From an uncultured Thermoleophilia bacterium (lineage in GTDB: Bacteria; Actinomycetota; Thermoleophilia; UBA2241), in contig CAWHUW010000006.1 in NCBI GenBank assembly GCA_963832655.1, forward strand, positions 124,403-188,402: a DNA stretch of 64,000 bases, written 5' to 3'. Made by a program: the position numbers and the translations under genes. The notes beneath the pieces were generated by a model that searched no databases, was not told where the DNA came from, and saw nothing but the letters and a program-made list of their open reading frames with translations. Positions within the stretch are counted from its first letter, which is position 1. Each line of letters starts with the position of its first letter. This document shows, one piece after another, positions 1-64,000 of the stretch.

Positions 1-138
1 GACGGCGTCGCGCAGGCGCTGCCGCTGCTCGTCATCGACGTCGTGGTGATGGGCGTCGTGACGTTCGTCGCCGACGTGGTCCTCGTGATCGCCTACGTGC
101 ACGCCGTCGAGACGGGGAGGCTGCCACGTGCCCGCTGA
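1..138 (+). CDS. 3' end of an upstream membrane-protein gene (partial, starts outside window)
   Basis: Frame 1 is open from base 1 to TGA at 136-138. It encodes a hydrophobic tail (ALPLLVIDVVVMGVVTFVADVVLVIAYVHAV). Confidence 0.3.
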   Translation, partial: DGVAQALPLLVIDVVVMGVVTFVADVVLVIAYVHAVETGRLPRAR

Positions 139-526
139 CGAGCCCGAGATGCGGCACGCGGCTCCGCCGGCGCCGCCGGTCGCGGCGCACGAGCGCCGTG
201 TCGCCGTGCAGGTCGGCGACCTCTTCGGTCTCGACGTGCGCCCGAGCAGGACCTTCGTCTGGCTCGGGCGCCGGCGCGCCGGCAGCGAGGTGATCGTGTC
301 TCTCGGCGGCCCGCCGTCGGTGCCCCGGCGGCCGCTCGAGGAGCACACGACGCAGGTGGGCGCGGCGGAGATCACGTACGCCGGCAACCCGGCAGTGACG
401 GTGCCGCTGTCGGCGTACCGCGCGGCGCGCGAGGCGCTGCGCGACGCGCCGCGCGCCCACGCCCGTGACGCGAGGGCGACGGCGATTGGCAGTAGCCCCG
501 ACGGCACGTCCGTGCGACAATGCTGA
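128..526 (+). CDS. hypothetical protein
   Basis: 132-aa ORF with a GTG start overlapping the previous stop. No recognisable motif. Coding status is inferred only from position and length. Confidence 0.3.
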   Translation: MPADEPEMRHAAPPAPPVAAHERRVAVQVGDLFGLDVRPSRTFVWLGRRRAGSEVIVSLGGPPSVPRRPLEEHTTQVGAAEITYAGNPAVTVPLSAYRAAREALRDAPRAHARDARATAIGSSPDGTSVRQC

Positions 527-1462
527 TGGCCGTTGAGCACACGGGAGAAGTCCGATCCACACCTCGCGACCGTGACCGTAGAGCGCTCGAACAGACCTGT
601 CGCGGCACCCCGCCCAGGGCGCCCGGGCCACCGTCGCCGGACCCCTACAGGCAGGAGGTCCGGCGGCGGCGCTTCAAGGTGGCCATCGTTTCGGGCGTCG
701 TCCTGGTGCTCGTCGCTCTGCTCGCCGTCTGGGACGTGCGCTCGGCGGCCGCTCACTACGAGCGCGGACGGCAGGCGCTCGACGCGGAGCGGTACTCCGC
801 GGCGATACAGGAGTTCAACGCGGCTCGCATCCTCGCCTTCCCCTACCGTGACGCCGACACGCTGGCGGCCGAAGCGGCCGCGGCGCTCAACTCGGGCATG
901 ACGCAGGAGGCGAAGCGCCAGACTCGACTCGAGGCCGCCGTCCGCGCCAACATCAAGCTCGCCGACAAGAGTCTCATGAAGGGCGACGCCGCCGCCGCGG
1001 CGCGAGCCCTCACCGACGCCCGGGAGCGCGTGCCCGAGGGCGAGCTGTCCGGCGATTCCTTGACGCTGGCCCTCCTCCACGCGCTGGCGACGCGACTGAA
1101 CAACATGTGCCGCCGAGCACTTGCCGAGGGCCACTGGAGGACCGCCGCGATGTGCGCCCAGGCGCCGTTGGTGATCGACCCGGAGGACGCCGCCGCGCTC
1201 CGCTTCACCGCGAAAGCTCGTCGAGGCGCCGAGCATGCAGGCGCGGCTCGACGACGCCCGCGCGGCCGCCGACCGCGGACAGTGGAGACGAGCGCTGCGT
1301 CAGGCCACGGCCGTACTCGACGCCTGGCCCGGCTTCCCCGGCGCTGCATCCCTGGTCAGCGAGGCCAGGACGGCGCTGGCCCCCAAACCGACTCCGCCAC
1401 CGACCGCCGCCCCACCGACGACGGCGCCCACGCCCCCGCCGCCGGCACCGCCGCCCCCCTGA
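520..1462 (+). pseudogene. membrane-anchored helical-repeat (TPR-like) protein with Pro/Thr-rich tail; one frame change near 1210-1235
   Basis: The N-terminal part has a TM helix (FKVAIVSGVVLVLVALLAVW) and helical repeats (RYSAAIQEFNAARIL...). The sensible sequence continues in ORF 1235..1462 (ARLDDARAAADRGQWRRALRQATAVLDAWPGF...PTPPPTAAPP). Confidence 0.45.
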
Positions 1463-1799
1463 TCGATCGCACATCGATCACCATGTTCCGCACACGCACT
1501 CGACCGAGATCGACCGAGGTCACCATGGCGCCGCGGCAGCACGCGGAGCGGCACGACTGCCGCGACGCCGGTCATAGCGGTCGCGACCAGGCTCAGCCCA
1601 CCCGGTGGCTCGAGCAACATGAGGATCGTCGCGAGCAGCGGATGGGAGGTCGTCGGGAGCGACGACGGTGTGGGTTTCCCGCCCCCGCTGAGGCTCGCAT
1701 CAACGCGACCGTGCGGCACGGCGCGTCGTGGAGCCCGATCGTGACGGTCGTCGTGCGCTGAGCGGGGCGGCGCTAGGCGCGCGCCCCGCTCACCGCGCC

Positions 1800-3422
1800 C
1801 TACTCCCACTCGATCGTGCTCGGCGGCTTGCTCGAGACGTCGTACACGACGCGGTTGACCTCGGGCACCTCGTTGATGATGCGCGAGGAGACCTTCTCGA
1901 GCAGCTCGTACGGCAGCCGCGCCCAGTCGGCCGTCATGGCGTCGTCGCTCTTCACGGCGCGGATCGCGATGGGGTACGCGTAGGTGCGCTCGTCGCCCTG
2001 CACGCCGACGCTGCGGATGACGGGCAGGATCGCGAAGCACTGCCAGAGCTCGCGGTAGAGCCCGGCCTTCTTGACCTCGTCCTGGAGGATCGCGTCGGCG
2101 CGCTGCAGGATGTCGACGCGTTCGGCCGTGATCTCGCCGATGATGCGGATGCCGAGTCCGGGCCCCGGGAAGGGCTGCCGCCAGACGATGCGTTCCGGCA
2201 GCCCCAGCTCCTCGCCCACGGCGCGGACCTCGTCCTTGAACAGCAGGCGCAGCGGTTCGACGAGCTCGAAGCCCATCTTCTCGGGCAGCCCGCCGACGTT
2301 GTGGTGGCTCTTGATCTTGGCCGCCTGCCGGGTGCCGCTCTCGATGACGTCGCTGTACAAGGTGCCCTGCACGAGGAAGCGCGCGTCGGTGAGCTTGCGC
2401 GCCTCCTCCTCGAAGCAGCGGATGAACTCCTCGCCGATGATCTTGCGCTTGCGCTCGGGCTCGGTGACGCCGACCAGCTTGTCGAGGAAACGCTGCTTGG
2501 CGTCGACGGCGATGAGCGGGATGCCCAGATGCTCCTTGAACATCTCGACGACGTGCTCGGCCTCGTTCCAGCGCATCATGCCCTGGTCGATGAACACGCA
2601 GGTGAGACGGTCGCCGATCGCCTTGTGGACGAGGACGGCGGCGACCGACGAGTCGACCCCGCCGGAGAGGCCGAGGATCGCCTTGTCGGTCGGCCCCACC
2701 TGTTCGCGGATGCGCTTGACCTGCTCCTCGATGATCGAGGCCGGGGTCCAGCTGGGGGTGCAGTCGCAGGCCTCGTAGAGGAAGTTCTTGAGCACGTCCA
2801 TGCCGCGCGGGGTGTGCACGACCTCGGGATGGAACTGGACGGCGTAGAAGCCGCGCGCCCGGTCCTCCATGGCGGCGACCGGGGCGCGGTCGGTGGTCGC
2901 CAAGGTCGTGAATCCGTCCGGACCGGCGGCGATGCCGTCGCCGTGACTCATCCAGCACTGCTCCTCGTCGGCAAGGCCGTCGAGGAGCAGGCCGTTCGCG
3001 GTCACGCGCATCCCGGTCTTGCCGAACTCGCGCACGCCGGTCTTGGCGACCGTGCCGCCCAGCAGCTGGGCCATGAGCTGGGCGCCGTAGCAGATGCCGA
3101 GGATCGGGATGCCGAGCTCGAGGATTCGCGGGTCTGGCCGCGGGGCTCCCTCGACATAGACGCTCATCGGCCCGCCGGAGAAGATGAGTCCCTTCGGCCG
3201 GCGGGCCTTGATCTCGGCGATGGAGATGTCGTGCGGGACGAGCTGGGAGTAGACGCGGCACTCGCGCACGCGGCGGGCGATGAGCTGGCCGTACTGCGCC
3301 CCGAAATCGAGGACGAGGACGGCGTCAAACCCGCCCGCGTCGTCGGTGTAGGATCCCGCCGTCGCCGGCCCGGGTCCACCCGCCGTGTCGGTCACGCCAC
3401 CGTCCCCCCTTCGCCTCGTCAC
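1800..3422 (-). CDS. guaA: GMP synthase (glutamine-hydrolysing)
   Basis: 540-aa ORF with a GATase region ([27 protein letters not shown]), the PP-loop SGGVDSS, and the C-terminal PPSTIEWE typical of GuaA. An alternative GTG start at 3395 has a better SD. Confidence 0.95.
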
Positions 3423-3437
3423 CCGGCCTGAGCCGGC

Positions 3438-4598
3438 TCAGCCCATCCCGACGTCTTGCTCCTTCTGCAGCTTCTTGCCCTCGGTCATCAGCGCCGGCGC
3501 GACCATGACCTCGGCCTTCTGGAACGACGTCAGGGTCTCGTAGCCGCAGGTCGCCATGGAGGTCTTGAGGGCGCCGAACAGGTTGAGCGTGCCGTCGTTC
3601 TCGTGCGCCGGGCCGGTGAGGATCTCGGCCAGACTGCCCTTGATCCCTGCCTTGACGCGCGTGCCGCGCGGGAGCTCGGGGTGGAAGGTCGCCATGCCCC
3701 AGTGGTAGCCCCGGCCCGGCGCCTCGGCGGCGGCCGCGAGCGGCGAGCCGATCATGACGGCGTCGGCGCCGAGGGCGATCGCCTTGGACACGTCGCCGCC
3801 GGTGCGCATGCCGCCGTCGGCGATGACGTTGCAGTACTGGCCGGTCTCGAGCAGGTGCTGCACGCGGGCAGCGGCGGCGTCGGCGATCGCCGTCGCCTGC
3901 GGCACGCCGATGCCGAGCACGCCGCGCGTCGTGCAGGCGTGGCCGGGGCCGACGCCGACGAGCACGCCGACGGCGCCGGTGCGCATGAGGTGCAGCGTCG
4001 TCGCGTAGGACGCGACGCCGCCGACGATCACCGGCACCGGGCAGCCGGCGATGAACTTCTTGAGGTCGAGCGGCTCGACCCTGGTCGAGACGTGCTCGGC
4101 CGAGACGACCGTGCCCTGGACGACGAGCACGTCGAGTCCGGCCTCGAGCGCGACCTTGTAGAACTGCTCGACGCGCTGCGGGGTGAGCGACGCGGCGGCG
4201 AGCACGCCGCCGTCCTTGATCTCCTTGACGCGGCGCGCGATGAGCTCGGCCTTGAGCGGCTCCAGGTAGATCTCCTGCATGGTCCGCGTCGCCGTCTCCT
4301 TGGGGAGGGAGGCGATGCGGTCGAGCTGCTCGTCGGCGTTCTCGTAGCGCGCCCAGAGGCCCTCGAGGTTGAGGACGGCGAGACCACCGATGCGACCCAT
4401 CTCGACGGCGAACGACGGGCTCACGACGCCGTCCATGGCCGAGGCCAGGCACGGGATGCGCAGGGTGTGCGGGCCGAGCTTCCAGGTGATGTCGACGTCT
4501 TCGGCGTCGCGCGTGCGCCGGCTGGGCACGATGGCGATGTCGTCGAAGCCGTACGCGCGCCGGCCCTTCTTGCCGCGTCCGATCTCTACGTCCATGCG
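3438..4598 (-). CDS. guaB3: IMP dehydrogenase-family protein, GuaB3-type (no CBS insert)
   Basis: [30 protein letters not shown]... has TIM-barrel IMPDH motifs ([21 protein letters not shown]). SD GAAGGAGG lies 5 nt before the ATG at 4598. The gene is adjacent to guaA. Confidence 0.85.
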
Positions 4599-4626
4599 AT
4601 CCTCCTTCGTGGGCCGCGTGCGAAGG

Positions 4627-4660
4627 TAAACAAAAGACCCGGGCACGGCCGTACCGGGGT
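4627..4660 (-). terminator. intrinsic terminator downstream of pfkB
   Basis: On the minus strand, gaccccggtacggccgtgcccgggtc forms an 11-pair hairpin with one mismatch. It is followed by ttttgttt. Confidence 0.6.
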
Positions 4661-4813
4661 CTCGAAGTCCTGTGGTGTGCTCTTGAGAACGCCTGCGCTG
4701 TGTCGTGTCAACGTCGCCCGATGCTACCAGCGGCCCCAGAGGCGGTCAACAGCGAGTCGCGACACGTCCCGCGAGAGATCTCGGCCACTCGCACAAGGGC
4801 CGCGAAGCGGCGC

Positions 4814-5773
4814 TCAGCCCGCGGCGCCGCGCTCGAGCTCGACCACTTCGGCCGTCGCGGCGAAGCGCCGCGCCTGCTCGGGGTCGAGCACGCCGGCGCC
4901 GAAGAGCTGCGTGTTCGCGGCGCCGGCGGCGAGGGCGGCGCGGAGGCAGTCCGGCAGCTCGCGCCGCGACATGCGCGCGTCGAGGAACCCGGCGAGGAAC
5001 GCGTCGCCCGAGCCGACCGTGCTGACGAGCGCCTCGAGCTCCTCGATGGTCGCCCGGAAGACGTCGGAGCGGCGTCCCCTGGTGAAGCGGGCGATGCAAC
5101 CGTGGGTGGTCTTGACGATGACGTTGCGCGCCCCGAGCTCGCAGATCGCCGCGGTGGCGTCGACGATGTCCTGCTCGTCGTGGAACTCGTGGCCGACGAG
5201 GTCCTCGGCCTCGCGCACGTTGGGCGTGACCAGGTGCGGCCGGGCGCGCACGCCGCGGTGCAGCGGCTCGCCGTAGCTGTCGAGGACGAGGTAGCAGCGA
5301 TACCGGCGCAGGCGCTGCATCGCGGTGGCGTAGAAAGCCTCCGGGACCTTGCGCGGGAGCGAACCGGCGAGCACGAGGACGCTGGCGCCCTTGGCGAGGA
5401 AGTCGATCTTGTCGAGCAGGCCCTCGAGTTCGGCCGGCGTGACGACCGGTCCGTACTCGATGACCTCGGTCTGCGACATCGTCGTGGGGTCGACGACGAC
5501 GGTGGAGGTACGCGACTCGCCGGCGATGTGGACGACGTCGTTGAGGATGTTCTCCCGCGTGAGACCCTCGACGATCTGCTGCCCGGCGCGCCCTCCCACG
5601 AGCCCTGTCACCACCACAGGCTGGCCGAGGTTCTTGAGCGCCCGCGCGACGTTGACCCCCTTGCCGCCCGGCAGCGTCAAGCTGTCGCTGGCGCGGTGGC
5701 GGAACCCCGTCTGGAAGTTGGGGACCGTCAGCGTCTTGTCGATGGCGGCGTTGGGTGTGACGGTGATGATCAC
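4814..5773 (-). CDS. 1-phosphofructokinase-family (PfkB) sugar kinase
   Basis: VIITVTPNAAIDKT...LPGGKGVNVARAL...VGSGDAFLAGF are PfkB/FruK signatures. A GTG start at 5773 with a GAAAAGG SD is preferred over the longer ORF start at 5893. Confidence 0.8.
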   Translation of the reverse strand: MIITVTPNAAIDKTLTVPNFQTGFRHRASDSLTLPGGKGVNVARALKNLGQPVVVTGLVGGRAGQQIVEGLTRENILNDVVHIAGESRTSTVVVDPTTMSQTEVIEYGPVVTPAELEGLLDKIDFLAKGASVLVLAGSLPRKVPEAFYATAMQRLRRYRCYLVLDSYGEPLHRGVRARPHLVTPNVREAEDLVGHEFHDEQDIVDATAAICELGARNVIVKTTHGCIARFTRGRRSDVFRATIEELEALVSTVGSGDAFLAGFLDARMSRRELPDCLRAALAAGAANTQLFGAGVLDPEQARRFAATAEVVELERGAAG

Positions 5774-5899
5774 GTGGCGACCTTTTCTGGACCCGGCGTG
5801 ACGAAGCCGGCGCTCGTGTGCCCCGCGCCGGCTCCTGTGCGGGCAGAGAGTATAGCACCGTGCGACGCACCGGCGCGGCCAAAGGGCCTGCACCTCGCC

Positions 5900-5929
5900 T
5901 TGACACCGGCCTCGCGGCGGGAGTACGTT
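5900..5929 (+). promoter_or_regulatory. candidate promoter for the M-box leader
   Basis: TTGACA (5900-5905), an 18-nt spacer, then TACGTT (5924-5929), about 25 nt upstream of the riboswitch. Confidence 0.35.
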
Positions 5930-5952
5930 GCGGGGGCGTCACACCATGGCGC

Positions 5953-6117
5953 AATCCTCGTTAGGTGAGGCTCCGGCACACATAGAGGCCGTTGCCCGGA
6001 AACGTCGAGAGACGCCGACGGGTAGGACAGGCACTACCGGCTCAAGGTTTTGCCCCAAACGGCTGAGGCCCTGACCTCTACGGTGTGCTGTGCTAAAGCT
6101 TGTGGACGAGTGAGGAT
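5953..6117 (+). promoter_or_regulatory. M-box (ykoK-type) Mg2+ riboswitch
   Basis: Contains the conserved M-box blocks cgttaggtgaggctcc, tgcccggaaacgtcg, gacgccgacggg..gacag and gtgctaaagct. A closing P1 pairs atcctcg with cgagtgaggat. It sits directly upstream of Mg-transport genes. Confidence 0.85.
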
Positions 6118-6210
6118 CCAAGCTTGCTGCGCGTACGGAGCCTTCCGCGAGGGAGGCTCGTTTCGTTGAGGCGGCCGTCACGGCCCGTCGCATGGGAGGA
6201 GGTGAGGCGG

Positions 6211-7461
6211 ATGTTCTTCATCAGCAGGCTGCTCGGCAGCTCCGTCAAGGACGTCGAGGACAAGGCGGCCGGGAGCCTGCACGACGTGGTCGTGAGCACC
6301 CGGCCCGCGTACCCGCGCGTCACCGCGCTCGCCATCAAGCGACGCGGCAAGATCGTGTTCGCGCCGTGGGACGCGGTCTCGAGCTTCGAGGAGTCGGGCA
6401 CGCTGCTGCGCCTGGCGGCCGCCGACCTCCAGCCGCGCGAGCTCGTGCGCGACGAGCTGCTGCTCGCGGGCGCCTTTCTCGACAAGCAGCTCGTCGACAC
6501 CGAGGGCCGCAAGGTGATCCGTGTCAACGACATCCAGCTCGTGCGCACGGGCCAGCACGTGCACGTCGCGGCGGTGGACGTGTCGAGCGGCGCGATCATG
6601 CGCCGCGTCGGGCTCGCGCGCGTGAGCGAGCGGCTCACCAAGGGGCGGCAGAAGCCGCGGCCCCGGCTGATCGACTGGCGTGACGTCGACCTCGAGCAGA
6701 CCGACGACAGCTCGGTCCGCCTGACCGTGCCGCGCACCAGGCTCGAGCTCCTCCACCCCGCCGACATCGCCGACCTCGTGCACGAGCTCTCTCCCGAGGA
6801 GCGCGCCGCCGTGCTCGACGCCCTCGACGACGAGGTCGCCGCCGACGCCTTCGAGGAACTGCACCCGTCGTTCCAGGCGTCGATGCTGCTCGACATGCCC
6901 GACGACAGGGCCAGCGAACTCCTCGGCGACATGTCGCCCGACGACGCAGCCGACCTGCTGGCCGACCTGCCGGACGAGCGCCGCGCGCACCTCATGGCCA
7001 TGCTCGAGAAGGAGGACGCCGAGGACCTGCGGGAGCTGCTCAGCTACCCCGAGGACTCGGCCGGCGGCATCATGACCCCGGACTTCGCCTGGGTGAAGCT
7101 CGACGCCACGGCGGCCGAGGCCCTCGAGAGCCTGCGCGCGCAGGACGAGGAGGTCGAGACCGTCTACTACATCTACGTGCTCGACCGCTCCGAGAAGCTG
7201 CGCGGCGTCTTCTCGCTGCGCCAGCTGCTGATGGCCCCGCCCGAACGCAAGGTGCGCGACTTCATGACCGAGAACCCGGTCGCGGTGCGCACCGACGCGG
7301 GGGAGGAGGAGGTCACCCAGGTCATCGCCAAGTACAACCTCCTCGCTCTGCCCGTCGTGGACGAGGAGGAGCGCCTGCACGGCATCATCACGATCGACGA
7401 CGCGATCGACCTGGTGCTGCCGCTGGCGTGGAAGAAGCGCCTGCCGAGGATCTTCCATTGA
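6211..7461 (+). CDS. soluble PRC-barrel / MgtE N-terminal / CBS-pair protein (MgtE cytosolic module without the membrane domain)
   Basis: ATG at 6211 follows the SD GGAGGAGG. The acidic MgtE_N region is LSPEERAAVLDALDDEVAADAFEEL...DMSPDDAADLLADLPDE. A CBS pair follows (GGIMTPDFAWV..., VRDFMTENPVAV...LPVVDEEERLHGIITIDD). There are no TM helices. Confidence 0.8.
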   Translation: MFFISRLLGSSVKDVEDKAAGSLHDVVVSTRPAYPRVTALAIKRRGKIVFAPWDAVSSFEESGTLLRLAAADLQPRELVRDELLLAGAFLDKQLVDTEGRKVIRVNDIQLVRTGQHVHVAAVDVSSGAIMRRVGLARVSERLTKGRQKPRPRLIDWRDVDLEQTDDSSVRLTVPRTRLELLHPADIADLVHELSPEERAAVLDALDDEVAADAFEELHPSFQASMLLDMPDDRASELLGDMSPDDAADLLADLPDERRAHLMAMLEKEDAEDLRELLSYPEDSAGGIMTPDFAWVKLDATAAEALESLRAQDEEVETVYYIYVLDRSEKLRGVFSLRQLLMAPPERKVRDFMTENPVAVRTDAGEEEVTQVIAKYNLLALPVVDEEERLHGIITIDDAIDLVLPLAWKKRLPRIFH

Positions 7462-7471
7462 GGAGGCCTCG

Positions 7472-8740
7472 ATGGCGCAACTTCGCCGCACCCTGAACCG
7501 GCGCGTCGTCCGCCGGGTCGGCCGGACCCGTCTGCTGATCGCCCTGTCGATGCTCGGCCCCGGCCTGATCGCCGCCAACGCCGGCAACGACGCCGGCGGC
7601 ATCACCACCTGGTCGGTGATCGGCTCGCGCTACGGCTACAGCATGGTGTGGCTCCTGGTCGTCCTCACCCCCGTGCTGGCCATCGTGCAGGAGATGAACG
7701 CCCGCGTCGGGGTCGTGACCGGACGCGGGCTCGCCGGGCTCATCCGCGAGAACTTCAGCCTCAAGGTGACCGCCCTCGCGATCCTCGCCACGGCGCTCGC
7801 CAACTTCGGCACGACCGTGGCGGAGTTCTCGGGCATCGCCGCTGCCGGCAAGCTCTTCCACGTGCCGACCTACGTCGCCGTCCCCGTGCTTGCCATGGCC
7901 GTCTGGTTCCTCATCACCCGAGGGTCGTATCGCAAGGTGGAACGCGTGCTCCTGGCCCTGGGGTTCGTCCTCGTCACCTACGTGGTCTCGGGCCTCATCG
8001 CCGGGCCCGACTGGGGTGAGGCGCTGCGCGGGGCGACCGTGCCGCGGCCCGAGCTGGACTCGCTCTGGGTCTTCACGGTCATCGCCGCCGTGGGCACCAC
8101 GCTCACCCCGTGGGGCCAGTTCTTCATCCAGGCGGCGGTCGTCGACAGAAAGACGACGCTCAAGCAGTACGTCTACACGAAGTACGAGATCTACGCCGGC
8201 TCGGTGATCATGACGAGCATCGACTTCTTCATCGTCGTCGCCTGCGCCTCCGTGCTGTACAAGGAGGGCATCGTCGTCGAATCGGCCCAGGAGGCGGCGA
8301 TGGCCCTCGAGCCACTGCTCGGGACCCTCGCCCGCTACCTCTTCGGCCTCGGCCTGCTCGCGGTCTCGATCCTCGCCGCCGGGGTCCTGCCGCTCGCCAC
8401 CGCCTACGTCGTCTGCGAGGCCTTCGGCTTCGAGTCCGGGCTCGACACCTCGTTCCGCGAGGCGCCGGTCTTCAACGGCATCATCACCTTCTTCATGTTC
8501 GTGCCGGCGGCCGTGGCGATGATCCCGGGCCTGCCGCTGGTGAAGGTGATCCTGGTCGCGCAGACGCTCAACGGCGTGCTCCTGCCGGTGATCCTGCTGT
8601 TCACGCTGAGCATGATCAACAACCCCCGGGTCATGGGCGAGCACGTCAACGGACCCGTGCGCAACGCCATCGCCTGGACGTTCTCAGTCGTGTTGATCGG
8701 GCTGAGCGCGATGCTCGTGCTGTCGCCGCTGTTCACGTAG
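7472..8740 (+). CDS. NRAMP-related transporter, probable Mg2+ type (NRMT-like)
   Basis: 422-aa polytopic protein with NRAMP TM1 context LGPGLIAANAGNDAGG. The canonical DPGN is replaced by DAGG. TM6 reads GTTLTPW instead of the canonical MPH-containing motif. It starts 10 nt after the MgtE-N gene and lies behind the M-box. Confidence 0.8.
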   Translation: MAQLRRTLNRRVVRRVGRTRLLIALSMLGPGLIAANAGNDAGGITTWSVIGSRYGYSMVWLLVVLTPVLAIVQEMNARVGVVTGRGLAGLIRENFSLKVTALAILATALANFGTTVAEFSGIAAAGKLFHVPTYVAVPVLAMAVWFLITRGSYRKVERVLLALGFVLVTYVVSGLIAGPDWGEALRGATVPRPELDSLWVFTVIAAVGTTLTPWGQFFIQAAVVDRKTTLKQYVYTKYEIYAGSVIMTSIDFFIVVACASVLYKEGIVVESAQEAAMALEPLLGTLARYLFGLGLLAVSILAAGVLPLATAYVVCEAFGFESGLDTSFREAPVFNGIITFFMFVPAAVAMIPGLPLVKVILVAQTLNGVLLPVILLFTLSMINNPRVMGEHVNGPVRNAIAWTFSVVLIGLSAMLVLSPLFT

Positions 8741-8800
8741 GGCGAGGGGCCCGCGTCGCAGGCTGAGGCGGCCGAAGCCGACCGGCCGCGATGCCGCGCC

Positions 8801-9757
8801 TCAGGACCCGTCGACGCGGTCGTGCGAGCGCGGCTCGATGTGGACGAGGACGTCCGCGTTGGGGACGCAGGCGCGGATGTCGGCGGCGATGTGCTCGGCC
8901 ACCTCGTGCGCCTCGCCGACGCTGAGCGACTCGTCGACCGTCACGTGCAGGTCGATGTGCCGGCGGCTGCCGGCCCTGCGCGCGCGCAGCCGGTGGTAGC
9001 CGGAGATGATCGTCCCCTCGTGGTCGCGGATGCAGCGACGGATCTCCTCGAGCTCGTCCGGCTCCAGGGTCTCGTCGAGCAGGACGCGCGTCGACCCAGC
9101 GACGAGCCGGTAGCCGGTGCTCACGATCAGGCCGGCGACGGCGATGGCGGCGACCGGGTCGATCCACTCGATGCCCGTGAGCTGCACCAGCAGGAGGCCG
9201 AAGGCGACGCCGAACGACGTGTATACATCGGTCTGCAGATGCGCGGCGTCCGCCTCGAGCGCGGCCGACTGCGTCCGCCGCGCCACCGGATAGAGCACGC
9301 CGCGCGACACGATCAGGTTGACGACGCCCGAGACGAGCATGACGGCGATGCCCAGCCAGACGTGGTCGATGCTCACCCCGTCGATGAGCTTGTGGACCGC
9401 TTCGACGATGATGACGACGGCGGCGGCGATGATGAGCAGGGCCTCGGCGACGCCGGAGAGGTTCTCGACCTTCTCGTGCCCGTAGTGGTGACGCTCGTCG
9501 GGAGGCTGGGCGGCGCGGCGCACGGCGAAGAAGGCGATCAGCGCGGCGACGAGGTCCGAACCAGAGTGGAGCGCCTCGGAGATGATGGCGATGGAGCCCG
9601 AGAGGATGCCGGCGACGAGCTTGAAGACGATGAGGACGGAGTTGGAGGCGATCGAGATCGCCGCCGCGCGCGACTTCAGCGCATGGTTCGTCAGGTCGTC
9701 GTGCGGTCGCGGCTTCGAGGTGACTTCAGCGGTGCTGCGCGGCCCCGTCTTGCCCAT
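8801..9757 (-). CDS. cation diffusion facilitator (CDF) family transporter
   Basis: From MGKTG: [34 protein letters not shown]...HHYGHEKVE...HLQTDVYTS, then a C-terminal cytoplasmic domain. The upstream part of the 395-aa ORF is Arg/Pro-rich noise. Confidence 0.85.
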
Positions 9758-10380
9758 CCAGCAGTCCCTCCCGTCGCAAGCGTTCGAGGAGGGCCCTCCC
9801 GGCCAGAGCGCGGTGACTGGCCTGGTCCTTCTGCTCCTGCGGCCACTGGGCCACAGTGAGGTCTGACCCCTCGGGGACGAAGACGGGGTCGTACCCGAAC
9901 CCGCCCTCACCGCGCGGCGCCTCGGCGATGGCGCCCCACCAGTATCCCGTCGCCGCGTATTCTCGCATCGCGGGCGTGACCGCGACAAGCGAGCAGACGA
10001 AGCGCGCCCGGCGGGCGAGGGGGCCGGCGGAGCCGGCGAGCTCGCCCAGGAGGCGCGCGACGTTGGCCTGTCGGCGCCGGGCCCGTCGACGCCCGCGTAG
10101 CGGGCGCTCGTGACGCCCGGCGCCCACCCCAGGGCCTCGACCTCGAGGCCCGAGTCGTCGGCGAAGAAGAGGAGGTCGTCGCGCTCGCCGGCGCCGCGGT
10201 CGCGCGGTCACGGCCTCGGCCAGGGCGACGCGCCTTGACGCGCGCGTTGGCGGCGAACGACTCCGTGCCCTCCGGCGGGAGATCGATGCCCTCGGGCATG
10301 GCGGTCACGTCGTGCGGGGCGAGGATGGCGCGGAACTCCCCCAGCTTGTGGCGGTTGCCGCTGGCGAGGACGAAGCGCAC
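9726..10380 (-). pseudogene. rdgB: dITP/XTP pyrophosphatase (RdgB/HAM1), three frame changes
   Basis: MRFVLASGNRHKLGEFRAIL (frame a) is followed by ALAEAVTA (frame b). [26 protein letters not shown] follows in frame c. [12 protein letters not shown]...FGYDPVF...SHRA returns to frame b. All four pieces were read from the DNA at 10060-10240. Confidence 0.8.
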
Positions 10381-10390
10381 GCGCCGCGCC

Positions 10391-11110
10391 TCAGGCGTGC
10401 TCGGCGACGGCCGCCGCCTGGGCGGCCGCGATGGTGGCCGCCCCCGCGGCGGCCAGGCCGAGCATCTCGTCGAGCGTCGCGCGCGCGAACGGCTCGCCCT
10501 CGGCCGTCGCCTGCACCTCGACCAGCCGTCCGTCGCCGGTGACGACCACGTTCATGTCGACGTCGGCCGCGGCGTCCTCCTCGTAGTCGAGGTCGAGCAG
10601 CAGCCGGCCGTCGGCGAGTCCGACGGAGACGGCGGCGATCGAGTCGAAGAGCGGCAGCTGGGCCAGCCCGTGGAGCTGCTGCACGCCGCGCAGCGCCTGG
10701 TGCACGGCGACGTAGGCGCCGCTGACGCTCGCCGTACGGGTGCCGCCGTCCGCCTGCAGGACGTCGCAGTCGACGGCGACGGTGCGCTCGCCGAGCACGC
10801 CCATGTCGACCACCGAGCGCAGGCTGCGCCCGATGAGGCGCTGGATCTCCATGGTGCGGCCGCTCTGCCGTCCGCGGACGGCCTCGCGAGGGGTGCGGGT
10901 CGGCGTCGCTCCGGGCAGCATGCTGTACTCGGCGGTGAGCCAGCCGCGACCGGAGCCGCGCAGCCACGCCGGCACGCCTTCGCTCACCGACGCGGTGCAG
11001 AGCACGTGCGTGTCGCCGAGCTCGATGCGCGCCGAGCCGGCGGCGAACTTGGCCACCCCGGGGGTGATGCGCAACGGCCTGAGCTCGTCGGCGCCGCGTC
11101 CCGTCCTCAC
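10391..11110 (-). CDS. rph: ribonuclease PH
   Basis: [14 protein letters not shown]...[14 protein letters not shown]...[14 protein letters not shown]...[22 protein letters not shown] start at 11110 with SD GAGGAGG. Confidence 0.9.
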
Positions 11111-11631
11111 ATGGTCCTCCTCGCCTCGTCGCCGCCGCGCAGCGCGGCCGGCGGGGTGCGTCCCGGCAAGCCGAGACGCTCGCCGTGGCGGCGCAACGCC
11201 GCCATCAGCAGCGCGCCGCCGGTGAACAGTACCACGGCCTCGCCGAGGCTCACGAACGCGACCGCGTACCAGTACGGCACGTCGGTCAGCAGCGCGAGCT
11301 CGAGCGCGACGCCGAGCCCGTTCACCGCGACGGGCACGAGAAGCGCCGGCCAGCGCGGTCCCACGCGCCACATGACGAGCGTGGCGACGAGGGTCAGCGC
11401 GGCCCCGAACGGGACGTCGAGCACGGCGATCGGGCTGGCGACGTTGCCGATCGCCGTGCCCAGCGTGAGCCCGACGACCGCCGCAGGGTCGAAGCAGGCG
11501 AACACCGTGAGCACCTCGCTGACGCGGAACTGCACCGGGCCGTAGGCGACGGCGCTCAGCCCCGGGGCGAGGGTGAGGACCGCGTAGACGGCGGCGTAGA
11601 GGGCGGCGCGGGCGAGCAGCCGGGCGTTCAC
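11107..11631 (-). CDS. queT: QueT-family (queuosine precursor) transporter S-component
   Basis: About 174 aa and hydrophobic: [15 protein letters not shown]...[14 protein letters not shown]...[10 protein letters not shown]...[13 protein letters not shown]. The GTG start overlaps the murI stop and the stop overlaps the rph start. Confidence 0.7.
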
Positions 11632-12479
11632 GCCGAGGCGGCGGCCAGCTCGTCGAGGCTCACGTGGGAGACCTCGTCGAGCGGCATCTGCAGAAAGCGC
11701 GCGCCCACGGTGCGGAAGGACTCGACGTCGCCGGTGCACGAGAACCGGTAGACGCCCTCGCGATCCTCGGCGCGCGCGATGCCCTGGCGATCGAGGATCG
11801 CCTCGACCTCGCGCGCCACCTCGGCCGCCGGGTTCACGAGCGTGACGTCGCGGCCGAGCTGACGCTGCAGCAGCGGCGCGATGAGCGGGTAGTGCGTGCA
11901 CCCCATGATCACCACGTCGGGGCGCTTCTCCTTGAGCGGCGCGGTGTACTCGCGCACCGCGTCGGCGACCTCGCGGCTCGCGACGTCGCCCGCCTGGATG
12001 AACTCGGCGAGGCCGGGGCAGGCCTGCTGGAGCACCTCCGCCCCGGCGTCGAGGCCGTGGATCGCGTGCACGTAGCTCTCGCTCGCCACCGTGGCCTCCG
12101 TGGCGAGCACGCCGATGCGGCGGTAGCGCGAGGTCTGCACGGCGGCGCGGGCCCCCGGCATGACGACGCCGACGATCGGCGTCGAGAAGCGCTCCTGCAG
12201 CCGGGGCAGCGCCGCCGCCGTGGCCGAGTAGCAGGCGATGACGATGAGCTTGACCCCGGCGCGGTCGAGAAAGCGGGCGATCTGGTCGCCGAAGAGCTCG
12301 AGCTCGGCGCGGCTCTTCGAGCCGTACGGGAAGCGCGCCGTGTCGCCGACGTAGACGAAGTCCTCCGCGGGCAGCGCGACGAGGCACTCGTGCAGCACGG
12401 TGAGGCCGCCGATGCCCGAGTCGAACATGCCGACGGGCAGGCGGGCGAGGTCGTGAGTGTCGGTACGGTCCTGAGACAT
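11628..12479 (-). CDS. murI: glutamate racemase
   Basis: [14 protein letters not shown]...[13 protein letters not shown]...[11 protein letters not shown]...[10 protein letters not shown], with both catalytic Cys contexts present. Confidence 0.92.
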
Positions 12480-12633
12480 GGTCGTCGGGCGCCTTCGGCG
12501 CCCCGGTAGTATACCGCCCGGCCCGGCCGAGGCCCGGCGCCCACGCCCGCGGCGCTCCCCTCCATCGGATGTCCTATGCCGACTCTCTCAAGCGCCCCCC
12601 GGCGAAGGCCGATACCGGGGGTGAGGGAGCTGG

Positions 12634-13170
12634 ATGGACGACAGGGACAGAGCGATGGACGACTTCAAGATCGAGCTCTTCATCTTCCCCGACGGGACCG
12701 CCGTCGAGATGATGGTGTTCGACCACCAAGGTCCCGGCTCCGGCCATCCAGCTCCCTCGGCCTCCGCCTCCGAGCGCGCCGCCCAGAGCGCCGGCGCGGC
12801 CCCGGAGGCGTCCGCGCCGGCCGCCCAGTCGCGCTGCGCCGTCGACCACGGCCCCGGCCTCTCCCCCGTGGCGAGCCCGGCCGAGGTGCACGTCTGCCCC
12901 GTGTGCGGCGGCGACCTCGTGCACCCCGTCGACTGGGAGCGCACCGGCGACACGGCCTGGCGGCTCCGCCTCCGCTGCCCCGAGTGCGAGACCGAGCGCA
13001 CCGTCGTGATGGGCCGCCCGGAGGTCGAGCAGCTCAACCGCGAGCTCTACCACGGCACCCAGGCGCTCGCCCGCGAGGCGCAGCGCGTGAGCCGGCAGAA
13101 CTTCGAGGACGAGGCGCGCCACTTCCTCGCCGCCCTGCACCGGGGCGACATCCAGCCGATCGACTTCTGA
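12634..13170 (+). CDS. hypothetical zinc-ribbon protein
   Basis: 178-aa ORF with SD GAGGGAG. It has a CPVCGG...CPEC four-Cys ribbon followed by a helical tail. Confidence 0.55.
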   Translation: MDDRDRAMDDFKIELFIFPDGTAVEMMVFDHQGPGSGHPAPSASASERAAQSAGAAPEASAPAAQSRCAVDHGPGLSPVASPAEVHVCPVCGGDLVHPVDWERTGDTAWRLRLRCPECETERTVVMGRPEVEQLNRELYHGTQALAREAQRVSRQNFEDEARHFLAALHRGDIQPIDF

Positions 13171-13231
13171 GCGGCCGGGCCGGCTGCGCCGCGCCGCCTC
13201 GCCTCGCACCGCTCACGCCCGCCCGCGCGCT

Positions 13232-14144
13232 TCACCCCGCCACCGCGGCCTCCTTCGCTCCCGACCCCGTGTTCGCCACCCACACGCCGGCCACGACGAC
13301 GACGGCCGCCACCGCCTGTCCGGCCGTGAACCGCTCGTCCAGCAGCACGTAGGCGGCCGCGACCCCCACCACGGGCGTCAGGTTCACGAACACGGCGACA
13401 CGGCTCGCCTCGAGAAAGCGGAACGCGTAGTTGAGCAGCAGGTAGGCGAGCACGGAGCTGAAGAGGCTGAGGTAGGCGATGCCGAGGGAGGCGCTGCTCG
13501 TCGGCGTGCGCACGCCGACGAGCAGCGCCTCGACCACGGCGAGCGGCAGCATGAAGAGCGCCCCGAACAGGTTCTGGAACGCGGTGACGTACAGCGCGGA
13601 CCGCGTGAGCAGCAGGCGGCGCGCCATGAGGTTGTAGACGGCGGCGGTCGCGGCGGCGCAGAGCACGAGCAGGTCGCCGCCGACGCTGCCGCCGCCGACT
13701 CCGCCGCCGCCGAGCGCCACCAGCGCCGCCACGCCGGCGAACGAGAGCATGATGCCGAGCCAGCGGCGCGACCCGGCGCGCTCGCCGAGCACCAGCGGCG
13801 CTGAGCAGCGTGACGAAGATCGGGATCGTGGCGATGATCAGCGATGCCTCGGAGGCGCTCGTCCGCGCGATGCCGTTCGTCTCGAAGGCGAAGTAGATCG
13901 TCAGCGAGACGAAGCCCAGCGCGGCGAGCCGCGACGAGCTCGTGCCGCGTGACCCGCTCGCGCTCCGCTCCGCAGCCGCCACAGCGACCCAGAGCAGGCA
14001 CCCGGCGATGGTGAAGCGCAGCAGGGCGACGAGCATCGGCTGGAAGCCGCGCAGGGCGTACTTGGTGGCGACGAACGAGAGCCCGAAGGCGACGGTCATG
14101 CCGAGCGCGGCGGCGTAGGCGGAGGAGGGCGGGCGCTGGTCCAC
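13232..14144 (-). pseudogene. EamA/DMT-family transporter, one frame change near 13795
   Basis: The N-terminal half (MTVAFGLSFVATKYALRGFQPMLVALLRF...IPIFVTLLSA) is in the frame of ORF 13047..14426. The C-terminal half (LGERAGSRRWLGIMLSFAGVAAL...) is ORF 13232..13792. Confidence 0.7.
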
Positions 14145-14298
14145 GGCGGGTAGTCTACCGTCCGCTCGCGTGGCGCCCGAGCTCCCGGCGCCGCGTGGAC
14201 CCGCGAGGGTGACGGGGTCCACTCGCGTGGCGCCCGAGCTCTCCCGCGCCGCCTGCAGGGACGGCGCGCCTGCACGGACCGGCGAGACTGTTGATGGG

Positions 14299-14375
14299 TG
14301 GTGCCCCCGGAAGGATTCGAACCTTCGACCTCGCGCTCCGGAGGCGCGCGCTCTAATCCCCTGAGCTACGAGGGC
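14299..14375 (-). tRNA. tRNA-Arg (anticodon CCG)
   Basis: Folded by hand into a 77-nt cloverleaf with acceptor GCCCUCG/CGGGGGC, anticodon loop CUCCGGA, T-loop UUCGAAU and an encoded CCA. Confidence 0.9.
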
Positions 14376-14450
14376 ACTGAGGGGCTGCGATTGTAGCACG
14401 GGCGGCCGGGGACCGCCCCTGGCCACGCCAGGGGCGAAGACCGGCCGCCG

Positions 14451-14729
14451 CTACGCCAGGCGGCTCAACGCGGCGGCGAGCTCGACGTCGCGCGCCGTGA
14501 CGCCACCGGCGCTGTGCGTCACGGCGCGCAGGGTCACCTTGTTGTAGCGGATGTCGATGTCCGGGTGATGCTCCATCGACTCGGCCACATCGGCGAGCTG
14601 CTCGACGAAGTCCACGGCGCGGGGGAAGTCGGCGAAGCGGAACGTCCTCGTCAGGGCGCCGTCGGCGTGGGCCCAGCCGTCGAGGTCGGCCAGGGCGGCG
14701 TCGATCTGCTGCTGCGTCAATGTGTCCAT
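14451..14729 (-). CDS. 4a-hydroxytetrahydrobiopterin dehydratase (PCD/DCoH)
   Basis: MDTLTQQQIDAALADLDGW...FVEQLADVAESMEHHPDIDIRYNKVTL is the PCD signature. Confidence 0.85.
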   Translation of the reverse strand: MDTLTQQQIDAALADLDGWAHADGALTRTFRFADFPRAVDFVEQLADVAESMEHHPDIDIRYNKVTLRAVTHSAGGVTARDVELAAALSRLA

Positions 14730-14764
14730 GGGCACCTCCGGTCGCGCGCGTGCAGTTCCGGCGT

Positions 14765-15235
14765 CTACTCTTCCCCGCGCCCGCGCAGCGCACGCTCGAC
14801 GTCGCGCTGCGCGTCCCGCTGCGCCATGTCGGCGCGCTTGTCGTAGAGCTTCTTGCCGCGGGCGAGGCCGATCTCGACCTTCGCCCGCCCGTCCTTGAAG
14901 TACAGCTTGGTCGGCACGATCGTGTAGCCGCGCTCGTTCACCTTGCCGGCGATGCGGTCGATCTCGCGCGCGTGCAGCAGGAGCTTGCGGGGACGCAGCG
15001 GCTCGTGGTTCCAGACGTTGCCCTGGGTGTAGGGGCTGATGTGGACACCGAGCAGGAAGAGCTCGCCGTTGCGGACCTCGGCGTAGCTGTCGCGCAGGTT
15101 CACGCGACCCTCGCGCAGCGACTTGACCTCGGTGCCGACCAGCACGATGCCGGCCTCGAAGGTCTCGTCGATGAAGTAGTCGTGGTACGCCTTGCGGTTG
15201 CCGGCGACCTGCTTGATGCCCGTCTCTCGCGCCAT
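14765..15235 (-). CDS. smpB: SsrA-binding protein SmpB (in the same open frame as rnr)
   Basis: [35 protein letters not shown]...LLLHAREI...[11 protein letters not shown]. There is no stop codon between it and rnr, and no SD before its ATG. Confidence 0.9.
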
Positions 15236-17263
15236 GGAGCTAGGGTACCGCTTCAGCGGCCGCGACGGCGGATCTGCTCGCGCCCCGGGCGCTCGGCGGC
15301 GCGGCGGGCGGCTGCCGGTCGTGCGCCGGTTCGGCATGCGGCCCGGCGCCGTGACGGGCCGCTCGGGCTCTTCGAGCGCCGGCACGAGGTCGACGCGCCC
15401 GCGGACGAAGTCGAGGCGCTCGACCTTGACCTCGACCTGGTCGCCGAGCCGGTAGCGGCGGCCGCTGGCGTCGCCGACGGCCGCCGTCTCGTGCTCGCTC
15501 AGCGAGAAGCGCTCGCCGCCGAGGGAGCGCATCGGCAGATAGCCCTCGTGGACGCCGCCGAAGCGCACGAAGATGCCGCCGGGGACCAGACCGGTGATCT
15601 CGCCGCTGAAGGCCGTCTCCCAGCCCATCTCGTGCAGGCGACGGTCGAGGAGGAAGGTGAGGGCGATGTCGTCGCCGTCGAGCTCCGTCTTGCCGAGGCT
15701 GCGCTCGGCCGTCGAGCACTCCTCCGCCAGGGTGACGAGCTCCTCGTCGGGCGGCGCGCCCGGACCGTCGCCGAGCTCCTTGAGCAGGGCGCGGTGGACG
15801 ACGAGGTCGGGGTAGCGGCGGATCGGCGAGGTGAAGTGCAGGTAGCCCGGGCTGGCGAGGCCGAAGTGGCCGCGGTTCTGGGGCGCGTAGACGGCCTGCT
15901 TGAGCGAGCGCAGCAGAAGGGTCGGCCACGAGAGGCGGCCGCGGCCCTCGCGCGCGCTGGTGGCGGCGATCGCCGCCGCGGCGCGCGCGTACGCCGCGCC
16001 CAGCTGGCCGCTCTGGAGCGCCCCCTCGGGCAGCGCCGCCACCGGAACGCCGAGCTCCTCGAGCTGGTCGAACAGCTCGATCGCGCTCTGCGCGTCCGGC
16101 GGCTCGTGGACGCGGAAGATCGCCCGCGCCTTGCGCTTGACGAGGAAGTCGGCGACCGCCTCGTTGGCGGCGAGCATGAACTCCTCGACGAGGGCGTGCG
16201 AGGCGGTCTCGGGGCGCGCCGCCGCGCCGACCAGCTTGCCGTCGTCGTCGAACTCGTACTCGGGCTCGAACGAGCCGATGCGCAGGGCGCCGCGGGCGAA
16301 GCGCTTGCGGCGCAGGATGCCGGCGAGCTCGGCGGCCAGGCAGAGCTGCGCGACCAGGCCGGCGTCGGCCTCGGTCGTCGCGTCGGGCACCGCCGCCGGG
16401 GCATGCGCCTGCCTCACGGCGGCCGCCGGCGCGGACTCGGCGTCGCCCGCAGGCTGGGCCCCGGCCGCGCCTTCGGCCGCCGGTCCGCTTTCCGCGGCGG
16501 CGACCTCGAGCCCCTCGGCCGCCCCGTGCGCGGCGAGGATCCCGTCGACGAACCCGTACGTGAGCCGGTGATCGCTGCTGATGAGCGAGCGGTAGAACTG
16601 CGTCGAGGTGCGCCGCCCCTCGGCGTCGAAGGCGCACTCCACGGTCAGGCACTTGCGCGGCACGCGCGGGCGCAGGCTGCAGAGGTCGGACGAGAGGGCC
16701 GCCGGCAGCATCGGCTCCGCCCACAGGGGCAGGTAGAGGCTCGACGTGCGGCGGCGCGCCTCGAGGTCGATCGCGCCGCCGACGTCGACGAAGTACGAGA
16801 CGTCGGCGATGTGCACGTGGGCGCGGTAGCCGTCGCCCTCGCGCGCGACCGAGATGGCGTCGTCGAAGTCGCGCGCCGTGTCGGGGTCGATGGTGAACGT
16901 CGGCAGGCCGGCGAGGTCGCGGCGAGCCTCGTCGGGGCGCGCGGCGCGCGCCCCGACCGCGCTCGCCTCGTCCAGCACCTCGTCGGCGAAGCCCTGGCGC
17001 ACGCCGGCGGCGTACATCAGAGCCTTGAGCGCCGCCTCCAGACTGTCCGACGACCCGAGCACCTCGGTCACCCGAAGCCGGTCGCCGGGGGCCGGCACGG
17101 CCAGCACGAGGTCGTCGAGCTCGAACGGCACGCTCCCCTTGGCCGTCAGGTAGGAGCGCTCGTCGCCGCGGATCGGCTCGAGCGACCAGAAGCGGCCCCA
17201 GCGGCCGACGCGGAAGGGTCGCGGCGCGGCTGGGGTCGGCGCCCTCTTCGGCGACCTCGTCAT
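15236..17263 (-). CDS. rnr: RNase II/R-family 3'-5' exoribonuclease (RNase R)
   Basis: RNB domain motifs ([31 protein letters not shown]...[23 protein letters not shown]), an S1 domain ([15 protein letters not shown]) and a basic tail. The ORF continues into smpB. Confidence 0.88.
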
Positions 17264-17267
17264 CGCG

Positions 17268-18458
17268 TCACACGGTCCGCCGCGTCACCGCGCGGCGATG
17301 AAGGCGAGCGCCCGGTCGAGCGTCTCGTCCTTCTTCGTCTTCGGGTCGTCCGGGCGCCTTGACGTCGGGGACGATGCCCTTCTTGTCGATGTTCGTCCCG
17401 TCCGGCGTGAAGTAGTTCGCGGTCGTGAGCTTGAGGCTGGCGCCGTTGCCCAGCGGCACGATGCTCTGCACGACGCCCTTGCCGAAGGTCTTCTCGCCGA
17501 TGACCGTCGCCCGGTCGCGGTCCTTGAGCGCCCCGGTCACGATCTCGGAGGCACTCGCCGTGTAGCCGTTGGTGAGCACCACGACGGGCAGGTCGGTGGC
17601 CGGCGTCTCGTCGACCTTGTAGACCTCGAGCGGCGAGTGCAGCCCCTTCGTCGACACGACCTCGCCGCGCAGGAAGTCCCCGCTCACGTCGACCGCCTCC
17701 GAGAGCAGGCCGCCGCCGTTGTAGCGCAGGTCGAGGATGATCCAGTCGGCGCCCTTCTCCTCGAGCTTGTCGATCTCGCGGCGCACGTCGTCGCCGGCCC
17801 CGCCGGCGAACTCGTAGAGCTGGACGTAGCCGACGTCCTGGTCACCCGCCTTCAGCATCCTGGAGCTGGTCTGCGGGATCGGGATGGTCTTGCGCGTCAG
17901 GGTGACGTCGGTCTCGTCCTCGGCGCCCTTCTCGCGCACCGTCAGGGTGACGTCGGTGCCGGGCTTGCCCTTGATGCGGGCGATGCTCGCCTCGAGCGCC
18001 TCACCCTGGGTCTTCTTGCCGTCGACGGCGACGACGAGGTCGCCGGGGCCGAGGCCTGCGGCCTTCGCCGGCGACCCGTCGAACACGCTCGTGATGAGCA
18101 GGCCGCCGTCCTTCTTCTGCAGGGAGGCGCCGATACCCGAGTACTCCCCCTTGGTCTGCTCGTCGAGCAGCTGCGCCTCCTGCGGCGAGAGGTACACGGT
18201 GTAGGGGTCGTCGAGCGACTTGAGCATGCCCTGCACGCCCTTCTGCGAGAGGGCGTCGGGGTCGACGTCCTTGTAGTAGCGACCCTGCAGCTCCTCGATG
18301 ATGCGCTGCTGCAGCTGGCCGGCGGTGGCGGCGGCGTCGAGCTCGTCGGGCGTGAGACGGACGACGTTGTCGCCGTTCACCTGCCAGCCGGCGAAGTAGC
18401 CGACGAGAAAGCCGAGCGAGATGAGGATGACGATGAGAGCTGTCTTGAGCGAGCGCAC
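17268..18458 (-). CDS. ctpA: S41-family C-terminal processing peptidase with PDZ domain
   Basis: N-terminal TM helix, PDZ ([20 protein letters not shown]), RYNGGGLL, and TASASEI...[12 protein letters not shown]. Confidence 0.88.
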
Positions 18459-18525
18459 TACTCAGGGATGGTAGACCCCGCGGTGGGCGGCGGCAAACCC
18501 GACGGGGCCTGCTCGCCCCGCAGGC

Positions 18526-19744
18526 TCAGGGCAGGTAGCCCATCGGGTCGACGGGCGACCCGTTGACCCGGACCTCGAAGTGCAGGTGCGGGCCGGTCGA
18601 GAGCCCAGTCGACCCGACGTACCCGACGACCTGGCCCTTCTTCACCGTCTGACCGTAGCCGACGGCGAGGCTCGACTGGTGCGCGTACAGCGTCGAGATA
18701 CCGCCGCCGTGATCGATCGCCACGGTGTTGCCGTAGCCGTCGACCCACGTGGCGTACACGACCCTGCCGCCGTCGGCGGCCCAGATCGGCGCGCCGTTGC
18801 CGGCGGCGATGTCGATCCCGGTGTGCAGGATCCGCCGGCCGAGGATGGGGTGGATGCGGTAGCCGAAGCCCGACGTGACCGTCCCGCTGACGGGCCACAT
18901 CATGGCACCCGTGCCGTGCCCGCCGCCCGAATTCCCGTTGATGATCGTGGCGAGCGTCTGGCTCTGCTGAAGCAGCCGGTCCTCCTGCCGCTGCAGCTCG
19001 GCGAGGTCGGCATTGGCGGCGGAGAGCGTCGCCCCCTTCTCCTCCCGCGTCGCGTACACGGCGTCGCGCTGCTCCTGTTGCGTGGCGCGCAGGGCGGCGA
19101 GCTCGGCGCGCTGCTCCTCGAGGTCGCCCGCGACCTGCGCCGCCGCCTCCTGCTTGGCGACCAGGGCCTGGCGCTGGGCGGCGACCGCGGCCCGCGCCTC
19201 TTCGAGCTCGCCGATGAGCTCGCTCTCGCCGCTCACGACGTCGTTGACCACGCGCAGGCTGCGCACGAGCTCGTCGAAGCTCGACGACTGGAGGAGCACG
19301 TCAAGATAGGAGAGGTCGCTGGCCTTGTAGGCCATGACGACGCGCTGCTCGAAGGCGATCTCCTGCAGCTCGAGCTTGTCCTCGGCGACCTCGAGCGCGG
19401 CACGGTTCGCGCGCAGCTCGGCCCGCAGGCGGTCGAGCTTGGCGCGCGCCACGACGAGGCGGTGTTCGACCGTCGCGATCTGCCCGCTGGTCTCGGCGAG
19501 TTCCCCCTCGATCCGGCCCAGCCGCGCGTCGATGTCGCGGATCTGGGTGTCGAGACTCGAGGCGCGCTCGCGCGCGGCGGCGACGCGCTCCTGCATGAGG
19601 ACGAGCTGCTCGCGCGTGCGCGAGAGCTCGTCCTGAAGCCTGGCTGGCGGTCAGAGCGCCGGCGCTCGCCGGGACGAGCCCGGCGATGAGAGCCGCGAGG
19701 AGCGCTGCGAGGATGAGGGGGCGCGGCAGCTTCATGGCGGTCAC
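18526..19744 (-). pseudogene. EnvC-like coiled-coil M23 peptidase, one frame change just after the signal peptide (~19640)
   Basis: The signal peptide MKLPRPLILAALLAALIAGLVPASAGA lies in ORF 19301..19744. The coiled coil plus M23 domain (HTGIDIAAGNGAPIWAA...HLHFEVRVNG) lies in ORF 18526..19596. Confidence 0.75.
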
Positions 19745-19793
19745 TAACCTTCTTCGGCAGAGCGGCCGTTTCCTGTAGCCGGCCGCCGTGGGC

Positions 19794-20705
19794 TCAGGTG
19801 CGCAGATAGCGGCGCAGGGCGACCAGACTGCCGACGGCGCCCAGCGCGCCGCCGAGCAGCGCGAGGGTCGGCAGCAGACCGAGCGGCCACCCGGACCCCT
19901 CCCACCAGAGGGGGTACTTGTACAGGCTGAGGTAGTCGAGCGCCGAGCTCTCGAGCCAGTTCACCAGAGCCCAGTTCGCGGCGTAGACGGAGAGAGCGCC
20001 CATGATCGCGCCGATGAGGCCCGCGATGAAGCCCTCGAAGACGAACGGCCAGCGGATGAACCAGTTGGTGGCCCCCACGAGGCGCATGATCTCGACCTCG
20101 CGTCGGCGCGCGAAGATCGACAGGCGCACCGTGGTCGAGATGAGCAGGATCGCGGCCGCCGAGAAGAGCACCGTCGCCCCCCACATCCCCTTCTCGATGA
20201 GGTCGATGGTGCCCAGCATGCGGCGCACCGTCTGGGCGGCGTACTGGACGCCGTCCTTGGTGCCCGGCGTGTGCGAGACGATGGGTTCGTCGTAGAAGCG
20301 CGCGGCGACGATGTCGACCTGGTCGGCGTCCTTGACGTAGATCTCGTAGGACGCCGGCAGGGGGTTGATCGGCAGACTCGCGGTGATGCGCTCGCCGAAG
20401 CTCTCGCGGAAGCGGTCCAGCGCCTCCTCCTTGCTGACGAACGTGATCTGCTTGACCTCGGGCATGGCCGTGACCTTCTGCTCGAAGGCCTTCTGCTGCT
20501 CCGGCGTCGTCTCGTCCTTGATGAAGACCTCGATCATGACCCTGTTCTTGAGGCTGGTCGCACCCTGGTCGAGGTTCGAGTCGGTGACGAGCACGATGCC
20601 GAGGATCGCCGTCGAGATGAAGACGGTGATCACGGCCGCCATGGTCATGACCCAGTTGCGGCGCAGCGACCCGAGAGCCTCGGCGAGGAAGAAGCCCAGG
20701 CGCAT
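19794..20705 (-). CDS. ftsX: cell-division permease-like protein FtsX
   Basis: 303 aa with the FtsX topology of four TM helices and a large extracytoplasmic loop. It lies immediately downstream of ftsE. Confidence 0.88.
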   Translation of the reverse strand: MRLGFFLAEALGSLRRNWVMTMAAVITVFISTAILGIVLVTDSNLDQGATSLKNRVMIEVFIKDETTPEQQKAFEQKVTAMPEVKQITFVSKEEALDRFRESFGERITASLPINPLPASYEIYVKDADQVDIVAARFYDEPIVSHTPGTKDGVQYAAQTVRRMLGTIDLIEKGMWGATVLFSAAAILLISTTVRLSIFARRREVEIMRLVGATNWFIRWPFVFEGFIAGLIGAIMGALSVYAANWALVNWLESSALDYLSLYKYPLWWEGSGWPLGLLPTLALLGGALGAVGSLVALRRYLRT

Positions 20706-20706
20706 C

Positions 20707-21414
20707 TCAGATGCCTTCCTCGGGCTCGTCGGGGAACTGGTCGTACGAACCGCGACGCTCGTCGCGCACCAGCCGGCCGGCGTCGAGCTGCAGCACGCGC
20801 CGGCGCATGCGGTTGACCATCTCGCGGTCGTGCGTGGCGATCAGCACGGTCGTGCCCGTGCGGTTGATGCGGACCAGAAGCTGCATGATGCCGACCGCGG
20901 TCTCGGGGTCGATGTTGCCGGTCGGCTCGTCGGCGAGCAGCAGCGGCGGGTGATTGACGAAGGCGCGCGCGACCGAGACGCGCTGCTGCTCGCCGCCGGA
21001 GATCTCGTGAGGCTTGCTGTTGGTCTTGTCGCCCAGGCCCACGAGGTTGAGGATCTCGGGCACCTTGCGACGAATCGAGCGCCGCGGCTCGCCGACGACC
21101 TCGAGGGCGTAGGCGACGTTCTCGTAGACGGTCTTGTTGGGCAGGAGCTTGAAGTCCTGGAAGACGCAGCCGATGTTGCGCCGCAGGAGCGGCACCTTGC
21201 GGGGAGGCAGGGTGCCGAGGTTGCGCCCGGCGACGAGGATGCGACCCTCACCCGGCTCGAGCTCCCTGAGCACGAGCTTGATGAGGGTCGACTTGCCCGA
21301 ACCGGAGGCCCCCACCAGAAAGACGAACTCCCCCTTGCCGATGTGGCAGGTGAAGTCCTGAAGGCCGACCACGTCCGGGTCGTAGATCTTGGTGACGTTC
21401 TCGAAGACGATCAT
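20707..21414 (-). CDS. ftsE: cell-division ATP-binding protein FtsE
   Basis: MIVFENVTKIY...GASGSGKST...ISGGEQQRVSVARA...LLLADEPTGNID. Confidence 0.92.
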   Translation of the reverse strand: MIVFENVTKIYDPDVVGLQDFTCHIGKGEFVFLVGASGSGKSTLIKLVLRELEPGEGRILVAGRNLGTLPPRKVPLLRRNIGCVFQDFKLLPNKTVYENVAYALEVVGEPRRSIRRKVPEILNLVGLGDKTNSKPHEISGGEQQRVSVARAFVNHPPLLLADEPTGNIDPETAVGIMQLLVRINRTGTTVLIATHDREMVNRMRRRVLQLDAGRLVRDERRGSYDQFPDEPEEGI

Positions 21415-21689
21415 GTGTCTGGGCCGCTCCTCATTCCGCTCGCCGCAGACCAAGGGCCGATTATGGACGCCTGACGGGGCAAGTCAACCCGAGCGACTGG
21501 CCGGCCCATCGGCCTCGCGCGGCCTCCGTCGTCGCTCTCGCGCCGCTCCCGGCCGCGCCGCAGAAGGGCGAAGAAAAGGGGTTGCCGCACGCTGAGAAGG
21601 ACCAGTTTGAGCGAGCCAAAGGAGCACTGGTGGCCGGCAACCCCGCAGGACTGTTTCGGCGCCGCGGCGGGGGTTCCTCCCCGGCGCGT

Positions 21690-22198
21690 CTACCAGCGCT
21701 CGCGCCGACAAGCTCGTCCAGCGGACGGCGGTCGGTGACCGCGGGCGCCTTGTCGGGCCAGCCGAGCGGCGTGAAGGCGACGGGCTCGACGTCGTCCGGC
21801 AGCCCGAGCACGTCGCGCGCCGCGGCCGGGTCGAAGGCGGCGATCCAGCAGGTGCCCAGGCCGAGACTCGCGGCGGCGAGGATCAGGTGGTCCATGGCGA
21901 TCGTCGCGTCGACCTCGTCGTAGGGCTTGTCGTCCATGCGCCGCCAGGCCTCGCCGGGCACGGCGACGACGGCGATCACGAGCGGCGCCTGCGTGAACCA
22001 GCGGCTCCCGTACACGCGCCTGAGCTCGTCCTCGCGCCCCTCGGTGCGGATCACGACGAGCCGGAAGGGCTGCCGGTTGGCCGCCGTCGGCGCCCGGCGG
22101 GCCGCCTCCAGCACCTTCTCGAGCAGCTCGTCCGGCACCGGGTCGGGCTTGTAGCCGCGCACGCTGTAGCGCGCGGCGATCGTCTCGAAGAAGTCCAC
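21690..22198 (-). CDS. nitroreductase-family protein (3' end uncertain, possible frame change near 21715)
   Basis: VDFFETIAARYSVRGY...APTAANRQPFRLVV...GLGTCWIAAF. GTG start with SD AAGGGAGG. An alternative frame gives a compact ...RERW stop at 21690, while the open frame runs on to 21461 as low-complexity sequence. Confidence 0.7.
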
Positions 22199-22327
22199 GG
22201 GGCCTCCCTTGGCGTGCGGCGGCGGACGGCACAAGCCTAGCACCCGGCGGGCGGCGAAGGGCTATGCGTGGCCGGGCAGCTCCCGTAGGCTTGGCCCGTC
22301 GGCCGCCAGCGACGTAGCGGGAGGGCG

Positions 22328-22597
22328 ATGCCCAAGACCATCCTTTGCCTGTGCAGGGACGTGACCGTGGACGACGTGCGGCGCGCGGTCGCCGAAGGCT
22401 ACGACGACCTCGAGACGCTGAAGCGCTTCACCGGCGCCTGCACCGGGCCCTGCCAAGGCAAGACGTGTCTCGAGAGTGTCAGGAGGCTCGTCGCCGACCT
22501 GACCGGCCGCAGCCTCGACGAGGTGCCGGCGCCCCCGCGCCGGCCGCCGGTGACGCCCGTGCGCCTGGGGACGCTGGCGGCGAAGGACGAGTCGTGA
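22328..22597 (+). CDS. BFD-like [2Fe-2S]-binding small subunit
   Basis: CLCRDVTVDDVRRAV...CTGPCQGKTC Cys pattern. The stop overlaps the next start in a GTGA junction. Confidence 0.75.
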   Translation: MPKTILCLCRDVTVDDVRRAVAEGYDDLETLKRFTGACTGPCQGKTCLESVRRLVADLTGRSLDEVPAPPRRPPVTPVRLGTLAAKDES

Positions 22598-23883
22598 ACA
22601 GCCGCCGCGCAGGCGGCCGCGTCATCCCCGGGGCCACGTCGCATGAGCTGGCCGCCGCGTACGACGCCATCATCGTGGGCGGCGGCCTGCAGGGCGTCGC
22701 GCTCGCGTACGAGCTGGCGCAGCGGCGCTTCGGCCGCATCGCCGTGCTCGAGGCCGTGTACCCGGGCGCCGGCGCCAGCGGGCGCAACGGCGAGATGATC
22801 CGCTCGGCCTTCGCGACCGACGAGTGGATCGGGCTCTTCGACGACAGCCTCCGACGTTGGCAGACCCTCTCCGCGGAGCTCGACTTCAACGTCCTCTTCA
22901 CGAAGGCCGGGTACCTCGTGCTGGCCTCGACGGAAGCCGCCGCTGCGGCGTGCGCTCGCAACGTCGCGCTCCAGCAGGAGCACGGGCTGCACGTCGAGCT
23001 GCTCGGACGCGACGAGGTCTGCACCCTCTGCCCGGCCATCTCCCCGGATATGGTCGCCGGGGGCGTCTTCCAGCGCGACGCCGGTTTCGCCCATCACGAC
23101 GCGACCCTTTGGGGGTACGCGCAGGCCGCCGCGCGGCGTGGGGTCGAGATCCACCCATACACGATCGTCACCGCTATCGAGGTCACCGCGGGCGCCGTTC
23201 GCGCGGTCGTCACCGATCGCGGTCGTGTCTCGGCCGGAGTCGTCGTCGACGCCGCCGGGGGACAGGCGCGCGGAATCGCGCGCCTCGCCGGCGTCGACGT
23301 GCCGGTCGAGACCTTTCGCCTCGAGGCCATGGCGACCGAGCCGCTCGCGCCCTTCCTGCGCCCGGCCGTCAGTTCGCCGGCGATCATGGGCTACTGCCAC
23401 CAGACGACCAGGGGCGAGTTCGTCGGCGGGACCGAGCCGGACGTGCCGGTCCCGAGCACGAGCATCCGGTCGACGCTGGACGGCGCACGCGACATGGCGA
23501 CCAAGTTCGTGCGCCTCTTCCCCAGGCTGGCCGGGGTGCGCATGATGCGCCACTGGTCGGGCCTCGTGTCGCAGACCGCCGACGTGGCGCCGATCCTCGG
23601 ACGGGCGCCGCAGGTCGAAGGGTTCTACCTCGACTGCGGCTGGGTCTACGGCTTCGTCGGCGCCCCGGCGGCCGCGGCGCTCATGGCAGAGCTGATCGCC
23701 ACGGGACGGACGCCGCCGACGCTTGCGCCCTTCGGCCTCGAGCGCTTCGCGACGGGCCAGACTGATCCGCGAGACCTCACTGGTCGTGGCGTCCGCCGCC
23801 GGAGGGACGTCCGTGAGGCGGAGGAGGCGGCCGGCGGTGAGAGCGCGGCGACCTCGAGTTCGTGTTCGAGGGGCGCACGCTGA
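22594..23883 (+). CDS. FAD-dependent (DAO-family) oxidoreductase, beta-subunit-like; 3' end uncertain
   Basis: YDAIIVGGGLQGVALAYELA is the dinucleotide fold, with a sarcosine/opine-oxidase beta-like body. A tail resembling ...RFATGQLIRE... appears only in another frame near 23760, so the true stop is unclear. Confidence 0.7.
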   Translation: MNSRRAGGRVIPGATSHELAAAYDAIIVGGGLQGVALAYELAQRRFGRIAVLEAVYPGAGASGRNGEMIRSAFATDEWIGLFDDSLRRWQTLSAELDFNVLFTKAGYLVLASTEAAAAACARNVALQQEHGLHVELLGRDEVCTLCPAISPDMVAGGVFQRDAGFAHHDATLWGYAQAAARRGVEIHPYTIVTAIEVTAGAVRAVVTDRGRVSAGVVVDAAGGQARGIARLAGVDVPVETFRLEAMATEPLAPFLRPAVSSPAIMGYCHQTTRGEFVGGTEPDVPVPSTSIRSTLDGARDMATKFVRLFPRLAGVRMMRHWSGLVSQTADVAPILGRAPQVEGFYLDCGWVYGFVGAPAAAALMAELIATGRTPPTLAPFGLERFATGQTDPRDLTGRGVRRRRDVREAEEAAGGESAATSSSCSRGAR

Positions 23884-25229
23884 CGGCGCGCGAGGGCGAC
23901 AGTGTCGCCGCGGCGCTGTTCGCGAACGGCGTGCGCGTCTTCGGCCGGAGCTCGAAGTACCACCGGCCGAGGGGCTACCGTTGCGGGCGGGGGCACTGCT
24001 CGGCCTGCGCGATGCGCGTCGACGGGCTTCCCGGCGTGCGCACCTGCGTGACGCCCGTCCGCGACGGCATGCGCGTGGAACGCGAGCACGCGTGGCCGGA
24101 CGCCGGTCACGATCTGCTTCGTGCCGCCGAGATGCTCGCACCCCTCATGCCGCCCGGGTTCTACTACCGCTGGTTCCGCCGCTCGCCGAAAGCGTTCGGC
24201 GTCTTCGAGCGGGCGATCGCGTCGGCCGCCGGTCAAGGAGCTCTGCCGAGCCTCGAGGCGGCGCAGCGACTCGCCACAGCGCGCTGCCGGCGGCGTGACG
24301 ACATCGCCGTGCTGGTCGTCGGCGGCGGCGCGGCCGGGCTCAGCGCCGCCCTCGCCGCCGCCGGCGAGGGCGCCGGCGTGCTGCTCGTCGAACAGGACGA
24401 CCGGCTCGGCGGGTGGCTCGCCGACGCGCCCGGTGCCCAGGCGATGGGAACCCTGGTCGGCCGGGTGCGCGATCACGCCGGGATCGAGACGCTCACCTCC
24501 GCCGAGGCGATCGCCTGGTACGAGGAAGGCGTGCTCGCGGTCGACTGCCGGCCGGACCTGCTGCTCGTGCGGCCGACCGCGGTCGTCCTCGCGACCGGAG
24601 GGTACGAGCGGGGCCTGCCGTTTCCCGGCTGGGACCTGCCGGGCGTCATGCTGGCCCAGGGCGCCCGACGCCTGCTGCGGCGTTTCGGAGTGAGCCCCGG
24701 ATCGCGAGCCGTCGTTCTCACGACGGAAGACAGCGGCTACGCCGCCGCGCTGGAACTGAACGACGGGGGCGTCGAGATCGCCTGCGTGGCCGATGTCCGG
24801 CCGCCGCAGGCGATCCGGCAGCGCCTCGCGCGCGACGCCGAGGCGGCGGGCATCGCGCTCCTCACCGGGGTCGAGGGCGCGCAGGCACACGGGACCGGCC
24901 CCGTGTCGGCGCTGTCCCTGCGCCTCGGCGGCGACGGTCCGCCCGGGATCGTCCGGCACCAGTGCGACCTCGTCTGCGTGTCGGCCGGGACGAGGGCTGC
25001 CGACGACCTCGCCTACCAGTCGGTCGCCCGCGGTTCGCTCGTGCTGTCGGCCGACAGTTCCCTCGAGGCCGTTGCCGCCACGGGCGCGCTCGCCACGGCC
25101 GGCACCCCGGTGCTCGGACCGTGGCTCGCCGGCTTGGTCGTCGGCGCGGACACCGAGGCGGCGGCCATCGCCCAGGGAAGCGTGGCGGGGGCGGCCGCGG
25201 CTCGCGCCGCGGCCGCCCCCGCCACGTGA
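23862..25229 (+). CDS. 2Fe-2S plus FAD/NAD(P) oxidoreductase, HcnB/OoxA/SoxA-N-like alpha subunit
   Basis: FEGRTLTAREGDSVAAALFANGV...HRPRGYRCGRGHCSACAMRVDG is the Fer2_4-type domain, followed by DIAVLVVGGGAAGLSAALAAA. Confidence 0.75.
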   Translation: MFEGRTLTAREGDSVAAALFANGVRVFGRSSKYHRPRGYRCGRGHCSACAMRVDGLPGVRTCVTPVRDGMRVEREHAWPDAGHDLLRAAEMLAPLMPPGFYYRWFRRSPKAFGVFERAIASAAGQGALPSLEAAQRLATARCRRRDDIAVLVVGGGAAGLSAALAAAGEGAGVLLVEQDDRLGGWLADAPGAQAMGTLVGRVRDHAGIETLTSAEAIAWYEEGVLAVDCRPDLLLVRPTAVVLATGGYERGLPFPGWDLPGVMLAQGARRLLRRFGVSPGSRAVVLTTEDSGYAAALELNDGGVEIACVADVRPPQAIRQRLARDAEAAGIALLTGVEGAQAHGTGPVSALSLRLGGDGPPGIVRHQCDLVCVSAGTRAADDLAYQSVARGSLVLSADSSLEAVAATGALATAGTPVLGPWLAGLVVGADTEAAAIAQGSVAGAAAARAAAAPAT

Positions 25230-25266
25230 CCGCCACGGCGCGGAGGCCCCGGGTCGGGAGCGCAGC

Positions 25267-26706
25267 TCAGCTGTCGGTGCCCTGCAGCGGCCGCCGCTCC
25301 GGAGCGTCCAGCCAGGGGCGCAGACGCTCGAAGGCGGCGCCGACGCGGAAGACGCTCACGTCCTCGTAGGGCCGGCCGACGATCTGCAGCCCGGTCGGCA
25401 CGCCGTTGTCGGCGAAGCCGGACGGCACGTTGAGCACCGGGCAGCGGCTGGCGATGTTGAAGAGCGGCGTGAGCATCGCCTGGAAGTACTCCGGCAGCTC
25501 CACCCCGCCACCGTCAGCCCGTGGTCGACGTAGTCGTCGCCGGCGACGAAGCCCCGCGTCACCAGCGTGGGCAGGAGGAGCACCTCGTGATCGGCGAGGA
25601 CGTGCGCCGATGGCGCCCAGGATCTTCGCTTCGAGCCGCAGGCCTTCGGCGAACCCGATCTCGCGGTAGGCGGCCACGGAACGCTCCGCCATGGCGACGG
25701 CGTACGGGGTCAGCAGCTCGCGGTGCGCCTCGACCTCGCTCATGATGTCGGCGCCGAAGATGGCCCCGAAGTGGACGAGCATCGCCCGCACGACGTCGCG
25801 CATGCGGACCTCGAGCGGCACCTCGTCGACGGTCGCGCCGGCCTCGCGAAGGGCCTCCCCCGCGGCACGCGTGTTGGCCGCCACGTCGGGGTCGACCGGC
25901 CAGTCGCCGGGGGCGACGACCAGCGCCACCTTCATGCCCCGGACCTCGTCCAGGCGGTCGGGGATCTCGAGCTTGGGGGCCAGGCAGACCAGGTCGCGCG
26001 GGTCGGGGCCGGCGATCACGTTCTCGAAGAGGGCGCAGTCGGCCACGGTGCGCGCCAGAGGGCCCTCGTGGCAGTACTGGTCGAGACTGTAGGGTGCCTC
26101 CTCGGGGACGCGCCCGTAGGGCGGCTTGAAGCCGACGACGCCGTTGAAGGCGGCCGGGATGCGGATCGAGCCACCGATGTCGGAGCCGCTGGCGAGGGTC
26201 GCCGTGCCGCTGGCAAGCGCGGCGCCGGAGCCGCCCGACGAGCCGCCGACGGCGTACTCCGGGTTCCACGGATTGCGCGTCACCCCCCAGAGCCGGGAAT
26301 GCGTGAAGGCGGCGCAGGAGAACTCGGGCGTGGTGGTGCGCGCGTGCACGATGCCCCCGGCCGCGAGGACGCGCTCGGCGAGGATGCCCGTGTGGTCGGC
26401 CACGTCGTGCTGGTGCACCAGCGAGCCGAGCTGCCAGGGCCGCCCGGCGATCGGCATCTCCTCCTTGAGCGCGACGGGGACGCCCGTGAGGGGCCCCGGC
26501 TCCTCGCCGTGGCCCGTGTAGGCGTCCTCCGCCTTGCGCGCCGCGTCCAGCGCCTCGTCGAAGAAGGTGAAGCAGAGGGCGTTGACGGCCGGCTCGACCT
26601 CCTCGGCCCGGGCGATCACGGCCTCCATGAGGTCCACGGGGGACAGGCTCTTCTCCCGGAACAGCCGCAGGGCCTCGGTGGCGGGCAGATAGCACAGGTC
26701 GGTCAT
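25267..26706 (-). pseudogene. amidase-signature (AS) family amidase with a +1/-1 pair of frame changes about 105 nt apart
   Basis: GGSSGGSGAALASG...GSDIGGSIRIPAAFNG is the AS signature. The 35 aa between ~25505 and ~25612 read sensibly (HEVLLLPTLVTRGFVAGDDYVDHGLTV) only in ORF 25356..25583. Confidence 0.8.
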
Positions 26707-26778
26707 AGGGCCTCCCTCGGGGGCGCTGACCCCGGGATTGTACCGCCGCCGCAGCCTGGGGACAGAGGGGACGCGGCG

Positions 26779-27285
26779 TCAGGCGGCGCCGGTCTCCGGC
26801 TCCGGCAGCGACGCTGCGACTCCCGCCTCCTTCGCGCCCCTCAGCAACGCGACCGTCTGGCCGATCACGACGCCGACGGCGAAGGCCAGCAGGAGCATCG
26901 AGAGGGCGAAGGTGTACGACTCGGCGAAGAGCAGCGTCGCCGTCACGAGCACGACGGCGACGAACCAGACCCAGGTCACGACGGGCGAGCGACGCAGCGC
27001 GGCTCGCCCGTCCTCGCCCACGACGCGCGGGCCACGACTGACGAAGTAGCCGACCACCACGCCGAGAAGAGCACACACGCCGGCCCAGAGGGGGCCGAAG
27101 GTCACGCCGACGATCGCCGAGAGGGCGACGAAGAGCACGACGGCCGTAGCGGCGAACACGACTTCGCGCCACGCCTTGTACGGGCGCCGCGCGCTCATGC
27201 GGATGGCGCTCGCCAGCGCCAGCAGCGTCACCGCGCCGAGCACCGCGAGCCGGATCCAGTAGTAGATGGTGATGAAGTCGTCCAT
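26779..27285 (-). CDS. hypothetical integral membrane protein
   Basis: From MDDFITIYYWIRLAVLG there are about 5 hydrophobic helices. No recognisable family. Confidence 0.5.
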   Translation of the reverse strand: MDDFITIYYWIRLAVLGAVTLLALASAIRMSARRPYKAWREVVFAATAVVLFVALSAIVGVTFGPLWAGVCALLGVVVGYFVSRGPRVVGEDGRAALRRSPVVTWVWFVAVVLVTATLLFAESYTFALSMLLLAFAVGVVIGQTVALLRGAKEAGVAASLPEPETGAA

Positions 27286-27296
27286 GTCGGCGCCCC

Positions 27297-28004
27297 TCAG
27301 ATGAAGACCAGGAAGAAGAACAGGATGAACATGACCCCCGTGAGCATGATCGCGGCATACCACTTGTCCTCTTCGGGGATCGGCGGCGTGGCTTGGGCGA
27401 GGGAGTATGTGGAGGCCTCCGGGACCTGCTCGACCTGGGCCGGCGGCTCCGGCGACTTGAGCTTGCCGCCCTCTGTCGCCGCCTTCGGCACGGTGCCGGC
27501 CTCCGGCGGCCCGCCGAAGATCGCCTCGAGTCCTCCCTTGATCTGGTCGCCAAGATCCGGGACCTTGACCCCGGTCGCGACCCGCACGGCGAGGACAGTG
27601 CCCTTGCCTTTGTAGGTCACAACCTTCCCGGAGCCGTTGCCCGTGAGGATCCAGTTCGCCCCATCAGGCTCGACCCTGATGGTGCCGCTGACCTTGATGC
27701 CGCGCTTCTTGACGTTGATCGGCACGACGAGGGCATCGCCGTCCCACTGTTCCGGACCCTCGGCGTCGAAAGCGACCCCGATCCGATGAGCCTTGATCGT
27801 GACGCGTACCTGGCTGCCCAGGTCCTCGAGCCAGATCGTGACCTTGGACGTCGCCGTGCCTCCGCCCGAGCCGGTCCCCTCTCCCCAGCCCTCGTAGGTG
27901 CCGACGTACGAGTCGTCGGCCGCCCCGACGAGTGCCGGGAGCAGCAGCGGCACAAGCAGGACGAGCGCAACGATGACCCCCGCGCCCACGCGCGAACCTC
28001 GCAT
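27297..28004 (-). CDS. hypothetical secreted protein with C-terminal membrane anchor
   Basis: Signal peptide MRGSRVGAGVIVALVLLVPLLLPALVGAA, a beta-rich middle, and a C-terminal TM (WYAAIMLTGVMFILFFFLVFI). Confidence 0.5.
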   Translation of the reverse strand: MRGSRVGAGVIVALVLLVPLLLPALVGAADDSYVGTYEGWGEGTGSGGGTATSKVTIWLEDLGSQVRVTIKAHRIGVAFDAEGPEQWDGDALVVPINVKKRGIKVSGTIRVEPDGANWILTGNGSGKVVTYKGKGTVLAVRVATGVKVPDLGDQIKGGLEAIFGGPPEAGTVPKAATEGGKLKSPEPPAQVEQVPEASTYSLAQATPPIPEEDKWYAAIMLTGVMFILFFFLVFI

Positions 28005-28207
28005 CCCTCCCCCTCTCCTCGCAGACGATGGTGTGCGTACCGTGTACAACATGGACGCGGGGGATTCCTGCGACGGGCCCGGCCCAATCAGACCGATCGC
28101 CGAAACGGCCGGCCCTCGAGCTGAGTAGAATCGGCGGACAGAGGGACGACGGGCAGCCCGACGATCCGGGGGCTCGCGCCGTCGTCAGACCGGAGCGAGG
28201 GGGGACC

Positions 28208-28618
28208 ATGAGTGACGAATCAGCCGCTTCCGAGGTCATGCGAGCCGCAGCGGCGATCGTGACCGCCTACGGCGCCCACGACACGCAGGCCTACTTCGCC
28301 GCCTTCCATCCCGAGGCCACCTTCGTGTTCTACACCTCGCCGGAACGGCTCGGGTCCAGGGAGGAGTTCGAGACGGAGTGGGCACGCTGGGAGCGCGAGG
28401 ACGGCTTCCACGTGCTCTCCTGCCGCTCGTCCGGCCAGCACGTGCAGGTCTGGGGCGAGGTCGCGGTGTTCACCCACACGATCGAGGGCGCGGTCCGGAC
28501 GCTCGCAGGGGACGAGACGTCGACGGAGCGCGAGACGATCGTGTTCGTCCGCGAGCAGGACGGCCGCTGGCTCGCGGTCCACGAGCACCTCTCCCCCGTG
28601 CCGGCCAGCGGCGACTGA
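28208..28618 (+). CDS. SnoaL/NTF2-like (DUF4440-type) protein
   Basis: 136 aa. The pattern AIVTAYGAHDTQAYFAAFHPEATFVF...ERETIVFVREQDGRWLAVHEHLS is typical of the NTF2-like fold. Confidence 0.55.
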   Translation: MSDESAASEVMRAAAAIVTAYGAHDTQAYFAAFHPEATFVFYTSPERLGSREEFETEWARWEREDGFHVLSCRSSGQHVQVWGEVAVFTHTIEGAVRTLAGDETSTERETIVFVREQDGRWLAVHEHLSPVPASGD

Positions 28619-28699
28619 GCGTCGGCTCCTCAGGCCGGGGACGCGAGAGGGGGAGGCACCATCAGTCGCAAGGGCTGGACGCTGTTCGTCTCGCTGTGC

Positions 28700-29557
28700 G
28701 TGATCTGGGGCATCCCGTACCTGCTGATCCGCGTCGCCGTGGAGGAGCTCTCGCCGGCGGCGCTCGTCTTCTGGCGCACCGCGCCGGCGGCGCTCCTGCT
28801 GGCGCCGTTCGCGTTCCGTCGCGGCGCCCTCGGGCTCCTCCTCGCCCGCTGGCGGTGGGTGACGGCCTACACGCTCATCGAGATCGCGGTGCCGTGGCTG
28901 CTGCTCTTCCACGCCGAGCAGCGCATCTCGAGCTCGCTTGCCGGCCTGCTCGTCGCCGCCGTCCCGCTGCTGGGCGTGGTGGTGTACCGCCTGGCCGGCG
29001 TGGCCGAGCGCCTCGACGCGCGCCGCCTCGCGGGGCTGGCGATCGGCTTCGCCGGCGTGGCCGCCCTTGTCGGGATCGACGTCGGCGACAGCGACCCGCT
29101 GGCCATGGCGGAGGTCATCGTCGTCGCCCTCTGCTACGCGACCGGGCCGCTCATCATCAGCCGGCGCCTGCGCGGACTCCCGAACCTCGCCGTCGTCGCC
29201 GCCTCCCTGGTGATCACCGCCGCCATCTACACGCCGATGGGGCTGCTCGACTCGCCCGGGTCGGTGTCGGCGGAGACGGTGGCGGCCGTGGTCACGCTGG
29301 CCCTCGTCTGTACGGTGCTCGCGTTCGCGCTCTTCTTCGCGCTCATCCACGAGGTCGGGCCCGCCCGCTCCACGGTGATCACCTACGTCAACCCGCTGGT
29401 GGCGGTCCTGCTCGGCGTCGTGCTGATGGGCGAGCCGTTCACCACGGGCATCGCCGTGGGGCTGCCGCTGATCCTGCTCGGCTCGGTGCTCGGGACGGCG
29501 CCGTCGCTCAAGGCGGCGCGGGCGAAGCCCGACGCCGCCTCCCCCGCGGCGCCCTGA
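28700..29557 (+). CDS. EamA/DMT-family transporter
   Basis: Ten-TM-type hydrophobic profile (WGIPYLLIRVAV...). The true start may lie upstream, because in-frame ISRKGWTLFVSLC precedes the GTG and a GGAGG sits at ~28652. Confidence 0.75.
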   Translation: MIWGIPYLLIRVAVEELSPAALVFWRTAPAALLLAPFAFRRGALGLLLARWRWVTAYTLIEIAVPWLLLFHAEQRISSSLAGLLVAAVPLLGVVVYRLAGVAERLDARRLAGLAIGFAGVAALVGIDVGDSDPLAMAEVIVVALCYATGPLIISRRLRGLPNLAVVAASLVITAAIYTPMGLLDSPGSVSAETVAAVVTLALVCTVLAFALFFALIHEVGPARSTVITYVNPLVAVLLGVVLMGEPFTTGIAVGLPLILLGSVLGTAPSLKAARAKPDAASPAAP

Positions 29558-29629
29558 CCGCGGCGCCCTGACCGCGGCGCCGATTGGACTACAATCGGCA
29601 CGTCCACCGAGCGGCAGCTGGGAGCGACC

Positions 29630-30442
29630 ATGTGGCCATCAGGCACCACCGCCGGCGCCATCCTGTCCTTCGACTTCGACGCCGAAGAGGTGTGGCTCGC
29701 CGAGGACCCGCACAACGCGCACCGCCCCGGCGTCCTCTCGCAGGGCCATTATGGACCCAAGGTCGGGGTGCCGCTGATCCTCGCGCTGCTCGCGGACGTG
29801 GATCTTCGCGCCACGTTCTTCGTGCCCGGGGCCGTCGCCGCCCGATACCCGGACAGGGTGAGGGAGATCCTCGCCGGCGGGCACGAGGTGGCGCTGCACG
29901 GCTACACGCACCGCTCGCCGGCGGCGCTCTCGCCAGACGAAGAGGAGGACGAGCTGCGCCGCTCGCTTGAGGTGTTGCGAGCGCTGGGCGCGGACCCCGC
30001 GGGCTACCGCTCTCCGTCCTGGGACTTCAGTGAGCGCACGCTCGGGCTGCTCGCCCGCGAGGGCATCCTGTACTCGTCCAACATGATGGACGACCTGCGG
30101 CCGTACAGGCACGAGGGCTCGCCGCTCATCGAGCTCCCCGTGCAGTGGATGCTCGACGACGCGCCGCACTTCTGGTTCGACGGCGCCTCGAGCTGGGACA
30201 AGACGATCTCGGCGCCGTCCAGGGTGTTCGAGATCTGGAAGGAGGAACTGGAGGGGATCCGCCTCCTGGGCGGCCTCTTCGTCCTGACCATGCACCCCCA
30301 GTTGACCGGACGTCCCAGCAGGCTGGCCATGCTGCGGGAGCTGATCGACGTCATGAAAGCACACGCCGATCTGTGGGTCGCGACGGCCCGCGAGGTCGCC
30401 GAACGGGCGGACGCCGCCCTGGAACGGAGTGAAGATGACTGA
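29630..30442 (+). CDS. polysaccharide deacetylase (NodB-homology) family protein
   Basis: LSFDFDAEE...ATFFVPG...HEVALHGYTH...YRSPSW are NodB-type motifs. Confidence 0.8.
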   Translation: MWPSGTTAGAILSFDFDAEEVWLAEDPHNAHRPGVLSQGHYGPKVGVPLILALLADVDLRATFFVPGAVAARYPDRVREILAGGHEVALHGYTHRSPAALSPDEEEDELRRSLEVLRALGADPAGYRSPSWDFSERTLGLLAREGILYSSNMMDDLRPYRHEGSPLIELPVQWMLDDAPHFWFDGASSWDKTISAPSRVFEIWKEELEGIRLLGGLFVLTMHPQLTGRPSRLAMLRELIDVMKAHADLWVATAREVAERADAALERSEDD

Positions 30443-31610
30443 TCGCGAAGCGCACGGCTACCCGCGCGTCGTCGCCTGCGGCGCGCCGCGCGAGCTCGGC
30501 CGCCAGTATGGGCGCGCGGCGCGCGCGAGGATTCGGCGCTCGATCGAAGCGTACACGGCGGTGTTCGACTACTACGCCCACATGAGCTGGGCCGAGGCGC
30601 GCCGCAAGGCGCAGGCCTTCGTGCCCGCGATCGGCGCCTACGACGGGCGCTGCCTCACCCAGCTGGACGGCATGGCCGAGGGCGCCGGCCTCGAGTTCGA
30701 CGACCTGCTCGCCCTCAACCTGCGCAGCGAGGTGATGTTCGGGTGTGCGCCGCACGGGTCGAGCGCCTTGCACCGCCCGGGCGGCGAAGACGCGGCCGCG
30801 ACTCCGCCTCCGAACCCGGGCGAGTGCACGGCCGTCGTCGCCCTCCCCGAGGCGACGGACGACGGCCACACCCTGCTCGCCCAGAACTGGGACTGGCTCA
30901 TCCACACGCGCGACACGACCATCGTGCTCGAGGCCCGCCCCGACGACGGGCCCGCCTACGTGACCGTCGTCGAGGCGGGCCTCCTCGCCAAGACCGGCAT
31001 GAACGCGAACGGCGTCGGCGTCGTGACCAACACGCTCGTCAGCGACCTCGACGCCGCCGAGCCCGTGGTGCCGTATCACGTCATCCTGCGCTCGCTGCAC
31101 GAGTCCGAGAGCGTCGCCGACGCGCTCTCCCGCCTGTACCGCGCGACGAGGTCGTCCTCGGCGAACTTCTTCGTCGCCTCCGGCGACGGCCTCGCGATGG
31201 GCGCGGAGTGTCTTCCAGGCGGACCGCAGAACGTGCTCGTCGACGTGCCCAACGAGGGCCTCGCGGTGCACACCAACCACTTCGTGTCGCCGCGCTTCAC
31301 GGCCGGGGACATCGGCCTCCAGACCGGACCGGACAGTCTCTTCCGCCACGCGCGCCTGACGTCGTTGCTGAGAAGGAGCGAGGGGCCGGCCAGCAGGTCG
31401 CGCCTGCAGACGGCGTTCACCGACCACGCCGGTCACCCCTTCGGGGTCTGCTCACACGAGGACACGCGGGCGGTCGTCGTGGATCAGTACGCGACCATCG
31501 CCTCGCTCGTCATGGACCTGACCGAGCGGCGGATGTGGCTCGCCTCGGGCAACCCGTGCACGGCGCCGTACGTCGAGCTCGAGGTGCCGTGGGCGGGGAG
31601 TGCCGGCTAG
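30435..31610 (+). CDS. C45-family peptidase / acyl-CoA:6-APA acyltransferase-like Ntn hydrolase
   Basis: GECTAVVALPEATDDGHTLLAQNWDW shows a nucleophile Cys after the propeptide, followed by GMNANGVGVVTNTL. The start overlaps the deacetylase stop. Confidence 0.7.
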   Translation: MTDREAHGYPRVVACGAPRELGRQYGRAARARIRRSIEAYTAVFDYYAHMSWAEARRKAQAFVPAIGAYDGRCLTQLDGMAEGAGLEFDDLLALNLRSEVMFGCAPHGSSALHRPGGEDAAATPPPNPGECTAVVALPEATDDGHTLLAQNWDWLIHTRDTTIVLEARPDDGPAYVTVVEAGLLAKTGMNANGVGVVTNTLVSDLDAAEPVVPYHVILRSLHESESVADALSRLYRATRSSSANFFVASGDGLAMGAECLPGGPQNVLVDVPNEGLAVHTNHFVSPRFTAGDIGLQTGPDSLFRHARLTSLLRRSEGPASRSRLQTAFTDHAGHPFGVCSHEDTRAVVVDQYATIASLVMDLTERRMWLASGNPCTAPYVELEVPWAGSAG

Positions 31611-31661
31611 CCTCACGTGTCGCGTGGCGATCGGCGCGACGACCGCCGCGCCCCGCGTGAC

Positions 31662-32531
31662 CTACGCCGCGACGTGCTCCGCGGCCACGCGTCGGACCCA
31701 GGCGCGGGTCTCCTCCACCTGGTTGAAGGTGAAGAGGTGGGCGCCGGCGATGCCGAGCCCGGGCTCGTCGAGATGCGCGGCGATGGCGCCGGCCAGCGGC
31801 GTCGGGTCGTAGCGCCGCGAGCGTGAGAGCCTGAGCACCTCGCGGCGGTGCATGCGCAGGTAGCGCAACGACGCGCCGACGCCGGTCTTGAGCGAGATCT
31901 CCGCCAACTTGCCGCGCTCGACGGCGCCCGGCAGCCCGACGGTGACCGGCAGCTCGATGCCGGCGTCGCGCAGAGAGCGGATCCATCGCACGAGGGCGCC
32001 GGCGTCGAAGCAGAGCTGGGTGACGATGTGGTCGGCGTGCGGCTGCTTGCGGCGCAGCGCCTCGAGCAGCCGCTCGTCGGCGATGAGCGGGTGACCTTCC
32101 GGGTAGCCGCCGATGCCGATGCGCGCGAACGGGTGGTCGAGGTCCGCAAGCTCATCGAGCAGGTCGGCCGCGGCGGAGTAGCGGCCGGCGGGCGGCGACG
32201 CGTCTCCGCCGATGACGAACGCTTCCGTGACGCCGGCGGCGGCGCACCGCCCGACGATCTCCTCGAGCTCGCCGCGCCCTTCGATCATTCGCGCGGCCAG
32301 ATGAGGGACGACCTCGTACCCGCGCCACGCCAGAGCCTCGGCGACGTCGACCGTTCTCCCGATGCCGTGTGCCGGCGAGGCCGTCACCGTCACGGTGCTG
32401 CCGAGGGGAAGCGCGACGACCTTCTCCTCGATCCCGCGGACCGGGATGACCTCGTAGCGCGGCCGTGAGAGCAGCCGCGCGAGAGCGGGCTGCACATCGA
32501 TGCTCCTGTCGCGGACGGTTGCCAAGGTCAC
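31662..32531 (-). CDS. methylenetetrahydrofolate reductase-family protein
   Basis: YEVIPVRG...TVTASPAHG...AFVIGGD...IGIGGYPEGHP...IVTQLCFD follows the MetF-like TIM-barrel pattern. Confidence 0.75.
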   Translation of the reverse strand: MTLATVRDRSIDVQPALARLLSRPRYEVIPVRGIEEKVVALPLGSTVTVTASPAHGIGRTVDVAEALAWRGYEVVPHLAARMIEGRGELEEIVGRCAAAGVTEAFVIGGDASPPAGRYSAAADLLDELADLDHPFARIGIGGYPEGHPLIADERLLEALRRKQPHADHIVTQLCFDAGALVRWIRSLRDAGIELPVTVGLPGAVERGKLAEISLKTGVGASLRYLRMHRREVLRLSRSRRYDPTPLAGAIAAHLDEPGLGIAGAHLFTFNQVEETRAWVRRVAAEHVAA

Positions 32532-32630
32532 TCCCCGGGTGAAAGCGGATGATTCCTGTCCTGCTTATACCCATGGGGGCGCCCGACGGCGCGCCGAGCG
32601 TCGGAGGGATGCGTGGCGCAGCTGCCAGAC

Positions 32631-32678
32631 GCGGGCGCGGGCGGGGGCCGGCTGAAGCCGGCCCCCGCCCGCGCCCGC
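32631..32678. terminator. perfect 22-bp-stem hairpin between the MttB-like gene and the MTHFR gene
   Basis: gcgggcgcgggcgggggccggc tgaa gccggcccccgcccgcgcccgc. There is no U-tract on either strand. Confidence 0.5.
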
Positions 32679-32684
32679 AGTCGA

Positions 32685-34118
32685 TCAGGCCTGCACAGCG
32701 GCCGCGGCCGCGGCCACGCAGGCCTCGAGCTCGGCGAGCTGGGCGGCGTCGAGCAGCGGCCCGCGCTCGTCGGCGGCGGCGAGGATCTCGAGCACGCGGT
32801 CGCTCGCGACCGCGAGCTCGTCCTTGCCCGCCGCCGCCCAGTGCTCGTACGACTGACGGTCGGAGACGGTCGGCGAGAAGATCTCGCCGGCGCGCAGCCG
32901 GCGGCTCGTGTCCTTCTCGAGCAGGTAGTCCGCGGCGAAGCCCATGCGCTTCATCATCTCGATGAGGAGGGTCTCCTCCGAGACCTCGGGGCCGGCGAGG
33001 AGATGCAGGATCATGCCGCGCCATCTCGTCGTCGATGACGATCTGCGGCAGCGAAGCCAGGTTGGCGGCGTGCAGCATGCCGATGCCCGTCATGAGGTCG
33101 GCGCGCGTCGCCGTGACCGCGAACCCCTTGAGCATCTTCTCGTAGGCGGCCTGGATGCCGGGGTGCTTGGCGTCGGTGGACTGACCGGGCGCCATGCAGG
33201 CGAGACCGAGGCGAGTGGCCGACCTCGACGCAGACCGCGGAGGCGAGCGCCGCCTCCGGGGCGGCGAACGCGAAGGTGGTCTGCTTCATGTCGAGGAGGC
33301 CGGGCGCGGCGCCCAGGATCAGCGGCGCGCCGGGGGCGCGCAGCTGCATCGCGGTCGCCGCGCCGAAGAACTCGGCGATGTTCATGGTCGCGGTCGCGGC
33401 AACGGTGAGCGGCGCCGTGCCGCCGGTGATCGGCATCGGGAGGACCAGCACCGGGACGCCCAGCGCCGCCAGGTCGGTGAGACGAATCGAGCAGCTCGCT
33501 GTGCGCTGAGAGCGGCGAGGCGGTGCAGCAGACGACGCTCACGCGCGGGCGCTCGCGGACGCTGCCGCCGGCGACCTCGGCCATGCGCACGAGCAGCTCG
33601 ACCTGCGCACGGCTCTCGATCTCGTGCTGGATGTGCTTGCTCGTGCACGCCAGCATGAGGGCGAGCTCCTCGAGGGTGCGCCGCTCGGGGGCGAGGTCGC
33701 CGGGCGAGACGAGCGCCCAGATGATGCTCGCCGTCGGCGTCGCGTCGAGCACCGTGGTGGCCTCGCGAAGGTCGGCGGCGACGCCCTCGCGTCGCTCTCC
33801 CGTGCGGAAGTCGAGGATCGTCGTCGGCGTGCCGGAGTTGAGGAAGTGCGGCACGCCCTCCTGGAGCACGCAGTCGTCCTCGGGCGTGGCGCCGCCGAGC
33901 ACGATCTCGCGCGGGCACTGCGCGATCGCGCGCTCGACCATCTCGCGCGGGATGCGCGCGACGCCCGCCGCGCGGTCGACCTTGGCCCCCGCCTCGCCCA
34001 GCGCCTCGAGCGCGTCGCCGGCGCCGAAGCGCATGCCGACGACCTCGAGCAGCTCCATCGCACCGTCGACGATGCGCTTGCGCTCCTCGGCAGACGTGAA
34101 CTCGACGGTCGTCCTCAC
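32685..34118 (-). pseudogene. MttB-superfamily (trimethylamine/quaternary-amine) methyltransferase, at least 3 frame changes
   Basis: The gene reads in four frames. First is TTVEFTSAEERKRIVDGAMELLEVVGMRF...VVCCTASPL. Second is VLPMPITGGTAPLTVAATATMNIAEFFGAA. Third is MAPGQSTDAKHPGIQAAYEKMLKGF...QIVIDDEMA. Last is ILHLLAGPEVSEETLLIEMMKRMGF. The GTG start overlaps the S9 stop in a GTGA junction. Confidence 0.75.
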
Positions 34119-36086
34119 GGCTGCCGTCCTTCCTTCAGGTAGCGGTCGAACCATTCCAGCACGATGTTGAAGCGCTGCACCCGGTGGACGGGGTTGCCGG
34201 ACCGCGTCAGCTCGTGCGACTCGGCCGGGAAGCGGACCATCTCGACCGGGCGCTTGAGCAGGCGCAGGGTCACGAAGAGGTGCTCGCCCTGCTCGATCGG
34301 GCAGCGCAGGTCGTTCTCGGAGTGCAGGATCAGGAGCGGCGTGTGGATGTTCTCGGCGTAGGTCGCGGGAGACAGGCGCATGTAGCCGTCGGGGTCCTCG
34401 TGGAGGAACGTGCCCATGTAGCCCTTCATGTCCCAGCCGAAGTCGCTCGAGCCCCACTCCGAGACGAACTGGTTGACGGAGCGCTCCGACACCGCTGCCT
34501 TGAAGCGGTCGGTGTGGCCGACGATCCACGAGGTCATGTAGCCGCCGTACGAGCCGCCGATCACGCCGAGTCGCTCGCCGTCGACGAAGTCGAACCGGCG
34601 ACGGCCTCCTCGATCGCCGCCATGCAGTCCTCGTAGTCGACAGAGCCCCAGCCCGGGCCCGGGGTCGCCGGGGTCGCCGGATCCGGAGCCCCTGATCGCC
34701 CGCGCCCACTGCTCGCCCGAGCCGGAGGACCCCCGCGGGTTGCAGAAGACCACCGCGTATCCGCGCGCCCGCGTACACCTGGAACTCGTCGAAGAAGCCG
34801 ATCTCGTACTGCCCATACGGCCCGCCGTGGATGTTGAGCAGCGTCGGGTACGCACGTCCCGGCTCGAAGCCGGCCGGCTTCATGATCCACGCGTCGACTG
34901 CACTGCCGTCGGCGGATACCGCGGTGAAGCGCTCGACCGGCGAAAGCTCGCGCGCGGCGGCGAAAGCGTCGCCGACGCTCGTAAGACGGCGCTCGTCCAC
35001 GAAGAGCTCGCTCGAGCGCCGTCGCCTCGCTCGCCGTGAAGACCAGCCGCCCGCCCGCGAGGTCGAACCCCGTGACGACGCGCTCGCCGCCGACGACGGG
35101 TCCGGGCGCCCCCGAACCGTCCGCGGCGACGCGGTACAGGTGCGTCCTGCCGCGGTCCTCGACCGTGAACACGAGGTCGTCGCCGTCCCAGATTGGCTCG
35201 CGCGACGGCGGGTACGGCTCGCAGTTGCGATCGAGGGACTCGGTCAGCAGGCGCACGTCGCCGCTCGCGGCGTCGACCACGGCGATCTGCACGTGCCTCG
35301 GGTCGTCGTGGACGCCTGGGCAGCCGCGTCGCGGCAAGGCGGGCGCCGTCGGGCGCCCACGAGACGCGCCCGAACGAGCCGCCGCCCTGGGTGAGGCGGC
35401 GCGGCTCGCCGCCGACGGCCTCGACCAGGTAGATGTCGTTGGCCATCTCGAGGTCCCAGTCGGGGTGCCGGGCCGAGACGAACGCCAAGGTCGCTCCGTC
35501 CGGCGACCACGCCGGCGCAGAGTCCTCGAAGTCGCCGGCGGTGAGCTGGACCGGCTCGCTCGGAGCCGTCCGCCCGCACGGTGAAGAGGTGCTGCGGGCG
35601 GTCGGCCGTCCAGCCGACGTCGTCGAGCTTGTACTGCAGTCGCGTGAAGCGACGCGGCGACCGGCGCTTGTCGTCCTTCTCGTCGTACGCCGGATCGGGC
35701 ACGCGGGCGACGAAGGCAAGACGCGTGCCGTCCGGCGACCACACCGGCTGCGTCACGTCCTCCTTGAGCGCCGTGAGCTTGCGCGCCTCGCCGCCGGCGA
35801 CCGGCACGACGTAGAGCTGCATCGTGTCGCCGTCGCGGTTCGAGGTGAAGGCGAGCGCCGAGCCGTCCGGCGACCATCGCGGCTCGGCGTCGCTCTTCGC
35901 GCCGCTCGTGAACTGCCGCGGCTCAGTCTGCCCGTCGAGCGCCGCCAGCCAGATGGCGCCCCGGTAGCGGTTCGCCTTCTCGTCGACGCCGATGACGACG
36001 TAGACGACCGTCGCGCCGTCGGGCGACACGCGCGGGTCGGTGACCCCGGTCAGCTCGTAGACGTCTTCAGGGACCATCCCCGCCAT
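34115..36086 (-). pseudogene. S9-family serine peptidase (beta-propeller plus alpha/beta hydrolase), at least 5 frame changes
   Basis: Propeller repeats (PRWSPDGSALAF, PVWSPDGTRLAF, PAWSPDGATLAF) and the catalytic domain (GGSYGGYMT, PLLILHSENDLRCP, ESHEL) are spread over ORFs 35244..36098, 34880..35719, 34561..35877, 33090..35000 and 34115..34855. Confidence 0.8.
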
Positions 36087-36119
36087 GGAAGCCTCCAACG
36101 TGGTTCTCTGATGTGACGG

Positions 36120-37552
36120 TCAGCGCGCGATCGCGAGCACGAAGACATCGGTGTCGACGCCGGGGACGTGGTCCACCGACTGGCCGCCGACGATGAAGGC
36201 GTACGCGCCGGCGATCGCCACGTCCTGAGCCATGTCGTCGCCGGCGTCCACCTCCCGCCAGGGGCCGATCGGGTACCTGGCCGGGTCCGGGAACACCGTG
36301 GTCCACAGCGTCGTCCCTGCCGCCCCGTACTTCAGAGCGACGGCGTCCGTGTCGCCGTCCGTCCCCGTGCGCCATCCACTGACATAGGCGCGGCCCGTCC
36401 GCATCGACCGCGATCGCGGTCCCGATGTCCGTCGTCCTGCCGCTGGTCGAGTAACCCGCCTGCCACGAGCGCGTGCCGTCGATCGCATACATCCCCGTCA
36501 CGATGTCGTATCCGGTCGCGGTCCGCTTGTGGTAGCCGGTCACGTGCGCCCTTCCCCTGGCGTCCACGGCGACGTCCGACCAGGCGTCGCTCCCTCCGGC
36601 GTTGCCTGCCGCCCACTTCGCCCACGCGAACCGGCCGTCGTTCAGGTACTTGACCAGCAGGGCGTCGCCCGGCTTGGTCGCCGTCGCCTTGCCACTGCCG
36701 CAGACGTAGACGGCGCCCGCGTTCGCGGCGATGCCCTCGACGGATTCGTGGCGATGGCAGCGGATCGTCGAAGTAGCGCACCCAGCGGCGGTCGCCGCCG
36801 GTGGTGTACTTGAGCAGCACGAGGTCGTCGCCGTGGCCGCTGCGGTTGCTGAGGCCGGCCACGTACACGGAGGAGCCGTAGACGGCGATCGCCAGCCCAC
36901 GGTCGAAGCGCGTCGTCGAGTTGTTGTGGGTCAGCTTCCAGTCCACCGTCCCGTCGGGAAGGAACTTGACGGTGACGACGTCCATGGTGCCGTCAGCCCT
37001 CTCCATGCCGCCCGTCACGTAGACGTTGCCGGCCTTGTCCCTGGCGACCGCCTCCGCTTCGTCGTCCCGGCCGACGGCCGCGCTCGCCGTCTTCGCCCAG
37101 ACGATGTCGCCGGGGAGCCAGCCTCCCAGCCCGTCGGCGACCTTGAGCAGCACGATGTCGTTGCCCGTGGTCACTCCCTGGGTCGTGCCGGCCACATAGG
37201 CGCACTGGGTCGCGTCGTCAACGACCACGCCGGCAGCCCTGTCGTCGGAGGCGGGGTTGTCCGGGTTGTCCCAGTAGTTCTCGACCGAGGTCCAACGCCA
37301 GACGCCGAGCGTGGTCCAGCTGGCGATGCGCATGTCGAGGTCGCCGGCGGGCGCGGTGATGGCGCTGCCGACGACGATCGGCCGGCCCGCCGCATCGGTG
37401 GCCACGGCCACCGCCGACTCGTCGCCCGCCCCTCCCGTGCTGAACACGGAGCCGAACCACGCGTGGTCGCCGGACCTGGCCGCGGCCACGGGGGCGCCGA
37501 TCAGCAGCACGAGCGCAACGGCCAGCAAGGCCGTGAGGGTGAACGGTCTCAT
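36120..37552 (-). pseudogene. secreted beta-propeller (SBBP-like repeat) protein, about 2 frame changes
   Basis: Signal peptide MRPFTLTALLAVALVLLIGAPVAAA. Repeated units of the form D.A.AVA.D..G..YV.G......D...LKY are split across three frames (ORFs 36332..38056, 36067..36900 and 36120..36488). Confidence 0.65.
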
Positions 37553-37713
37553 GGGTGCCCCCTCTATCTCGACGGCCGAAGCAGAGCGGCGACGGCCTCC
37601 TGCGGAGATGGTAGCACTCGCGGGTCTCGCCGAGGAAGGCAGGCCGCACGCGGCGTAAGCCGGCCGGGCGACGTCACGCGGACCGCGGGACGCCGTGGGC
37701 CGGGCGGCCTGGC

Positions 37714-38655
37714 TCAGACCGGCTCCGGCTCCTCCCCGAGCCACTCCGGGTGCTCGGCCGTGCCGTCGAAGTGCGACGTCGTCTTGAAAGGCTCGAACCT
37801 GCCCCCAGCCGCGACCTTCGCCGTCTTCGCCAGCAACGCGGCCCGCCGTTCCGCGGTGAGGGGCCGGAACGTGCGCGCCGCCTCGAGCGCCTGGTCGAGG
37901 ATCGCGAGGCTGTCGATGCCGGTGATCACCGTCGACGTCGGCAAGTCGAGCGCGTAGTGCAGGCACTCGGTCGGTGTCACTGTGCCGGTCTTGAGCAGGT
38001 AGCCCTCGGCCATGCTCTTCATGCCGAGGACGCCGATGCCGTGGTCCACGAGACACGGAAGTACCTGGCGACCGAAGCTGCGGTAGTGGGCGTCGAGCAG
38101 ATTGAGGGGCATCTGCACGGCGTCGAACGCGAATCCGCGCTCGGCCGCGACCTCGAGGGTGTCGAGGTGGACGCGCGGGTCCTTGTGGCCGGTGAAGCCG
38201 ATGAAGCGCAGCTTGCCGGCTTCGCGGGCCTCGACCAGCGCCTCGTTGGCGCCCCCCTCGCGGAAGATGCGGTGCGGGTCCTCGAAGCGGATCACCTCGT
38301 GGTGCTGGACCAGGTCGATGTGGTCGACCTGAAGGCGGCGAAGCGACTCGTCGAGCTGCTTCGCCGCCTCCGCCTTGGAGCGCCCGTCGATCTTCGTCAT
38401 GAGGAAGGCCCGGTCGCGGTAGCCGTCGCGCAGCGCCTTGCCCATGCGGACCTCGCTGAGACCGTCGTTGTAGTCCCAGCAGTTGTCCATGAAGGTGATG
38501 CCGCGGTCGATGGCCTCGCGGACGATGCGGATCGCGAGGGCTTCGTCGACCTCGGGCATACCGAGGTGGAAGCCGCCGACGCCGATCGCCGAGACCGTCT
38601 CGCCCGTCGTCCCCAGGGCGCGGTAGATCATGTCCGGATGCTCGCTCCTCGCCAT
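37714..38655 (-). CDS. aldo/keto reductase
   Basis: MIYRALGTTGETVSAIGVGGFHLG...GITFMDNCWDYNDG...VDHIDLVQHHE...IGFTGH. Confidence 0.88.
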   Translation of the reverse strand: MARSEHPDMIYRALGTTGETVSAIGVGGFHLGMPEVDEALAIRIVREAIDRGITFMDNCWDYNDGLSEVRMGKALRDGYRDRAFLMTKIDGRSKAEAAKQLDESLRRLQVDHIDLVQHHEVIRFEDPHRIFREGGANEALVEAREAGKLRFIGFTGHKDPRVHLDTLEVAAERGFAFDAVQMPLNLLDAHYRSFGRQVLPCLVDHGIGVLGMKSMAEGYLLKTGTVTPTECLHYALDLPTSTVITGIDSLAILDQALEAARTFRPLTAERRAALLAKTAKVAAGGRFEPFKTTSHFDGTAEHPEWLGEEPEPV

Positions 38656-38743
38656 GCCGTCCTCCCGCTCGGCCGTGTCCCGCTGCACACAGTCTCGCGC
38701 TCCCGCCCTCCTCTCGGCAAGTGGGGACCGATGTCGTGGGGGG

Positions 38744-39004
38744 TCAGGCGACGAACCTCCCGGCGTCCGGCTCGAAACGCCGTACCTCGTGCACTGCGTC
38801 GACGGGGACCTGGAACGACTCCAGGACACCGGCGATAGCAGCCGCGTCGGGCGCTTCCCAGTCGCAGTACGTGACGCCCTCACTCGTCCCACACCACGTG
38901 CCGAGCCAGGTGACGCCCGCGGGCATCTCTCCCCTCCTCTGTGCGAGACCAGCGAGGTCCTCCTCCTTGAACGATCCGGGGTGAACGGCGATGAAGCGTG
39001 GCAT
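38744..39004 (-). CDS. DUF4242-like small protein
   Basis: 86 aa. MPRFIAVHPG...GVTWLGTWC...YCDWEAPDAAAI is recalled as the DUF4242 pattern. Confidence 0.5.
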   Translation of the reverse strand: MPRFIAVHPGSFKEEDLAGLAQRRGEMPAGVTWLGTWCGTSEGVTYCDWEAPDAAAIAGVLESFQVPVDAVHEVRRFEPDAGRFVA

Positions 39005-39195
39005 GACTCCCTCCCTGACGTGTCCGGCAGGACTCGCGACGTCCCCAGGTACCGTCGAGGACCCCGCTCTCCACAGAGACGTTGTACCACCGCGGCTGCC
39101 CCACGCCGCCGTTTGGTCCGTTCAGACCGAGGAGTCGCCTGACGCGAGACCCACGCCGCTTCAAGCACGCCCTCCTCATCGATATACTCACGCAC

Positions 39196-40504
39196 ATGTC
39201 CGGCGCCGCCGAAGCGCTGCTGCCCCTGGTCCGCCACCTGTGCCGTGGTGACCCACCCCTGCGCATGCGCTTCTGGGACGGCAGCGAGCTCGGGCCCAGC
39301 GCCGACGCGGCCGGCCGCGACCCGGCCAAGGGCAACGGCGCGACCGTCCTGTTCTCCTCGCCGAACGCCGTGCGGCGTGTCCTGTGGATGCCGAACGAAC
39401 TCGGTCTGGCTCGCGCCTACGTCGCCGGCGAGATCGATGTCCAGGGTGACATCTACTCGCTCTTCAGGTTGCAGGCGCTCCTCTCGCCCGCCGACCGGCC
39501 CAGCGGCTGGAGGGCGCGCCTGGAGGGCGGGCGGCGGCTGCTCGCGGCCGCGCGCGCCACGGGCGCGCTGGGCCGCCCTCTCGAGCCGCCGCCCGAGGAG
39601 GCGCGCCTGCACGGGGCCCGACACTCGCGCGCCCGTGACGCCCAAACCATCGCCCACCACTACGACGTGTCCAACGACTTCTACCGCCTCGTCCTGGGTG
39701 AGACGATGACCTACTCGTGCGCCTACTTCGCCACGCCGGAGACGCTGCTGGCCGAGGCTCAGCGGGCCAAATACGACTTGATCTGCCGCAAGCTCGGCCT
39801 GCGGCCCGGGATGCGGCTCCTCGATGTCGGCTGCGGCTGGGGCGGCATGGCCATGCACGCCGCCGAGCACTACGGCGTGCAGGCAGTCGGCGTGACGCTG
39901 TCGCGGCGCCAGGTCGAGTACGCGCGCGACGCGGTCGCGGTCGCGGGCCTCGGCGACCGCGTCGACGTCCGCCTCCAGGACTACCGCGACGTGGCCGACG
40001 GCCCCTTCGACGCGATCTCGAGCATCGGGATGTTCGAACACGTCGGGCGCGTCGCGCCTCGGCGAGTACTTCGGCCGCCTGCACGCGCTGCTGAGCCCCG
40101 GCGGCCGGCTGCTGAACCACGGCATCTGCCGGCCGCGCGGCAGCCGCGGCCTGTCGCGCGCCTCGTTCGCCGGCCGCTACGTGTTCCCGGACGGTGAGCT
40201 GCACGAGGTCGGCATCGTCGCCCAGGCGATGGCGGGGCGCAGCTTCGAAGTGCGCGACACGCAGTCGCTGCGCGAGCACTACGCACTCACGCTGCGCCAC
40301 TGGGTACGGAACCTCGAGGAGGACTGGGATGAAGCGGTCCGCATCGCGGGCGGCGGGCGAGCGCGGGTGTGGCGCCTCTACATGGCCGGGTCGGCGGAGA
40401 ACTTCACCCGCGGCAGGACCACGGTCCACCAGGTGCTCGCCGTGCGCCCCCGCGCGGACGGCGCCTCGGACATGCCGTTGACGCGCGAAGCCCTGCTGGG
40501 CTAG
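39196..40504 (+). pseudogene. cyclopropane-fatty-acyl-phospholipid synthase-family SAM methyltransferase, one frame change near 40050
   Basis: HYDVSNDFYRLVLGETMTYSCAYF...LLDVGCGWGGMAMHAA...SIGMFEHVG is in one frame. LGEYFGRLHALLSPGGRLLNHGI...LREHYALTLRHW... continues in another frame. Confidence 0.8.
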
Positions 40505-40961
40505 TACGGCCCCAGACTGCGCAGGCGAGACGGGGGACGGCGACCGACTGTGCTCTGTTCGTGGCGACCACGCCCATGACCAGCGTCACGGCCCCCTCGA
40601 TGACGAAGTGCAGGACCAGCGCGGAAACGACGAAGATCGTCGTGTAGCCAAACCAGCAAGCGCTGCCACCACCTTCTCGCGGACACTCCCGGCGTCCGCG
40701 CCGTCCGATCCTTGATCCGCCGTCGGCGTCGACCCATGACTCACGGTCGCAGGACGGCCCGGCCTCGCTTCCATCTTGGCGGGCGCGTCGGGTACTTGTG
40801 AAGGCTCGCTGCCCGTGAGACGGCGTCACGCAGGGCTTGGCCCTCCGGAGACTGAGGGCAGATCGGACGCGGCCGGGCGTCGGGATCGTGTGGCTCCAGG
40901 TCGGCGCGGAGGCAGTCCACGGCCTCGCGCTGGTCGTCGAGCCTTGGATACAGGAGAAGGA

Positions 40962-41007
40962 TCTGGAGGCGGCGGCCGGAGTTGAACCGGCGATGGAGGT
41001 TTTGCAG
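40962..41007. repeat. attL: displaced copy of the tRNA-Cys 3' half
   Basis: tctggaggcggcggccggagttgaaccggcgatggaggttttgcag is identical to 63803-63848. Confidence 0.9.
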
Positions 41008-41160
41008 TCGTCAGTCGGCGGTGCGCAGGAGTAGTGAGCCAGACGCGATTGTGCTGCACAGTCCAGGTTCCTGAGCGAACTGCATGCCCGCGGGTGCTCG
41101 TCAGTGAGGAACCGTGACGAGGCGTCTTGTCGGCAACGTGTCGGCAGGAATGGCGACGGA

Positions 41161-41832
41161 CTACGTGAGCACCTTCACGCCGAGCCGAACCTTCGCATAC
41201 TCATCATTCGCCTCACGCAGGCGCGAGGTCGTCTCGTCATCAGTCGTCATGCTCATGAGCATAATCGAGTAGTACGGCGAGTCGGAATAGACGGCCGAAC
41301 ACTCGTGGTCCCCGAAGCGCCGGCGGATGACCCTGAGGTGCTCGGGGAATGGCACGTAGGTGAAGTTCTGGTAAACGGTGACGACTGAACCCGGGGCCAC
41401 TCTCCCAAGAAGTGCGTTCCCTTCCTGGTAGCGAACGTGCTTCACAGTGGCTGTTCGAGGTTCGAATCCGGTGTCAGGATCGAGGAAGAGACACTGAGCG
41501 GGCTCGCTGACGATGTCCGCGAAGTACGCATTCCGATCCCTGTCCAGCATGTGCTCGTGCGATCCGTACAGCGCGACCGAATAGCTGGCAGCCATTCGCT
41601 GCGGGAGATCAGCCAGCAGCTCCGGGTCGTGCCTGCTCCTCAGCAGATCGCAGAGACCCAGGATTCTCGGGTCACCGGGGTACTTCTCGGGAGGGTAGCC
41701 GTCCGAGCCGGGGTCGTCTGGGTTCATCATCCAGACGATCTGGAGCTGCTGGTGCCCAAGCGCCTCAACCAGGAAATGCAGGTAGTCCCATTTGAAGCAG
41801 TCCTTGGCGTCTCCGAGGTACTTGCGCTGCAT
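41161..41832 (-). CDS. hypothetical protein (orphan A)
   Basis: 223-aa intact ORF with SD GAGGAGAAG and lower GC. Motifs LGDAKDCFKWDYL and LFLDPDTGFEP could not be placed in a family. Confidence 0.6.
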   Translation of the reverse strand: MQRKYLGDAKDCFKWDYLHFLVEALGHQQLQIVWMMNPDDPGSDGYPPEKYPGDPRILGLCDLLRSRHDPELLADLPQRMAASYSVALYGSHEHMLDRDRNAYFADIVSEPAQCLFLDPDTGFEPRTATVKHVRYQEGNALLGRVAPGSVVTVYQNFTYVPFPEHLRVIRRRFGDHECSAVYSDSPYYSIMLMSMTTDDETTSRLREANDEYAKVRLGVKVLT

Positions 41833-41916
41833 CAGCTCTTCTCCTCACGATCCCGGGTTTCGACGTTACGCTGATGCTCGAGCGTCGTCACATGCGGACG
41901 AGCCGCGTCAAGTCGA

Positions 41917-41939
41917 CTTGCCGGCAACCCGCCGGCAAG
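41917..41939 (-). terminator. 9-bp perfect hairpin between orphan B and orphan A
   Basis: cttgccggc aaccc gccggcaag, with no U-tract. Confidence 0.35.
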
Positions 41940-41952
41940 ACCAATACGGTGC

Positions 41953-42912
41953 TCAGCTCGGCTCGTCCTCCAGATCTTCTTCGTCGGCAAGGTCGCCGGA
42001 CTCACTGACCAGCCGATTGATCTCACTGCGCTCCAGCTGATCCGCTGCGAGAAACCAGTCCTCAACGAGCTGGAGCTCGTGCTCTAGGGCGCTCGCCTCG
42101 GGGTTGCCCGACAGCATGTGGGCGAACCGCCTCGCGGTGTTCACGCACCACGTAGGCACTTCGATGGCATCTCGTGTCTCGAGAATCGAGTTTCCACAGT
42201 TGGCCGAGTAGTCGTCTATCGTCCACAGATCCTGTTGCTCCAGCGTCGACCAGTTGAGATGCGTTGTGAGGGAACCATTCGCGAACCAGATGTTGTAGAT
42301 GGCCCTGGCTGTGTCACCCTGCGCTCGACTAGCGATTCCGCTGGGCCATGCCTTCAATGAAGCCTTGCCTGCACTCGATTGCAGGTAGCCACGTGCGTCT
42401 TCACCCTCCCCGATGAGGCCCGCTCGCAGCAGAATCATGCTTGCCGCGACCTGCAAGTCCACCAGGGGCGAGATGCTCCTCATGAAAGCCTCGATCTCGC
42501 CCTCAGACGCCTGCTCGGGGCGCTCTGGAGCCTCGATCTGCTCTTCGTGGTAGCGAACCGGCTTCAGGAGGAACTCAACTGAGCGGCAGATGAACCCCCT
42601 GCTGGCGGCTGCGACGTCATCCGCGTTGAGCAGGTACTCCAGGTTAATCACCGCCTCCATCATGGTGCGGCCGAGAGCTGGCGCAGAGTCGGTGCGACCC
42701 GTCTCGAGCAGTGCTACATAGGCGTCAAGCAGCTTGCCGATTCGCACCATGTGCGCTCGGACCACCGCCTTCTCGATTGGATCGACGTTGGGCGGGAATC
42801 CCAGTCCGGCTGCCGCCTCAATGCAGCCCACCGCATAGCGCGCCGTCTCGAGGAGAAGTTGCCGAAAGGTCGACCAGTCGTCGACGCGTTCAGGAAGGGA
42901 TGTGAGAGGCAT
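41953..42912 (-). CDS. hypothetical all-helical protein with acidic tail (orphan B)
   Basis: Intact ORF with a probable start at MPLTSLPERVDDW. It ends ...ESGDLADEEDLEDEPS. No family recognised. Confidence 0.6.
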   Translation of the reverse strand: MPLTSLPERVDDWSTFRQLLLETARYAVGCIEAAAGLGFPPNVDPIEKAVVRAHMVRIGKLLDAYVALLETGRTDSAPALGRTMMEAVINLEYLLNADDVAAASRGFICRSVEFLLKPVRYHEEQIEAPERPEQASEGEIEAFMRSISPLVDLQVAASMILLRAGLIGEGEDARGYLQSSAGKASLKAWPSGIASRAQGDTARAIYNIWFANGSLTTHLNWSTLEQQDLWTIDDYSANCGNSILETRDAIEVPTWCVNTARRFAHMLSGNPEASALEHELQLVEDWFLAADQLERSEINRLVSESGDLADEEDLEDEPS

Positions 42913-43021
42913 GGCTCTTCTTTCGCGAGATTGGGTGAGAATCGCTACCGCGGTGGAACAAGAACGCTCCGCTGGGACCTCCCAGCATTCCACTACCTAT
43001 CGCATACATGTGTGGAGAAGC

Positions 43022-43945
43022 TCAATCCGACGACGAGAGACTCCCTAGAAGTTCAGAGAGCGTCATGTCCAGTCCCTTCGCCAGCTTCCTGAGCGTCTCA
43101 AGCCTCGGATCCCGACGGCCCGTCTCAATCCTACTCAGCGATTCCTGAGCGATACCGCTCCGCTCTGCAACCTGCTCTTGACTGAGGCCCAGCTGCTCCC
43201 TCACGCGGCGCAGCTTCAGCCCCATGCGTAGTCTCAGAGCCTGATCCTCGTCCTCGAGGCGAGCAAGATGGGCTGGGTCGACGAGGGCGCGCAGAGCGCC
43301 AGCATCGATGTCCACCTCATGGCCCCCGGCATCGACTAGCTGTACCGCCTGGCCATGCTCGCGGGCTGATGCACTCACCGGCTTGAACCCCACCTGCCTA
43401 GCGAGCGGCAGAGCATCCCACTGCGCAGCTCGATTCAAGCCATCGCCAAACTCGAGCCAGAGGATGCCGTCGATCGCCGAGAACCTAGCGGTACGCACTC
43501 TGTCTGGCTGCAGTCGCTCGATGAAGCCCCGGAAGAATTCGCCCATGAGCTCGAGCTGTGCGCTCTCGCGAGCCTTCTTGGTGCACTGCAGGTCAAACAC
43601 GAAGAACTTGTCGTCGTTCAGCCGAAGAGCGATGTCCGGTTCGGCCAGTCGCCTCTTGTCCAGAGCGGTCCGAACCAAGAGAACGTATGCAAGGAGCGAC
43701 GGCCCCGCCGCAAGCTCGTCCAGAGTCAGTGAGGAAGTCAGCTCGTGCAGGTCACCAACGACCACGGTGCGGTTGTGAGGGAGCCACTGATGAGCCTCCA
43801 GCAGCGATTGCCAGATGCCTTCGGTCCGAGTTAGCGAGAGCCCTTCAAGCGTCCCTTCGATGTGCCGACGGCACCACTGAGACCGCACCGGACTCGCGTC
43901 AAAGACGATGTGATCAGAGGCGATATGTTCAGTCGTCGGTGCCAT
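43022..43945 (-). CDS. DUF2442-like domain protein with C-terminal XRE-type HTH
   Basis: The C-terminus LRRVREQLGLSQEQVAERSGIAQESLSRIETGRRDPRLETLRKLAKGL is a canonical XRE HTH. The middle (IDGILWLEFGDGLNRAAQWDALPL...GHEVDIDAGALRAL) resembles DUF2442. The ATG at 43945 (SD GAGGA) overlaps the DUF4160 gene end. Confidence 0.65.
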   Translation of the reverse strand: MAPTTEHIASDHIVFDASPVRSQWCRRHIEGTLEGLSLTRTEGIWQSLLEAHQWLPHNRTVVVGDLHELTSSLTLDELAAGPSLLAYVLLVRTALDKRRLAEPDIALRLNDDKFFVFDLQCTKKARESAQLELMGEFFRGFIERLQPDRVRTARFSAIDGILWLEFGDGLNRAAQWDALPLARQVGFKPVSASAREHGQAVQLVDAGGHEVDIDAGALRALVDPAHLARLEDEDQALRLRMGLKLRRVREQLGLSQEQVAERSGIAQESLSRIETGRRDPRLETLRKLAKGLDMTLSELLGSLSSSD

Positions 43946-44195
43946 TGTCCTCGTTCCGATCAGTGCTGATGACACGTTCCCAGGCTTCGAGCATTCGCTC
44001 CTGCCAGTCCTTCAGCTGGCGACGCACCTGCCGCGGAAGCCGTCTCCCCGGCGGTTTCGTGACAGCCAGGGTGTAGAGGTCGACCTGGGCAGTGAGCCCG
44101 CCGGGTAGGCCAGACACGTGGCAGTGCGGAGGCCCGTGATCGAAATCGTAAATCTCCACGGTCACACTCCCGCTCTTCTCACGGAAGACGGCCAT
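43929..44195 (-). CDS. DUF4160-family protein
   Basis: MAVFREKSGSVTVEIYDFDHGPPHCHV is the DUF4160 signature. Confidence 0.7.
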   Translation of the reverse strand: MAVFREKSGSVTVEIYDFDHGPPHCHVSGLPGGLTAQVDLYTLAVTKPPGRRLPRQVRRQLKDWQERMLEAWERVISTDRNEDNGTDD

Positions 44196-44215
44196 CTCAA
44201 CTGGTCCTAACAATC

Positions 44216-44235
44216 ATATGACGCTTTCGTCATAT
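44216..44235. promoter_or_regulatory. perfect 8-bp inverted repeat (candidate operator) in the divergent intergenic region
   Basis: atatgacg cttt cgtcatat lies 21 nt from the DUF4160 start codon. The region is AT-rich relative to its surroundings. Confidence 0.4.
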
Positions 44236-44371
44236 TTCCAAACTCTCCTGCCGTGGCTAGGAGGGGTCATGCCAGCTCCCCGAGAATCGCCCCCTGCTCA
44301 TCACGGATGCTACGCAACCGATTCCCACGGGTCCAGGCCATTGGGACGCGCGGTCGTCGTATGCTCAGTGC

Positions 44372-45531
44372 ATGTGGCGACTTGAGGAGAGCCCCTACGA
44401 CCGCGAACGCTCTACCAAGAGGTCTGGGCTGAGCCGGTGCGCGAGGTCGCAAGCGCTACGGCGTCTCCGACGTCTACCTCGCACGCATCTGCCGCAAGCT
44501 CTCCGTGCCGCTCCCGGGCGCGGCTACTGGGCGAAGCCGAAGGAGCGGCGTCCGCCTCGCCCCCGCTCCCCGACCTCACAAGGCTGAGGCCTTTCGCCTG
44601 CGCCACATCGGGCGAGCGGCGAAGCCCTGAGCAGCGCCGCTACCAGCAGGCAGCTGCAGAGCGCCAAGTCGGAGGCGTCGCCGAGTCGTCGTCGCCGAGA
44701 CGCTCACCGACCCCCACGAGCTCGTGGCGCAGCACGGAGCGGCGCCTACGCCGCGCCAAGGTGCAGGAGGGCGTCGTCTCGGGCCGGCGCTACGGACTCC
44801 TCGACCTCAGCGTCTCCCCCGACTCGCTCGACCGCGGCCTGCGCATCTTCGACGCCCTGCTCAAGGCGCTTGCAGCGGCCGATTTCACCGTCTCGCTCGT
44901 GCCGCCGCCGGCAGAGCGAAGACGACCGGGCGCACGCCCGACGAGCGCGAGCGCGCACGCAGGTGCTCTGCCGCGAGGAGCCGCTGTACGTGTGCCTCTT
45001 CGAGGAGGTCGACGTCGAGCTCGACCCGAAGCCCTATCGCCCGCGACGCAAGCCCGAGGATCCCATCTGGTACACGCCGCCCGAGCAGCCGCGCTACATC
45101 TACAGCCCGACCGGCTGCTCGCCCTGCAGATCACGAACCTCGCCGGCACCGGCGTGCGCGGCCTCTTCCGCGAGACCGAGCGCCGCCGGCTCGAGGACAT
45201 CCTCCCCAGGTTCGTCGCCCAGCTCGCGCCCGCCGCGGAGGCGCTCCGGGCAAAGCACGCCGAGGAGGAGCGGCGGCGGCGGGAGTTGGAGGAGCAGGCG
45301 CGCCGCTGGCGCGAGGAAGAGGAGCGCCGCTGGGAGGAGAGCGCCGGCTCGAGCGCCTCAGCAAGGAGGCGGCCAGCTGGCGAGAGGCCCGCCGGCTGCG
45401 CGCCTACGCCGAGGCCGCGCTCGAGAAGCTGAAGCGTCGCAGGACGATGACGAAGAGGCAGCTGGAAGCGCCGCGTCGAGCTCAAGTGGCTGCTCGACTA
45501 CGCCGACCGCATCGACCCGCTCGGCGACTGA
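44372..45531 (+). pseudogene. conserved hypothetical protein (N-terminal ...VSDVYLARICRKLSVPLPGRGYWAK motif, Arg/Glu coiled coil), at least 5 frame changes
   Basis: Sensible sequence must be stitched from several frames. The pieces are LYQEVWAEPVREVA, YGVSDVYLARICRKLSVPLPGRGYWAKPKE, LLDLSVSPDSLDRGLRIFDALLKALAAADFTVSLV and EEPLYVCLFEEVDVELDPKPYRP. They continue with LALQITNLAGTGVRGLFRETERRRLEDILPRFV...EEERRRRELEEQARRWREEEERRWEE and end with ELKWLLDYADRIDPLGD. Confidence 0.55.
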
Positions 45532-45643
45532 CCCGGCTCAGGTCCCGGGGCTAGGGCGTCGAAGAAGTCTTCAGAGTCCCGGTCGGCCCGAAGCTGCCGT
45601 CCGGGCCGTGTGTCAGCCTGTCGCCCAATGTTGGAGGGGAAGC

Positions 45644-46602
45644 GTGGCAACGAACAAGTCGTGTGACAAGGCGGACTTCGACTGGCCGACGTACAAGAAG
45701 GCGCCTCGCCGGCTGACTGCGGCACAGATGAAGGCCCTCTCGCGAGGGCACCTGCGCCCGATCCTTGACTACGTTCTCGCCTACCCCGAAGTCCGCTTCG
45801 ACGTCCGTCCTGGCGGAGCCAATCTCTACTTCGACGGCGGCAGCCTGCTCCAGCTCGAGGGCGGAACGCGCTGCCCCTTCAGGGGCATCTACAACCTCGG
45901 CTACGTGGGTGAGAAGGGCATGCACGTCTCGGAGCTCGTCGACGCAGCCAGCGTGGAGCGACTGGTCGACAGCTTCCACGAGCGCCGCGAGCAGATGTGG
46001 CAGCATCGCCATTCAGGGAAGGGCCGAGACGAACGCCGCAACCAGCAGGCCATCGCGCGAGCCAACAGCGGACGCCCCCATGCGACTGCGGGCGATTTCG
46101 TCATTGTCGATATCGAGTACGACGAACGGCCGGCGCATCTTCGACCTCGTCGGCTTCGACCGCGCCGGCCTTCCTCGGCCCCGGCTCATCTACGTCGAGC
46201 TCAAGTCCGAGGGTGGTGCCCTGAACAGCAAGTCCGGCCTGCAGGACCACGCGATCGACTACTGGCGAGTTCCTCTGCGCTCAAGACGGCCGACATGTCG
46301 GTCTCTCGCAGCGCGAGCTCTCGAACATGGTCCGGCAGAAGGTCGACCTCGGCCTGCTCTCGGCGGACCTCGGCTTCGAGGAGTTCGCCCCCGAGCCGCC
46401 AGAATTCCTCATACTCTTCGCCGACTACGACGTCTGTCAGGCGCAGCTGACGTCCCCGCTCACGCGCATGCGCGCCGAGATCGAGCAACGCCTCGGTGGC
46501 CTCGAGCTGCTCAAGTTCGCGGACCTCCCCGTCGTCGACGACGGCAGCACTCGAGCTGCTTCGCCTGCGCCGAGACCAGATCATGGACTCGCAGGCCTTT
46601 GA
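45644..46602 (+). pseudogene. PD-(D/E)xK nuclease-like hypothetical protein, 2-3 frame changes
   Basis: GTG start after SD GGAGGGGA. The body reads ...ANLYFDGGSLLQLEGG...ERRNQQAIA...DFVIVDIEYDE / RIFDLVGFDR...PRLIYVELKSEGGAL...GLQDHAIDYW / ...FLILFADYD. The D...(E)xK arrangement (FDLVG...YVELK) suggests a restriction-endonuclease fold. Confidence 0.55.
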
Positions 46603-46629
46603 CGCCTATCGGGAGCGAGCGCACTAGCC

Positions 46630-47895
46630 TTGCGCTACACGATCCACCGCGGCCAGCACGAGATCGGCGGCATGTGCATCGAAGTCGCCGCCAATGATGG
46701 CACCCGAGTCCTTCTCGACCTCGGCATGCCGCTCACGGCGCCGGATGGCGGCGACTTCCCGTGGGGTACCCCGCAGCGACCGACCGCCGAGCTCCTAGCC
46801 GAGGGAGTACTGCGCGACGTCCCCGGCGTGTTCCCAGGTGACCCCACGGCGCCGGGCGTGGCGGCAATCATCCTCAGCCACTCCCACCTCGACCACTTTG
46901 GCCTCGCCCATCACGCGCACCCGACAATCCCCGTGTATGGGAGCGCCGGGACCATCGCCATCCTCGAGGTCGGCCGCGTGTTCTTCCCCGACGCCGCACT
47001 GCCGGCGGACCTGCGCTGCCTGCCGGAGAACGAGACGCTGCGCTTCGGCGAGCTTTCGGTGACGGCGATCGCTGTCGACCACGCAGCGCCAGATTCGCGC
47101 GCCCTGCTCTGCGAGGCAGACGGGCAGCGGCTCCTCTACACGGGCGACCTGAGGGCCCACGGACGCACCGGCTTTCGCTTCGAGACCATGCTCAACGATA
47201 AGCGCCTCCACGGCGTCGACTGGCTGCTGGTCGAAGGCACGACCCTGGGCTCCTCGGGTGGCACGCACGGGCTGCGAAGTGAGGCTGACGTCGAGGAGAG
47301 CCTGGTCGAACTCGCCCGCGGCGGCGCCGACAAACTGGTCGCTGTGGCGGCCTCGGGTCAGAACCTCGATCGCCTGGTCTCCTGCTTCCGCGCCGCCAAG
47401 CGCAGCGGCCGCCTGCTCGTGATTGACGCCTACCAGGCCTACGTCCTGATGCAGCTCGCGCCGCTATCCAAGAACATCCCGCAGGTCGCCTGGGACGATG
47501 TGCGCATTAGCTTCGCACCGCACCAGGTCGAACGCCTCAAGGCAGCCGGGCTCATGGGTCTCGCACGCGAGATGAGCGTGAAGGGCCGGGTATCGAGCGA
47601 TGAGCTTGCCGCGGACCCGGGCAGCTACCTGCTTTGCATGAGAGCGAGCTACGGCGTGACCAAGCTACTCGACAAGATCGGACCGGAGCGAGTCCTTCTC
47701 GTCTGGTCGATGTGGGGTGGCTACTGGCGTCGAGACCGCAGTCCGTTGCGCAGATGGGCCGAGGGCCGCGGCATCGCCGCAGAGTTAGTTCATAGCGGTG
47801 GCCATGCTTGGCCGGAGGATCTCCGCAGGCTCGAAGACTCTTTGGATGCCAAGCGGACCGTGCGAGTCCACACCGATGCAACAAAAGGCAGCTGA
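46630..47895 (+). CDS. MBL-fold metallo-hydrolase (beta-CASP/RNase J-like nuclease architecture)
   Basis: Intact 421-aa ORF: HEIGGMCIEV...LLDLGMPL...ILSHSHLDHFG (HxHxDH)...YTGDL...LLVEGT...HSGGHA. TTG start. Confidence 0.8.
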   Translation: MRYTIHRGQHEIGGMCIEVAANDGTRVLLDLGMPLTAPDGGDFPWGTPQRPTAELLAEGVLRDVPGVFPGDPTAPGVAAIILSHSHLDHFGLAHHAHPTIPVYGSAGTIAILEVGRVFFPDAALPADLRCLPENETLRFGELSVTAIAVDHAAPDSRALLCEADGQRLLYTGDLRAHGRTGFRFETMLNDKRLHGVDWLLVEGTTLGSSGGTHGLRSEADVEESLVELARGGADKLVAVAASGQNLDRLVSCFRAAKRSGRLLVIDAYQAYVLMQLAPLSKNIPQVAWDDVRISFAPHQVERLKAAGLMGLAREMSVKGRVSSDELAADPGSYLLCMRASYGVTKLLDKIGPERVLLVWSMWGGYWRRDRSPLRRWAEGRGIAAELVHSGGHAWPEDLRRLEDSLDAKRTVRVHTDATKGS

Positions 47896-48120
47896 CGTCG
47901 GAAGCCCAGCACGAAGCAGTCTGTTGGAGGTCTTGATGGCCTGGCCGCATGCCGAAAGCAGCCAGTCTGCTGCCTTTCGTCAGGCCGCGCCGACGACGAG
48001 CCGACGTCGCGGAGCGTCGCCGTGCCGCTACGCCGCTTGTCCGAAGCAGAGAGTAGCAGCGAACTGTCGCCGCGATGCATCGGCTGTGGCCTTCGGGGGT
48101 AGCGCCACGAGCCGGCTGAG

Positions 48121-49363
48121 CTCAGTTCATGTCGACGGGGCGCAGGACGACGGTGGCGCGCTCGCGCCGCGCACCGGGTCGCGGATCTCGATGCGCGCCT
48201 CGCGGGCGCCGGCGGCCAGCGTCGGATACAGGATGACGGACGAGGCGGTGGCGGCCGCGGCGCCCGGCGCCTCTCTGCTGAGCGCGTAGATGGCGAGCTG
48301 GTAGAGCATCTCGCGGGGCAGGTCGTGCTCCCAGAGGTCGCGGTACTTGGCGTCGAGCATCGCGACCACCTTGCCGCCGCGCCGCACGATGAAGTCGGGG
48401 CGCGGCGCCGGTGAGCGCTTGCCGCGCGGATTGTGCGCCGGGGCGTAGCGCATCATCCCGTACAGGCTCTCCTCGTCGCTCACGACGTAGCCGGGGAGCG
48501 CGTCATGGAGGAAGCGCGAGAGCAGCCGCTGGAAGAAGTGGTTCATGTCGAAGAGGAAGCCCGGGCAGCGAGGCGCCCTCCTCGCCGCGGTCGAGGCCGA
48601 TGCCGGACGAGTCGGCGAGCAGATGCACGAGCTCCAGGGCGGGGCGGTAGGCGCGGGTCAGGCGGCTCTGTTCGGCGGCGAGGTGCGTGAAGGTGGCGCG
48701 ATCCAGGCTGACGGGGCCGACGGTCTCCCCCAGCTGCGCCTCGAGCCGGCGGCAGCGACACGCTGAGTTCGGCGTCGGTGGCGAGGCGCGCGCCGAGAGC
48801 CAGGCCCGCGCGGAGCACCTGATTGACGAGGCAGTCCTCCGAGCGCACGTGGTAGCGGCACGGGAGCGTGGCCGTCTGCGTGGTCTGGCGGGCGAGCGGC
48901 GACGAAGTCGATGCGCCCGCGCGGGCTCGAGAGCGTCTCCTCGCGCGCGCGGTAGGTGCGGTGCAGACCGCGCGCGATCAGCTGGGTGGCCTCGTCCACG
49001 AGCCGGGCGATGACGACGTCCTGGAAGGCCTCCGGCTCGGCCTCGTAGGCGGCGTCGTCGTAGCGGTGCAGCGCCCGCAGGTCGAAGGCGTAGCGCATCA
49101 GGTTCCACAGGGGCAGCCCGTGGAGCTTGGGCCGCACGGTGATGGTGACGTCGCCCAGCCGCACGCGGCCGACGTAGGACCTGGAGCCGACGGCCAGGCC
49201 GTGTCGCGTCTCGACGACCGACAGGCGGTCTTCGTGCGGTCAGCCGGCGCGCGGTCTCCTGCGCCGGCGTCCCGTCGCCGAGGAAGACCTCCCAGCCCTC
49301 GCCGCCGGGCTGCGGCGCCCAGGAGTCCCACTCGCGCAGGCGCACGTGGGCGGTCGGGCGCAC
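48121..49363 (-). pseudogene. mcrC: McrC-like nuclease subunit of McrBC, at least 4 frame changes
   Basis: The C-terminal PD-(D/E)xK core is [13 protein letters not shown]...[23 protein letters not shown]...[12 protein letters not shown]. Upstream pieces (RLGDVTITVRPKL..., RYHVRSEDCLVNQVLRAGL..., RRLEAQLGE...[13 protein letters not shown]) lie in other frames. Confidence 0.75.
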
Positions 49364-49424
49364 TCCGCCGAGGCCACGTCCGTCGCTGGCTCACTGCTCT
49401 GTCTCAGCTGCCGCCTGGTCGGAC

Positions 49425-51701
49425 TCAGTCGCCGCAGGTCCGGCTCAAGGTCTTCGGCCGCGTCGGCTCCTCCCCGGCGGCCTCGGCCTCAGCCTCGGCG
49501 TCGATCGCCTCGGCGGACGTGGTCATGTCCGGCGCCATGGCAAGCAGCGCCTGCTTGAGCGCCTCGCGGTTGTCCTCCTGGAACAGCTCGACGTGCACCC
49601 GCTGAGTCTCGGCGTCCACGAACTCGCGGCCGAGGATGTCGGCGAGCATGCGGTAGTCCTCGTAGCAGTACTCCTGGAGCAGCGGCACGATGTCGTCGCG
49701 CACGATGCGCGCGAGGCCGGCCAGCGTCGCCACCGGGCTGCCCTTCTCGAGCAGATAGGCGTGCCCGACCTGGAGGTTCCTGCCGTCGGCGCCCCGCTCT
49801 CGACGATCTTGCTGTTGAGCGCCTCGAGCCAGGCGCCGAGCGGGATGCCGTCGACCATGACGCCGCCCAGCAGCTCCGGCTCGGGCATCAGCTCGATGAA
49901 GCCGAAGCGCCGCCGCAGCGCCGTGTCGAGCAGCGCGATGGAGCGGTCGGCCGTGTTCATGGTGCCGATGACGGCGACGTTGGGCGGCACCGCGAACGGC
50001 CGCCGCGAGAGCGGCAGGTGGACCTCGCGCCCGCGCTTGTCCTTCTCCAGCACGGTGAGCAGCTCGCCGAAGATGCGCGGCACGTCGCCGCGGTTGATCT
50101 CGTCGATGATGAGGACGAACCGCTCCTGCGGGCGCGCGGCCGCCTCCTCGCACAGCGCCTTGAACACGCCGTCGCGCAGGGGGAACACCAGCTGTCCGTC
50201 GCGCTCCTCGGGGCGGTAGCCCTCGAGGAAGTCCTCGTAGCCGTAGGCGGGGTGGAACGTGCAGAGGCGGATGTGGCGCGCGACGCCGGCCCGCTCCTCT
50301 TCGGTGAGGTCGGCGCCGGCCTTGCCGTACAGCTGCTGCGCGAGAATGGCCTCGGCCCCGCGCTGCGCCCAGTACGTCTTGCCGGTGCCGGCGGCCCGTA
50401 GAGGATGACCTGGCCCTTGCGGTCGAGGACCGATTGGATGTGACCTTCCCGGCCCGAAAGCGCTGCCGAGCCGGGCGTGAGGCGAGCGACCGAACTCGGG
50501 ATGCAGCAGCCGCCGCTCGACGGCGAGCCTGTTGCCGCGGGCTGGTGTACCAGCGAGAGCCCGCGCCCAGCCCTTCTCGTCCGGGACAGCCCCACTCCCC
50601 AAGGTCGAGCCACTTGACCGGCCGCTGATGAGCGAGCGGTGACTCCGCGTCGTACTGGTAGCCGCCGGTCACCGTCCGATGGCCATGCCCTTCTCGCCCT
50701 CGGTCACGACGACGGTCGCCCTCCTCCACATTGAGCGCCAGATTGAAGATGTCCTGCGTGACGTCGTAGGCGTTCGCGCCCTGCAGGTCGATGGCGTCGA
50801 CTCGGCCGCGCAGCTCCTGCTTGCCGGCCTTCGTGTACTTGATGTCGGAGACGTCGCCGGTCTCACCCCACGGCAGGCGACCTGACGCCCGACGCGCATG
50901 AGGTCGGCGGCGCCGGCACGGCAGCTTGCCGCGTCGATGCGCCAGCAGTCGCGCGGAGAACCGAAGGCCGTCCTGGAGCGCCTGGGTCAGCTGCGCCAGG
51001 GGCGCCCGAACTCCCGCATCAGCGCCACGTAGCGGCCGGCGCATACGTACCGCCCTTTGTCCGCGGAGGCTGCTGCAGGAGCTTGACCAGGTAGAACCGC
51101 TGGAAGTCCTCGTTGTGGAAGTCGTCCAGCTTGTCCGGGAACACCAGGTGGAAGTACTTGTGGCCCCATGACCAGCCGCCGACGAGCGTCACGTGCTCGT
51201 TGAAGATGCTGGAGCTCGAGGTAGTCGGCGTCGTTGGCGTCCGCCGGCAAGCTCCTCGAGCGACCTGCAGCCGGCCACCAGCTGATCCCGTTGCGCGCGT
51301 CGCGAACTCGATGGCCTCGTCCTCGGAGACTGGGCGCCCCCCGCTGTGCTCTGACGCGAACCATCCACTGGCCGGTCGGCGCTCTGGTAGATGCCGAACT
51401 TCAGGGCGCTGCCGCCGGCGATGCTGCCGAACAGCCTCGGGAACTCGTCGTCGTTCTTGAACTCGAGCCAGTACATGAGGCAGTCCTGGCCCTCGCGCTT
51501 GTGCATCCGCTCGAGGAGCGCAAGGCCATCGAGGCCGCCCAGCGCCTCGGGCCCAAAACGCGCGCGGAAGTTGGCGTAGTAGGTGTCGAGCTTCTGCCAG
51601 CGTTCGAACCCCGCCCGGTTCTCAAGGGTCCTGGGAACGCCTGATCAACGCGATCCCTATGCTCGGGCAGCAGCCCTGCGTGGCCCCAGCCGCGTCGGCA
51701 T
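49425..51701 (-). pseudogene. mcrB: McrB-like AAA+ GTPase with long N-terminal domain, at least 6 frame changes
   Basis: [16 protein letters not shown] is a Walker A motif split by a frame change. It is followed by [16 protein letters not shown]...[25 protein letters not shown]...[26 protein letters not shown]. The N-terminal domain pieces are YWLEFKNDDEFPRLFGSIAGGSALKFGIYQ and KYFHLVFPDKLDDFHNEDFQRFYL. Confidence 0.8.
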
Positions 51702-52111
51702 GGTCTGGCCTCCCCATCGTTGAGAACGGTCAGCATTGACCCTTCGGTGTCCGTCGTCAGCGGTCCGCCTCGTCCCCCTGACGCGACCATCGAGAACATC
51801 CTGCTCGCCCTCCAGATTCTATAGAACCACCAGCACGAAACGGCGAGTCTCCCGCAACAGGTCTTGAGAACGTGACTTCGAGCTGAAGACGCCGAACGTG
51901 CAGCACCTTTGGGGCCGGAGCCGACGAGATGCCGACGCCCGGACCGACGGCAGCTGTTGGAGGTTAAGAAGACGTATTGGGCAATTGGAAGGTGCCTTCT
52001 ACCAGGCACACTCGAGTGATTGCCGCCGCGGAGCCGACGGCCCACCCCGGTCGATCGGCGACGCAGACCCTGGCCCCATCGCCGCGCTGGCGGTCCCGTC
52101 CCGCCTCTAGT

Positions 52112-52726
52112 TCACAGAATCCACTCCCGAACGGGAACGTCCACCACCGTCGCCTGACTAGGTACCTGGGACGCGAGTTGCCCGGCCTGATCGATATCCA
52201 ACGAGAAATGGATGGCCGCGTGGAGATTCGGCGGGCGACTCCGATTCGGCTTGTTCACCCACCCTGTGATCTCTAGCTCATAGGATCCTGCCGGCCACGC
52301 CGGTAGTAGCTCAGGGTCGGTTAGACCGAACTCAACGAGAAGTAGCTGACTGCTCTTGCCGGGAACAGACAGAGGGATTGGATTGCTGGCGGGCTGCACG
52401 TCGAGCGTACCAGGAACATAGTCGAACAAGAGCTTCCACTCATAGGAGAGTCTCGCGGCAGACGGTGTCATGATCTGAGCCTCGAGGCGATGGACCGTGC
52501 CCGTCTTTATCGCTTCGTTGACGATGCTGCCCCGCAGGTGGAACGTCGTGCATCCGCCACCACTCGAGAGCACAAGTCCGACTCGGTCTCCGGGGAGCAG
52601 GCGGATTCGGGCGCGCTCGAGGAATGACTTGTAGAACGTGTAGACCGCCGTGGCAAAGGCGACGACGGCCACAATGACCTGAAATGGACTCAGATCCCCG
52701 AAGAACCAGACCAAGCACATCACCAC
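52112..52726 (-). CDS. hypothetical membrane-anchored protein between mod and mcrB
   Basis: Intact 204-aa ORF with an N-terminal TM (LSPFQVIVAVVAFATAVYTFY), a beta-rich body and lower GC. No family recognised. Confidence 0.55.
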   Translation of the reverse strand: MVMCLVWFFGDLSPFQVIVAVVAFATAVYTFYKSFLERARIRLLPGDRVGLVLSSGGGCTTFHLRGSIVNEAIKTGTVHRLEAQIMTPSAARLSYEWKLLFDYVPGTLDVQPASNPIPLSVPGKSSQLLLVEFGLTDPELLPAWPAGSYELEITGWVNKPNRSRPPNLHAAIHFSLDIDQAGQLASQVPSQATVVDVPVREWIL

Positions 52727-52815
52727 CTTCAGGCAAGATTCGGAGAGCCAGCCGGGTCGCCGCTGCCGCGGCTACCTAGGGTGGGCTCAGTGCACCCGCA
52801 GCACGGCGCATGCCG

Positions 52816-55501
52816 TTACTGAGCGTCGCCCGGACGCACGCGATACTCGTAGACCTTCAGCACCTCGTCGCCGTAGTGGTTGATGACCTTCACGGCGATC
52901 TTGCCGGTCGCGGCGCGTCGAACGGGCGGCTCACGGTGCGAGTAGAGGCTCGCCCAGGCGGCCTCGTCGATCTCGGCCCTCAGGGCGCGCTTGAGCTTCT
53001 CGTAGGGCTCGTCGGCGCCGGTGAAGTAGGCGTGGCGGACGAAGAAGCTCTCGCCGTTGTAGTCGGTGTCGATGAACCAGCAGGCGATGTCGTCGGTGCG
53101 AGTCGCTGCGGATCTCGCCGGTGGTCGGGTCGTAGACATCCACGCCGCGGATCTCGACGACGAGCTTGCCGTCCGTCTGCGTTCGCGATCTCGACGTCGG
53201 GCTCGCCGAAGACCATGAACAGGTTGCCGGCGCCGGTCTTCTTGAGCAGCTCGTCGCCCATCGCCAGGTCGGGGTTCATCCGCGCGCTGGCAGGACGGTC
53301 AGCTTGGCCGCAGTCGCTTCGCCTCTTCGGTCGACGTAGCGGGTCGAAGGCGAAGCCGCAGACGACGAGCAGGTCGAAGCCCACGCCCTTGCACGCTTCC
53401 TTGGCGGCTTCCTTGACCTGCTCGGGGCCGACCGTGCCGTACTCGGGGCCGATGGAGACGGCGACGCGCTGGACCTTGCCGTCGGCGTCGGTGTACTCGC
53501 CGACGGCCTGGAGCCAGGCGCCGGCGTACGGCTCGAGCGCGTCGAAGACTGAGCCGCTCGTTCTTGCGGTGTTCTGCACGCCGGCCTTGCGAGGTTGTCC
53601 AGGATCATGGTGGCGAAGTCGCGGCGTCGCGGGCCGGCGTGCTCCGCCGGCCGGCTCCGTCGCACGGCCGCTCGTCGCTCGGCGGCCAGCACCCGATGCG
53701 GCGAGAGGCTCTCGACGGTGAACGGCCCGGTCACCCGGACGCGCTTCGTTGTCCTCGTAGGGCTGGTCGTAGAGCAGTCTCGGTGTCGGCGTGGCGGCGA
53801 TGGCGGCGTCGATCTCGGCCGCGCGTCATGCCCTCCTTGATGTCCGGGTTGTTGGCGATGGACTTGAGCGTGACGTGCGGCACGCGCTTGTAGACGAAGC
53901 CCTTGCGGACGTCGTCGCGCTGTTGGCCGCGGCCGGCAGTGGCATGCCGGTGAGCTCGGCTTCCTTCTCTGCGCCCTCGGGCGAGTCGGCCAGGAGGTAG
54001 TACGGGTAATCGGCGGCCATCAGGCGGGTGCGGGCCAGGGCAGGGCCACACGGCTGGTGTCGATCGTGATCCAGCGCCGGCCCCACTGCTCGGCGACGTA
54101 GGCGGTGGTGCCGGTGCCGCAGGTCGGGTCGAGGACGAGGTCGCCGGGTCGGTGGTCATCAGGAGGCAGCGCTCGATGACCTTCGTGTCCGTCTGCACAA
54201 CGTAGACCTTGTCGTCGCCGAAGCTGCCCGTACGCGTGTCCGTCCAGACGTTCGTGAGCGGGAACGCCGGGAAGTCGTCGAGGTAGCGGACGTAGCTGAG
54301 AGCGTACTGCCGTCGACGTCGAGTCGATCCGCGGCGCGCCAGACGTCCATGCCGTCCGCGTTCGTCTTCCAGCGATGCTTGCCGCTCGGGCGTGATAGCG
54401 TCTCGCCATTGAAGCGCGAACGGCTGTCGCAGCTCGCCGAGCTGCCCGGCTGACGTGAGGTTGTCCAGGCGATAGACTCGTGCGCCGTCGGGAAGCGTCG
54501 ACGGCTCGCGTTCTTCTCGGCGTCGTCATGCGCCGTCGCGTCGCCGTCGGCAGCTCGACCATGCGTACGCGCCTGCGCCTTCACCGCCGAGCGTCTTGCT
54601 CGACGATACAGCTGGCGATACTTCGACGTGCTCGAGTCTCTTGCGCGTACCAGAGGAGGTAGTCAGCACGTGCCTGCGAGGACGTTGTCCGCCATCGGGC
54701 TACCGCCGCTGGTCTTGCGGAAGGCGATCATGCGACAGAAGTTCTCGCTCCCGAACACCTCGTCCATCACGCTCCGCACGAGGTGGACGTTCTCGTCGCC
54801 GATCTGGACGAAGATGCTGCCGGTCTCGGTGAGCAGCTCGCGCGCGACCACAGCCGGTCGCGCAGGTAGGCCAGGTACGAGTGGATGCCCAGTTCCCAGG
54901 TGTCGCGGAAGGCCTTGACCTGCTCGGGCTGGCGGGTCGCGTCCTCGGCCTTGCCGTCCTTCACGTCGCGCTTGCGCGTGCTGACCTGCCAGTTGGAGCC
55001 GAACTTGATGCCGTAGGGCGGGTCGATGTAGATCATCTGGACCTTGCCCTTGAGGCCCTCCTTCTCGGCGAGGGAGGTCATCACCAGCAGCGAGTCGCCC
55101 AGGATCATGCGGTTCGACCAGTTCTGCTCGTGCTGGTAGAAGTCGACCAGCTCCTCGAACTCGAGGCCGTCGAAGTCGTCGAAGAGCGTCAGCTCGGGCT
55201 CCGGCTCGCCCTTGCGCGCCGTGTCGCGCAGGTCCTCGATGATCGCCTGCGGGTGGATCTTCTCCTGGATGTAGATCGGGACGGCCGGCACCTCGAGGTC
55301 GTCGCGCGTCCTGCTCGTCCTTGCCCTTCCAGACGAGCTGCGGGTCGAGCGACGGGTCGCGCGGGTAGAGCATGGTCGCCGGGCGCTGCTTCGTCCTCGG
55401 CGACGAAGTCGCGCAGCTCCTCGGTCGGGATGTTGGCGCGCTTGTCCTGGTGGCGGATGGAGTCGACCGGGTGTTGGGCGCTGGTGCGTCTTCTTCGCCA
55501 T
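52816..55501 (-). pseudogene. mod: type III-like DNA methyltransferase (Mod; DPPY ... DPTCGTGTT order), many frame changes
   Basis: Pieces in several frames were stitched. These include [58 protein letters not shown] and [19 protein letters not shown]. Further pieces are [40 protein letters not shown] and DDIACWFIDTDYNGESFFVRHAYF...KVINHYGDEVLKVY. Confidence 0.8.
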
Positions 55502-55555
55502 GACTGCCTCAGCCTTCGGCGACTGTCGGCGGTCGCCGCTCAGTGCAGCCGCGGA

Positions 55556-58500
55556 TCAGTGTTCTTGCGCGTCCCAGGGGTCGGTGACCTCGAGGAACGC
55601 CCAGCGGCCGAAGCCGCCGTGGTTGTTGACCGCCGGCACCCACAGGTCGCGCGCCGTGGCGACCTTGGCCGCCTTGTCCTTCTTCGTCTCGCCGGTGACC
55701 TCGACGATCAGGTTGAGCAGATCGTCGTCGCCGTGCGCCGTCGTCGATGCGGACGATGAAGTCGGGGACGTAGCGGCTGCTCCTCGCCGTTGAGGGTGTA
55801 GGGGATCGTGAAGCCGAGGTTGTGGTTCTTCACGTAGCGGACGACCTCGGGCATGTCCTCGAGGCCTGGGCCATCTTCTGCTCCCAGAGTCGCTGTCGCA
55901 CGACCACGTGGGAGACGTGGCACTTGTCGGCGCGCGTCGGCGTAGACCGGCCGCGTCGTGTCGAAGTCGACGTAGCGGGTCGAGCCGATCGGCGTCGTAC
56001 GGGCGCAGGATCGGCATGAGACGCTTGCTCGCCGCCGGTCGCCGGCGACGATGGCCCGGTAGATCTGTCGGCGGCGTCGTCGGCGTGCTCGATCGAGCAG
56101 CAGCAGCTGCGGGAAGGTGTCGTCCTTGCAGATCGACGCACTCGTCGAGCCAGCGCCGCGATGATGCCGAGGAGCTGCGGGAAGAGCCAGGGCTTGACGT
56201 CGCCGTCGTCGTGCGCGTGAAGTAGTTCTCGCAGACGTGAGCTTGGCGAGCAGGAAGGCGACCTCGTTGCGGGCGCTTGGCCTTGAGGTCGTCGAGCGTG
56301 TGGATGCTCGATCTCGCCGACGATCGGGCGCGATCTCGGTCGTGGTCGGGATGTCCTCGGTCGAGAGCGCCATGCGCGAGTCGTCGCTGAAGGTGGCGGT
56401 CAGCCGCTCGGTGGGCAGCTCGTAGCGGTAGCCGAGCAGCGCGGGAAGGTGATCTCGCAGGCGATGCGCTCCTCGAGGGCGCGCACGCGGGTGGGCACGG
56501 CGCGGCGGCTTGGGGTCGGCCGCTGCGCCGGCGCAGGGGATGAACGAGAACGGCACGCCGTAGACCTCGGCGTACTCGGGCTCGAACATGTCCGTCGTCG
56601 TTGGCGCGCGTAGCTCATGCGGCGCAGGCCGCGGCCGACGACCTGCTCGCAGAGGAGCTGCGTGCCGAAGGCGCGCACGCCGAGGATGTGGGTGACGGTG
56701 TTGGCGTCCCAGCCCTCGGTGAGCATCGAGACGCGACACGACGCACTTGATCTGCTCGCCGAGCTTGCCGGGCTTGCCGACGGTGTTCATCACCTCGCGC
56801 AGCAGGTCCTCGTCGGTCGAGGTCGTCGGCGTCGCGGCCGGGGAAGCGGGCGCGGTACTCGGCCTTGAACTCCTCGATCTCGCGCGGCGGCGATCTTCTT
56901 GAACTCGTCGCTCATGGCCTCGCCCGACTCGAGCTGCTCGCAGTCCACCAGGATCGTGTTGGGGCGCGTCGGTCCACTGCCGCCGTGCTCGACGTTGCTG
57001 AACAGCGGCAGCTTGCCCGGGACGAGCGACCGTCGTGCCGTCGGGCAGCGGCTTCTCCCAGCCGGCGATCTAGTCGAAGACGAGCTTGCGAGACGTTGGT
57101 GTTGTTGCAGACGACGATGAAGACCGGCGGCGTGAGATCGCGCATCGGCGCCGGCCTCGCGCAGTCTCTCGCGCATCTCTCCCAGAGCGCGTACGTACTT
57201 CTCGTAGTTGCTGTAGAGGCTGTGCAGCGCGCCTTCCAGCTCGACGGGCAGCTTGCGGCTCGCCGGTCGACGTCCTCGGTCTTGCGGCCCTTCTTGGGCA
57301 GGTCGTCGCGGATGCGCAGCCAGAGGTCGCGGTAGGTGGGCATCGTCGCCGGTCATGGAGTCGTCGGCGACCGGCACGCGCGGCACCTTGACGATGCCGG
57401 ACTCGATGGCGTCGATCAGCGAGAAGTCGGACGACCACCCAGGGGAAGAGCGTGCCCTCGGGGTAGCCGGAGCCGCGCAGGAAGAAGGGCGTGGCCGAGA
57501 GGTCGTAGACGCCTCGACGCCGATCTTTGCCTTGACGGCCTCGAGGCCGGAGATCCAGACGCGCGCCTCTTCCTCGCGGTCTTCGGCTTCCTTGCGCTCG
57601 TCGCCTGCGAGCTTGTCGACCAGCACGCCGTCGGCCGCCTCGTCGACCTCCTCGGGCGGCTTGCGTCGGTAGCAGTGGTGCGCCTCGTCGTTGAGCACGA
57701 CGATGTTCTGCTTCGTGCCGAAGCTCGCGGCACACGCGGCGCACCATCTGGTCGGGCGTCTCGGTGAACGGGCTTCGGTCGGCGCCCTTCCCGGCCAGCA
57801 GTGACTTGGTCAGCTTGCCGGCCGCGACCTTCTCGCGCAGCAGGAAGGCGTGGAAGTTGGTGATCACGATCTTGGCCTGGCCGAGCGTCGTCCCGCAGGT
57901 CCGGCGGGACGAGGTCCATCTTGCGGTAGTAGTTGTCAGGGTCGTTGGGCAGCAGCACCCGCAGGCGGTCGCGGATGGTGATGCCCGGGGGTGACGATCA
58001 GGAAGGCGTCGGAGAACCGCGCGTCCTGCGGGTTGGCGAGCTTGTTGAGGGTCTGCCAGGCGATGAGCATCGCCATGACGACCGTCTTGCCGGAGCCGGT
58101 CGCCATCTTGAAGGCGATGCGGTACAGGACCGGCGTTGGCATGATCGTTCTCGGCCTCTGCAGCTGATTCTCGATCCAGGCAGTCGCCGGTACTTGGGCG
58201 CTACCTCGGTGAGGTAGATGGCGGTCTCGAGCGCCTCGATCTGGCAGAAGAACAGCCGCCGCTCGCGGCCCGGTGCACTCCAGTGATCGAGCAGGCGGCG
58301 GGTGGTCCTGGTCACCCCGACGCACCCGCCCGCGCGCCAGTCTGAGACTCGCTGGCGCACGTCGTTGATGAACTTGTTCTCTTCGACGCGGTCCTGAGTC
58401 CACTCGGTGTCGAAGACGAGCTGCTTGCCCTTCTTCTTGGGCTGGGCGATGGGCACGAAGTAGGAACTCAGGCGCCGCGACTCGACGATCTCGTCGGTGA

Positions 58501-58585
58501 TGCCATCGTCGTCGAACTCGAAGTGGCGAGCGGGCTCGGCGAAGGGCGAGTTGATGACCGGGTTCTCGATGACGACTTCGCGCAC
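55556..58585 (-). pseudogene. res: type III restriction enzyme Res subunit (SF2 helicase plus C-terminal nuclease), at least 12 frame changes
   Basis: Pieces in several frames were stitched. These include [18 protein letters not shown]...[44 protein letters not shown] and VYDLSATPFF. Further pieces are [41 protein letters not shown] and YVPDF..LIVEVTGETKKDKAAKV...WAFLEVTDPWD. Confidence 0.8.
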
Positions 58586-59217
58586 GAGGCCCCTCCACGG
58601 TCTGTTGGCCCCACGTCATTGCTGACGCTCCCTGGAGTGTATAGGACCGGCGCTACGCAGAGCGAGGACGGCCAACCTTCCTGGCCGGGAGGCGCCACAA
58701 CGTAGCCCGTTGACTGCTGCGTCTGGCCCACGGCCGCCCGACAGCGCCTGTTTGATCCCGCGAGGCGCCCCGTCACAGGTCTGCACGTTCTGTACCGAGC
58801 ACGAGAATGCGCCCTGTGCGGCCGGTTCCTCCCGTGCGCCGACGTATGGCCGACCGTCGCCGATACCATACGGACCGTCCCGCCACTTGACTGCAGGACA
58901 GACCAAGTGCTGCGCCGCGTGATTTCTGACCACGGGGGATGCCCCGCCCAAGCCGCTGATCTCAAGCCGCCCGTCGCACAGAGGATGGCATTTCTGTGGC
59001 CACTGCCGTTTCTAGGCTCGGACGAGTGCCCGCCCATCATTCATAGTCATGCCTGGGATGCAGGTGAGGTCGCGGAGAACACGGACTCGGGGCTGCATGC
59101 CTCGAGGTGCTCGCGCCTCGACGGAGACGCGGTGCATGACGATCGGCCCCTCTTCGTGGTGAGACGGCGAATCGATTTCGAGAACACTCTCCATGAGCTG
59201 GTGCGGACTGTTGACAG

Positions 59218-59245
59218 TTGACGATGACCGGCGATTCGATAAGAT
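59218..59245 (+). promoter_or_regulatory. candidate sigma-70-type promoter for the SBP/M24 cargo genes
   Basis: TTGACG (59218-59223), a 16-nt spacer, then TAAGAT (59240-59245). An overlapping TTGACA sits at 59211. Confidence 0.35.
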
Positions 59246-59343
59246 GAAATGAGCGCAGAATCGGGAGGCGTGAGTCCTCCATCCGAATAGCTGACACATG
59301 ACACGGCTCGCCTCAAGGGCGGGCGCGATCATTGGAGGCGGCG

Positions 59344-60536
59344 ATGGAACGGAACGAGCGTCACGGCAACCCGGACCTTGGTGAGGTCGAGAAGATCGTT
59401 CAGGCGGTCGCCCACGGCGAGCTCGACCCGGCGCCAGTTTCTCGAGCGCGGCGTCGCACTCGGGCTCTCGTTGACGGCCATCGCCGCGGTGCTCGGCGCC
59501 TGCGGCACGGATGAGGCGACGGACGGCGCGACGCCGGCGGCGATGGACACGACGCTGCCCAAGTCGATCACCATTCTCAACTGGTCCGACTACATGTCAC
59601 CGCGGTGCCTCAAGGACTTCGAGGACCAGTACGGCGTCAAGGTCAAGGAGACGTTCCACGACGGCAATGAGGTGGTCTACGCGAAGCTCAGCGCAGGGGC
59701 CACGGGCTACGACGCAATCTGGCTCAACGACATGTGGGTGACGGTCCACAGAAAGGCGAGGCTGCATCCAGCCGCTCAACATGGACTACATCCCCAACTT
59801 CAAGTACGTCACCGATCCGGTCTTCCAGAAGCCGGCCTTCGACAACCCTGACGAGCAGAACGGCAAGAAGTACTCGGTGCCCTTCATGTTCGGCACCACC
59901 GGCTACGCGGCGACGCTGGCCAAGGTGCCCTCGCCGATGGACAGCTGGGACCAGCTCTGGGACGAGAAGTACAAGCGCGAGATCTCGATGCTCACGGCGG
60001 CGCGCGACGTGCTCGGCGTCGGCCTCATCAAGCTGGGCTACTCGCCCAACACGACGAGCCAGGAGGAGCTCGACGCCGCGCAGGCGTCGCTAATCGAGCA
60101 GAAGCCCCTGGTGCTCAAGTACGACGCGATGAACACGCGGCGCAGCATCGTCCAGGGTCTCGCCCTCACGCACTGCTGGGACGGCGACGTCGGCCTGGCG
60201 CTTCAGACCATCCCGCCCGAGAACGTGCAGTACGTCCTGCCCAGCCAAGGCTACATCGTCTGGGTCGATGCCATCTGTATCCCCAAGGCGTCCAAGAACG
60301 TCTACGCCACCCACCTCTTCCTCAACCACCTTCTCGACCCCAAGCAAGCCGGGGAGAATGCCAACTTCACCGGCTACCACTGTGTGGTGACTGAAGGCGT
60401 GGAGTACTACACCTCCGAGCTGCAACGCTCGATGCGCCCGACGGAAGAGCAGATGGCCAACGGCAAGGTCTCCGAGGACGTGGGCGAGTTCCAGAAGCAG
60501 TACGAGCAGGCGTGGCAGAACGTGAAGGCGGCCTGA
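59344..60536 (+). pseudogene. PotD/PotF-like polyamine ABC substrate-binding protein (Tat/lipoprotein signal), about 2 frame changes
   Basis: ATG follows SD GGAGG. RRQFLERGVALGLSLTAIAAVLGACG is a Tat motif plus lipobox. The body reads ITILNWSDYM...GYDAIW / MDYIPNFKY...YSVPFMFGTTG...WVDAICIP. There are breaks near 59428 and 59750-59780. Confidence 0.7.
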
Positions 60537-60613
60537 CGCGAGGTGGCCAGGCTTTCCCACGAATTGTGGAGCTCGCGCGCTGCGGATTCAGTCCGTCGGT
60601 TCAGCAGGTAGAC

Positions 60614-61792
60614 ATGTCCATGACTCACGACGCTGACTGCGCTCAGGCGCTGCCGTTCGAGCAGAGGGAGTACGACGCTCGGCTGCGACGGGTGCGAGAA
60701 GAGATGGAACGGCGGGACCTCGATCTTCTCTACGTCACCTCGCCTCCCAACCTGAACTACCTCACTGGCTACGAGTCTGTGTACTTCGACATCCGCATTC
60801 CCACCGGCCTTGCCGTGCCGCTAGACGACGTGCCGCCGATGCTCTTTGACACCTGGGAACAGCGGGCAACGTGGCCGGCGACCATTCGCGACTCGGCAGC
60901 CATCGAATACGGTCAACTCGACCTGGTGGTCGACGCCCTGAAATCGAGAGGCTGGCTGAAGGGCCGGGTCGGCGTGGAACGATGGACCTGGACACCGGCG
61001 GCGCCGATTAAGGACGACCTCGCGATGCGCCTGGGCGCGTACGCCGACGTCGTCCCGGGCGACTGGACGGTGGACCGCGTGCGTCTGGTCAAGTCACCCA
61101 AGGAGCTTCAGTACACCCGTACCGCAATCGAGATTGCCGATGCGAGTATGGCGGCCGTACGTGAAGCACTCGTGCCGGGCACCCGTGAGATCGACCTCAT
61201 GGGTCTCATGTACGCCGAGATGGCTCGCCACGGTGGTGAGGAGCAGGCGACTCGCATGATGGTGCACTCGGGACCACGCGGCAATCAGATGCACGTACCC
61301 GCAAGCCGGCGTGAGATCCAGCAGGGCGACCTGCTCATGATTGACATGTGCGCCTCCTACAACAGGTATCACGGCAACGTGGCGCGCACGTTCTCGCTGG
61401 GCGAGAACCCCTTCTGGGAGGAGGTGGTGAGGCGCGCGGCGGCCAGCGTGCCGAAGCTTCTTGCGACGATCAGGCCGGGAGCGCCGCTGGGCGACGTACA
61501 GAAGCTGATGGACGCTCACATCGACGAGGCTGGACTGCGGCCGTATGTCTACTGGATCGGGGGGTACTCGTTGGGCATCGCCTTCCCCCCGGAGTGGGTG
61601 GGCCACGTGTATCTCGACCCCCACGAGGGCTTCGAGACGCACGACTTCGTCCCCAACTACGTGACCAACTATGAGCACGTGCTGCACTCTGACGAGCAGC
61701 GGGTTGGGTGCGGGTTCATCGACACCCTCATCATGACCGAGCAGGGCATCGACATCCCGTCCACATCGCCGCGCCCGATTTCGATTGTGTAG
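60614..61792 (+). CDS. M24-family metallopeptidase/hydrolase (creatinase/Xaa-Pro peptidase/ectoine-hydrolase-like)
   Basis: Intact ORF with a creatinase_N-like N-terminus (FEQREYDARLRRVREEMERRDLDLLYVTSPPNLNYLTGY). The pita-bread core reads GDLLMIDMCASYNRYHGNVARTF...NYEHVL. Confidence 0.75.
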   Translation: MSMTHDADCAQALPFEQREYDARLRRVREEMERRDLDLLYVTSPPNLNYLTGYESVYFDIRIPTGLAVPLDDVPPMLFDTWEQRATWPATIRDSAAIEYGQLDLVVDALKSRGWLKGRVGVERWTWTPAAPIKDDLAMRLGAYADVVPGDWTVDRVRLVKSPKELQYTRTAIEIADASMAAVREALVPGTREIDLMGLMYAEMARHGGEEQATRMMVHSGPRGNQMHVPASRREIQQGDLLMIDMCASYNRYHGNVARTFSLGENPFWEEVVRRAAASVPKLLATIRPGAPLGDVQKLMDAHIDEAGLRPYVYWIGGYSLGIAFPPEWVGHVYLDPHEGFETHDFVPNYVTNYEHVLHSDEQRVGCGFIDTLIMTEQGIDIPSTSPRPISIV

Positions 61793-61980
61793 CTGCACAG
61801 ATCGCGCGGAGGCGGGGCGCAGACACGAAGTACCGAGGGATGCCGGGCAGAGGCATGGGGGGCAGACATGACTCGGCCAAGGTCAGCGCTCGAGGAGAAG
61901 CTCATCGAGGACCACGCCGCCGCCGCGGCGGCCGTGCTGGCGGCTCGATACTGCGGCACCTAGACTTCCCCGGCGTGTCA

Positions 61981-62013
61981 GGGGAGCCCGCCGGACAGTT
62001 CAGCGGGCTCCCC
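61981..62013 (+). terminator. 11-bp perfect hairpin
   Basis: ggggagcccgc cggacagttca gcgggctcccc, about 190 nt after the M24 gene. No clear U-tract. Confidence 0.35.
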
Positions 62014-62476
62014 CGTCGCTCGTGCTTCGCGTTCACCGCGTCCTAGGCACTGACGCTGGTTGCGCCCTTCGCTGCCAACATTCTTGCCAACAAGCCCATA
62101 CGATTCGGTGGAGATGGTGGCACTGTATGGGGCCGTGTGGAGGCTAGACGGGCACCGCAGACACGGCCTGGTACGACTGAAGATCGTATCGGGGCCGCCA
62201 CTGGCTTAGCTGGTGTACGCCACCCACACAGGTCTTCCAAACCCGTTCTCGCAATGCCTCAGCACGGGGAGCCTGACTCCAAGGTCCACATCGCAAATCC
62301 GCCCAGCCATGTCGTCTGGAAGCAGGCCCCGCGTCTTCGCATCTGTGCGATAGACCAAGAGCACCCTTCCGGTGCACGCGCGCCCTATCTCCCGTGCTTT
62401 CGGCAGGCAGTCTCAGCTGCTGCAGGTCTCCCCCAGAGCGATGGTGATGTGACCGAGAGCAAGCCTGGGAGGCGTC

Positions 62477-63720
62477 ATGCAAGGTCACGTCAGGAAGCGC
62501 GGCACGGACAGTTGGGAGTACATCGCCGACGTCGGCTTGCACGCCGCCGAGCGCTGCCGGAACTGCAGGCGCGGTTCTGGGTCGAGCGGAAGCCGCGCGA
62601 GGTCTGCCCAAATGCGGCGGCAGGCTCATCGAGACCGAGGAGCGGCGGCGCGAGACCAAGGCCGGATTCGCGACGCGCAAGGAGTGCGCAGACGGCGATG
62701 AACAAGGTGCTCGTCGCGATCGAGGAGAAGAGCTACGTCGCGCCCGCCAAACTCAGCCTGCGCGAGTACCTCAAGGAGCGAGTGGCTGCCGGCAATCGAG
62801 GCGACGATCCGCCCCTCGACCTACCGCAGCTACAAGCAGCACGTCGAGTGCCACATCTGCCCGCACCTCGGTAGCGTGCAGCTGCAGAAGCTCTGCGGGG
62901 CGCAGATCAACGGCCTCTACGCGAAGCTCGCGCTCAGCGGCAAGAAGGATGGCAAGAGCGGCCTCTCCGCTCTCTCCATCCGCCACGTGCACGCCTCCCT
63001 GCATCGGGCGTTCAAGGACGCGGTGCGCTGGGAGCGCATCACGCGCAACCCCATCGAGGCCGCCGACCCGCCGCGCATCGGCGGTGACGGCACCACGGAG
63101 ATGAAGACCTGGAGCGCCGAGCAGCTCGAAGGCGTTCCTCGACGCGACCGGGGACGAGCGCCTCTCCCCCTCTGGCATCTGCTCGCGATGACCGGGCTAC
63201 GGAGGGGCGAGGCGCTCGGTCTGCGCTGGGAGGACGTCGATCTCGAGGCCGGGCGCATCTCCGTCCGGCGGGCCCTGATCCCCAACGGGCACGAGGTGGT
63301 CTCAGCGAGCCGAAGACGGCGCGAGGCCGCAGGTCGGTCGCCCTCGACCCGGAGACGGTCGAGGTGCTGAAGCGCCAGGCGGCCAGCAACTCGCCGATCA
63401 GCTCAAGAAGGGCGACGAATGGATCGACACCGGCCTCGTCTTCACCAAGGAGAACGGCGAAGCCTGGCACCCCGAGGTCGTGAGCCGCTTCTTCCGCCAG
63501 GCGGTGAAGCGGTCGAGGCTGCCGCGTGATCCGCCTGCACGACCTGCGGCACACGCACGCCACGCTGGCGCTGCGCGCCGGCATCCATCCCAAGGTGGTC
63601 TCCGAGCGCCTCGGGCATGCCACCATCGCGATCACTCTCGACACCTACTCGCACGCCATCCCGGCGATGCAGGAGGAGGCGGCATTTCGGATTGCCGAGC
63701 TCGTCTTCGCCGCCAAGTGA
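62477..63720 (+). pseudogene. int: tyrosine-type site-specific integrase with Cys4 zinc-ribbon insertion, at least 8 frame changes
   Basis: Pieces in several frames were stitched. These include MQGHVRKRGTDSWEYIADVG...CRNCRR/RFWVERKPREVCPKCGG and EWLPAIEATIRPSTYRSYKQHVECHICPHLG. Further pieces are LWHLLAMTGLRRGEALGLRWEDVDL, EPKTARGRRSVALDPETV and RLHDLRHTHATLAL...ERLGHATIAITLDTYSH, which carries the R..HxxR..Y catalytic context. Confidence 0.85.
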
Positions 63721-63802
63721 CGCCACGCGTCGGCGACATGGCAGCATTCGGTGGCATTCCGGAATGGGCTGATCGAGGAAAGTGCCCATGTGCAGGAGAG
63801 AA

Positions 63803-63880
<78 letters not shown>

Positions 63881-63892
63881 CGGCGAGGGGGT

Positions 63893-63969
63893 CTGGAGCG
63901 GGTGAAGGGACTCGAACCCTCGACCTTCTGCATGGCAAGCAGACGCTCTAGCCGACTGAGCTACACCCG
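63893..63969 (-). tRNA. tRNA-Gly (anticodon GCC)
   Basis: Hand-folded 77-nt cloverleaf with acceptor GCGGGUG/CACCCGC, anticodon loop UUGCCAU, T-loop UUCGAGU and an encoded CCA. Confidence 0.9.
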
Positions 63970-64000
63970 CAGCAGTCGAGGATGATACCCCACCGCGTCC

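Follow-up and report, generated by a model that had tools for sequence, protein, structure and literature searches.

To our knowledge, modules pairing a DUF4160 protein with a DUF2442 protein form a recently recognised toxin-antitoxin superfamily, and we know of no mechanism described for them. In DhiTA of Dickeya dadantii 3937, the DUF4160 protein is the toxin and the DUF2442 protein the antitoxin; the former is toxic, the latter neutralises it, and the module is autoregulated (PMC8198452). A DUF4160/DUF2442 persistence module carried by plasmids of Thermus thermophilus shows the same behaviour (PMC12724237).

We analyzed a 64,000-nt stretch of genomic DNA from an uncultured Thermoleophilia bacterium (hereafter the window), in which four minus-strand genes, termed A to D, lie at one edge of a genomic island. 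These genes are real and intact. The first two probably make up a toxin-antitoxin pair of a kind already known, although its putative antitoxin is unusually large, and the other two are unrelated to them and appear to be swappable passengers. Our preferred reading, to which we assign a probability of about 0.6, is that the cargo end of an integrative island at tRNA-Cys has a mosaic make-up here, in which an A-B toxin-antitoxin pair would stand beside separable genes C and D rather than the four forming a single machine.

As in DhiTA and the Thermus module, a small DUF4160 protein is encoded first, the partner gene overlaps its end, a single predicted promoter lies upstream, and the pair resides on mobile DNA; the partner has a putative DUF2442-like β domain, here sub-threshold by sequence. 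Unlike the antitoxins of those modules, which measure about 90 amino acids, B has 307, and it adds an α/β insert of ~120 residues and a C-terminal XRE helix-turn-helix; furthermore, gene A falls below the NCBIfam equivalog cut-off for DhiT. The locus also recalls HigBA, HipBA and MqsRA, with a putative toxin gene upstream, an antitoxin candidate predicted to bind DNA through an XRE helix-turn-helix and an inverted repeat over the promoter, and the B helix-turn-helix has HigA and HipB among its top sequence matches, but the toxin fold (DUF4160) is unrelated to theirs and the antitoxin has three domains.

Results

Four genes at the edge of a tRNA-Cys island

The preliminary description reported four uninterrupted minus-strand ORFs, a 17-nt overlap between the first two, lower-GC DNA and an island edge, all of which hold. 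Gene A (43929-44195, 88 aa) encodes a DUF4160 protein and putative DhiT-type toxin, and gene B (43022-43945, 307 aa) a candidate long-form antitoxin and autorepressor. Gene C (41953-42912, 319 aa) encodes a helical protein of the DUF5677 family with an acidic tail, and gene D (41161-41832, 223 aa) a protein with a predicted methyltransferase-like Rossmann fold, from a large family that has no Pfam model. The intergenic gaps amount to 109 nt between B and C and 120 nt between C and D, and the GC content is 0.61 over 41-44 kb versus 0.70-0.73 in the DNA to the left. The C-D spacer contains a GC-rich 9-bp hairpin (41917-41939, minus strand), which lacks a U tail and may act as a terminator or attenuator; taken over its full length, the spacer shows no better folding than shuffled sequences (z = -0.22).

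The island is bounded by perfect 46-bp direct repeats, the left copy at 40962-41007 being 100% identical to the right copy at 63804-63849, which corresponds to the 3' part of a tRNA-Cys gene (63806-63879, minus strand). A tyrosine-integrase fragment (62876-63370) adjoins the right repeat and the tRNA gene. With direct repeats, one of them within a tRNA gene, and an adjacent integrase, this is a tRNA-integrated island; it spans ~22.8 kb, and the four ORFs lie 153 nt inside it. The repeats, the use of tRNA-Cys, the integrase fragment beside the tRNA gene, the lower GC content, the variable cargo by the far attachment site and the existence of a related element with joined ends are all features of tRNA-integrated actinobacterial elements that carry their cargo at the end away from the integrase, from which the island differs in that its integrase and many backbone genes read as frame-broken and that no replication or transfer genes were identified in it.

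A DUF4160 toxin candidate and its large partner

The assignment of gene A to DUF4160 stands, with a match to Pfam PF13711 at 23.0 bits, exactly equal to the cut-off, and weak precomputed DUF4160 matches also exist on A homologues. Against the NCBIfam toxin_DhiT equivalog NF048015 it scores 18.5 bits, below the cut-off of 100. Judged by these profile scores, A is a distant DUF4160 member and not a DhiT orthologue. Its DHGPPHCH motif is invariant across 10 homologues.

Full-length homologues of B, sharing 40-83% identity, occur in Actinomycetota and Thermoleophilia, and the AlphaFold2 model of B has a pLDDT of 93.6. From alignment and predicted secondary structure, an α/β domain appears to be inserted at residues ~23-142 (43520-43879, minus strand); it is absent from the 177-aa short forms of the family and has no sequence match in Pfam or the PDB. 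Next comes a β-rich DUF2442-like domain at residues ~143-232 (43250-43519, minus strand), the putative toxin-binding part, which carries a conserved FGDGLxR...W..LPF pattern and has no PDB sequence match. The label DUF2442-like is only partly borne out: eight of 29 homologues match PF10387 (best E-value 0.002), but the window's own B does not at E ≤ 10. The C-terminal XRE-type helix-turn-helix that had been proposed is clear (residues ~245-300, 43046-43213, minus strand; Pfam PF01381 HTH_3, E-value 9e-19), and it superposes in Foldseek on the controller proteins C.BclI and C.AhdI with target-normalised TM-scores of 0.86-0.88 and rmsd of 1.3-1.4 Å. This domain dominates the whole-protein fold search with B and is the only part of B that matches PADLOC 2.0 models. 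Its fusion to the rest of the protein had been called unusual; within this clade, there are in fact dozens of 177-aa and ~300-aa forms.

A homologue of A lies just upstream of B, in long or short form, in at least 14 independent loci. Among loci that have a full domain match to B and whose sequence continues upstream, this holds in 11 of 11, with the A homologue partial or frame-broken in four of them. The bicistron is toxin-first, with an overlap of 17 nt in the window and in the sister island L010 and of 1 nt in L005. Other Actinomycetota carry A-B pairs in chromosomal contexts, with no integrase within the fetched flanks of 5-6 kb, and the genes that follow A-B elsewhere are unrelated to C and D (HNH plus SoFic, a PD40 protein, a sigma factor, transporters).

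A σ70-like promoter of gene A (TTGGAA-17-TATGAT, 44213-44241, minus strand) is the sole promoter-like site found in 40900-44500, where shuffled sequences average 0.4. Its end is 18 nt from the ATG at 44195, a position that speaks against a TTG start at 44213. Overlapping its -10 element is a perfect inverted repeat of the form ATGACG-N4-CGTCAT (ATATGACG-aaag-CGTCATAT, 44216-44235), a candidate operator for the B helix-turn-helix. Of the 24 occurrences of the repeat core, TCATATGA(C/T)G, across the 848 kb of loci fetched, 23 lie 16-45 nt upstream of an A homologue and the 24th is in L138, a bearer of the same block as the window. No second copy of the motif exists anywhere in the window, including near C or D.

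The toxin-antitoxin-like reading first offered for the whole locus thus holds for A-B, given the layout, the promoter-like site, the family-conserved inverted repeat and the DUF4160/DUF2442 precedents. By analogy with these, A-B would be a type II toxin-antitoxin cassette of DhiT/DhiA type, with putative toxicity and neutralisation.

Gene C, a divergent DUF5677 protein

Both C and D had been presented as orphans, a view that the searches overturn. Gene C matches Pfam DUF5677 (PF18928) at 44.6 bits, above the cut-off of 27.1; the match spans residues 76-253 of a 346-aa ORF, equivalent to residues 49-226 of the 319-aa protein. C is nevertheless a divergent member of that family, set apart by its acidic C-terminal tail, and has a single close homologue, 74% identical, in L050, which lacks D. 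We know of no function established for DUF5677. One gene of the family was tested in Enterococcus and is not among the five ORFs that the authors report as active (PMC12632615).

Gene D, a member of a large family with a predicted methyltransferase-like fold

Gene D has 50 word-indexed homologues and 1,675 cluster representatives at 50% identity. The two motifs singled out in the preliminary description, LGDAKDCFKWDYL and FLDPDTGFEP, proved to be the two most conserved stretches of this family. No sequence match to D was found in Pfam, NCBIfam, PADLOC, PHROGs or the PDB; the same was true of Pfam and NCBIfam for all 47 family members searched, and of the PDB for the D profile.

The structural model of D has a pLDDT of 92.6. 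All of its top 50 PDB fold matches are methyltransferases or aminopropyltransferases (probability up to 1.0, TM 0.27-0.51), with spermidine synthase, RlmJ and METTL16 at a probability of about 1 and TM of 0.41-0.51, and many top matches in a viral structure library are also methyltransferases. On the strength of this model, D is assigned a Rossmann methyltransferase-like fold and is most likely an AdoMet-dependent relative of RlmJ-like methyltransferases with an altered motif IV, DPDxGF replacing DPPY. RlmJ is the 23S rRNA m6A2030 methyltransferase. D shares with it the fold and the helices inserted after the first strand. Visual comparison also places a D-x-x-K pair near the N terminus, an acidic D-P motif following the central strand and a later aromatic residue at the positions of D15/K18, D164 and W195 of RlmJ (PMC3814359). 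It is shorter (223 versus 280 aa) and lacks counterparts of the catalytic Y4 and H6, and hhalign detects no profile-level similarity to E. coli RlmJ (probability 0.2%). Within the D family, D118-P119-D120-x-G122 is invariant and followed by a nearly invariant F123; the canonical (D/N/S)PP(Y/F/W) motif IV is absent, DPDxGF representing a two-residue expansion. Some members are fused to a PDC-S11 domain (E-value 1e-10) or to a Swt1-like HEPN domain (27.0 bits, cut-off 27.5), and one homologue lies between a CoiA-like nuclease and a GmrSD enzyme, with an integrase alongside.

Linkage of the four genes and probable recent transfer of the block

A four-gene regulator-plus-effector unit had been envisaged, but co-occurrence is confined to the window lineage and to the near-identical block of L138 and L139; elsewhere, A-B, C and D are each found separately. 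In the nearest sister islands (L010-L013), A-B is retained but the position of C-D is taken by other genes: these islands align with the window through the B stop codon, diverge, and resume at exactly 41147. In L050, the attachment-side arm comes immediately after C. This conserved arm (41008-41147) is the shared end point of three cargo arrangements, homology to L010-L013 and L050 resuming at 41147. Across 86 loci, no gene recurs beside D, and its neighbours never include A, B or C. Comparison of these loci indicates that C and D are independent passengers in a variable slot between B and the attachment-side arm, not conserved partners of A-B, which is, on the same comparative grounds, the only pair staying together over longer evolutionary distances.

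A 3.1-kb block comprising the promoter and genes A to D (41139-44274, minus strand) is near-identical in L138, a related 22.7-kb element in which a single attachment site connects the two ends. The two differ by 12 mismatches within the block; outside it, mismatches number 28 in about 125 nt on one side (41015-41138) and 4-24 per 150 nt on the other (44275-45600), and the flanks are 6-22% diverged. Since the block is near-identical but its flanks have diverged, this piece appears to have moved recently as one.

This affects how intactness is interpreted. Neighboring island genes are indeed frame-broken relative to intact homologues in L010, and the contrast had been taken as the mark of purifying selection. 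Purifying selection itself is supported for A, B and C, whose families are under such constraint as estimated from sequence divergence, with dN/dS of 0.11, 0.16 and 0.15, respectively (A compared with L010), and all indels in A-B relative to L010 are in-frame (3 and 15 nt). The argument from the contrast is weakened by the recent arrival of the block and by the indel pattern in the neighbors, and the intactness may reflect recent transfer, or consensus errors in the neighbors, rather than selection alone.

Discussion

In the mosaic reading that we favor, A would be a small DUF4160 toxin that B neutralises through its DUF2442-like domain, and B would repress the single promoter by binding ATGACG-N4-CGTCAT with its XRE helix-turn-helix, as the conservation of the site suggests. 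The α/β insert of B would be a clade-specific addition, with sensing or oligomerisation as conceivable roles. Carried by a mobile island, A-B would act as an addiction or stabilisation module, and possibly also in abortive infection. Two related island backbones would recently have exchanged the 3.1-kb promoter-to-D block in a single piece, and C and D may be expressed by read-through from the A promoter. Several points weigh against this reading: A only just reaches the DUF4160 cut-off and scores far below that of the DhiT model, the window's B has no DUF2442 match by sequence, and D combines TM-scores of only 0.41-0.51 with a lack of profile similarity to RlmJ.

That the promoter and genes A to D, and nothing else, are near-identical across diverged backbones would equally be expected of four genes working as one unit, and the presence of just one promoter-like site in 3.6 kb points the same way. 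All four genes would then form one operon in which a DhiTA-derived A-B backbone drives C and D as anti-phage or abortive-infection effectors, relatives carrying the SEC-C plus 300-aa pair or HNH plus SoFic as alternative effector sets. The common strand and short spacers agree with such an operon, as do the often defense-like genes after A-B in relatives (HNH, and SoFic at E-value 1e-28), the D-family fusions and the one D homologue next to a nuclease. We nevertheless consider it unlikely: C and D never accompany A-B outside this block, C is found without D and D without any recurrent partner, no second copy of the inverted repeat lies near C or D, ordinary genes follow many A-B loci, the Enterococcus DUF5677 gene is not among the ORFs reported as active (PMC12632615), and A, C and D match no family in the PADLOC 2.0 defense models. 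A stronger version, quite unlikely in our estimate, makes promoter-A-B a portable platform, a DhiTA-derived switch whose enlarged antitoxin would sense a signal via the α/β domain and control any downstream cargo. This cargo would be the DUF5677 and methyltransferase-fold proteins here, SEC-C and a 300-aa protein in the sister islands and HNH with SoFic in Thermoleophilia. On this view, the four genes would constitute a single new defense cassette that regulates itself and has swappable effectors, and the D family would be a new defense-linked modification enzyme with DPDxGF as active-site motif.

Very unlikely, in our view, is a role of A-B in island control, with B as an immunity-type repressor and A as a small partner or anti-repressor governing excision or transfer. 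B is a repressor-like XRE protein inside an integrative element, its helix-turn-helix resembles those of controller and phage-type repressors, the related element has joined ends, and the HxPPHxH-like motif of A could bind metal; but A-B is also chromosomal elsewhere with no integrase in the fetched flanks, the window has the repeat only at A's own promoter, so that no other island gene shows a site, and experiments in two systems show DUF4160/DUF2442 pairs behaving as a toxin and its antidote (PMC8198452, PMC12724237). An explanation of another kind, which we regard as improbable, attributes the contrast between intact and broken genes to artefact or age. Differences among co-existing variants of the island would have led to consensus errors that read as frame changes in the neighbors, and the block would be clean because variants are identical there or because it arrived recently, so that nothing would follow for the function of C and D in the host. 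At 16 sites in 44275-45460 where the window and L010 differ by a single-base indel, L138 has the intact L010 version; a frameshift near 40045 affects a chromosomal gene outside the island too; a short-read contig confirms the window over 40979-43546 without gaps; and the block alone is near-identical to L138, both flanks having diverged. Against this, the density of coding-phase changes at 40-60 kb is roughly threefold that of the window's chromosomal part, which a uniform error would not produce, the indels do not lie in homopolymer runs, and whatever the cause of the contrast, the dN/dS values relative to distant relatives show that A, B and C have been constrained over the long term.

When an assembly shows undamaged genes amid broken ones, recent transfer of a block or consensus quality can thus be the cause, rather than selection. 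For the DUF4160/DUF2442 superfamily, this clade presents a putative antitoxin enlarged by a predicted DNA-binding domain and by a further uncharacterised domain, together with a sharply conserved candidate operator that makes autoregulation directly testable. None of the curated family libraries searched contains the large D family, which is confidently predicted to adopt a methyltransferase-like fold and offers an accessible target for functional assignment across about 1,700 sequence clusters.

Gene organization and island setting

Four genes lie on the minus strand as uninterrupted ORFs, namely A, encoding a DUF4160 protein (44195..43929, 88 amino acids), B, encoding a long-form antitoxin candidate with an XRE helix-turn-helix (43945..43022, 307 amino acids), C, encoding a DUF5677 protein (42912..41953, 319 amino acids) and D, whose product has a methyltransferase-like fold (41832..41161, 223 amino acids). 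A and B overlap by 17 nt, as the preliminary description had reported, and spacers of 109 nt and 120 nt separate B from C and C from D, respectively. The codon-position GC of all four follows the pattern of real genes (GC3 0.70-0.78, GC2 0.39-0.46). The lower-GC DNA and the island edge of that description were also confirmed, with a GC content of 0.61 in 41-44 kb compared with 0.70-0.73 leftward, and a perfect 46-bp direct repeat at 40962-41007 and 63804-63849. The latter copy forms the 3' part of a tRNA-Cys and adjoins a tyrosine-integrase fragment, while the distance from the D stop to the 46-bp repeat is 153 nt. The positions of the repeats and of the integrase therefore place A-D at the integrase-distal end of an island of about 22.8 kb.

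The sequence of the tyrosine integrase beside the tRNA-Cys (62137-63827) reads as a series of several frame-shifted pieces. If real, these frameshifts would leave the window copy unable to excise itself, which is at odds with the joined-ends form observed in the public contig L138 (see below). The island also carries an intact 421-amino-acid metallo-beta-lactamase-fold protein (46630-47895, plus strand; Lactamase_B_2, E 2e-15) that adjoins frame-broken genes, as well as a ResIII helicase motif fragment, part of a solute-binding protein and an M24 peptidase whose N-domain is of the creatinase type (57936-58619, 59781-61792), the peptidase being present in L138 too.

A and B form a conserved toxin-antitoxin-like pair

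The A protein scores 23.0 bits against Pfam DUF4160, exactly the cut-off, and weakly matches the NCBIfam DhiT toxin model (18.5 bits for a cut-off of 100); its DHGPPHCH motif is invariant across 10 homologues. The C-terminal XRE helix-turn-helix proposed for B gave a strong match at residues ~245-300 (HTH_3 E 9e-19; also by Foldseek). Homologues of B fall into two classes, one of ~40 full-length clusters (~300 amino acids, 40-83% identical) from Actinomycetota and Thermoleophilia, the other of ~40 clusters of 177-amino-acid forms corresponding to the C-terminal half only. Alignment indicates that the short forms retain the first beta-strand (IxFDAxxVxS), after which the long forms carry an alpha/beta insert of ~120 residues that gave no match in profile searches against Pfam and PDB sequences. 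The DUF2442-like label given earlier to the middle, beta-rich domain (FGDGLxR...W..LPF) is plausible yet sub-threshold, since 8 of 29 family members match Pfam DUF2442 (best E 0.002) while the window protein itself does not; these were the only matches that profile searches of the domain against PDB and Pfam returned. A fold search with the whole protein was dominated by the helix-turn-helix, the only element matched, and so gave no placement for the insert or for the DUF2442-like domain. NE0471 (PDB 2AUW), a solved DUF2442+HTH protein, was absent among the matches of all searches, and no conclusion rests on it.

An A homologue was found directly upstream of B, in its long or short form, in every fetched locus that contains a full domain match to B and reaches beyond it upstream. 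There are at least 14 such independent loci; the A match was partial or below threshold in L018, L019 and L024, which are short-form or pseudogene loci. DUF4160/DUF2442 pairs are demonstrated toxin-antitoxin modules (PMC8198452, PMC12724237). DhiTA from Dickeya dadantii is an autoregulated operon whose second gene neutralizes the toxicity of its first (PMC8198452). A Thermus plasmid module makes its plasmid more persistent, and deletion of the second gene on its own is not possible (PMC12724237). DUF4160 has also been named as an effector domain of Menshen systems in a comparative study (PMC12065111). A-B resembles DhiTA in having the DUF4160 gene first and its partner second, but differs in that the antitoxin is enlarged and contains a DNA-binding domain. 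A would be toxic and B would both neutralize it and repress the operon, with a presumed role for the B insert. The toxin-antitoxin-like reading of the preliminary description thus stands for the A-B pair, given the conserved pairing and the published modules, but does not extend to C and D as fixed partners. In the literature searched, we found no description of the long-form antitoxin architecture or of its candidate operator.

The genes following A-B in other loci are mutually unrelated and encode an HNH protein and a SoFic-like Fic protein, a PD40 protein, a sigma factor, transporters or other toxin-antitoxin genes. The HNH protein lies 3' of A-B in L005, L006 and L014 (MAGs of Thermoleophilia and other Actinomycetes); L005 and L006 also carry 3' of A-B a 503-amino-acid Fic protein matching the SoFic defence model (E 1e-28), and a Phd/ParE pair downstream. 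Searches of viral contigs found no member of the B family and only two weak relatives of D, and a phage origin is thus unsupported.

A candidate operator upstream of A

The sole sigma-70-like promoter match in 40900-44500 (TTGGAA-17-TATGAT, 44241..44213; shuffles average 0.4) lies upstream of A, and its -10 element is overlapped by a perfect inverted repeat, ATATGACG-aaag-CGTCATAT, at 44216-44235. Variants of ATGACG-N4-CGTCAT-ATGACG occur upstream of A in 11 of 11 loci inspected, despite a protein identity of only 45-83%. The 10-mer TCATATGA(C/T)G occurs 24 times on both strands of 848 kb of fetched loci, with 23 matches situated 16-45 nt upstream of an A homologue and the remaining one in L138, a carrier of the same A-D block. 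The repeat at 44216-44235 looks as expected of an operator for the B helix-turn-helix, to which B would bind. The motif is unique within the window, with no copies near C or D; that A-B serves as a control module for the island as a whole appears very improbable to us. No terminator-like site was found in the four-gene region, and intergenic RNA folding across A-D was no better than that of shuffles.

C and D are separable cargo

Both C and D had been described as orphans, a view that the searches overturned. C is a member of Pfam DUF5677 (44.6 bits, cut-off 27.1) and has only one close relative, with 74% identity. D had no match in Pfam, NCBIfam, PADLOC, PHROGs or PDB sequences, whether searched as a single protein or as a profile, but is a member of a sizeable uncharacterized family, with 50 word-indexed homologues and 1,675 representatives at 50% identity, 509 of which have E<=1e-10.

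The sister islands nearest to that of the window (L010-L013) share ~85% identity with it from 46677 to 43020, two bases past the B stop; all similarity is then lost, to return at 41147-40980, and their C-D slot is occupied by a SEC-C-motif protein (373 amino acids) and a 300-amino-acid protein. In L050, a C homologue follows an RCC1-repeat gene and precedes a 69-nt unmatched spacer and then the sequence found beyond D in the window (41147-41051); L050 lacks D, and its C homologue does not adjoin A-B. Finally, no neighbour family recurred among 86 loci with a D homologue, whose neighbours were assigned partly by eye, and none of these loci contained A, B or C. The presence of other cargo in the sister islands, of C without D and of D alone elsewhere indicates that C and D are not conserved partners, and co-occurrence thus argues against the four genes as a conserved unit.

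In each of the three arrangements (C+D, SEC-C with the 300-amino-acid protein, and C alone), the conserved attachment-site arm starts again at one and the same position, 41147 (L010 5787, L050 1455), suggesting that exchange is favoured at a point next to the attachment site. By eye, the 300-amino-acid L010 protein and a 243-amino-acid D neighbour in L124 had seemed DUF5677-like; BLASTP and phmmer give no support for this, and a Pfam search, limited to the L010 protein, gave no match to DUF5677.

D adopts a predicted methyltransferase-like fold

Structure prediction, suggested earlier for the presumed orphans, gave for D a confident AlphaFold2 model (pLDDT 92.6), whose top PDB matches all share the AdoMet-dependent Rossmann methyltransferase fold (spermidine synthases, RlmJ and METTL16) with a probability of ~1 but TM-scores of only 0.41-0.51; methyltransferases were also numerous among its best matches in a viral structure library. 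The model suggests that D may be an enzyme of this type. Compared by eye with the RlmJ sequence and paper (PMC3814359), the invariant residues of the family fall at key RlmJ positions, with the N-terminal G-D-x-K-D-x-F-K-W at motif X (D15, K18), the D-P-D-x-G-F-E-P after the central strand at motif IV (164-DPPY), and a later aromatic residue at W195. Comparison of the D family with E. coli RlmJ by hhalign revealed no significant similarity (probability 0.2%), so this correspondence of motifs is a by-eye reading.

Some D-family members have C-terminal extensions, one matching the defence candidate PDC-S11 (E 1e-10), one a Swt1-like HEPN domain at slightly less than the cut-off (27.0 bits for 27.5) and one, weakly, DUF4145. 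The PDC-S11-matching member shows by eye a PD-(D/E)xK-like DHLFLD...LIEVK stretch, and two of the fusion proteins P0227, P0287, P0153 and P0142 show by eye RNxxxH-type motifs. Bar one weak pair, the fusion tails have no similarity to each other or to C. A gammaproteobacterial D homologue (L001 5306-8103, also L002) lies between a CoiA-like nuclease gene and a gene combining GmrSD_N and HNH, beside an integrase and a ParE toxin, in what looks like a defence island. The fusions and this locus make a link of the D family to conflict systems suggestive only, as other homologues are sited among ordinary metabolic genes.

Block exchange, frame changes and alternative readings

Two further public contigs encode a protein identical to D. 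One, L139, from a short-read assembly, matches window 43546-40979 at 99.88% without gaps, thereby confirming C, D and part of B at the sequence level. The other, L138 (ENA ERZ25039503 contig_154669), is 22,707 bp long, about the size of the island, and noisy, with many single-base indels. It aligns from 45848 to 40951 and then, via a single copy of the 46-bp repeat, from 63849 to 60032, and these joined ends suggest an excised circular or tandem form. Over 41139-44274, it differs from the window by 12 mismatches in 3.1 kb (none in A and D, one in C), compared with 28 mismatches in ~125 nt (41015-41138) and 4-24 per 150 nt (44275-45600) in the flanks. L138 is hence a related, not identical, element, and near-identical A-D between diverged flanks indicates a recent exchange of the promoter and all four genes in a single piece, the left edge of which is close to the 41147 cargo junction of L010 and L050. 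This exchange is the best evidence for the four-gene module, candidate regulator plus effector, of the preliminary description. It represents one recent event only, equally explained by a recombination tract anchored in conserved flanks. With C lacking D, D lacking A-B-C in 86 loci and C-D replaced in sister islands, the four-gene operon is an unlikely reading.

The intactness of the four genes among broken neighbours had been read as the expected outcome of purifying selection. The neighbours do show frame changes in the window sequence. Between the window and L010, 44259-46551 contains 24 indels, mostly of one base, compared with only a 3-nt and a 15-nt indel in A-B; the window counterpart of the 349-amino-acid L010 protein falls into four frame segments. 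On the plus strand at 44259-46624, many single-base indels split the homologues of two proteins (406 and 349 amino acids, without Pfam family) that are intact in L010. L138 has the intact L010 version, and not that of the window, at 16 single-base sites in 44275-45460, so the lesions either belong to the window lineage alone or are consensus errors at positions of difference between variants; one public run contained thin fragments of a related strain only. As the block was also recently exchanged, the contrast by itself is not evidence of selection. A cyclopropane-fatty-acyl-phospholipid synthase-like gene outside the island (39082-40504, plus strand) changes frame once near 40045 (MFEHVG / ASRLGEYFGRL...), and frame changes are thus not confined to the island. 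The density of coding-phase changes at 40-60 kb is ~3x that of the chromosomal part of the window, a signal to which lower GC also adds noise. That intactness reflects an artefact or the youth of the block, a reading favoured by the L138 agreement, seems rather improbable. Independent evidence of constraint on A, B and C comes from their dN/dS against the nearest diverged relatives (0.11, 0.16 and 0.15, respectively).

We favour, with a probability of roughly 60%, a mosaic in which a toxin-antitoxin cassette of the DhiTA type, its antitoxin enlarged and DNA-binding, precedes two passenger genes that are independent and occupy a variable slot at the island end; the whole A-D block has recently moved en bloc, and read-through from the A promoter across A-D may occur.

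Follow-up and report, generated by a model that had tools for sequence, protein, structure and literature searches.

A recurrent gene pair encoding a PD-(D/E)xK-like protein and a beta-CASP MBL-fold enzyme is a candidate bacterial defence system

Do three adjacent genes in a defence island of an uncultured Thermoleophilia bacterium form a new anti-phage or anti-plasmid module? The question was raised by a preliminary description of a 64,000-nucleotide stretch of contig CAWHUW010000006.1, here called the window, which proposed that a coiled-coil protein, a restriction-endonuclease-like protein, and an MBL-fold hydrolase act together. The three plus-strand genes (gene 1, gene 2, and the MBL gene; Table 1) are present as described, with spacings of about 110 nt between genes 1 and 2 and 2 nt between gene 2 and the MBL gene, and they face the broken McrBC genes convergently. 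They are not chance open reading frames. The defence-island setting also holds, as the window has McrBC and type III R-M and other loci have defence genes too. The GC content of the trio region is lower than that of the rest of the window. A promoter and terminator scan found no terminator at the locus, and its sole promoter-like site is on the minus strand (44213-44241). No flanking repeats delimiting a mobile cassette were found in the window, and no tRNA adjoins the island, the closest being at 14.3 kb and 63.8 kb.

Table 1. Coordinates of the three genes and their surroundings in the window
Feature	Position	Strand	Start and stop codons	Description
Gene 1	44372..45531	+	ATG 44372; stop 45529-45531	Accessory or neighbouring gene, ~385 codons, read via 15-16 single-base indels
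Gene 2	45644..46627	+	GTG 45644; stop 46625-46627	Variable partner of the core pair, ~327 codons, PD-(D/E)xK-like
MBL gene	46630..47895	+	TTG 46630	Conserved member of the core pair, 421 aa with no frame break, predicted beta-CASP MBL-fold
McrC and McrB (AAA_5), frame-broken	48127..50602	-		Context outside the cassette, convergent
McrC fragments	48127..49164	-		Pieces 48127-48546 and 48658-49164, Pfam McrBC matches
McrB fragment	49523..50602	-		Pfam AAA_5 match
Type III R-M fragments	~54-58 kb			

The MBL gene had been described as encoding an intact enzyme with an HxHxDH motif and a beta-CASP-like layout, and motifs, a Pfam match, and a full-length fold match agree with this. The protein, which is 91% identical to the homologue P0002, matches Lactamase_B_2 (E 2e-15). 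Its metal-ligand motif reads HSHLDH (H84, H86, D88, and H89), and these residues, like H151, D173, H392, and H414, do not vary among 20 homologues and are kept in the window protein. H392 lies within HSGGHA and H414 within VHTD, which were assigned to motifs B and C by analogy. The best match of the MBL profile among PDB sequences was 2AZ4 (E 1e-22), followed by RNase J and TTHA0252, and full-length Foldseek comparison likewise gave 2AZ4 (E 2e-19), followed by RNase J, TTHA0252, CPSF-73, and Cas14. In the AlphaFold2 model (pLDDT 79), about 450 columns aligned with 2AZ4, RNase J, TTHA0252, and CPSF-73 at a probability of 1.00. Judged by its sequence and model, the MBL protein is a complete, putative nuclease of the beta-CASP type that has kept all metal-binding motifs.

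Such a protein could also be a cellular RNA-processing or DNA-repair enzyme of the RNase J, CPSF, or SNM1 type, acting with an accessory protein and placed in the island incidentally. JGI labels many family members "ribonuclease J," RNase J and TTHA0252 are the best functional structural relatives, and the very strong conservation resembles that of housekeeping proteins. However, the protein scores only 41.5 bits against the RNase J model TIGR00649 (cut-off, 400) and 26.1 bits against NF047419 (cut-off, 820), the RNase J model match is limited to positions 8-249 of 546, and the RNase J C-terminal domain is missing. The protein is therefore no RNase J orthologue, contrary to the housekeeping case that the preliminary description had set against its own proposal. 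In addition, the family is patchily distributed over Actinomycetota, Planctomycetota, Gammaproteobacteria, Acidobacteria, and Verrucomicrobia and yet 65-80% identical, implying horizontal transfer, and its variable, defence-rich flanks and the lower GC content of the region do not fit a housekeeping gene. We consider a housekeeping role very unlikely. In IMG/VR only relatives of 32-45% identity were found, indicating that the MBL family is not typically phage-borne.

For gene 2, the restriction-endonuclease-like core that had been noticed is present as a PD-(D/E)xK-type signature and topology. The reading frame was recovered by tblastn and frameshift-aware alignment to the intact homologues P0122, P0123, and P0129 and that of locus L054, and the corrected protein, 73% identical to P0123, carries the motif RRIFDLVGFD...RLIYVELK. 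Residues E130, D156, E158, D167, E185, and K187 are invariant among 32 family members, and the window copy has all of them. In the AlphaFold2 model of P0123 (pLDDT 90, pTM 0.89), the region around the invariant residues consists of a helix, three strands, a helix, and a strand (alpha-beta-beta-beta-alpha-beta), preceded by an N-terminal alpha/beta domain; the conserved residues sit on helix H129-140 and strands E164-172 and E181-187, which is the order expected of PD-(D/E)xK enzymes. The frame-corrected protein and its intact homologues had no matches in Pfam, NCBIfam, PADLOC, or PHROGs, and DUF4263, DUF1837, and PDDEXK Pfam domains were absent, as was any protease domain in the family. A search of PDB sequences with the gene 2 profile found nothing, and Foldseek comparison of the model with PDB and BFVD gave no match at E <= 0.001, the best, nonsignificant matches being BsmI (E 0.09) and then BstEII and SduA. 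Domains fused to 150 remote relatives were uninformative save for one PDDEXK_1 and one weak RMMBL. We infer from the motifs and the order of secondary structure only that gene 2, whose family comprises about 1,000 unannotated clusters at 50% identity, encodes a PD-(D/E)xK-type nuclease.

The conserved unit across genomes is the pair of gene 2 and the MBL gene, two genes rather than three. At about 30 loci, spread over several phyla, the two genes directly adjoin each other. Gene 2 is directly upstream of the MBL gene in L001, L003-6, L010, L011, L014-17, L019, L022, L025, L032, L033, L042-44, L046, L048-51, and L054, and the genes are divergently adjacent in L002 and L007. The gene 2 stop and the MBL start are separated by 1-2 nt in the window, L042, L048, L051, and L054; such abutting suggests that both genes are translated together. 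In a reciprocal test, 11 metagenome loci were fetched by gene 2 similarity alone, and an MBL gene was found in 9 of them (abutting in 7 and within 4 kb in 2). The association extends to remote relatives, as the Rhizobium phaseoli plasmid pRphaN671a (L075) carries the pair in swapped order, with an MBL gene (31% protein identity to that of the window) followed by a gene for a gene 2-like protein (hhalign probability 95%, E 4e-8). MBL genes lacking a detectable gene 2 occur in L009, L018, and L020; L013 has little upstream sequence.

Gene 1 has the N-terminal motif (KRYGVSDVYLARICRKLSVPLPG / RGYWAK, the two parts separated by a frame change) and the long Arg/Glu-rich helical stretch noted earlier. 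Its N-terminal module (LYQEVWAEP...YGVSDVYLARICRKLSVPLPGRGYWAK) is accompanied by a middle domain and, beyond the helical region, by a C-terminal W..YADRIDPL motif. The frame-corrected protein is 82-83% identical to the intact homologues P0157 (82%) and P0156 (83%) in frameshift-aware alignments and belongs to a family of at least 249 members that has no Pfam domain. Searches of Pfam, NCBIfam, PADLOC, and PHROGs with the frame-corrected protein and its intact homologues gave only a subthreshold match to RWP-RK, a helix-turn-helix type, at residues ~7-46 in 4 of 8 homologues (best E 7e-5). The N terminus is probably a helix-turn-helix.

The proposed co-occurrence of all three genes held for gene 2 and the MBL gene, which recur widely together, but not for gene 1. 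If gene 1 were the obligatory DNA-binding or scaffold subunit of two nucleases in a true three-gene system, it should accompany the pair, and in some loci it does: L054/55 has an intact, codirectional trio (389, 334, and 421 aa), L006 also has a trio, and in L048/50 gene 1 lies within 1 kb of the pair. Indirectly, several gene 1 family matches lie on contigs as long as those with gene 2 or MBL matches. However, the gene 1 HMM had no match beside the pair at about 20 other loci with enough upstream sequence, and the gene 1 family is far larger than the set of trios. Gene 1 also occurs without the pair, alone in L052/53 and L056 and behind a NucS-like (NucS_C) gene in L072-74, and its closest homologue, P0156, is solitary next to a different McrBC. 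Outside the clade closest to the window, gene 1 does not accompany the pair; it is thus not a defining component, and an obligatory three-gene system is unlikely. We also considered an insertion of the pair between gene 1 and McrBC, with L052 for comparison, and rejected it; the McrBC genes of the window and L052 are just 43-52% identical in short pieces, indicating that the two contexts are not orthologous. Nor is McrBC a linked accessory, as it is absent beside the pair in L001, L002, L042-44, L046, L048, and L054.

The partners of the pair differ greatly in divergence. Over the same 91 locus pairs, the median identity was 66% (minimum, 60%) for the MBL protein versus 26% (minimum, 17%) for the gene 2 protein. 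Separately, dN/dS was 0.11 for the MBL gene versus 0.27 for gene 2. The dS values of the adjacent genes were unequal (0.43 versus 0.86), which suggests recombination.

The frame changes that the partners of the intact MBL gene had been said to need were located by frameshift-aware alignment to intact homologues, which placed 15-16 single-base indels in gene 1 and 3 in gene 2 (insertions at ~46121, 46266, and 46543); the MBL gene had no indel. This gradient, with no break over the 1,266 nt of the MBL gene, could mean that the locus is a decaying remnant in which genes 1 and 2 are pseudogenes and only the MBL gene has been kept, perhaps for another role. L006 shows an equal gradient, gene 2 is split in the short-read contig L001, and the nearby McrBC and type III R-M genes are broken as well while 1-33 kb of the window is largely intact. 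However, corrected gene 1 has no in-frame stop, a dN/dS of 0.30, and 82% identity despite 16 indels; so many indels with so few substitutions are far from the usual ratio in decay, and many of the related loci come from long-read MAG assemblies, which are prone to indel errors. Because there are too many indels for so little sequence divergence, the breaks are probably assembly or sequencing errors or very recent damage rather than old decay. We discarded simple homopolymer errors as an explanation because the three insertions of gene 2 lie outside G/C runs and such runs (at least four G or C) are about as numerous in the MBL gene, which is unbroken. A decaying remnant is fairly unlikely, and the apparent pseudogenes should not be taken at face value. 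It follows that the locus probably worked until recently and may still work. Were the breaks genuine, the MBL gene would be the only part of the cassette left alive in this genome.

The pair is widespread yet unnamed and sits among anti-phage genes in many bacteria. Its neighbours include BREX and Druantia genes, MmeI-type R-M with DISARM-like genes and Pycsar, PLD with NYN genes, a KAP NTPase with SIR2, AbiEi, and toxin-antitoxin genes with Eco57I/XhoI. In a PADLOC scan of 150 neighbours from 26 loci, we found DruE, DrmA/C, AbiEii, MADS, AriA, PglX, and HEC-09 as well as many methyltransferases; these neighbours are a raw listing. No methyltransferase or other self-protection gene was consistently linked to the pair. 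The statement that the genes match no named defence system was upheld by PADLOC-DB v2.0.0, which had no match at E <= 0.1 to the window proteins or to intact homologues of all three. Literature searches on beta-CASP or MBL proteins in defence led to two cases, type VII Cas14 and the trypsin-MBL module, and to no description of this pair. The idea of a novel anti-phage or anti-plasmid module thus survives in altered form, with a pair that lies in defence islands and has no PADLOC model but consists of two genes, not three. We regard the pair as a credible candidate for a new defence system, its function being read only from gene neighbourhood.

The cassette is horizontally mobile, and tight gene coupling, toxin-antitoxin-rich surroundings in L046 and L056, plasmid-borne pairs, nearby transposases and resolvases, and the recombination suggested by the dS values would also fit a toxin-antitoxin-like addiction module or a selfish mobile nuclease cassette instead of host defence. 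However, both proteins are large (~330 and ~420 aa) and keep their catalytic residues, unlike a typical antitoxin, the window has no flanking repeats, and most neighbours belong to genuine defence systems. An addiction or selfish element is improbable, and the line between it and abortive-infection defence is partly semantic.

The best counterpart of the MBL protein by both profile and Foldseek (TM ~0.70 over ~425 residues) is an uncharacterised stand-alone beta-CASP protein, EF2904 (PDB 2AZ4) from Enterococcus faecalis V583. EF2904 has a similar size and no extra domains but is only about 20% identical. With RNase J, TTHA0252, and CPSF-73, the MBL protein shares the MBL plus beta-CASP architecture, HxHxDH, the His/Asp ligands, and the motif C His at 15-22% identity; it has neither the C-terminal domain of RNase J nor the KH domains of CPSF. 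Unlike genes of the RNase J/CPSF type, the MBL gene is an accessory gene that lies in islands and has a PD-(D/E)xK-like gene as its partner. A beta-CASP nuclease serving as an immune effector has been described in Cas14 of type VII CRISPR-Cas (PMC13069675, PMC10910872). Cas14 is among the MBL fold matches (9j9e, E 2e-13), but the MBL protein scores 15.7 bits against NF045584 (cut-off, 800), its partner is a single PD-(D/E)xK-like protein, and no Cas families, including Cas5/Cas7, were in the Pfam lists of seven pair neighbourhoods. The trypsin-MBL module (HamM/"canu"), an accessory to Hachiman, AVAST, Lamassu, and DRT, also places an MBL-fold nuclease beside a partner gene in anti-phage loci, and there the partner controls the nuclease, a ComEC-like MBL proenzyme that is activated by a fused trypsin-like protease (PMC12799240). 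In contrast, the pair studied here has a beta-CASP MBL, is free of protease domains, and places the MBL gene downstream of its partner. Gene 2 resembles type II/IV restriction enzymes, Shedu SduA, and Hachiman HamA in its E...D...ExK signature and core strand order, and its weak fold matches are restriction enzymes and SduA, with no significance in sequence or fold; unlike such nucleases, it has no linked methyltransferase or helicase.

We favour, at a probability of roughly 0.55, the reading that gene 2 and the MBL gene, carried as a mobile cassette, form a two-component nuclease module for defence, with gene 1 separate and the frame breaks being errors or recent. The variable gene 2 protein would serve both to recognize the invader and to cleave foreign nucleic acid first, as an endonuclease and most probably on DNA, and its beta-CASP partner would degrade onward from the new ends. 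Beta-CASP relatives are 5'-to-3' exo/endonucleases. Alternatively, the MBL protein may degrade RNA and bring about abortive infection, since the proteins most closely related to it are RNA-acting and it has a histidine at motif C, which marks the RNA-acting beta-CASP members. Gene 1 would be an island gene in its own right, carried along with the pair in a single clade and perhaps having a regulatory or adaptor role. Somewhat short of even odds is a broader proposal, namely, a new phylum-spanning anti-phage or anti-plasmid family in which a hypervariable, recombination-swapped PD-(D/E)xK sensor-nuclease directs or licenses a nearly frozen beta-CASP nuclease. That the MBL protein is so strongly conserved would then stem from a constraint such as a contact that it must keep with conserved host machinery (the ribosome or transcribing RNA polymerase, for instance), much as in beta-CASP "torpedo" enzymes.

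Intact versions exist as the trio in L054 and as the pair on R. phaseoli plasmid pRphaN671a, which has a cultured host. Should the pair prove to be a defence system, it would add a new effector class, the stand-alone beta-CASP nuclease, beyond type VII CRISPR, and would be the first stand-alone, non-CRISPR defence system with a beta-CASP effector. It would also be a clean natural case of a diversifying sensor beside a nearly invariant effector, useful for studying the evolution of specificity. Naming the gene 2 family would provide an annotation for many "hypothetical" genes of soil and sediment bacteria.

Gene limits were set by three-frame translation and frameshift-aware alignment against intact homologues. 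Both confirmed the layout given in the preliminary description, in which three co-directional plus-strand genes converge with an McrBC locus. Gene 1 encodes an Arg/Glu-rich helical protein, gene 2 encodes a PD-(D/E)xK-like protein, and the third gene encodes a 421-aa MBL-fold protein whose start codon lies 2 nt past the gene 2 stop codon in the window. The G+C content of the window is about 70%, and it is 61 to 69% over ~41 to 59 kb. The four-gene block upstream diverges from gene 1; its products are a 223-aa protein of unknown function, a DUF5677 protein of 346 aa, one of 317 aa whose C terminus has an XRE helix-turn-helix domain, and a DUF4160 protein of 94 aa. The block looks like a module acquired separately.

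Features of the region, with positions in the window
Feature	Position	Strand	Remarks
Four intact genes	41161-44213	-	~61% G+C; upstream of gene 1
Gene 1	44372-45531	+	Translation and frameshift-aware alignment
Gene 2	45644-46627	+	Translation and frameshift-aware alignment
MBL gene	46630-47895	+	TTG start
McrC fragments	48127-49164	-	3' of the three genes
McrB (AAA_5) fragments	49523-50602	-	3' of the three genes
Type III methyltransferase and ResIII gene	~54-58 kb		Fragmented

The conserved unit is the pair formed by gene 2 and the MBL gene. Homologous loci (numbered with the prefix L) comprised 39 genome loci retrieved via the MBL protein and others found by exact-protein look-ups. The gene 2 HMM placed gene 2 immediately 5' of its MBL partner in about 25 distinct loci; in two more (L002 and L007), the genes are divergent neighbors. 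In a few loci (L009, L018, and L020), no gene 2 was detectable with this HMM beside the MBL gene. The hosts are metagenome-assembled genomes (MAGs) of Actinomycetota, Thermoleophilia, Coriobacteriia, Planctomycetota, and Gammaproteobacteria. Only 1 to 2 nt separate the gene 2 stop from the MBL start in the window, L042, L048, L051, and L054. In a reciprocal test with 11 metagenome loci picked by gene 2 similarity alone (25 to 28% identity), the MBL gene abutted gene 2 in seven and was within 4 kb in two. On Rhizobium phaseoli plasmid pRphaN671a (L075), an MBL protein 31% identical to that of the window is followed by a gene 2-like protein that matched the gene 2 profile (hhalign probability, 95%; E = 4e-8), and an Ochrobactrum plasmid (L076) is arranged comparably, although the profile match there is weaker. 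The R. phaseoli pair consists of WP_081278359.1 and WP_064832668.1. In these two cultured hosts the order is swapped, with the MBL gene preceding the gene 2-like gene (L075 5989-8230), and a small upstream ORF overlaps and precedes the MBL gene. The MBL family proper was not found in IMG/VR viral contigs.

Gene 1, once corrected, aligned over its entire length with intact ~385-aa proteins at 82 to 83% identity. The family, of at least 249 members, lacks a Pfam domain; a match to RWP-RK (helix-turn-helix type) at the N terminus was weak and below threshold, in 4 of 8 homologues. Gene 1 adjoins the pair in L006 and L054/L055 and lies within 1 kb of it in L048/L050, but at about 20 other loci with the pair, the gene 1 HMM matched nothing next to it. 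Its closest homologue, the intact protein P0156, is solitary beside a different McrBC (L052 8001-13494 and L053), next to Mrr_N-McrB/McrC and without gene 2 or the MBL gene. The layout of L052 resembles that of the window, but the McrBC genes are nonorthologous. Another homologue, in Carboxydochorda subterranea (L056), is solitary within an island rich in toxin-antitoxin genes, and a third, P0216, follows a NucS_C-domain (PD-(D/E)xK) protein after a gap of 33 nt (L072 6952-9038, L073, and L074). An MBL-family gene occurs about 7 kb from the latter site. Proteins of the gene 1 type may pair with various nucleases. The three-gene arrangement proposed earlier as a module is real, but with gene 1 absent at about 20 pair loci and solitary or with NucS_C elsewhere, it is confined to one clade, and gene 1 is not a core component of the pair.

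The MBL gene is free of frame breaks, whereas the other two genes are disrupted, as had been described: gene 1 by 15 to 16 single-base indels (frameshift-aware alignment) and gene 2 by three single-base insertions, none of the three in a homopolymer. Once the frames are corrected, neither gene contains an in-frame stop, both are highly identical to intact homologues, and dN/dS is about 0.3; in gene 1, sixteen indels compare with about 68 amino acid differences. The same gradient of breaks is repeated in L006, a long-read MAG. Frame breaks in the window cluster at 33 to 58 kb (McrC, McrB, type III methyltransferase, ResIII, gene 1, and gene 2), and positions 1 to 33 kb are mostly intact, with long unbroken ORFs and high third-position G+C. 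Within 41 to 58 kb, only one long ORF with high third-position G+C is intact, the MBL gene. Because the indel load far exceeds that of normal decay, in-frame stops are absent, and identity is high, assembly error or very recent damage is a more likely explanation than old pseudogenes.

The MBL protein matched Pfam Lactamase_B_2 (E = 2e-15). In a PDB sequence search with a profile built from 20 sequences, the best match was 2AZ4 (Enterococcus faecalis EF2904, function unknown; E = 1e-22), followed by RNase J, TTHA0252, and SNM1A. The entire AlphaFold2 model (pLDDT 79) could be superposed on 2AZ4 (E = 2e-19) and likewise on RNase J, TTHA0252, CPSF-73, and type VII Cas14. All metal ligands (H84, H86, D88, H89, H151, and D173) are invariant, as are the C-terminal H392 and H414. 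A housekeeping enzyme of the RNase J type had been named as the identity that would speak against a defense role; the RNase J family score was weak (41.5 bits versus a cut-off of 400), ruling out an RNase J orthologue. The complete ligands and the full-length fold match argue for the MBL/beta-CASP assignment made earlier, and the protein is predicted to be a complete beta-CASP nuclease. Some family members carry insertions, after approximately residue 134 (L046 10952-12547, a 531-aa protein, and L047) or near residue 231 (L013 1034-2470).

Gene 2 had no match in Pfam, NCBIfam, PADLOC, PHROGs, or PDB sequences. Six residues (E130, D156, E158, D167, E185, and K187) are invariant in 32 homologues, and all six are kept in the window copy. 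The protein modeled was the homologue P0123, which is 73% identical to the window copy. In this confident AlphaFold2 model (pLDDT 90; pTM 0.89), the invariant residues lie within a succession of helix, three strands, long helix, and strand that corresponds to the order of a PD-(D/E)xK core, and a small alpha/beta domain lies N-terminal to the core. Foldseek searches of the model against PDB and BFVD gave nothing significant, the top matches being weak, nonsignificant ones to the restriction enzymes BsmI and BstEII and to Shedu SduA. The restriction endonuclease-like core suggested earlier is backed by the residue signature and the modeled core order but not by a significant HMM, PDB, or Foldseek match, and the gene 2 product is likely, though not proven, to be a PD-(D/E)xK-like nuclease. 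The family is sizeable and unannotated, with 1,075 clusters (50% identity) at E values up to 0.001 and 431 at up to 1e-10 in an exhaustive profile search.

The two partners have evolved unevenly. Across 91 locus pairs with both genes intact, the identity of the MBL proteins had a median of 66% and was never below 60%, whereas that of the gene 2 proteins fell as low as 17%, with a median of 26%, and the two were barely correlated (rho = 0.28). Between the window and L054, an intact three-gene locus, the MBL gene had a dS of 0.43 and a dN/dS of 0.11; for the adjoining gene 2, the values were 0.86 and 0.27. The asymmetry is consistent with a recognition component that diversifies next to an effector under strong constraint. 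Gene 2 alleles may be exchanged by recombination, and the 2-fold dS gap between neighbors may reflect recombination between the two genes.

The proposed location in a defense island was upheld by McrBC and type III restriction-modification (R-M) genes in the window and by defense genes around the pair elsewhere. These included BREX genes (PglZ and BrxL); MmeI-type R-M, helicase/MZB/PLD genes, and Pycsar; PLD and NYN genes; toxin-antitoxin genes with Eco57I/XhoI; KAP NTPase, SIR2, and resolvase genes; and AbiEi. The genes flanking the Rhizobium plasmid pair encode an N6-methyltransferase, Eco57I, and a GIY-YIG nuclease of large size. When 150 neighboring ORFs from 26 loci were scanned with PADLOC, the matches were to DruE, DrmA/DrmC, AbiEii, MADS components, AriA, PglX, NsnB, and HEC-09, as well as to many R-M methyltransferases; the enrichment is qualitative only. 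A GIY_YIG_2 and DUF6884 protein, with or without DUF7662, recurs a few kilobases from the pair in unrelated contexts (L001 4634-6085 and L042/L043 8082-9167) and may be a further uncharacterized island nuclease. Effector-like genes overlap or closely follow the MBL gene in L042 (12294-13298), L044 (12181-13305), and L048 (6852-9518). They differ in kind (an ADP-ribosylglycohydrolase, a PLD-family protein, and an 888-aa SIR2_2 protein) and might represent either systems of their own or a third component that varies.

The order and close spacing of the genes, together with the sensor/effector asymmetry, suggest that the pair is a two-component nuclease module. The variable gene 2 protein would recognize foreign nucleic acid and nick or cut it. 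Degradation from the resulting ends would then fall to the beta-CASP enzyme, in keeping with the 5'-to-3' exo/endonuclease activity of its structural relatives. RNA degradation leading to abortive infection is a close alternative; a motif C histidine is typical of RNA-acting beta-CASP members. No self-protection component was evident with the pair. The nearest described immune uses of MBL-fold nucleases occur in type VII CRISPR (Cas14) and in the trypsin-MBL module (HamM/"canu") (PMC12799240), and the pair has the defining features of neither. It matched no PADLOC v2 model and was not described in the literature searched, in line with the initial remark that the combination was not recognized as a named defense system. 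We class the pair as a candidate defense-island nuclease system in which known folds are newly combined.
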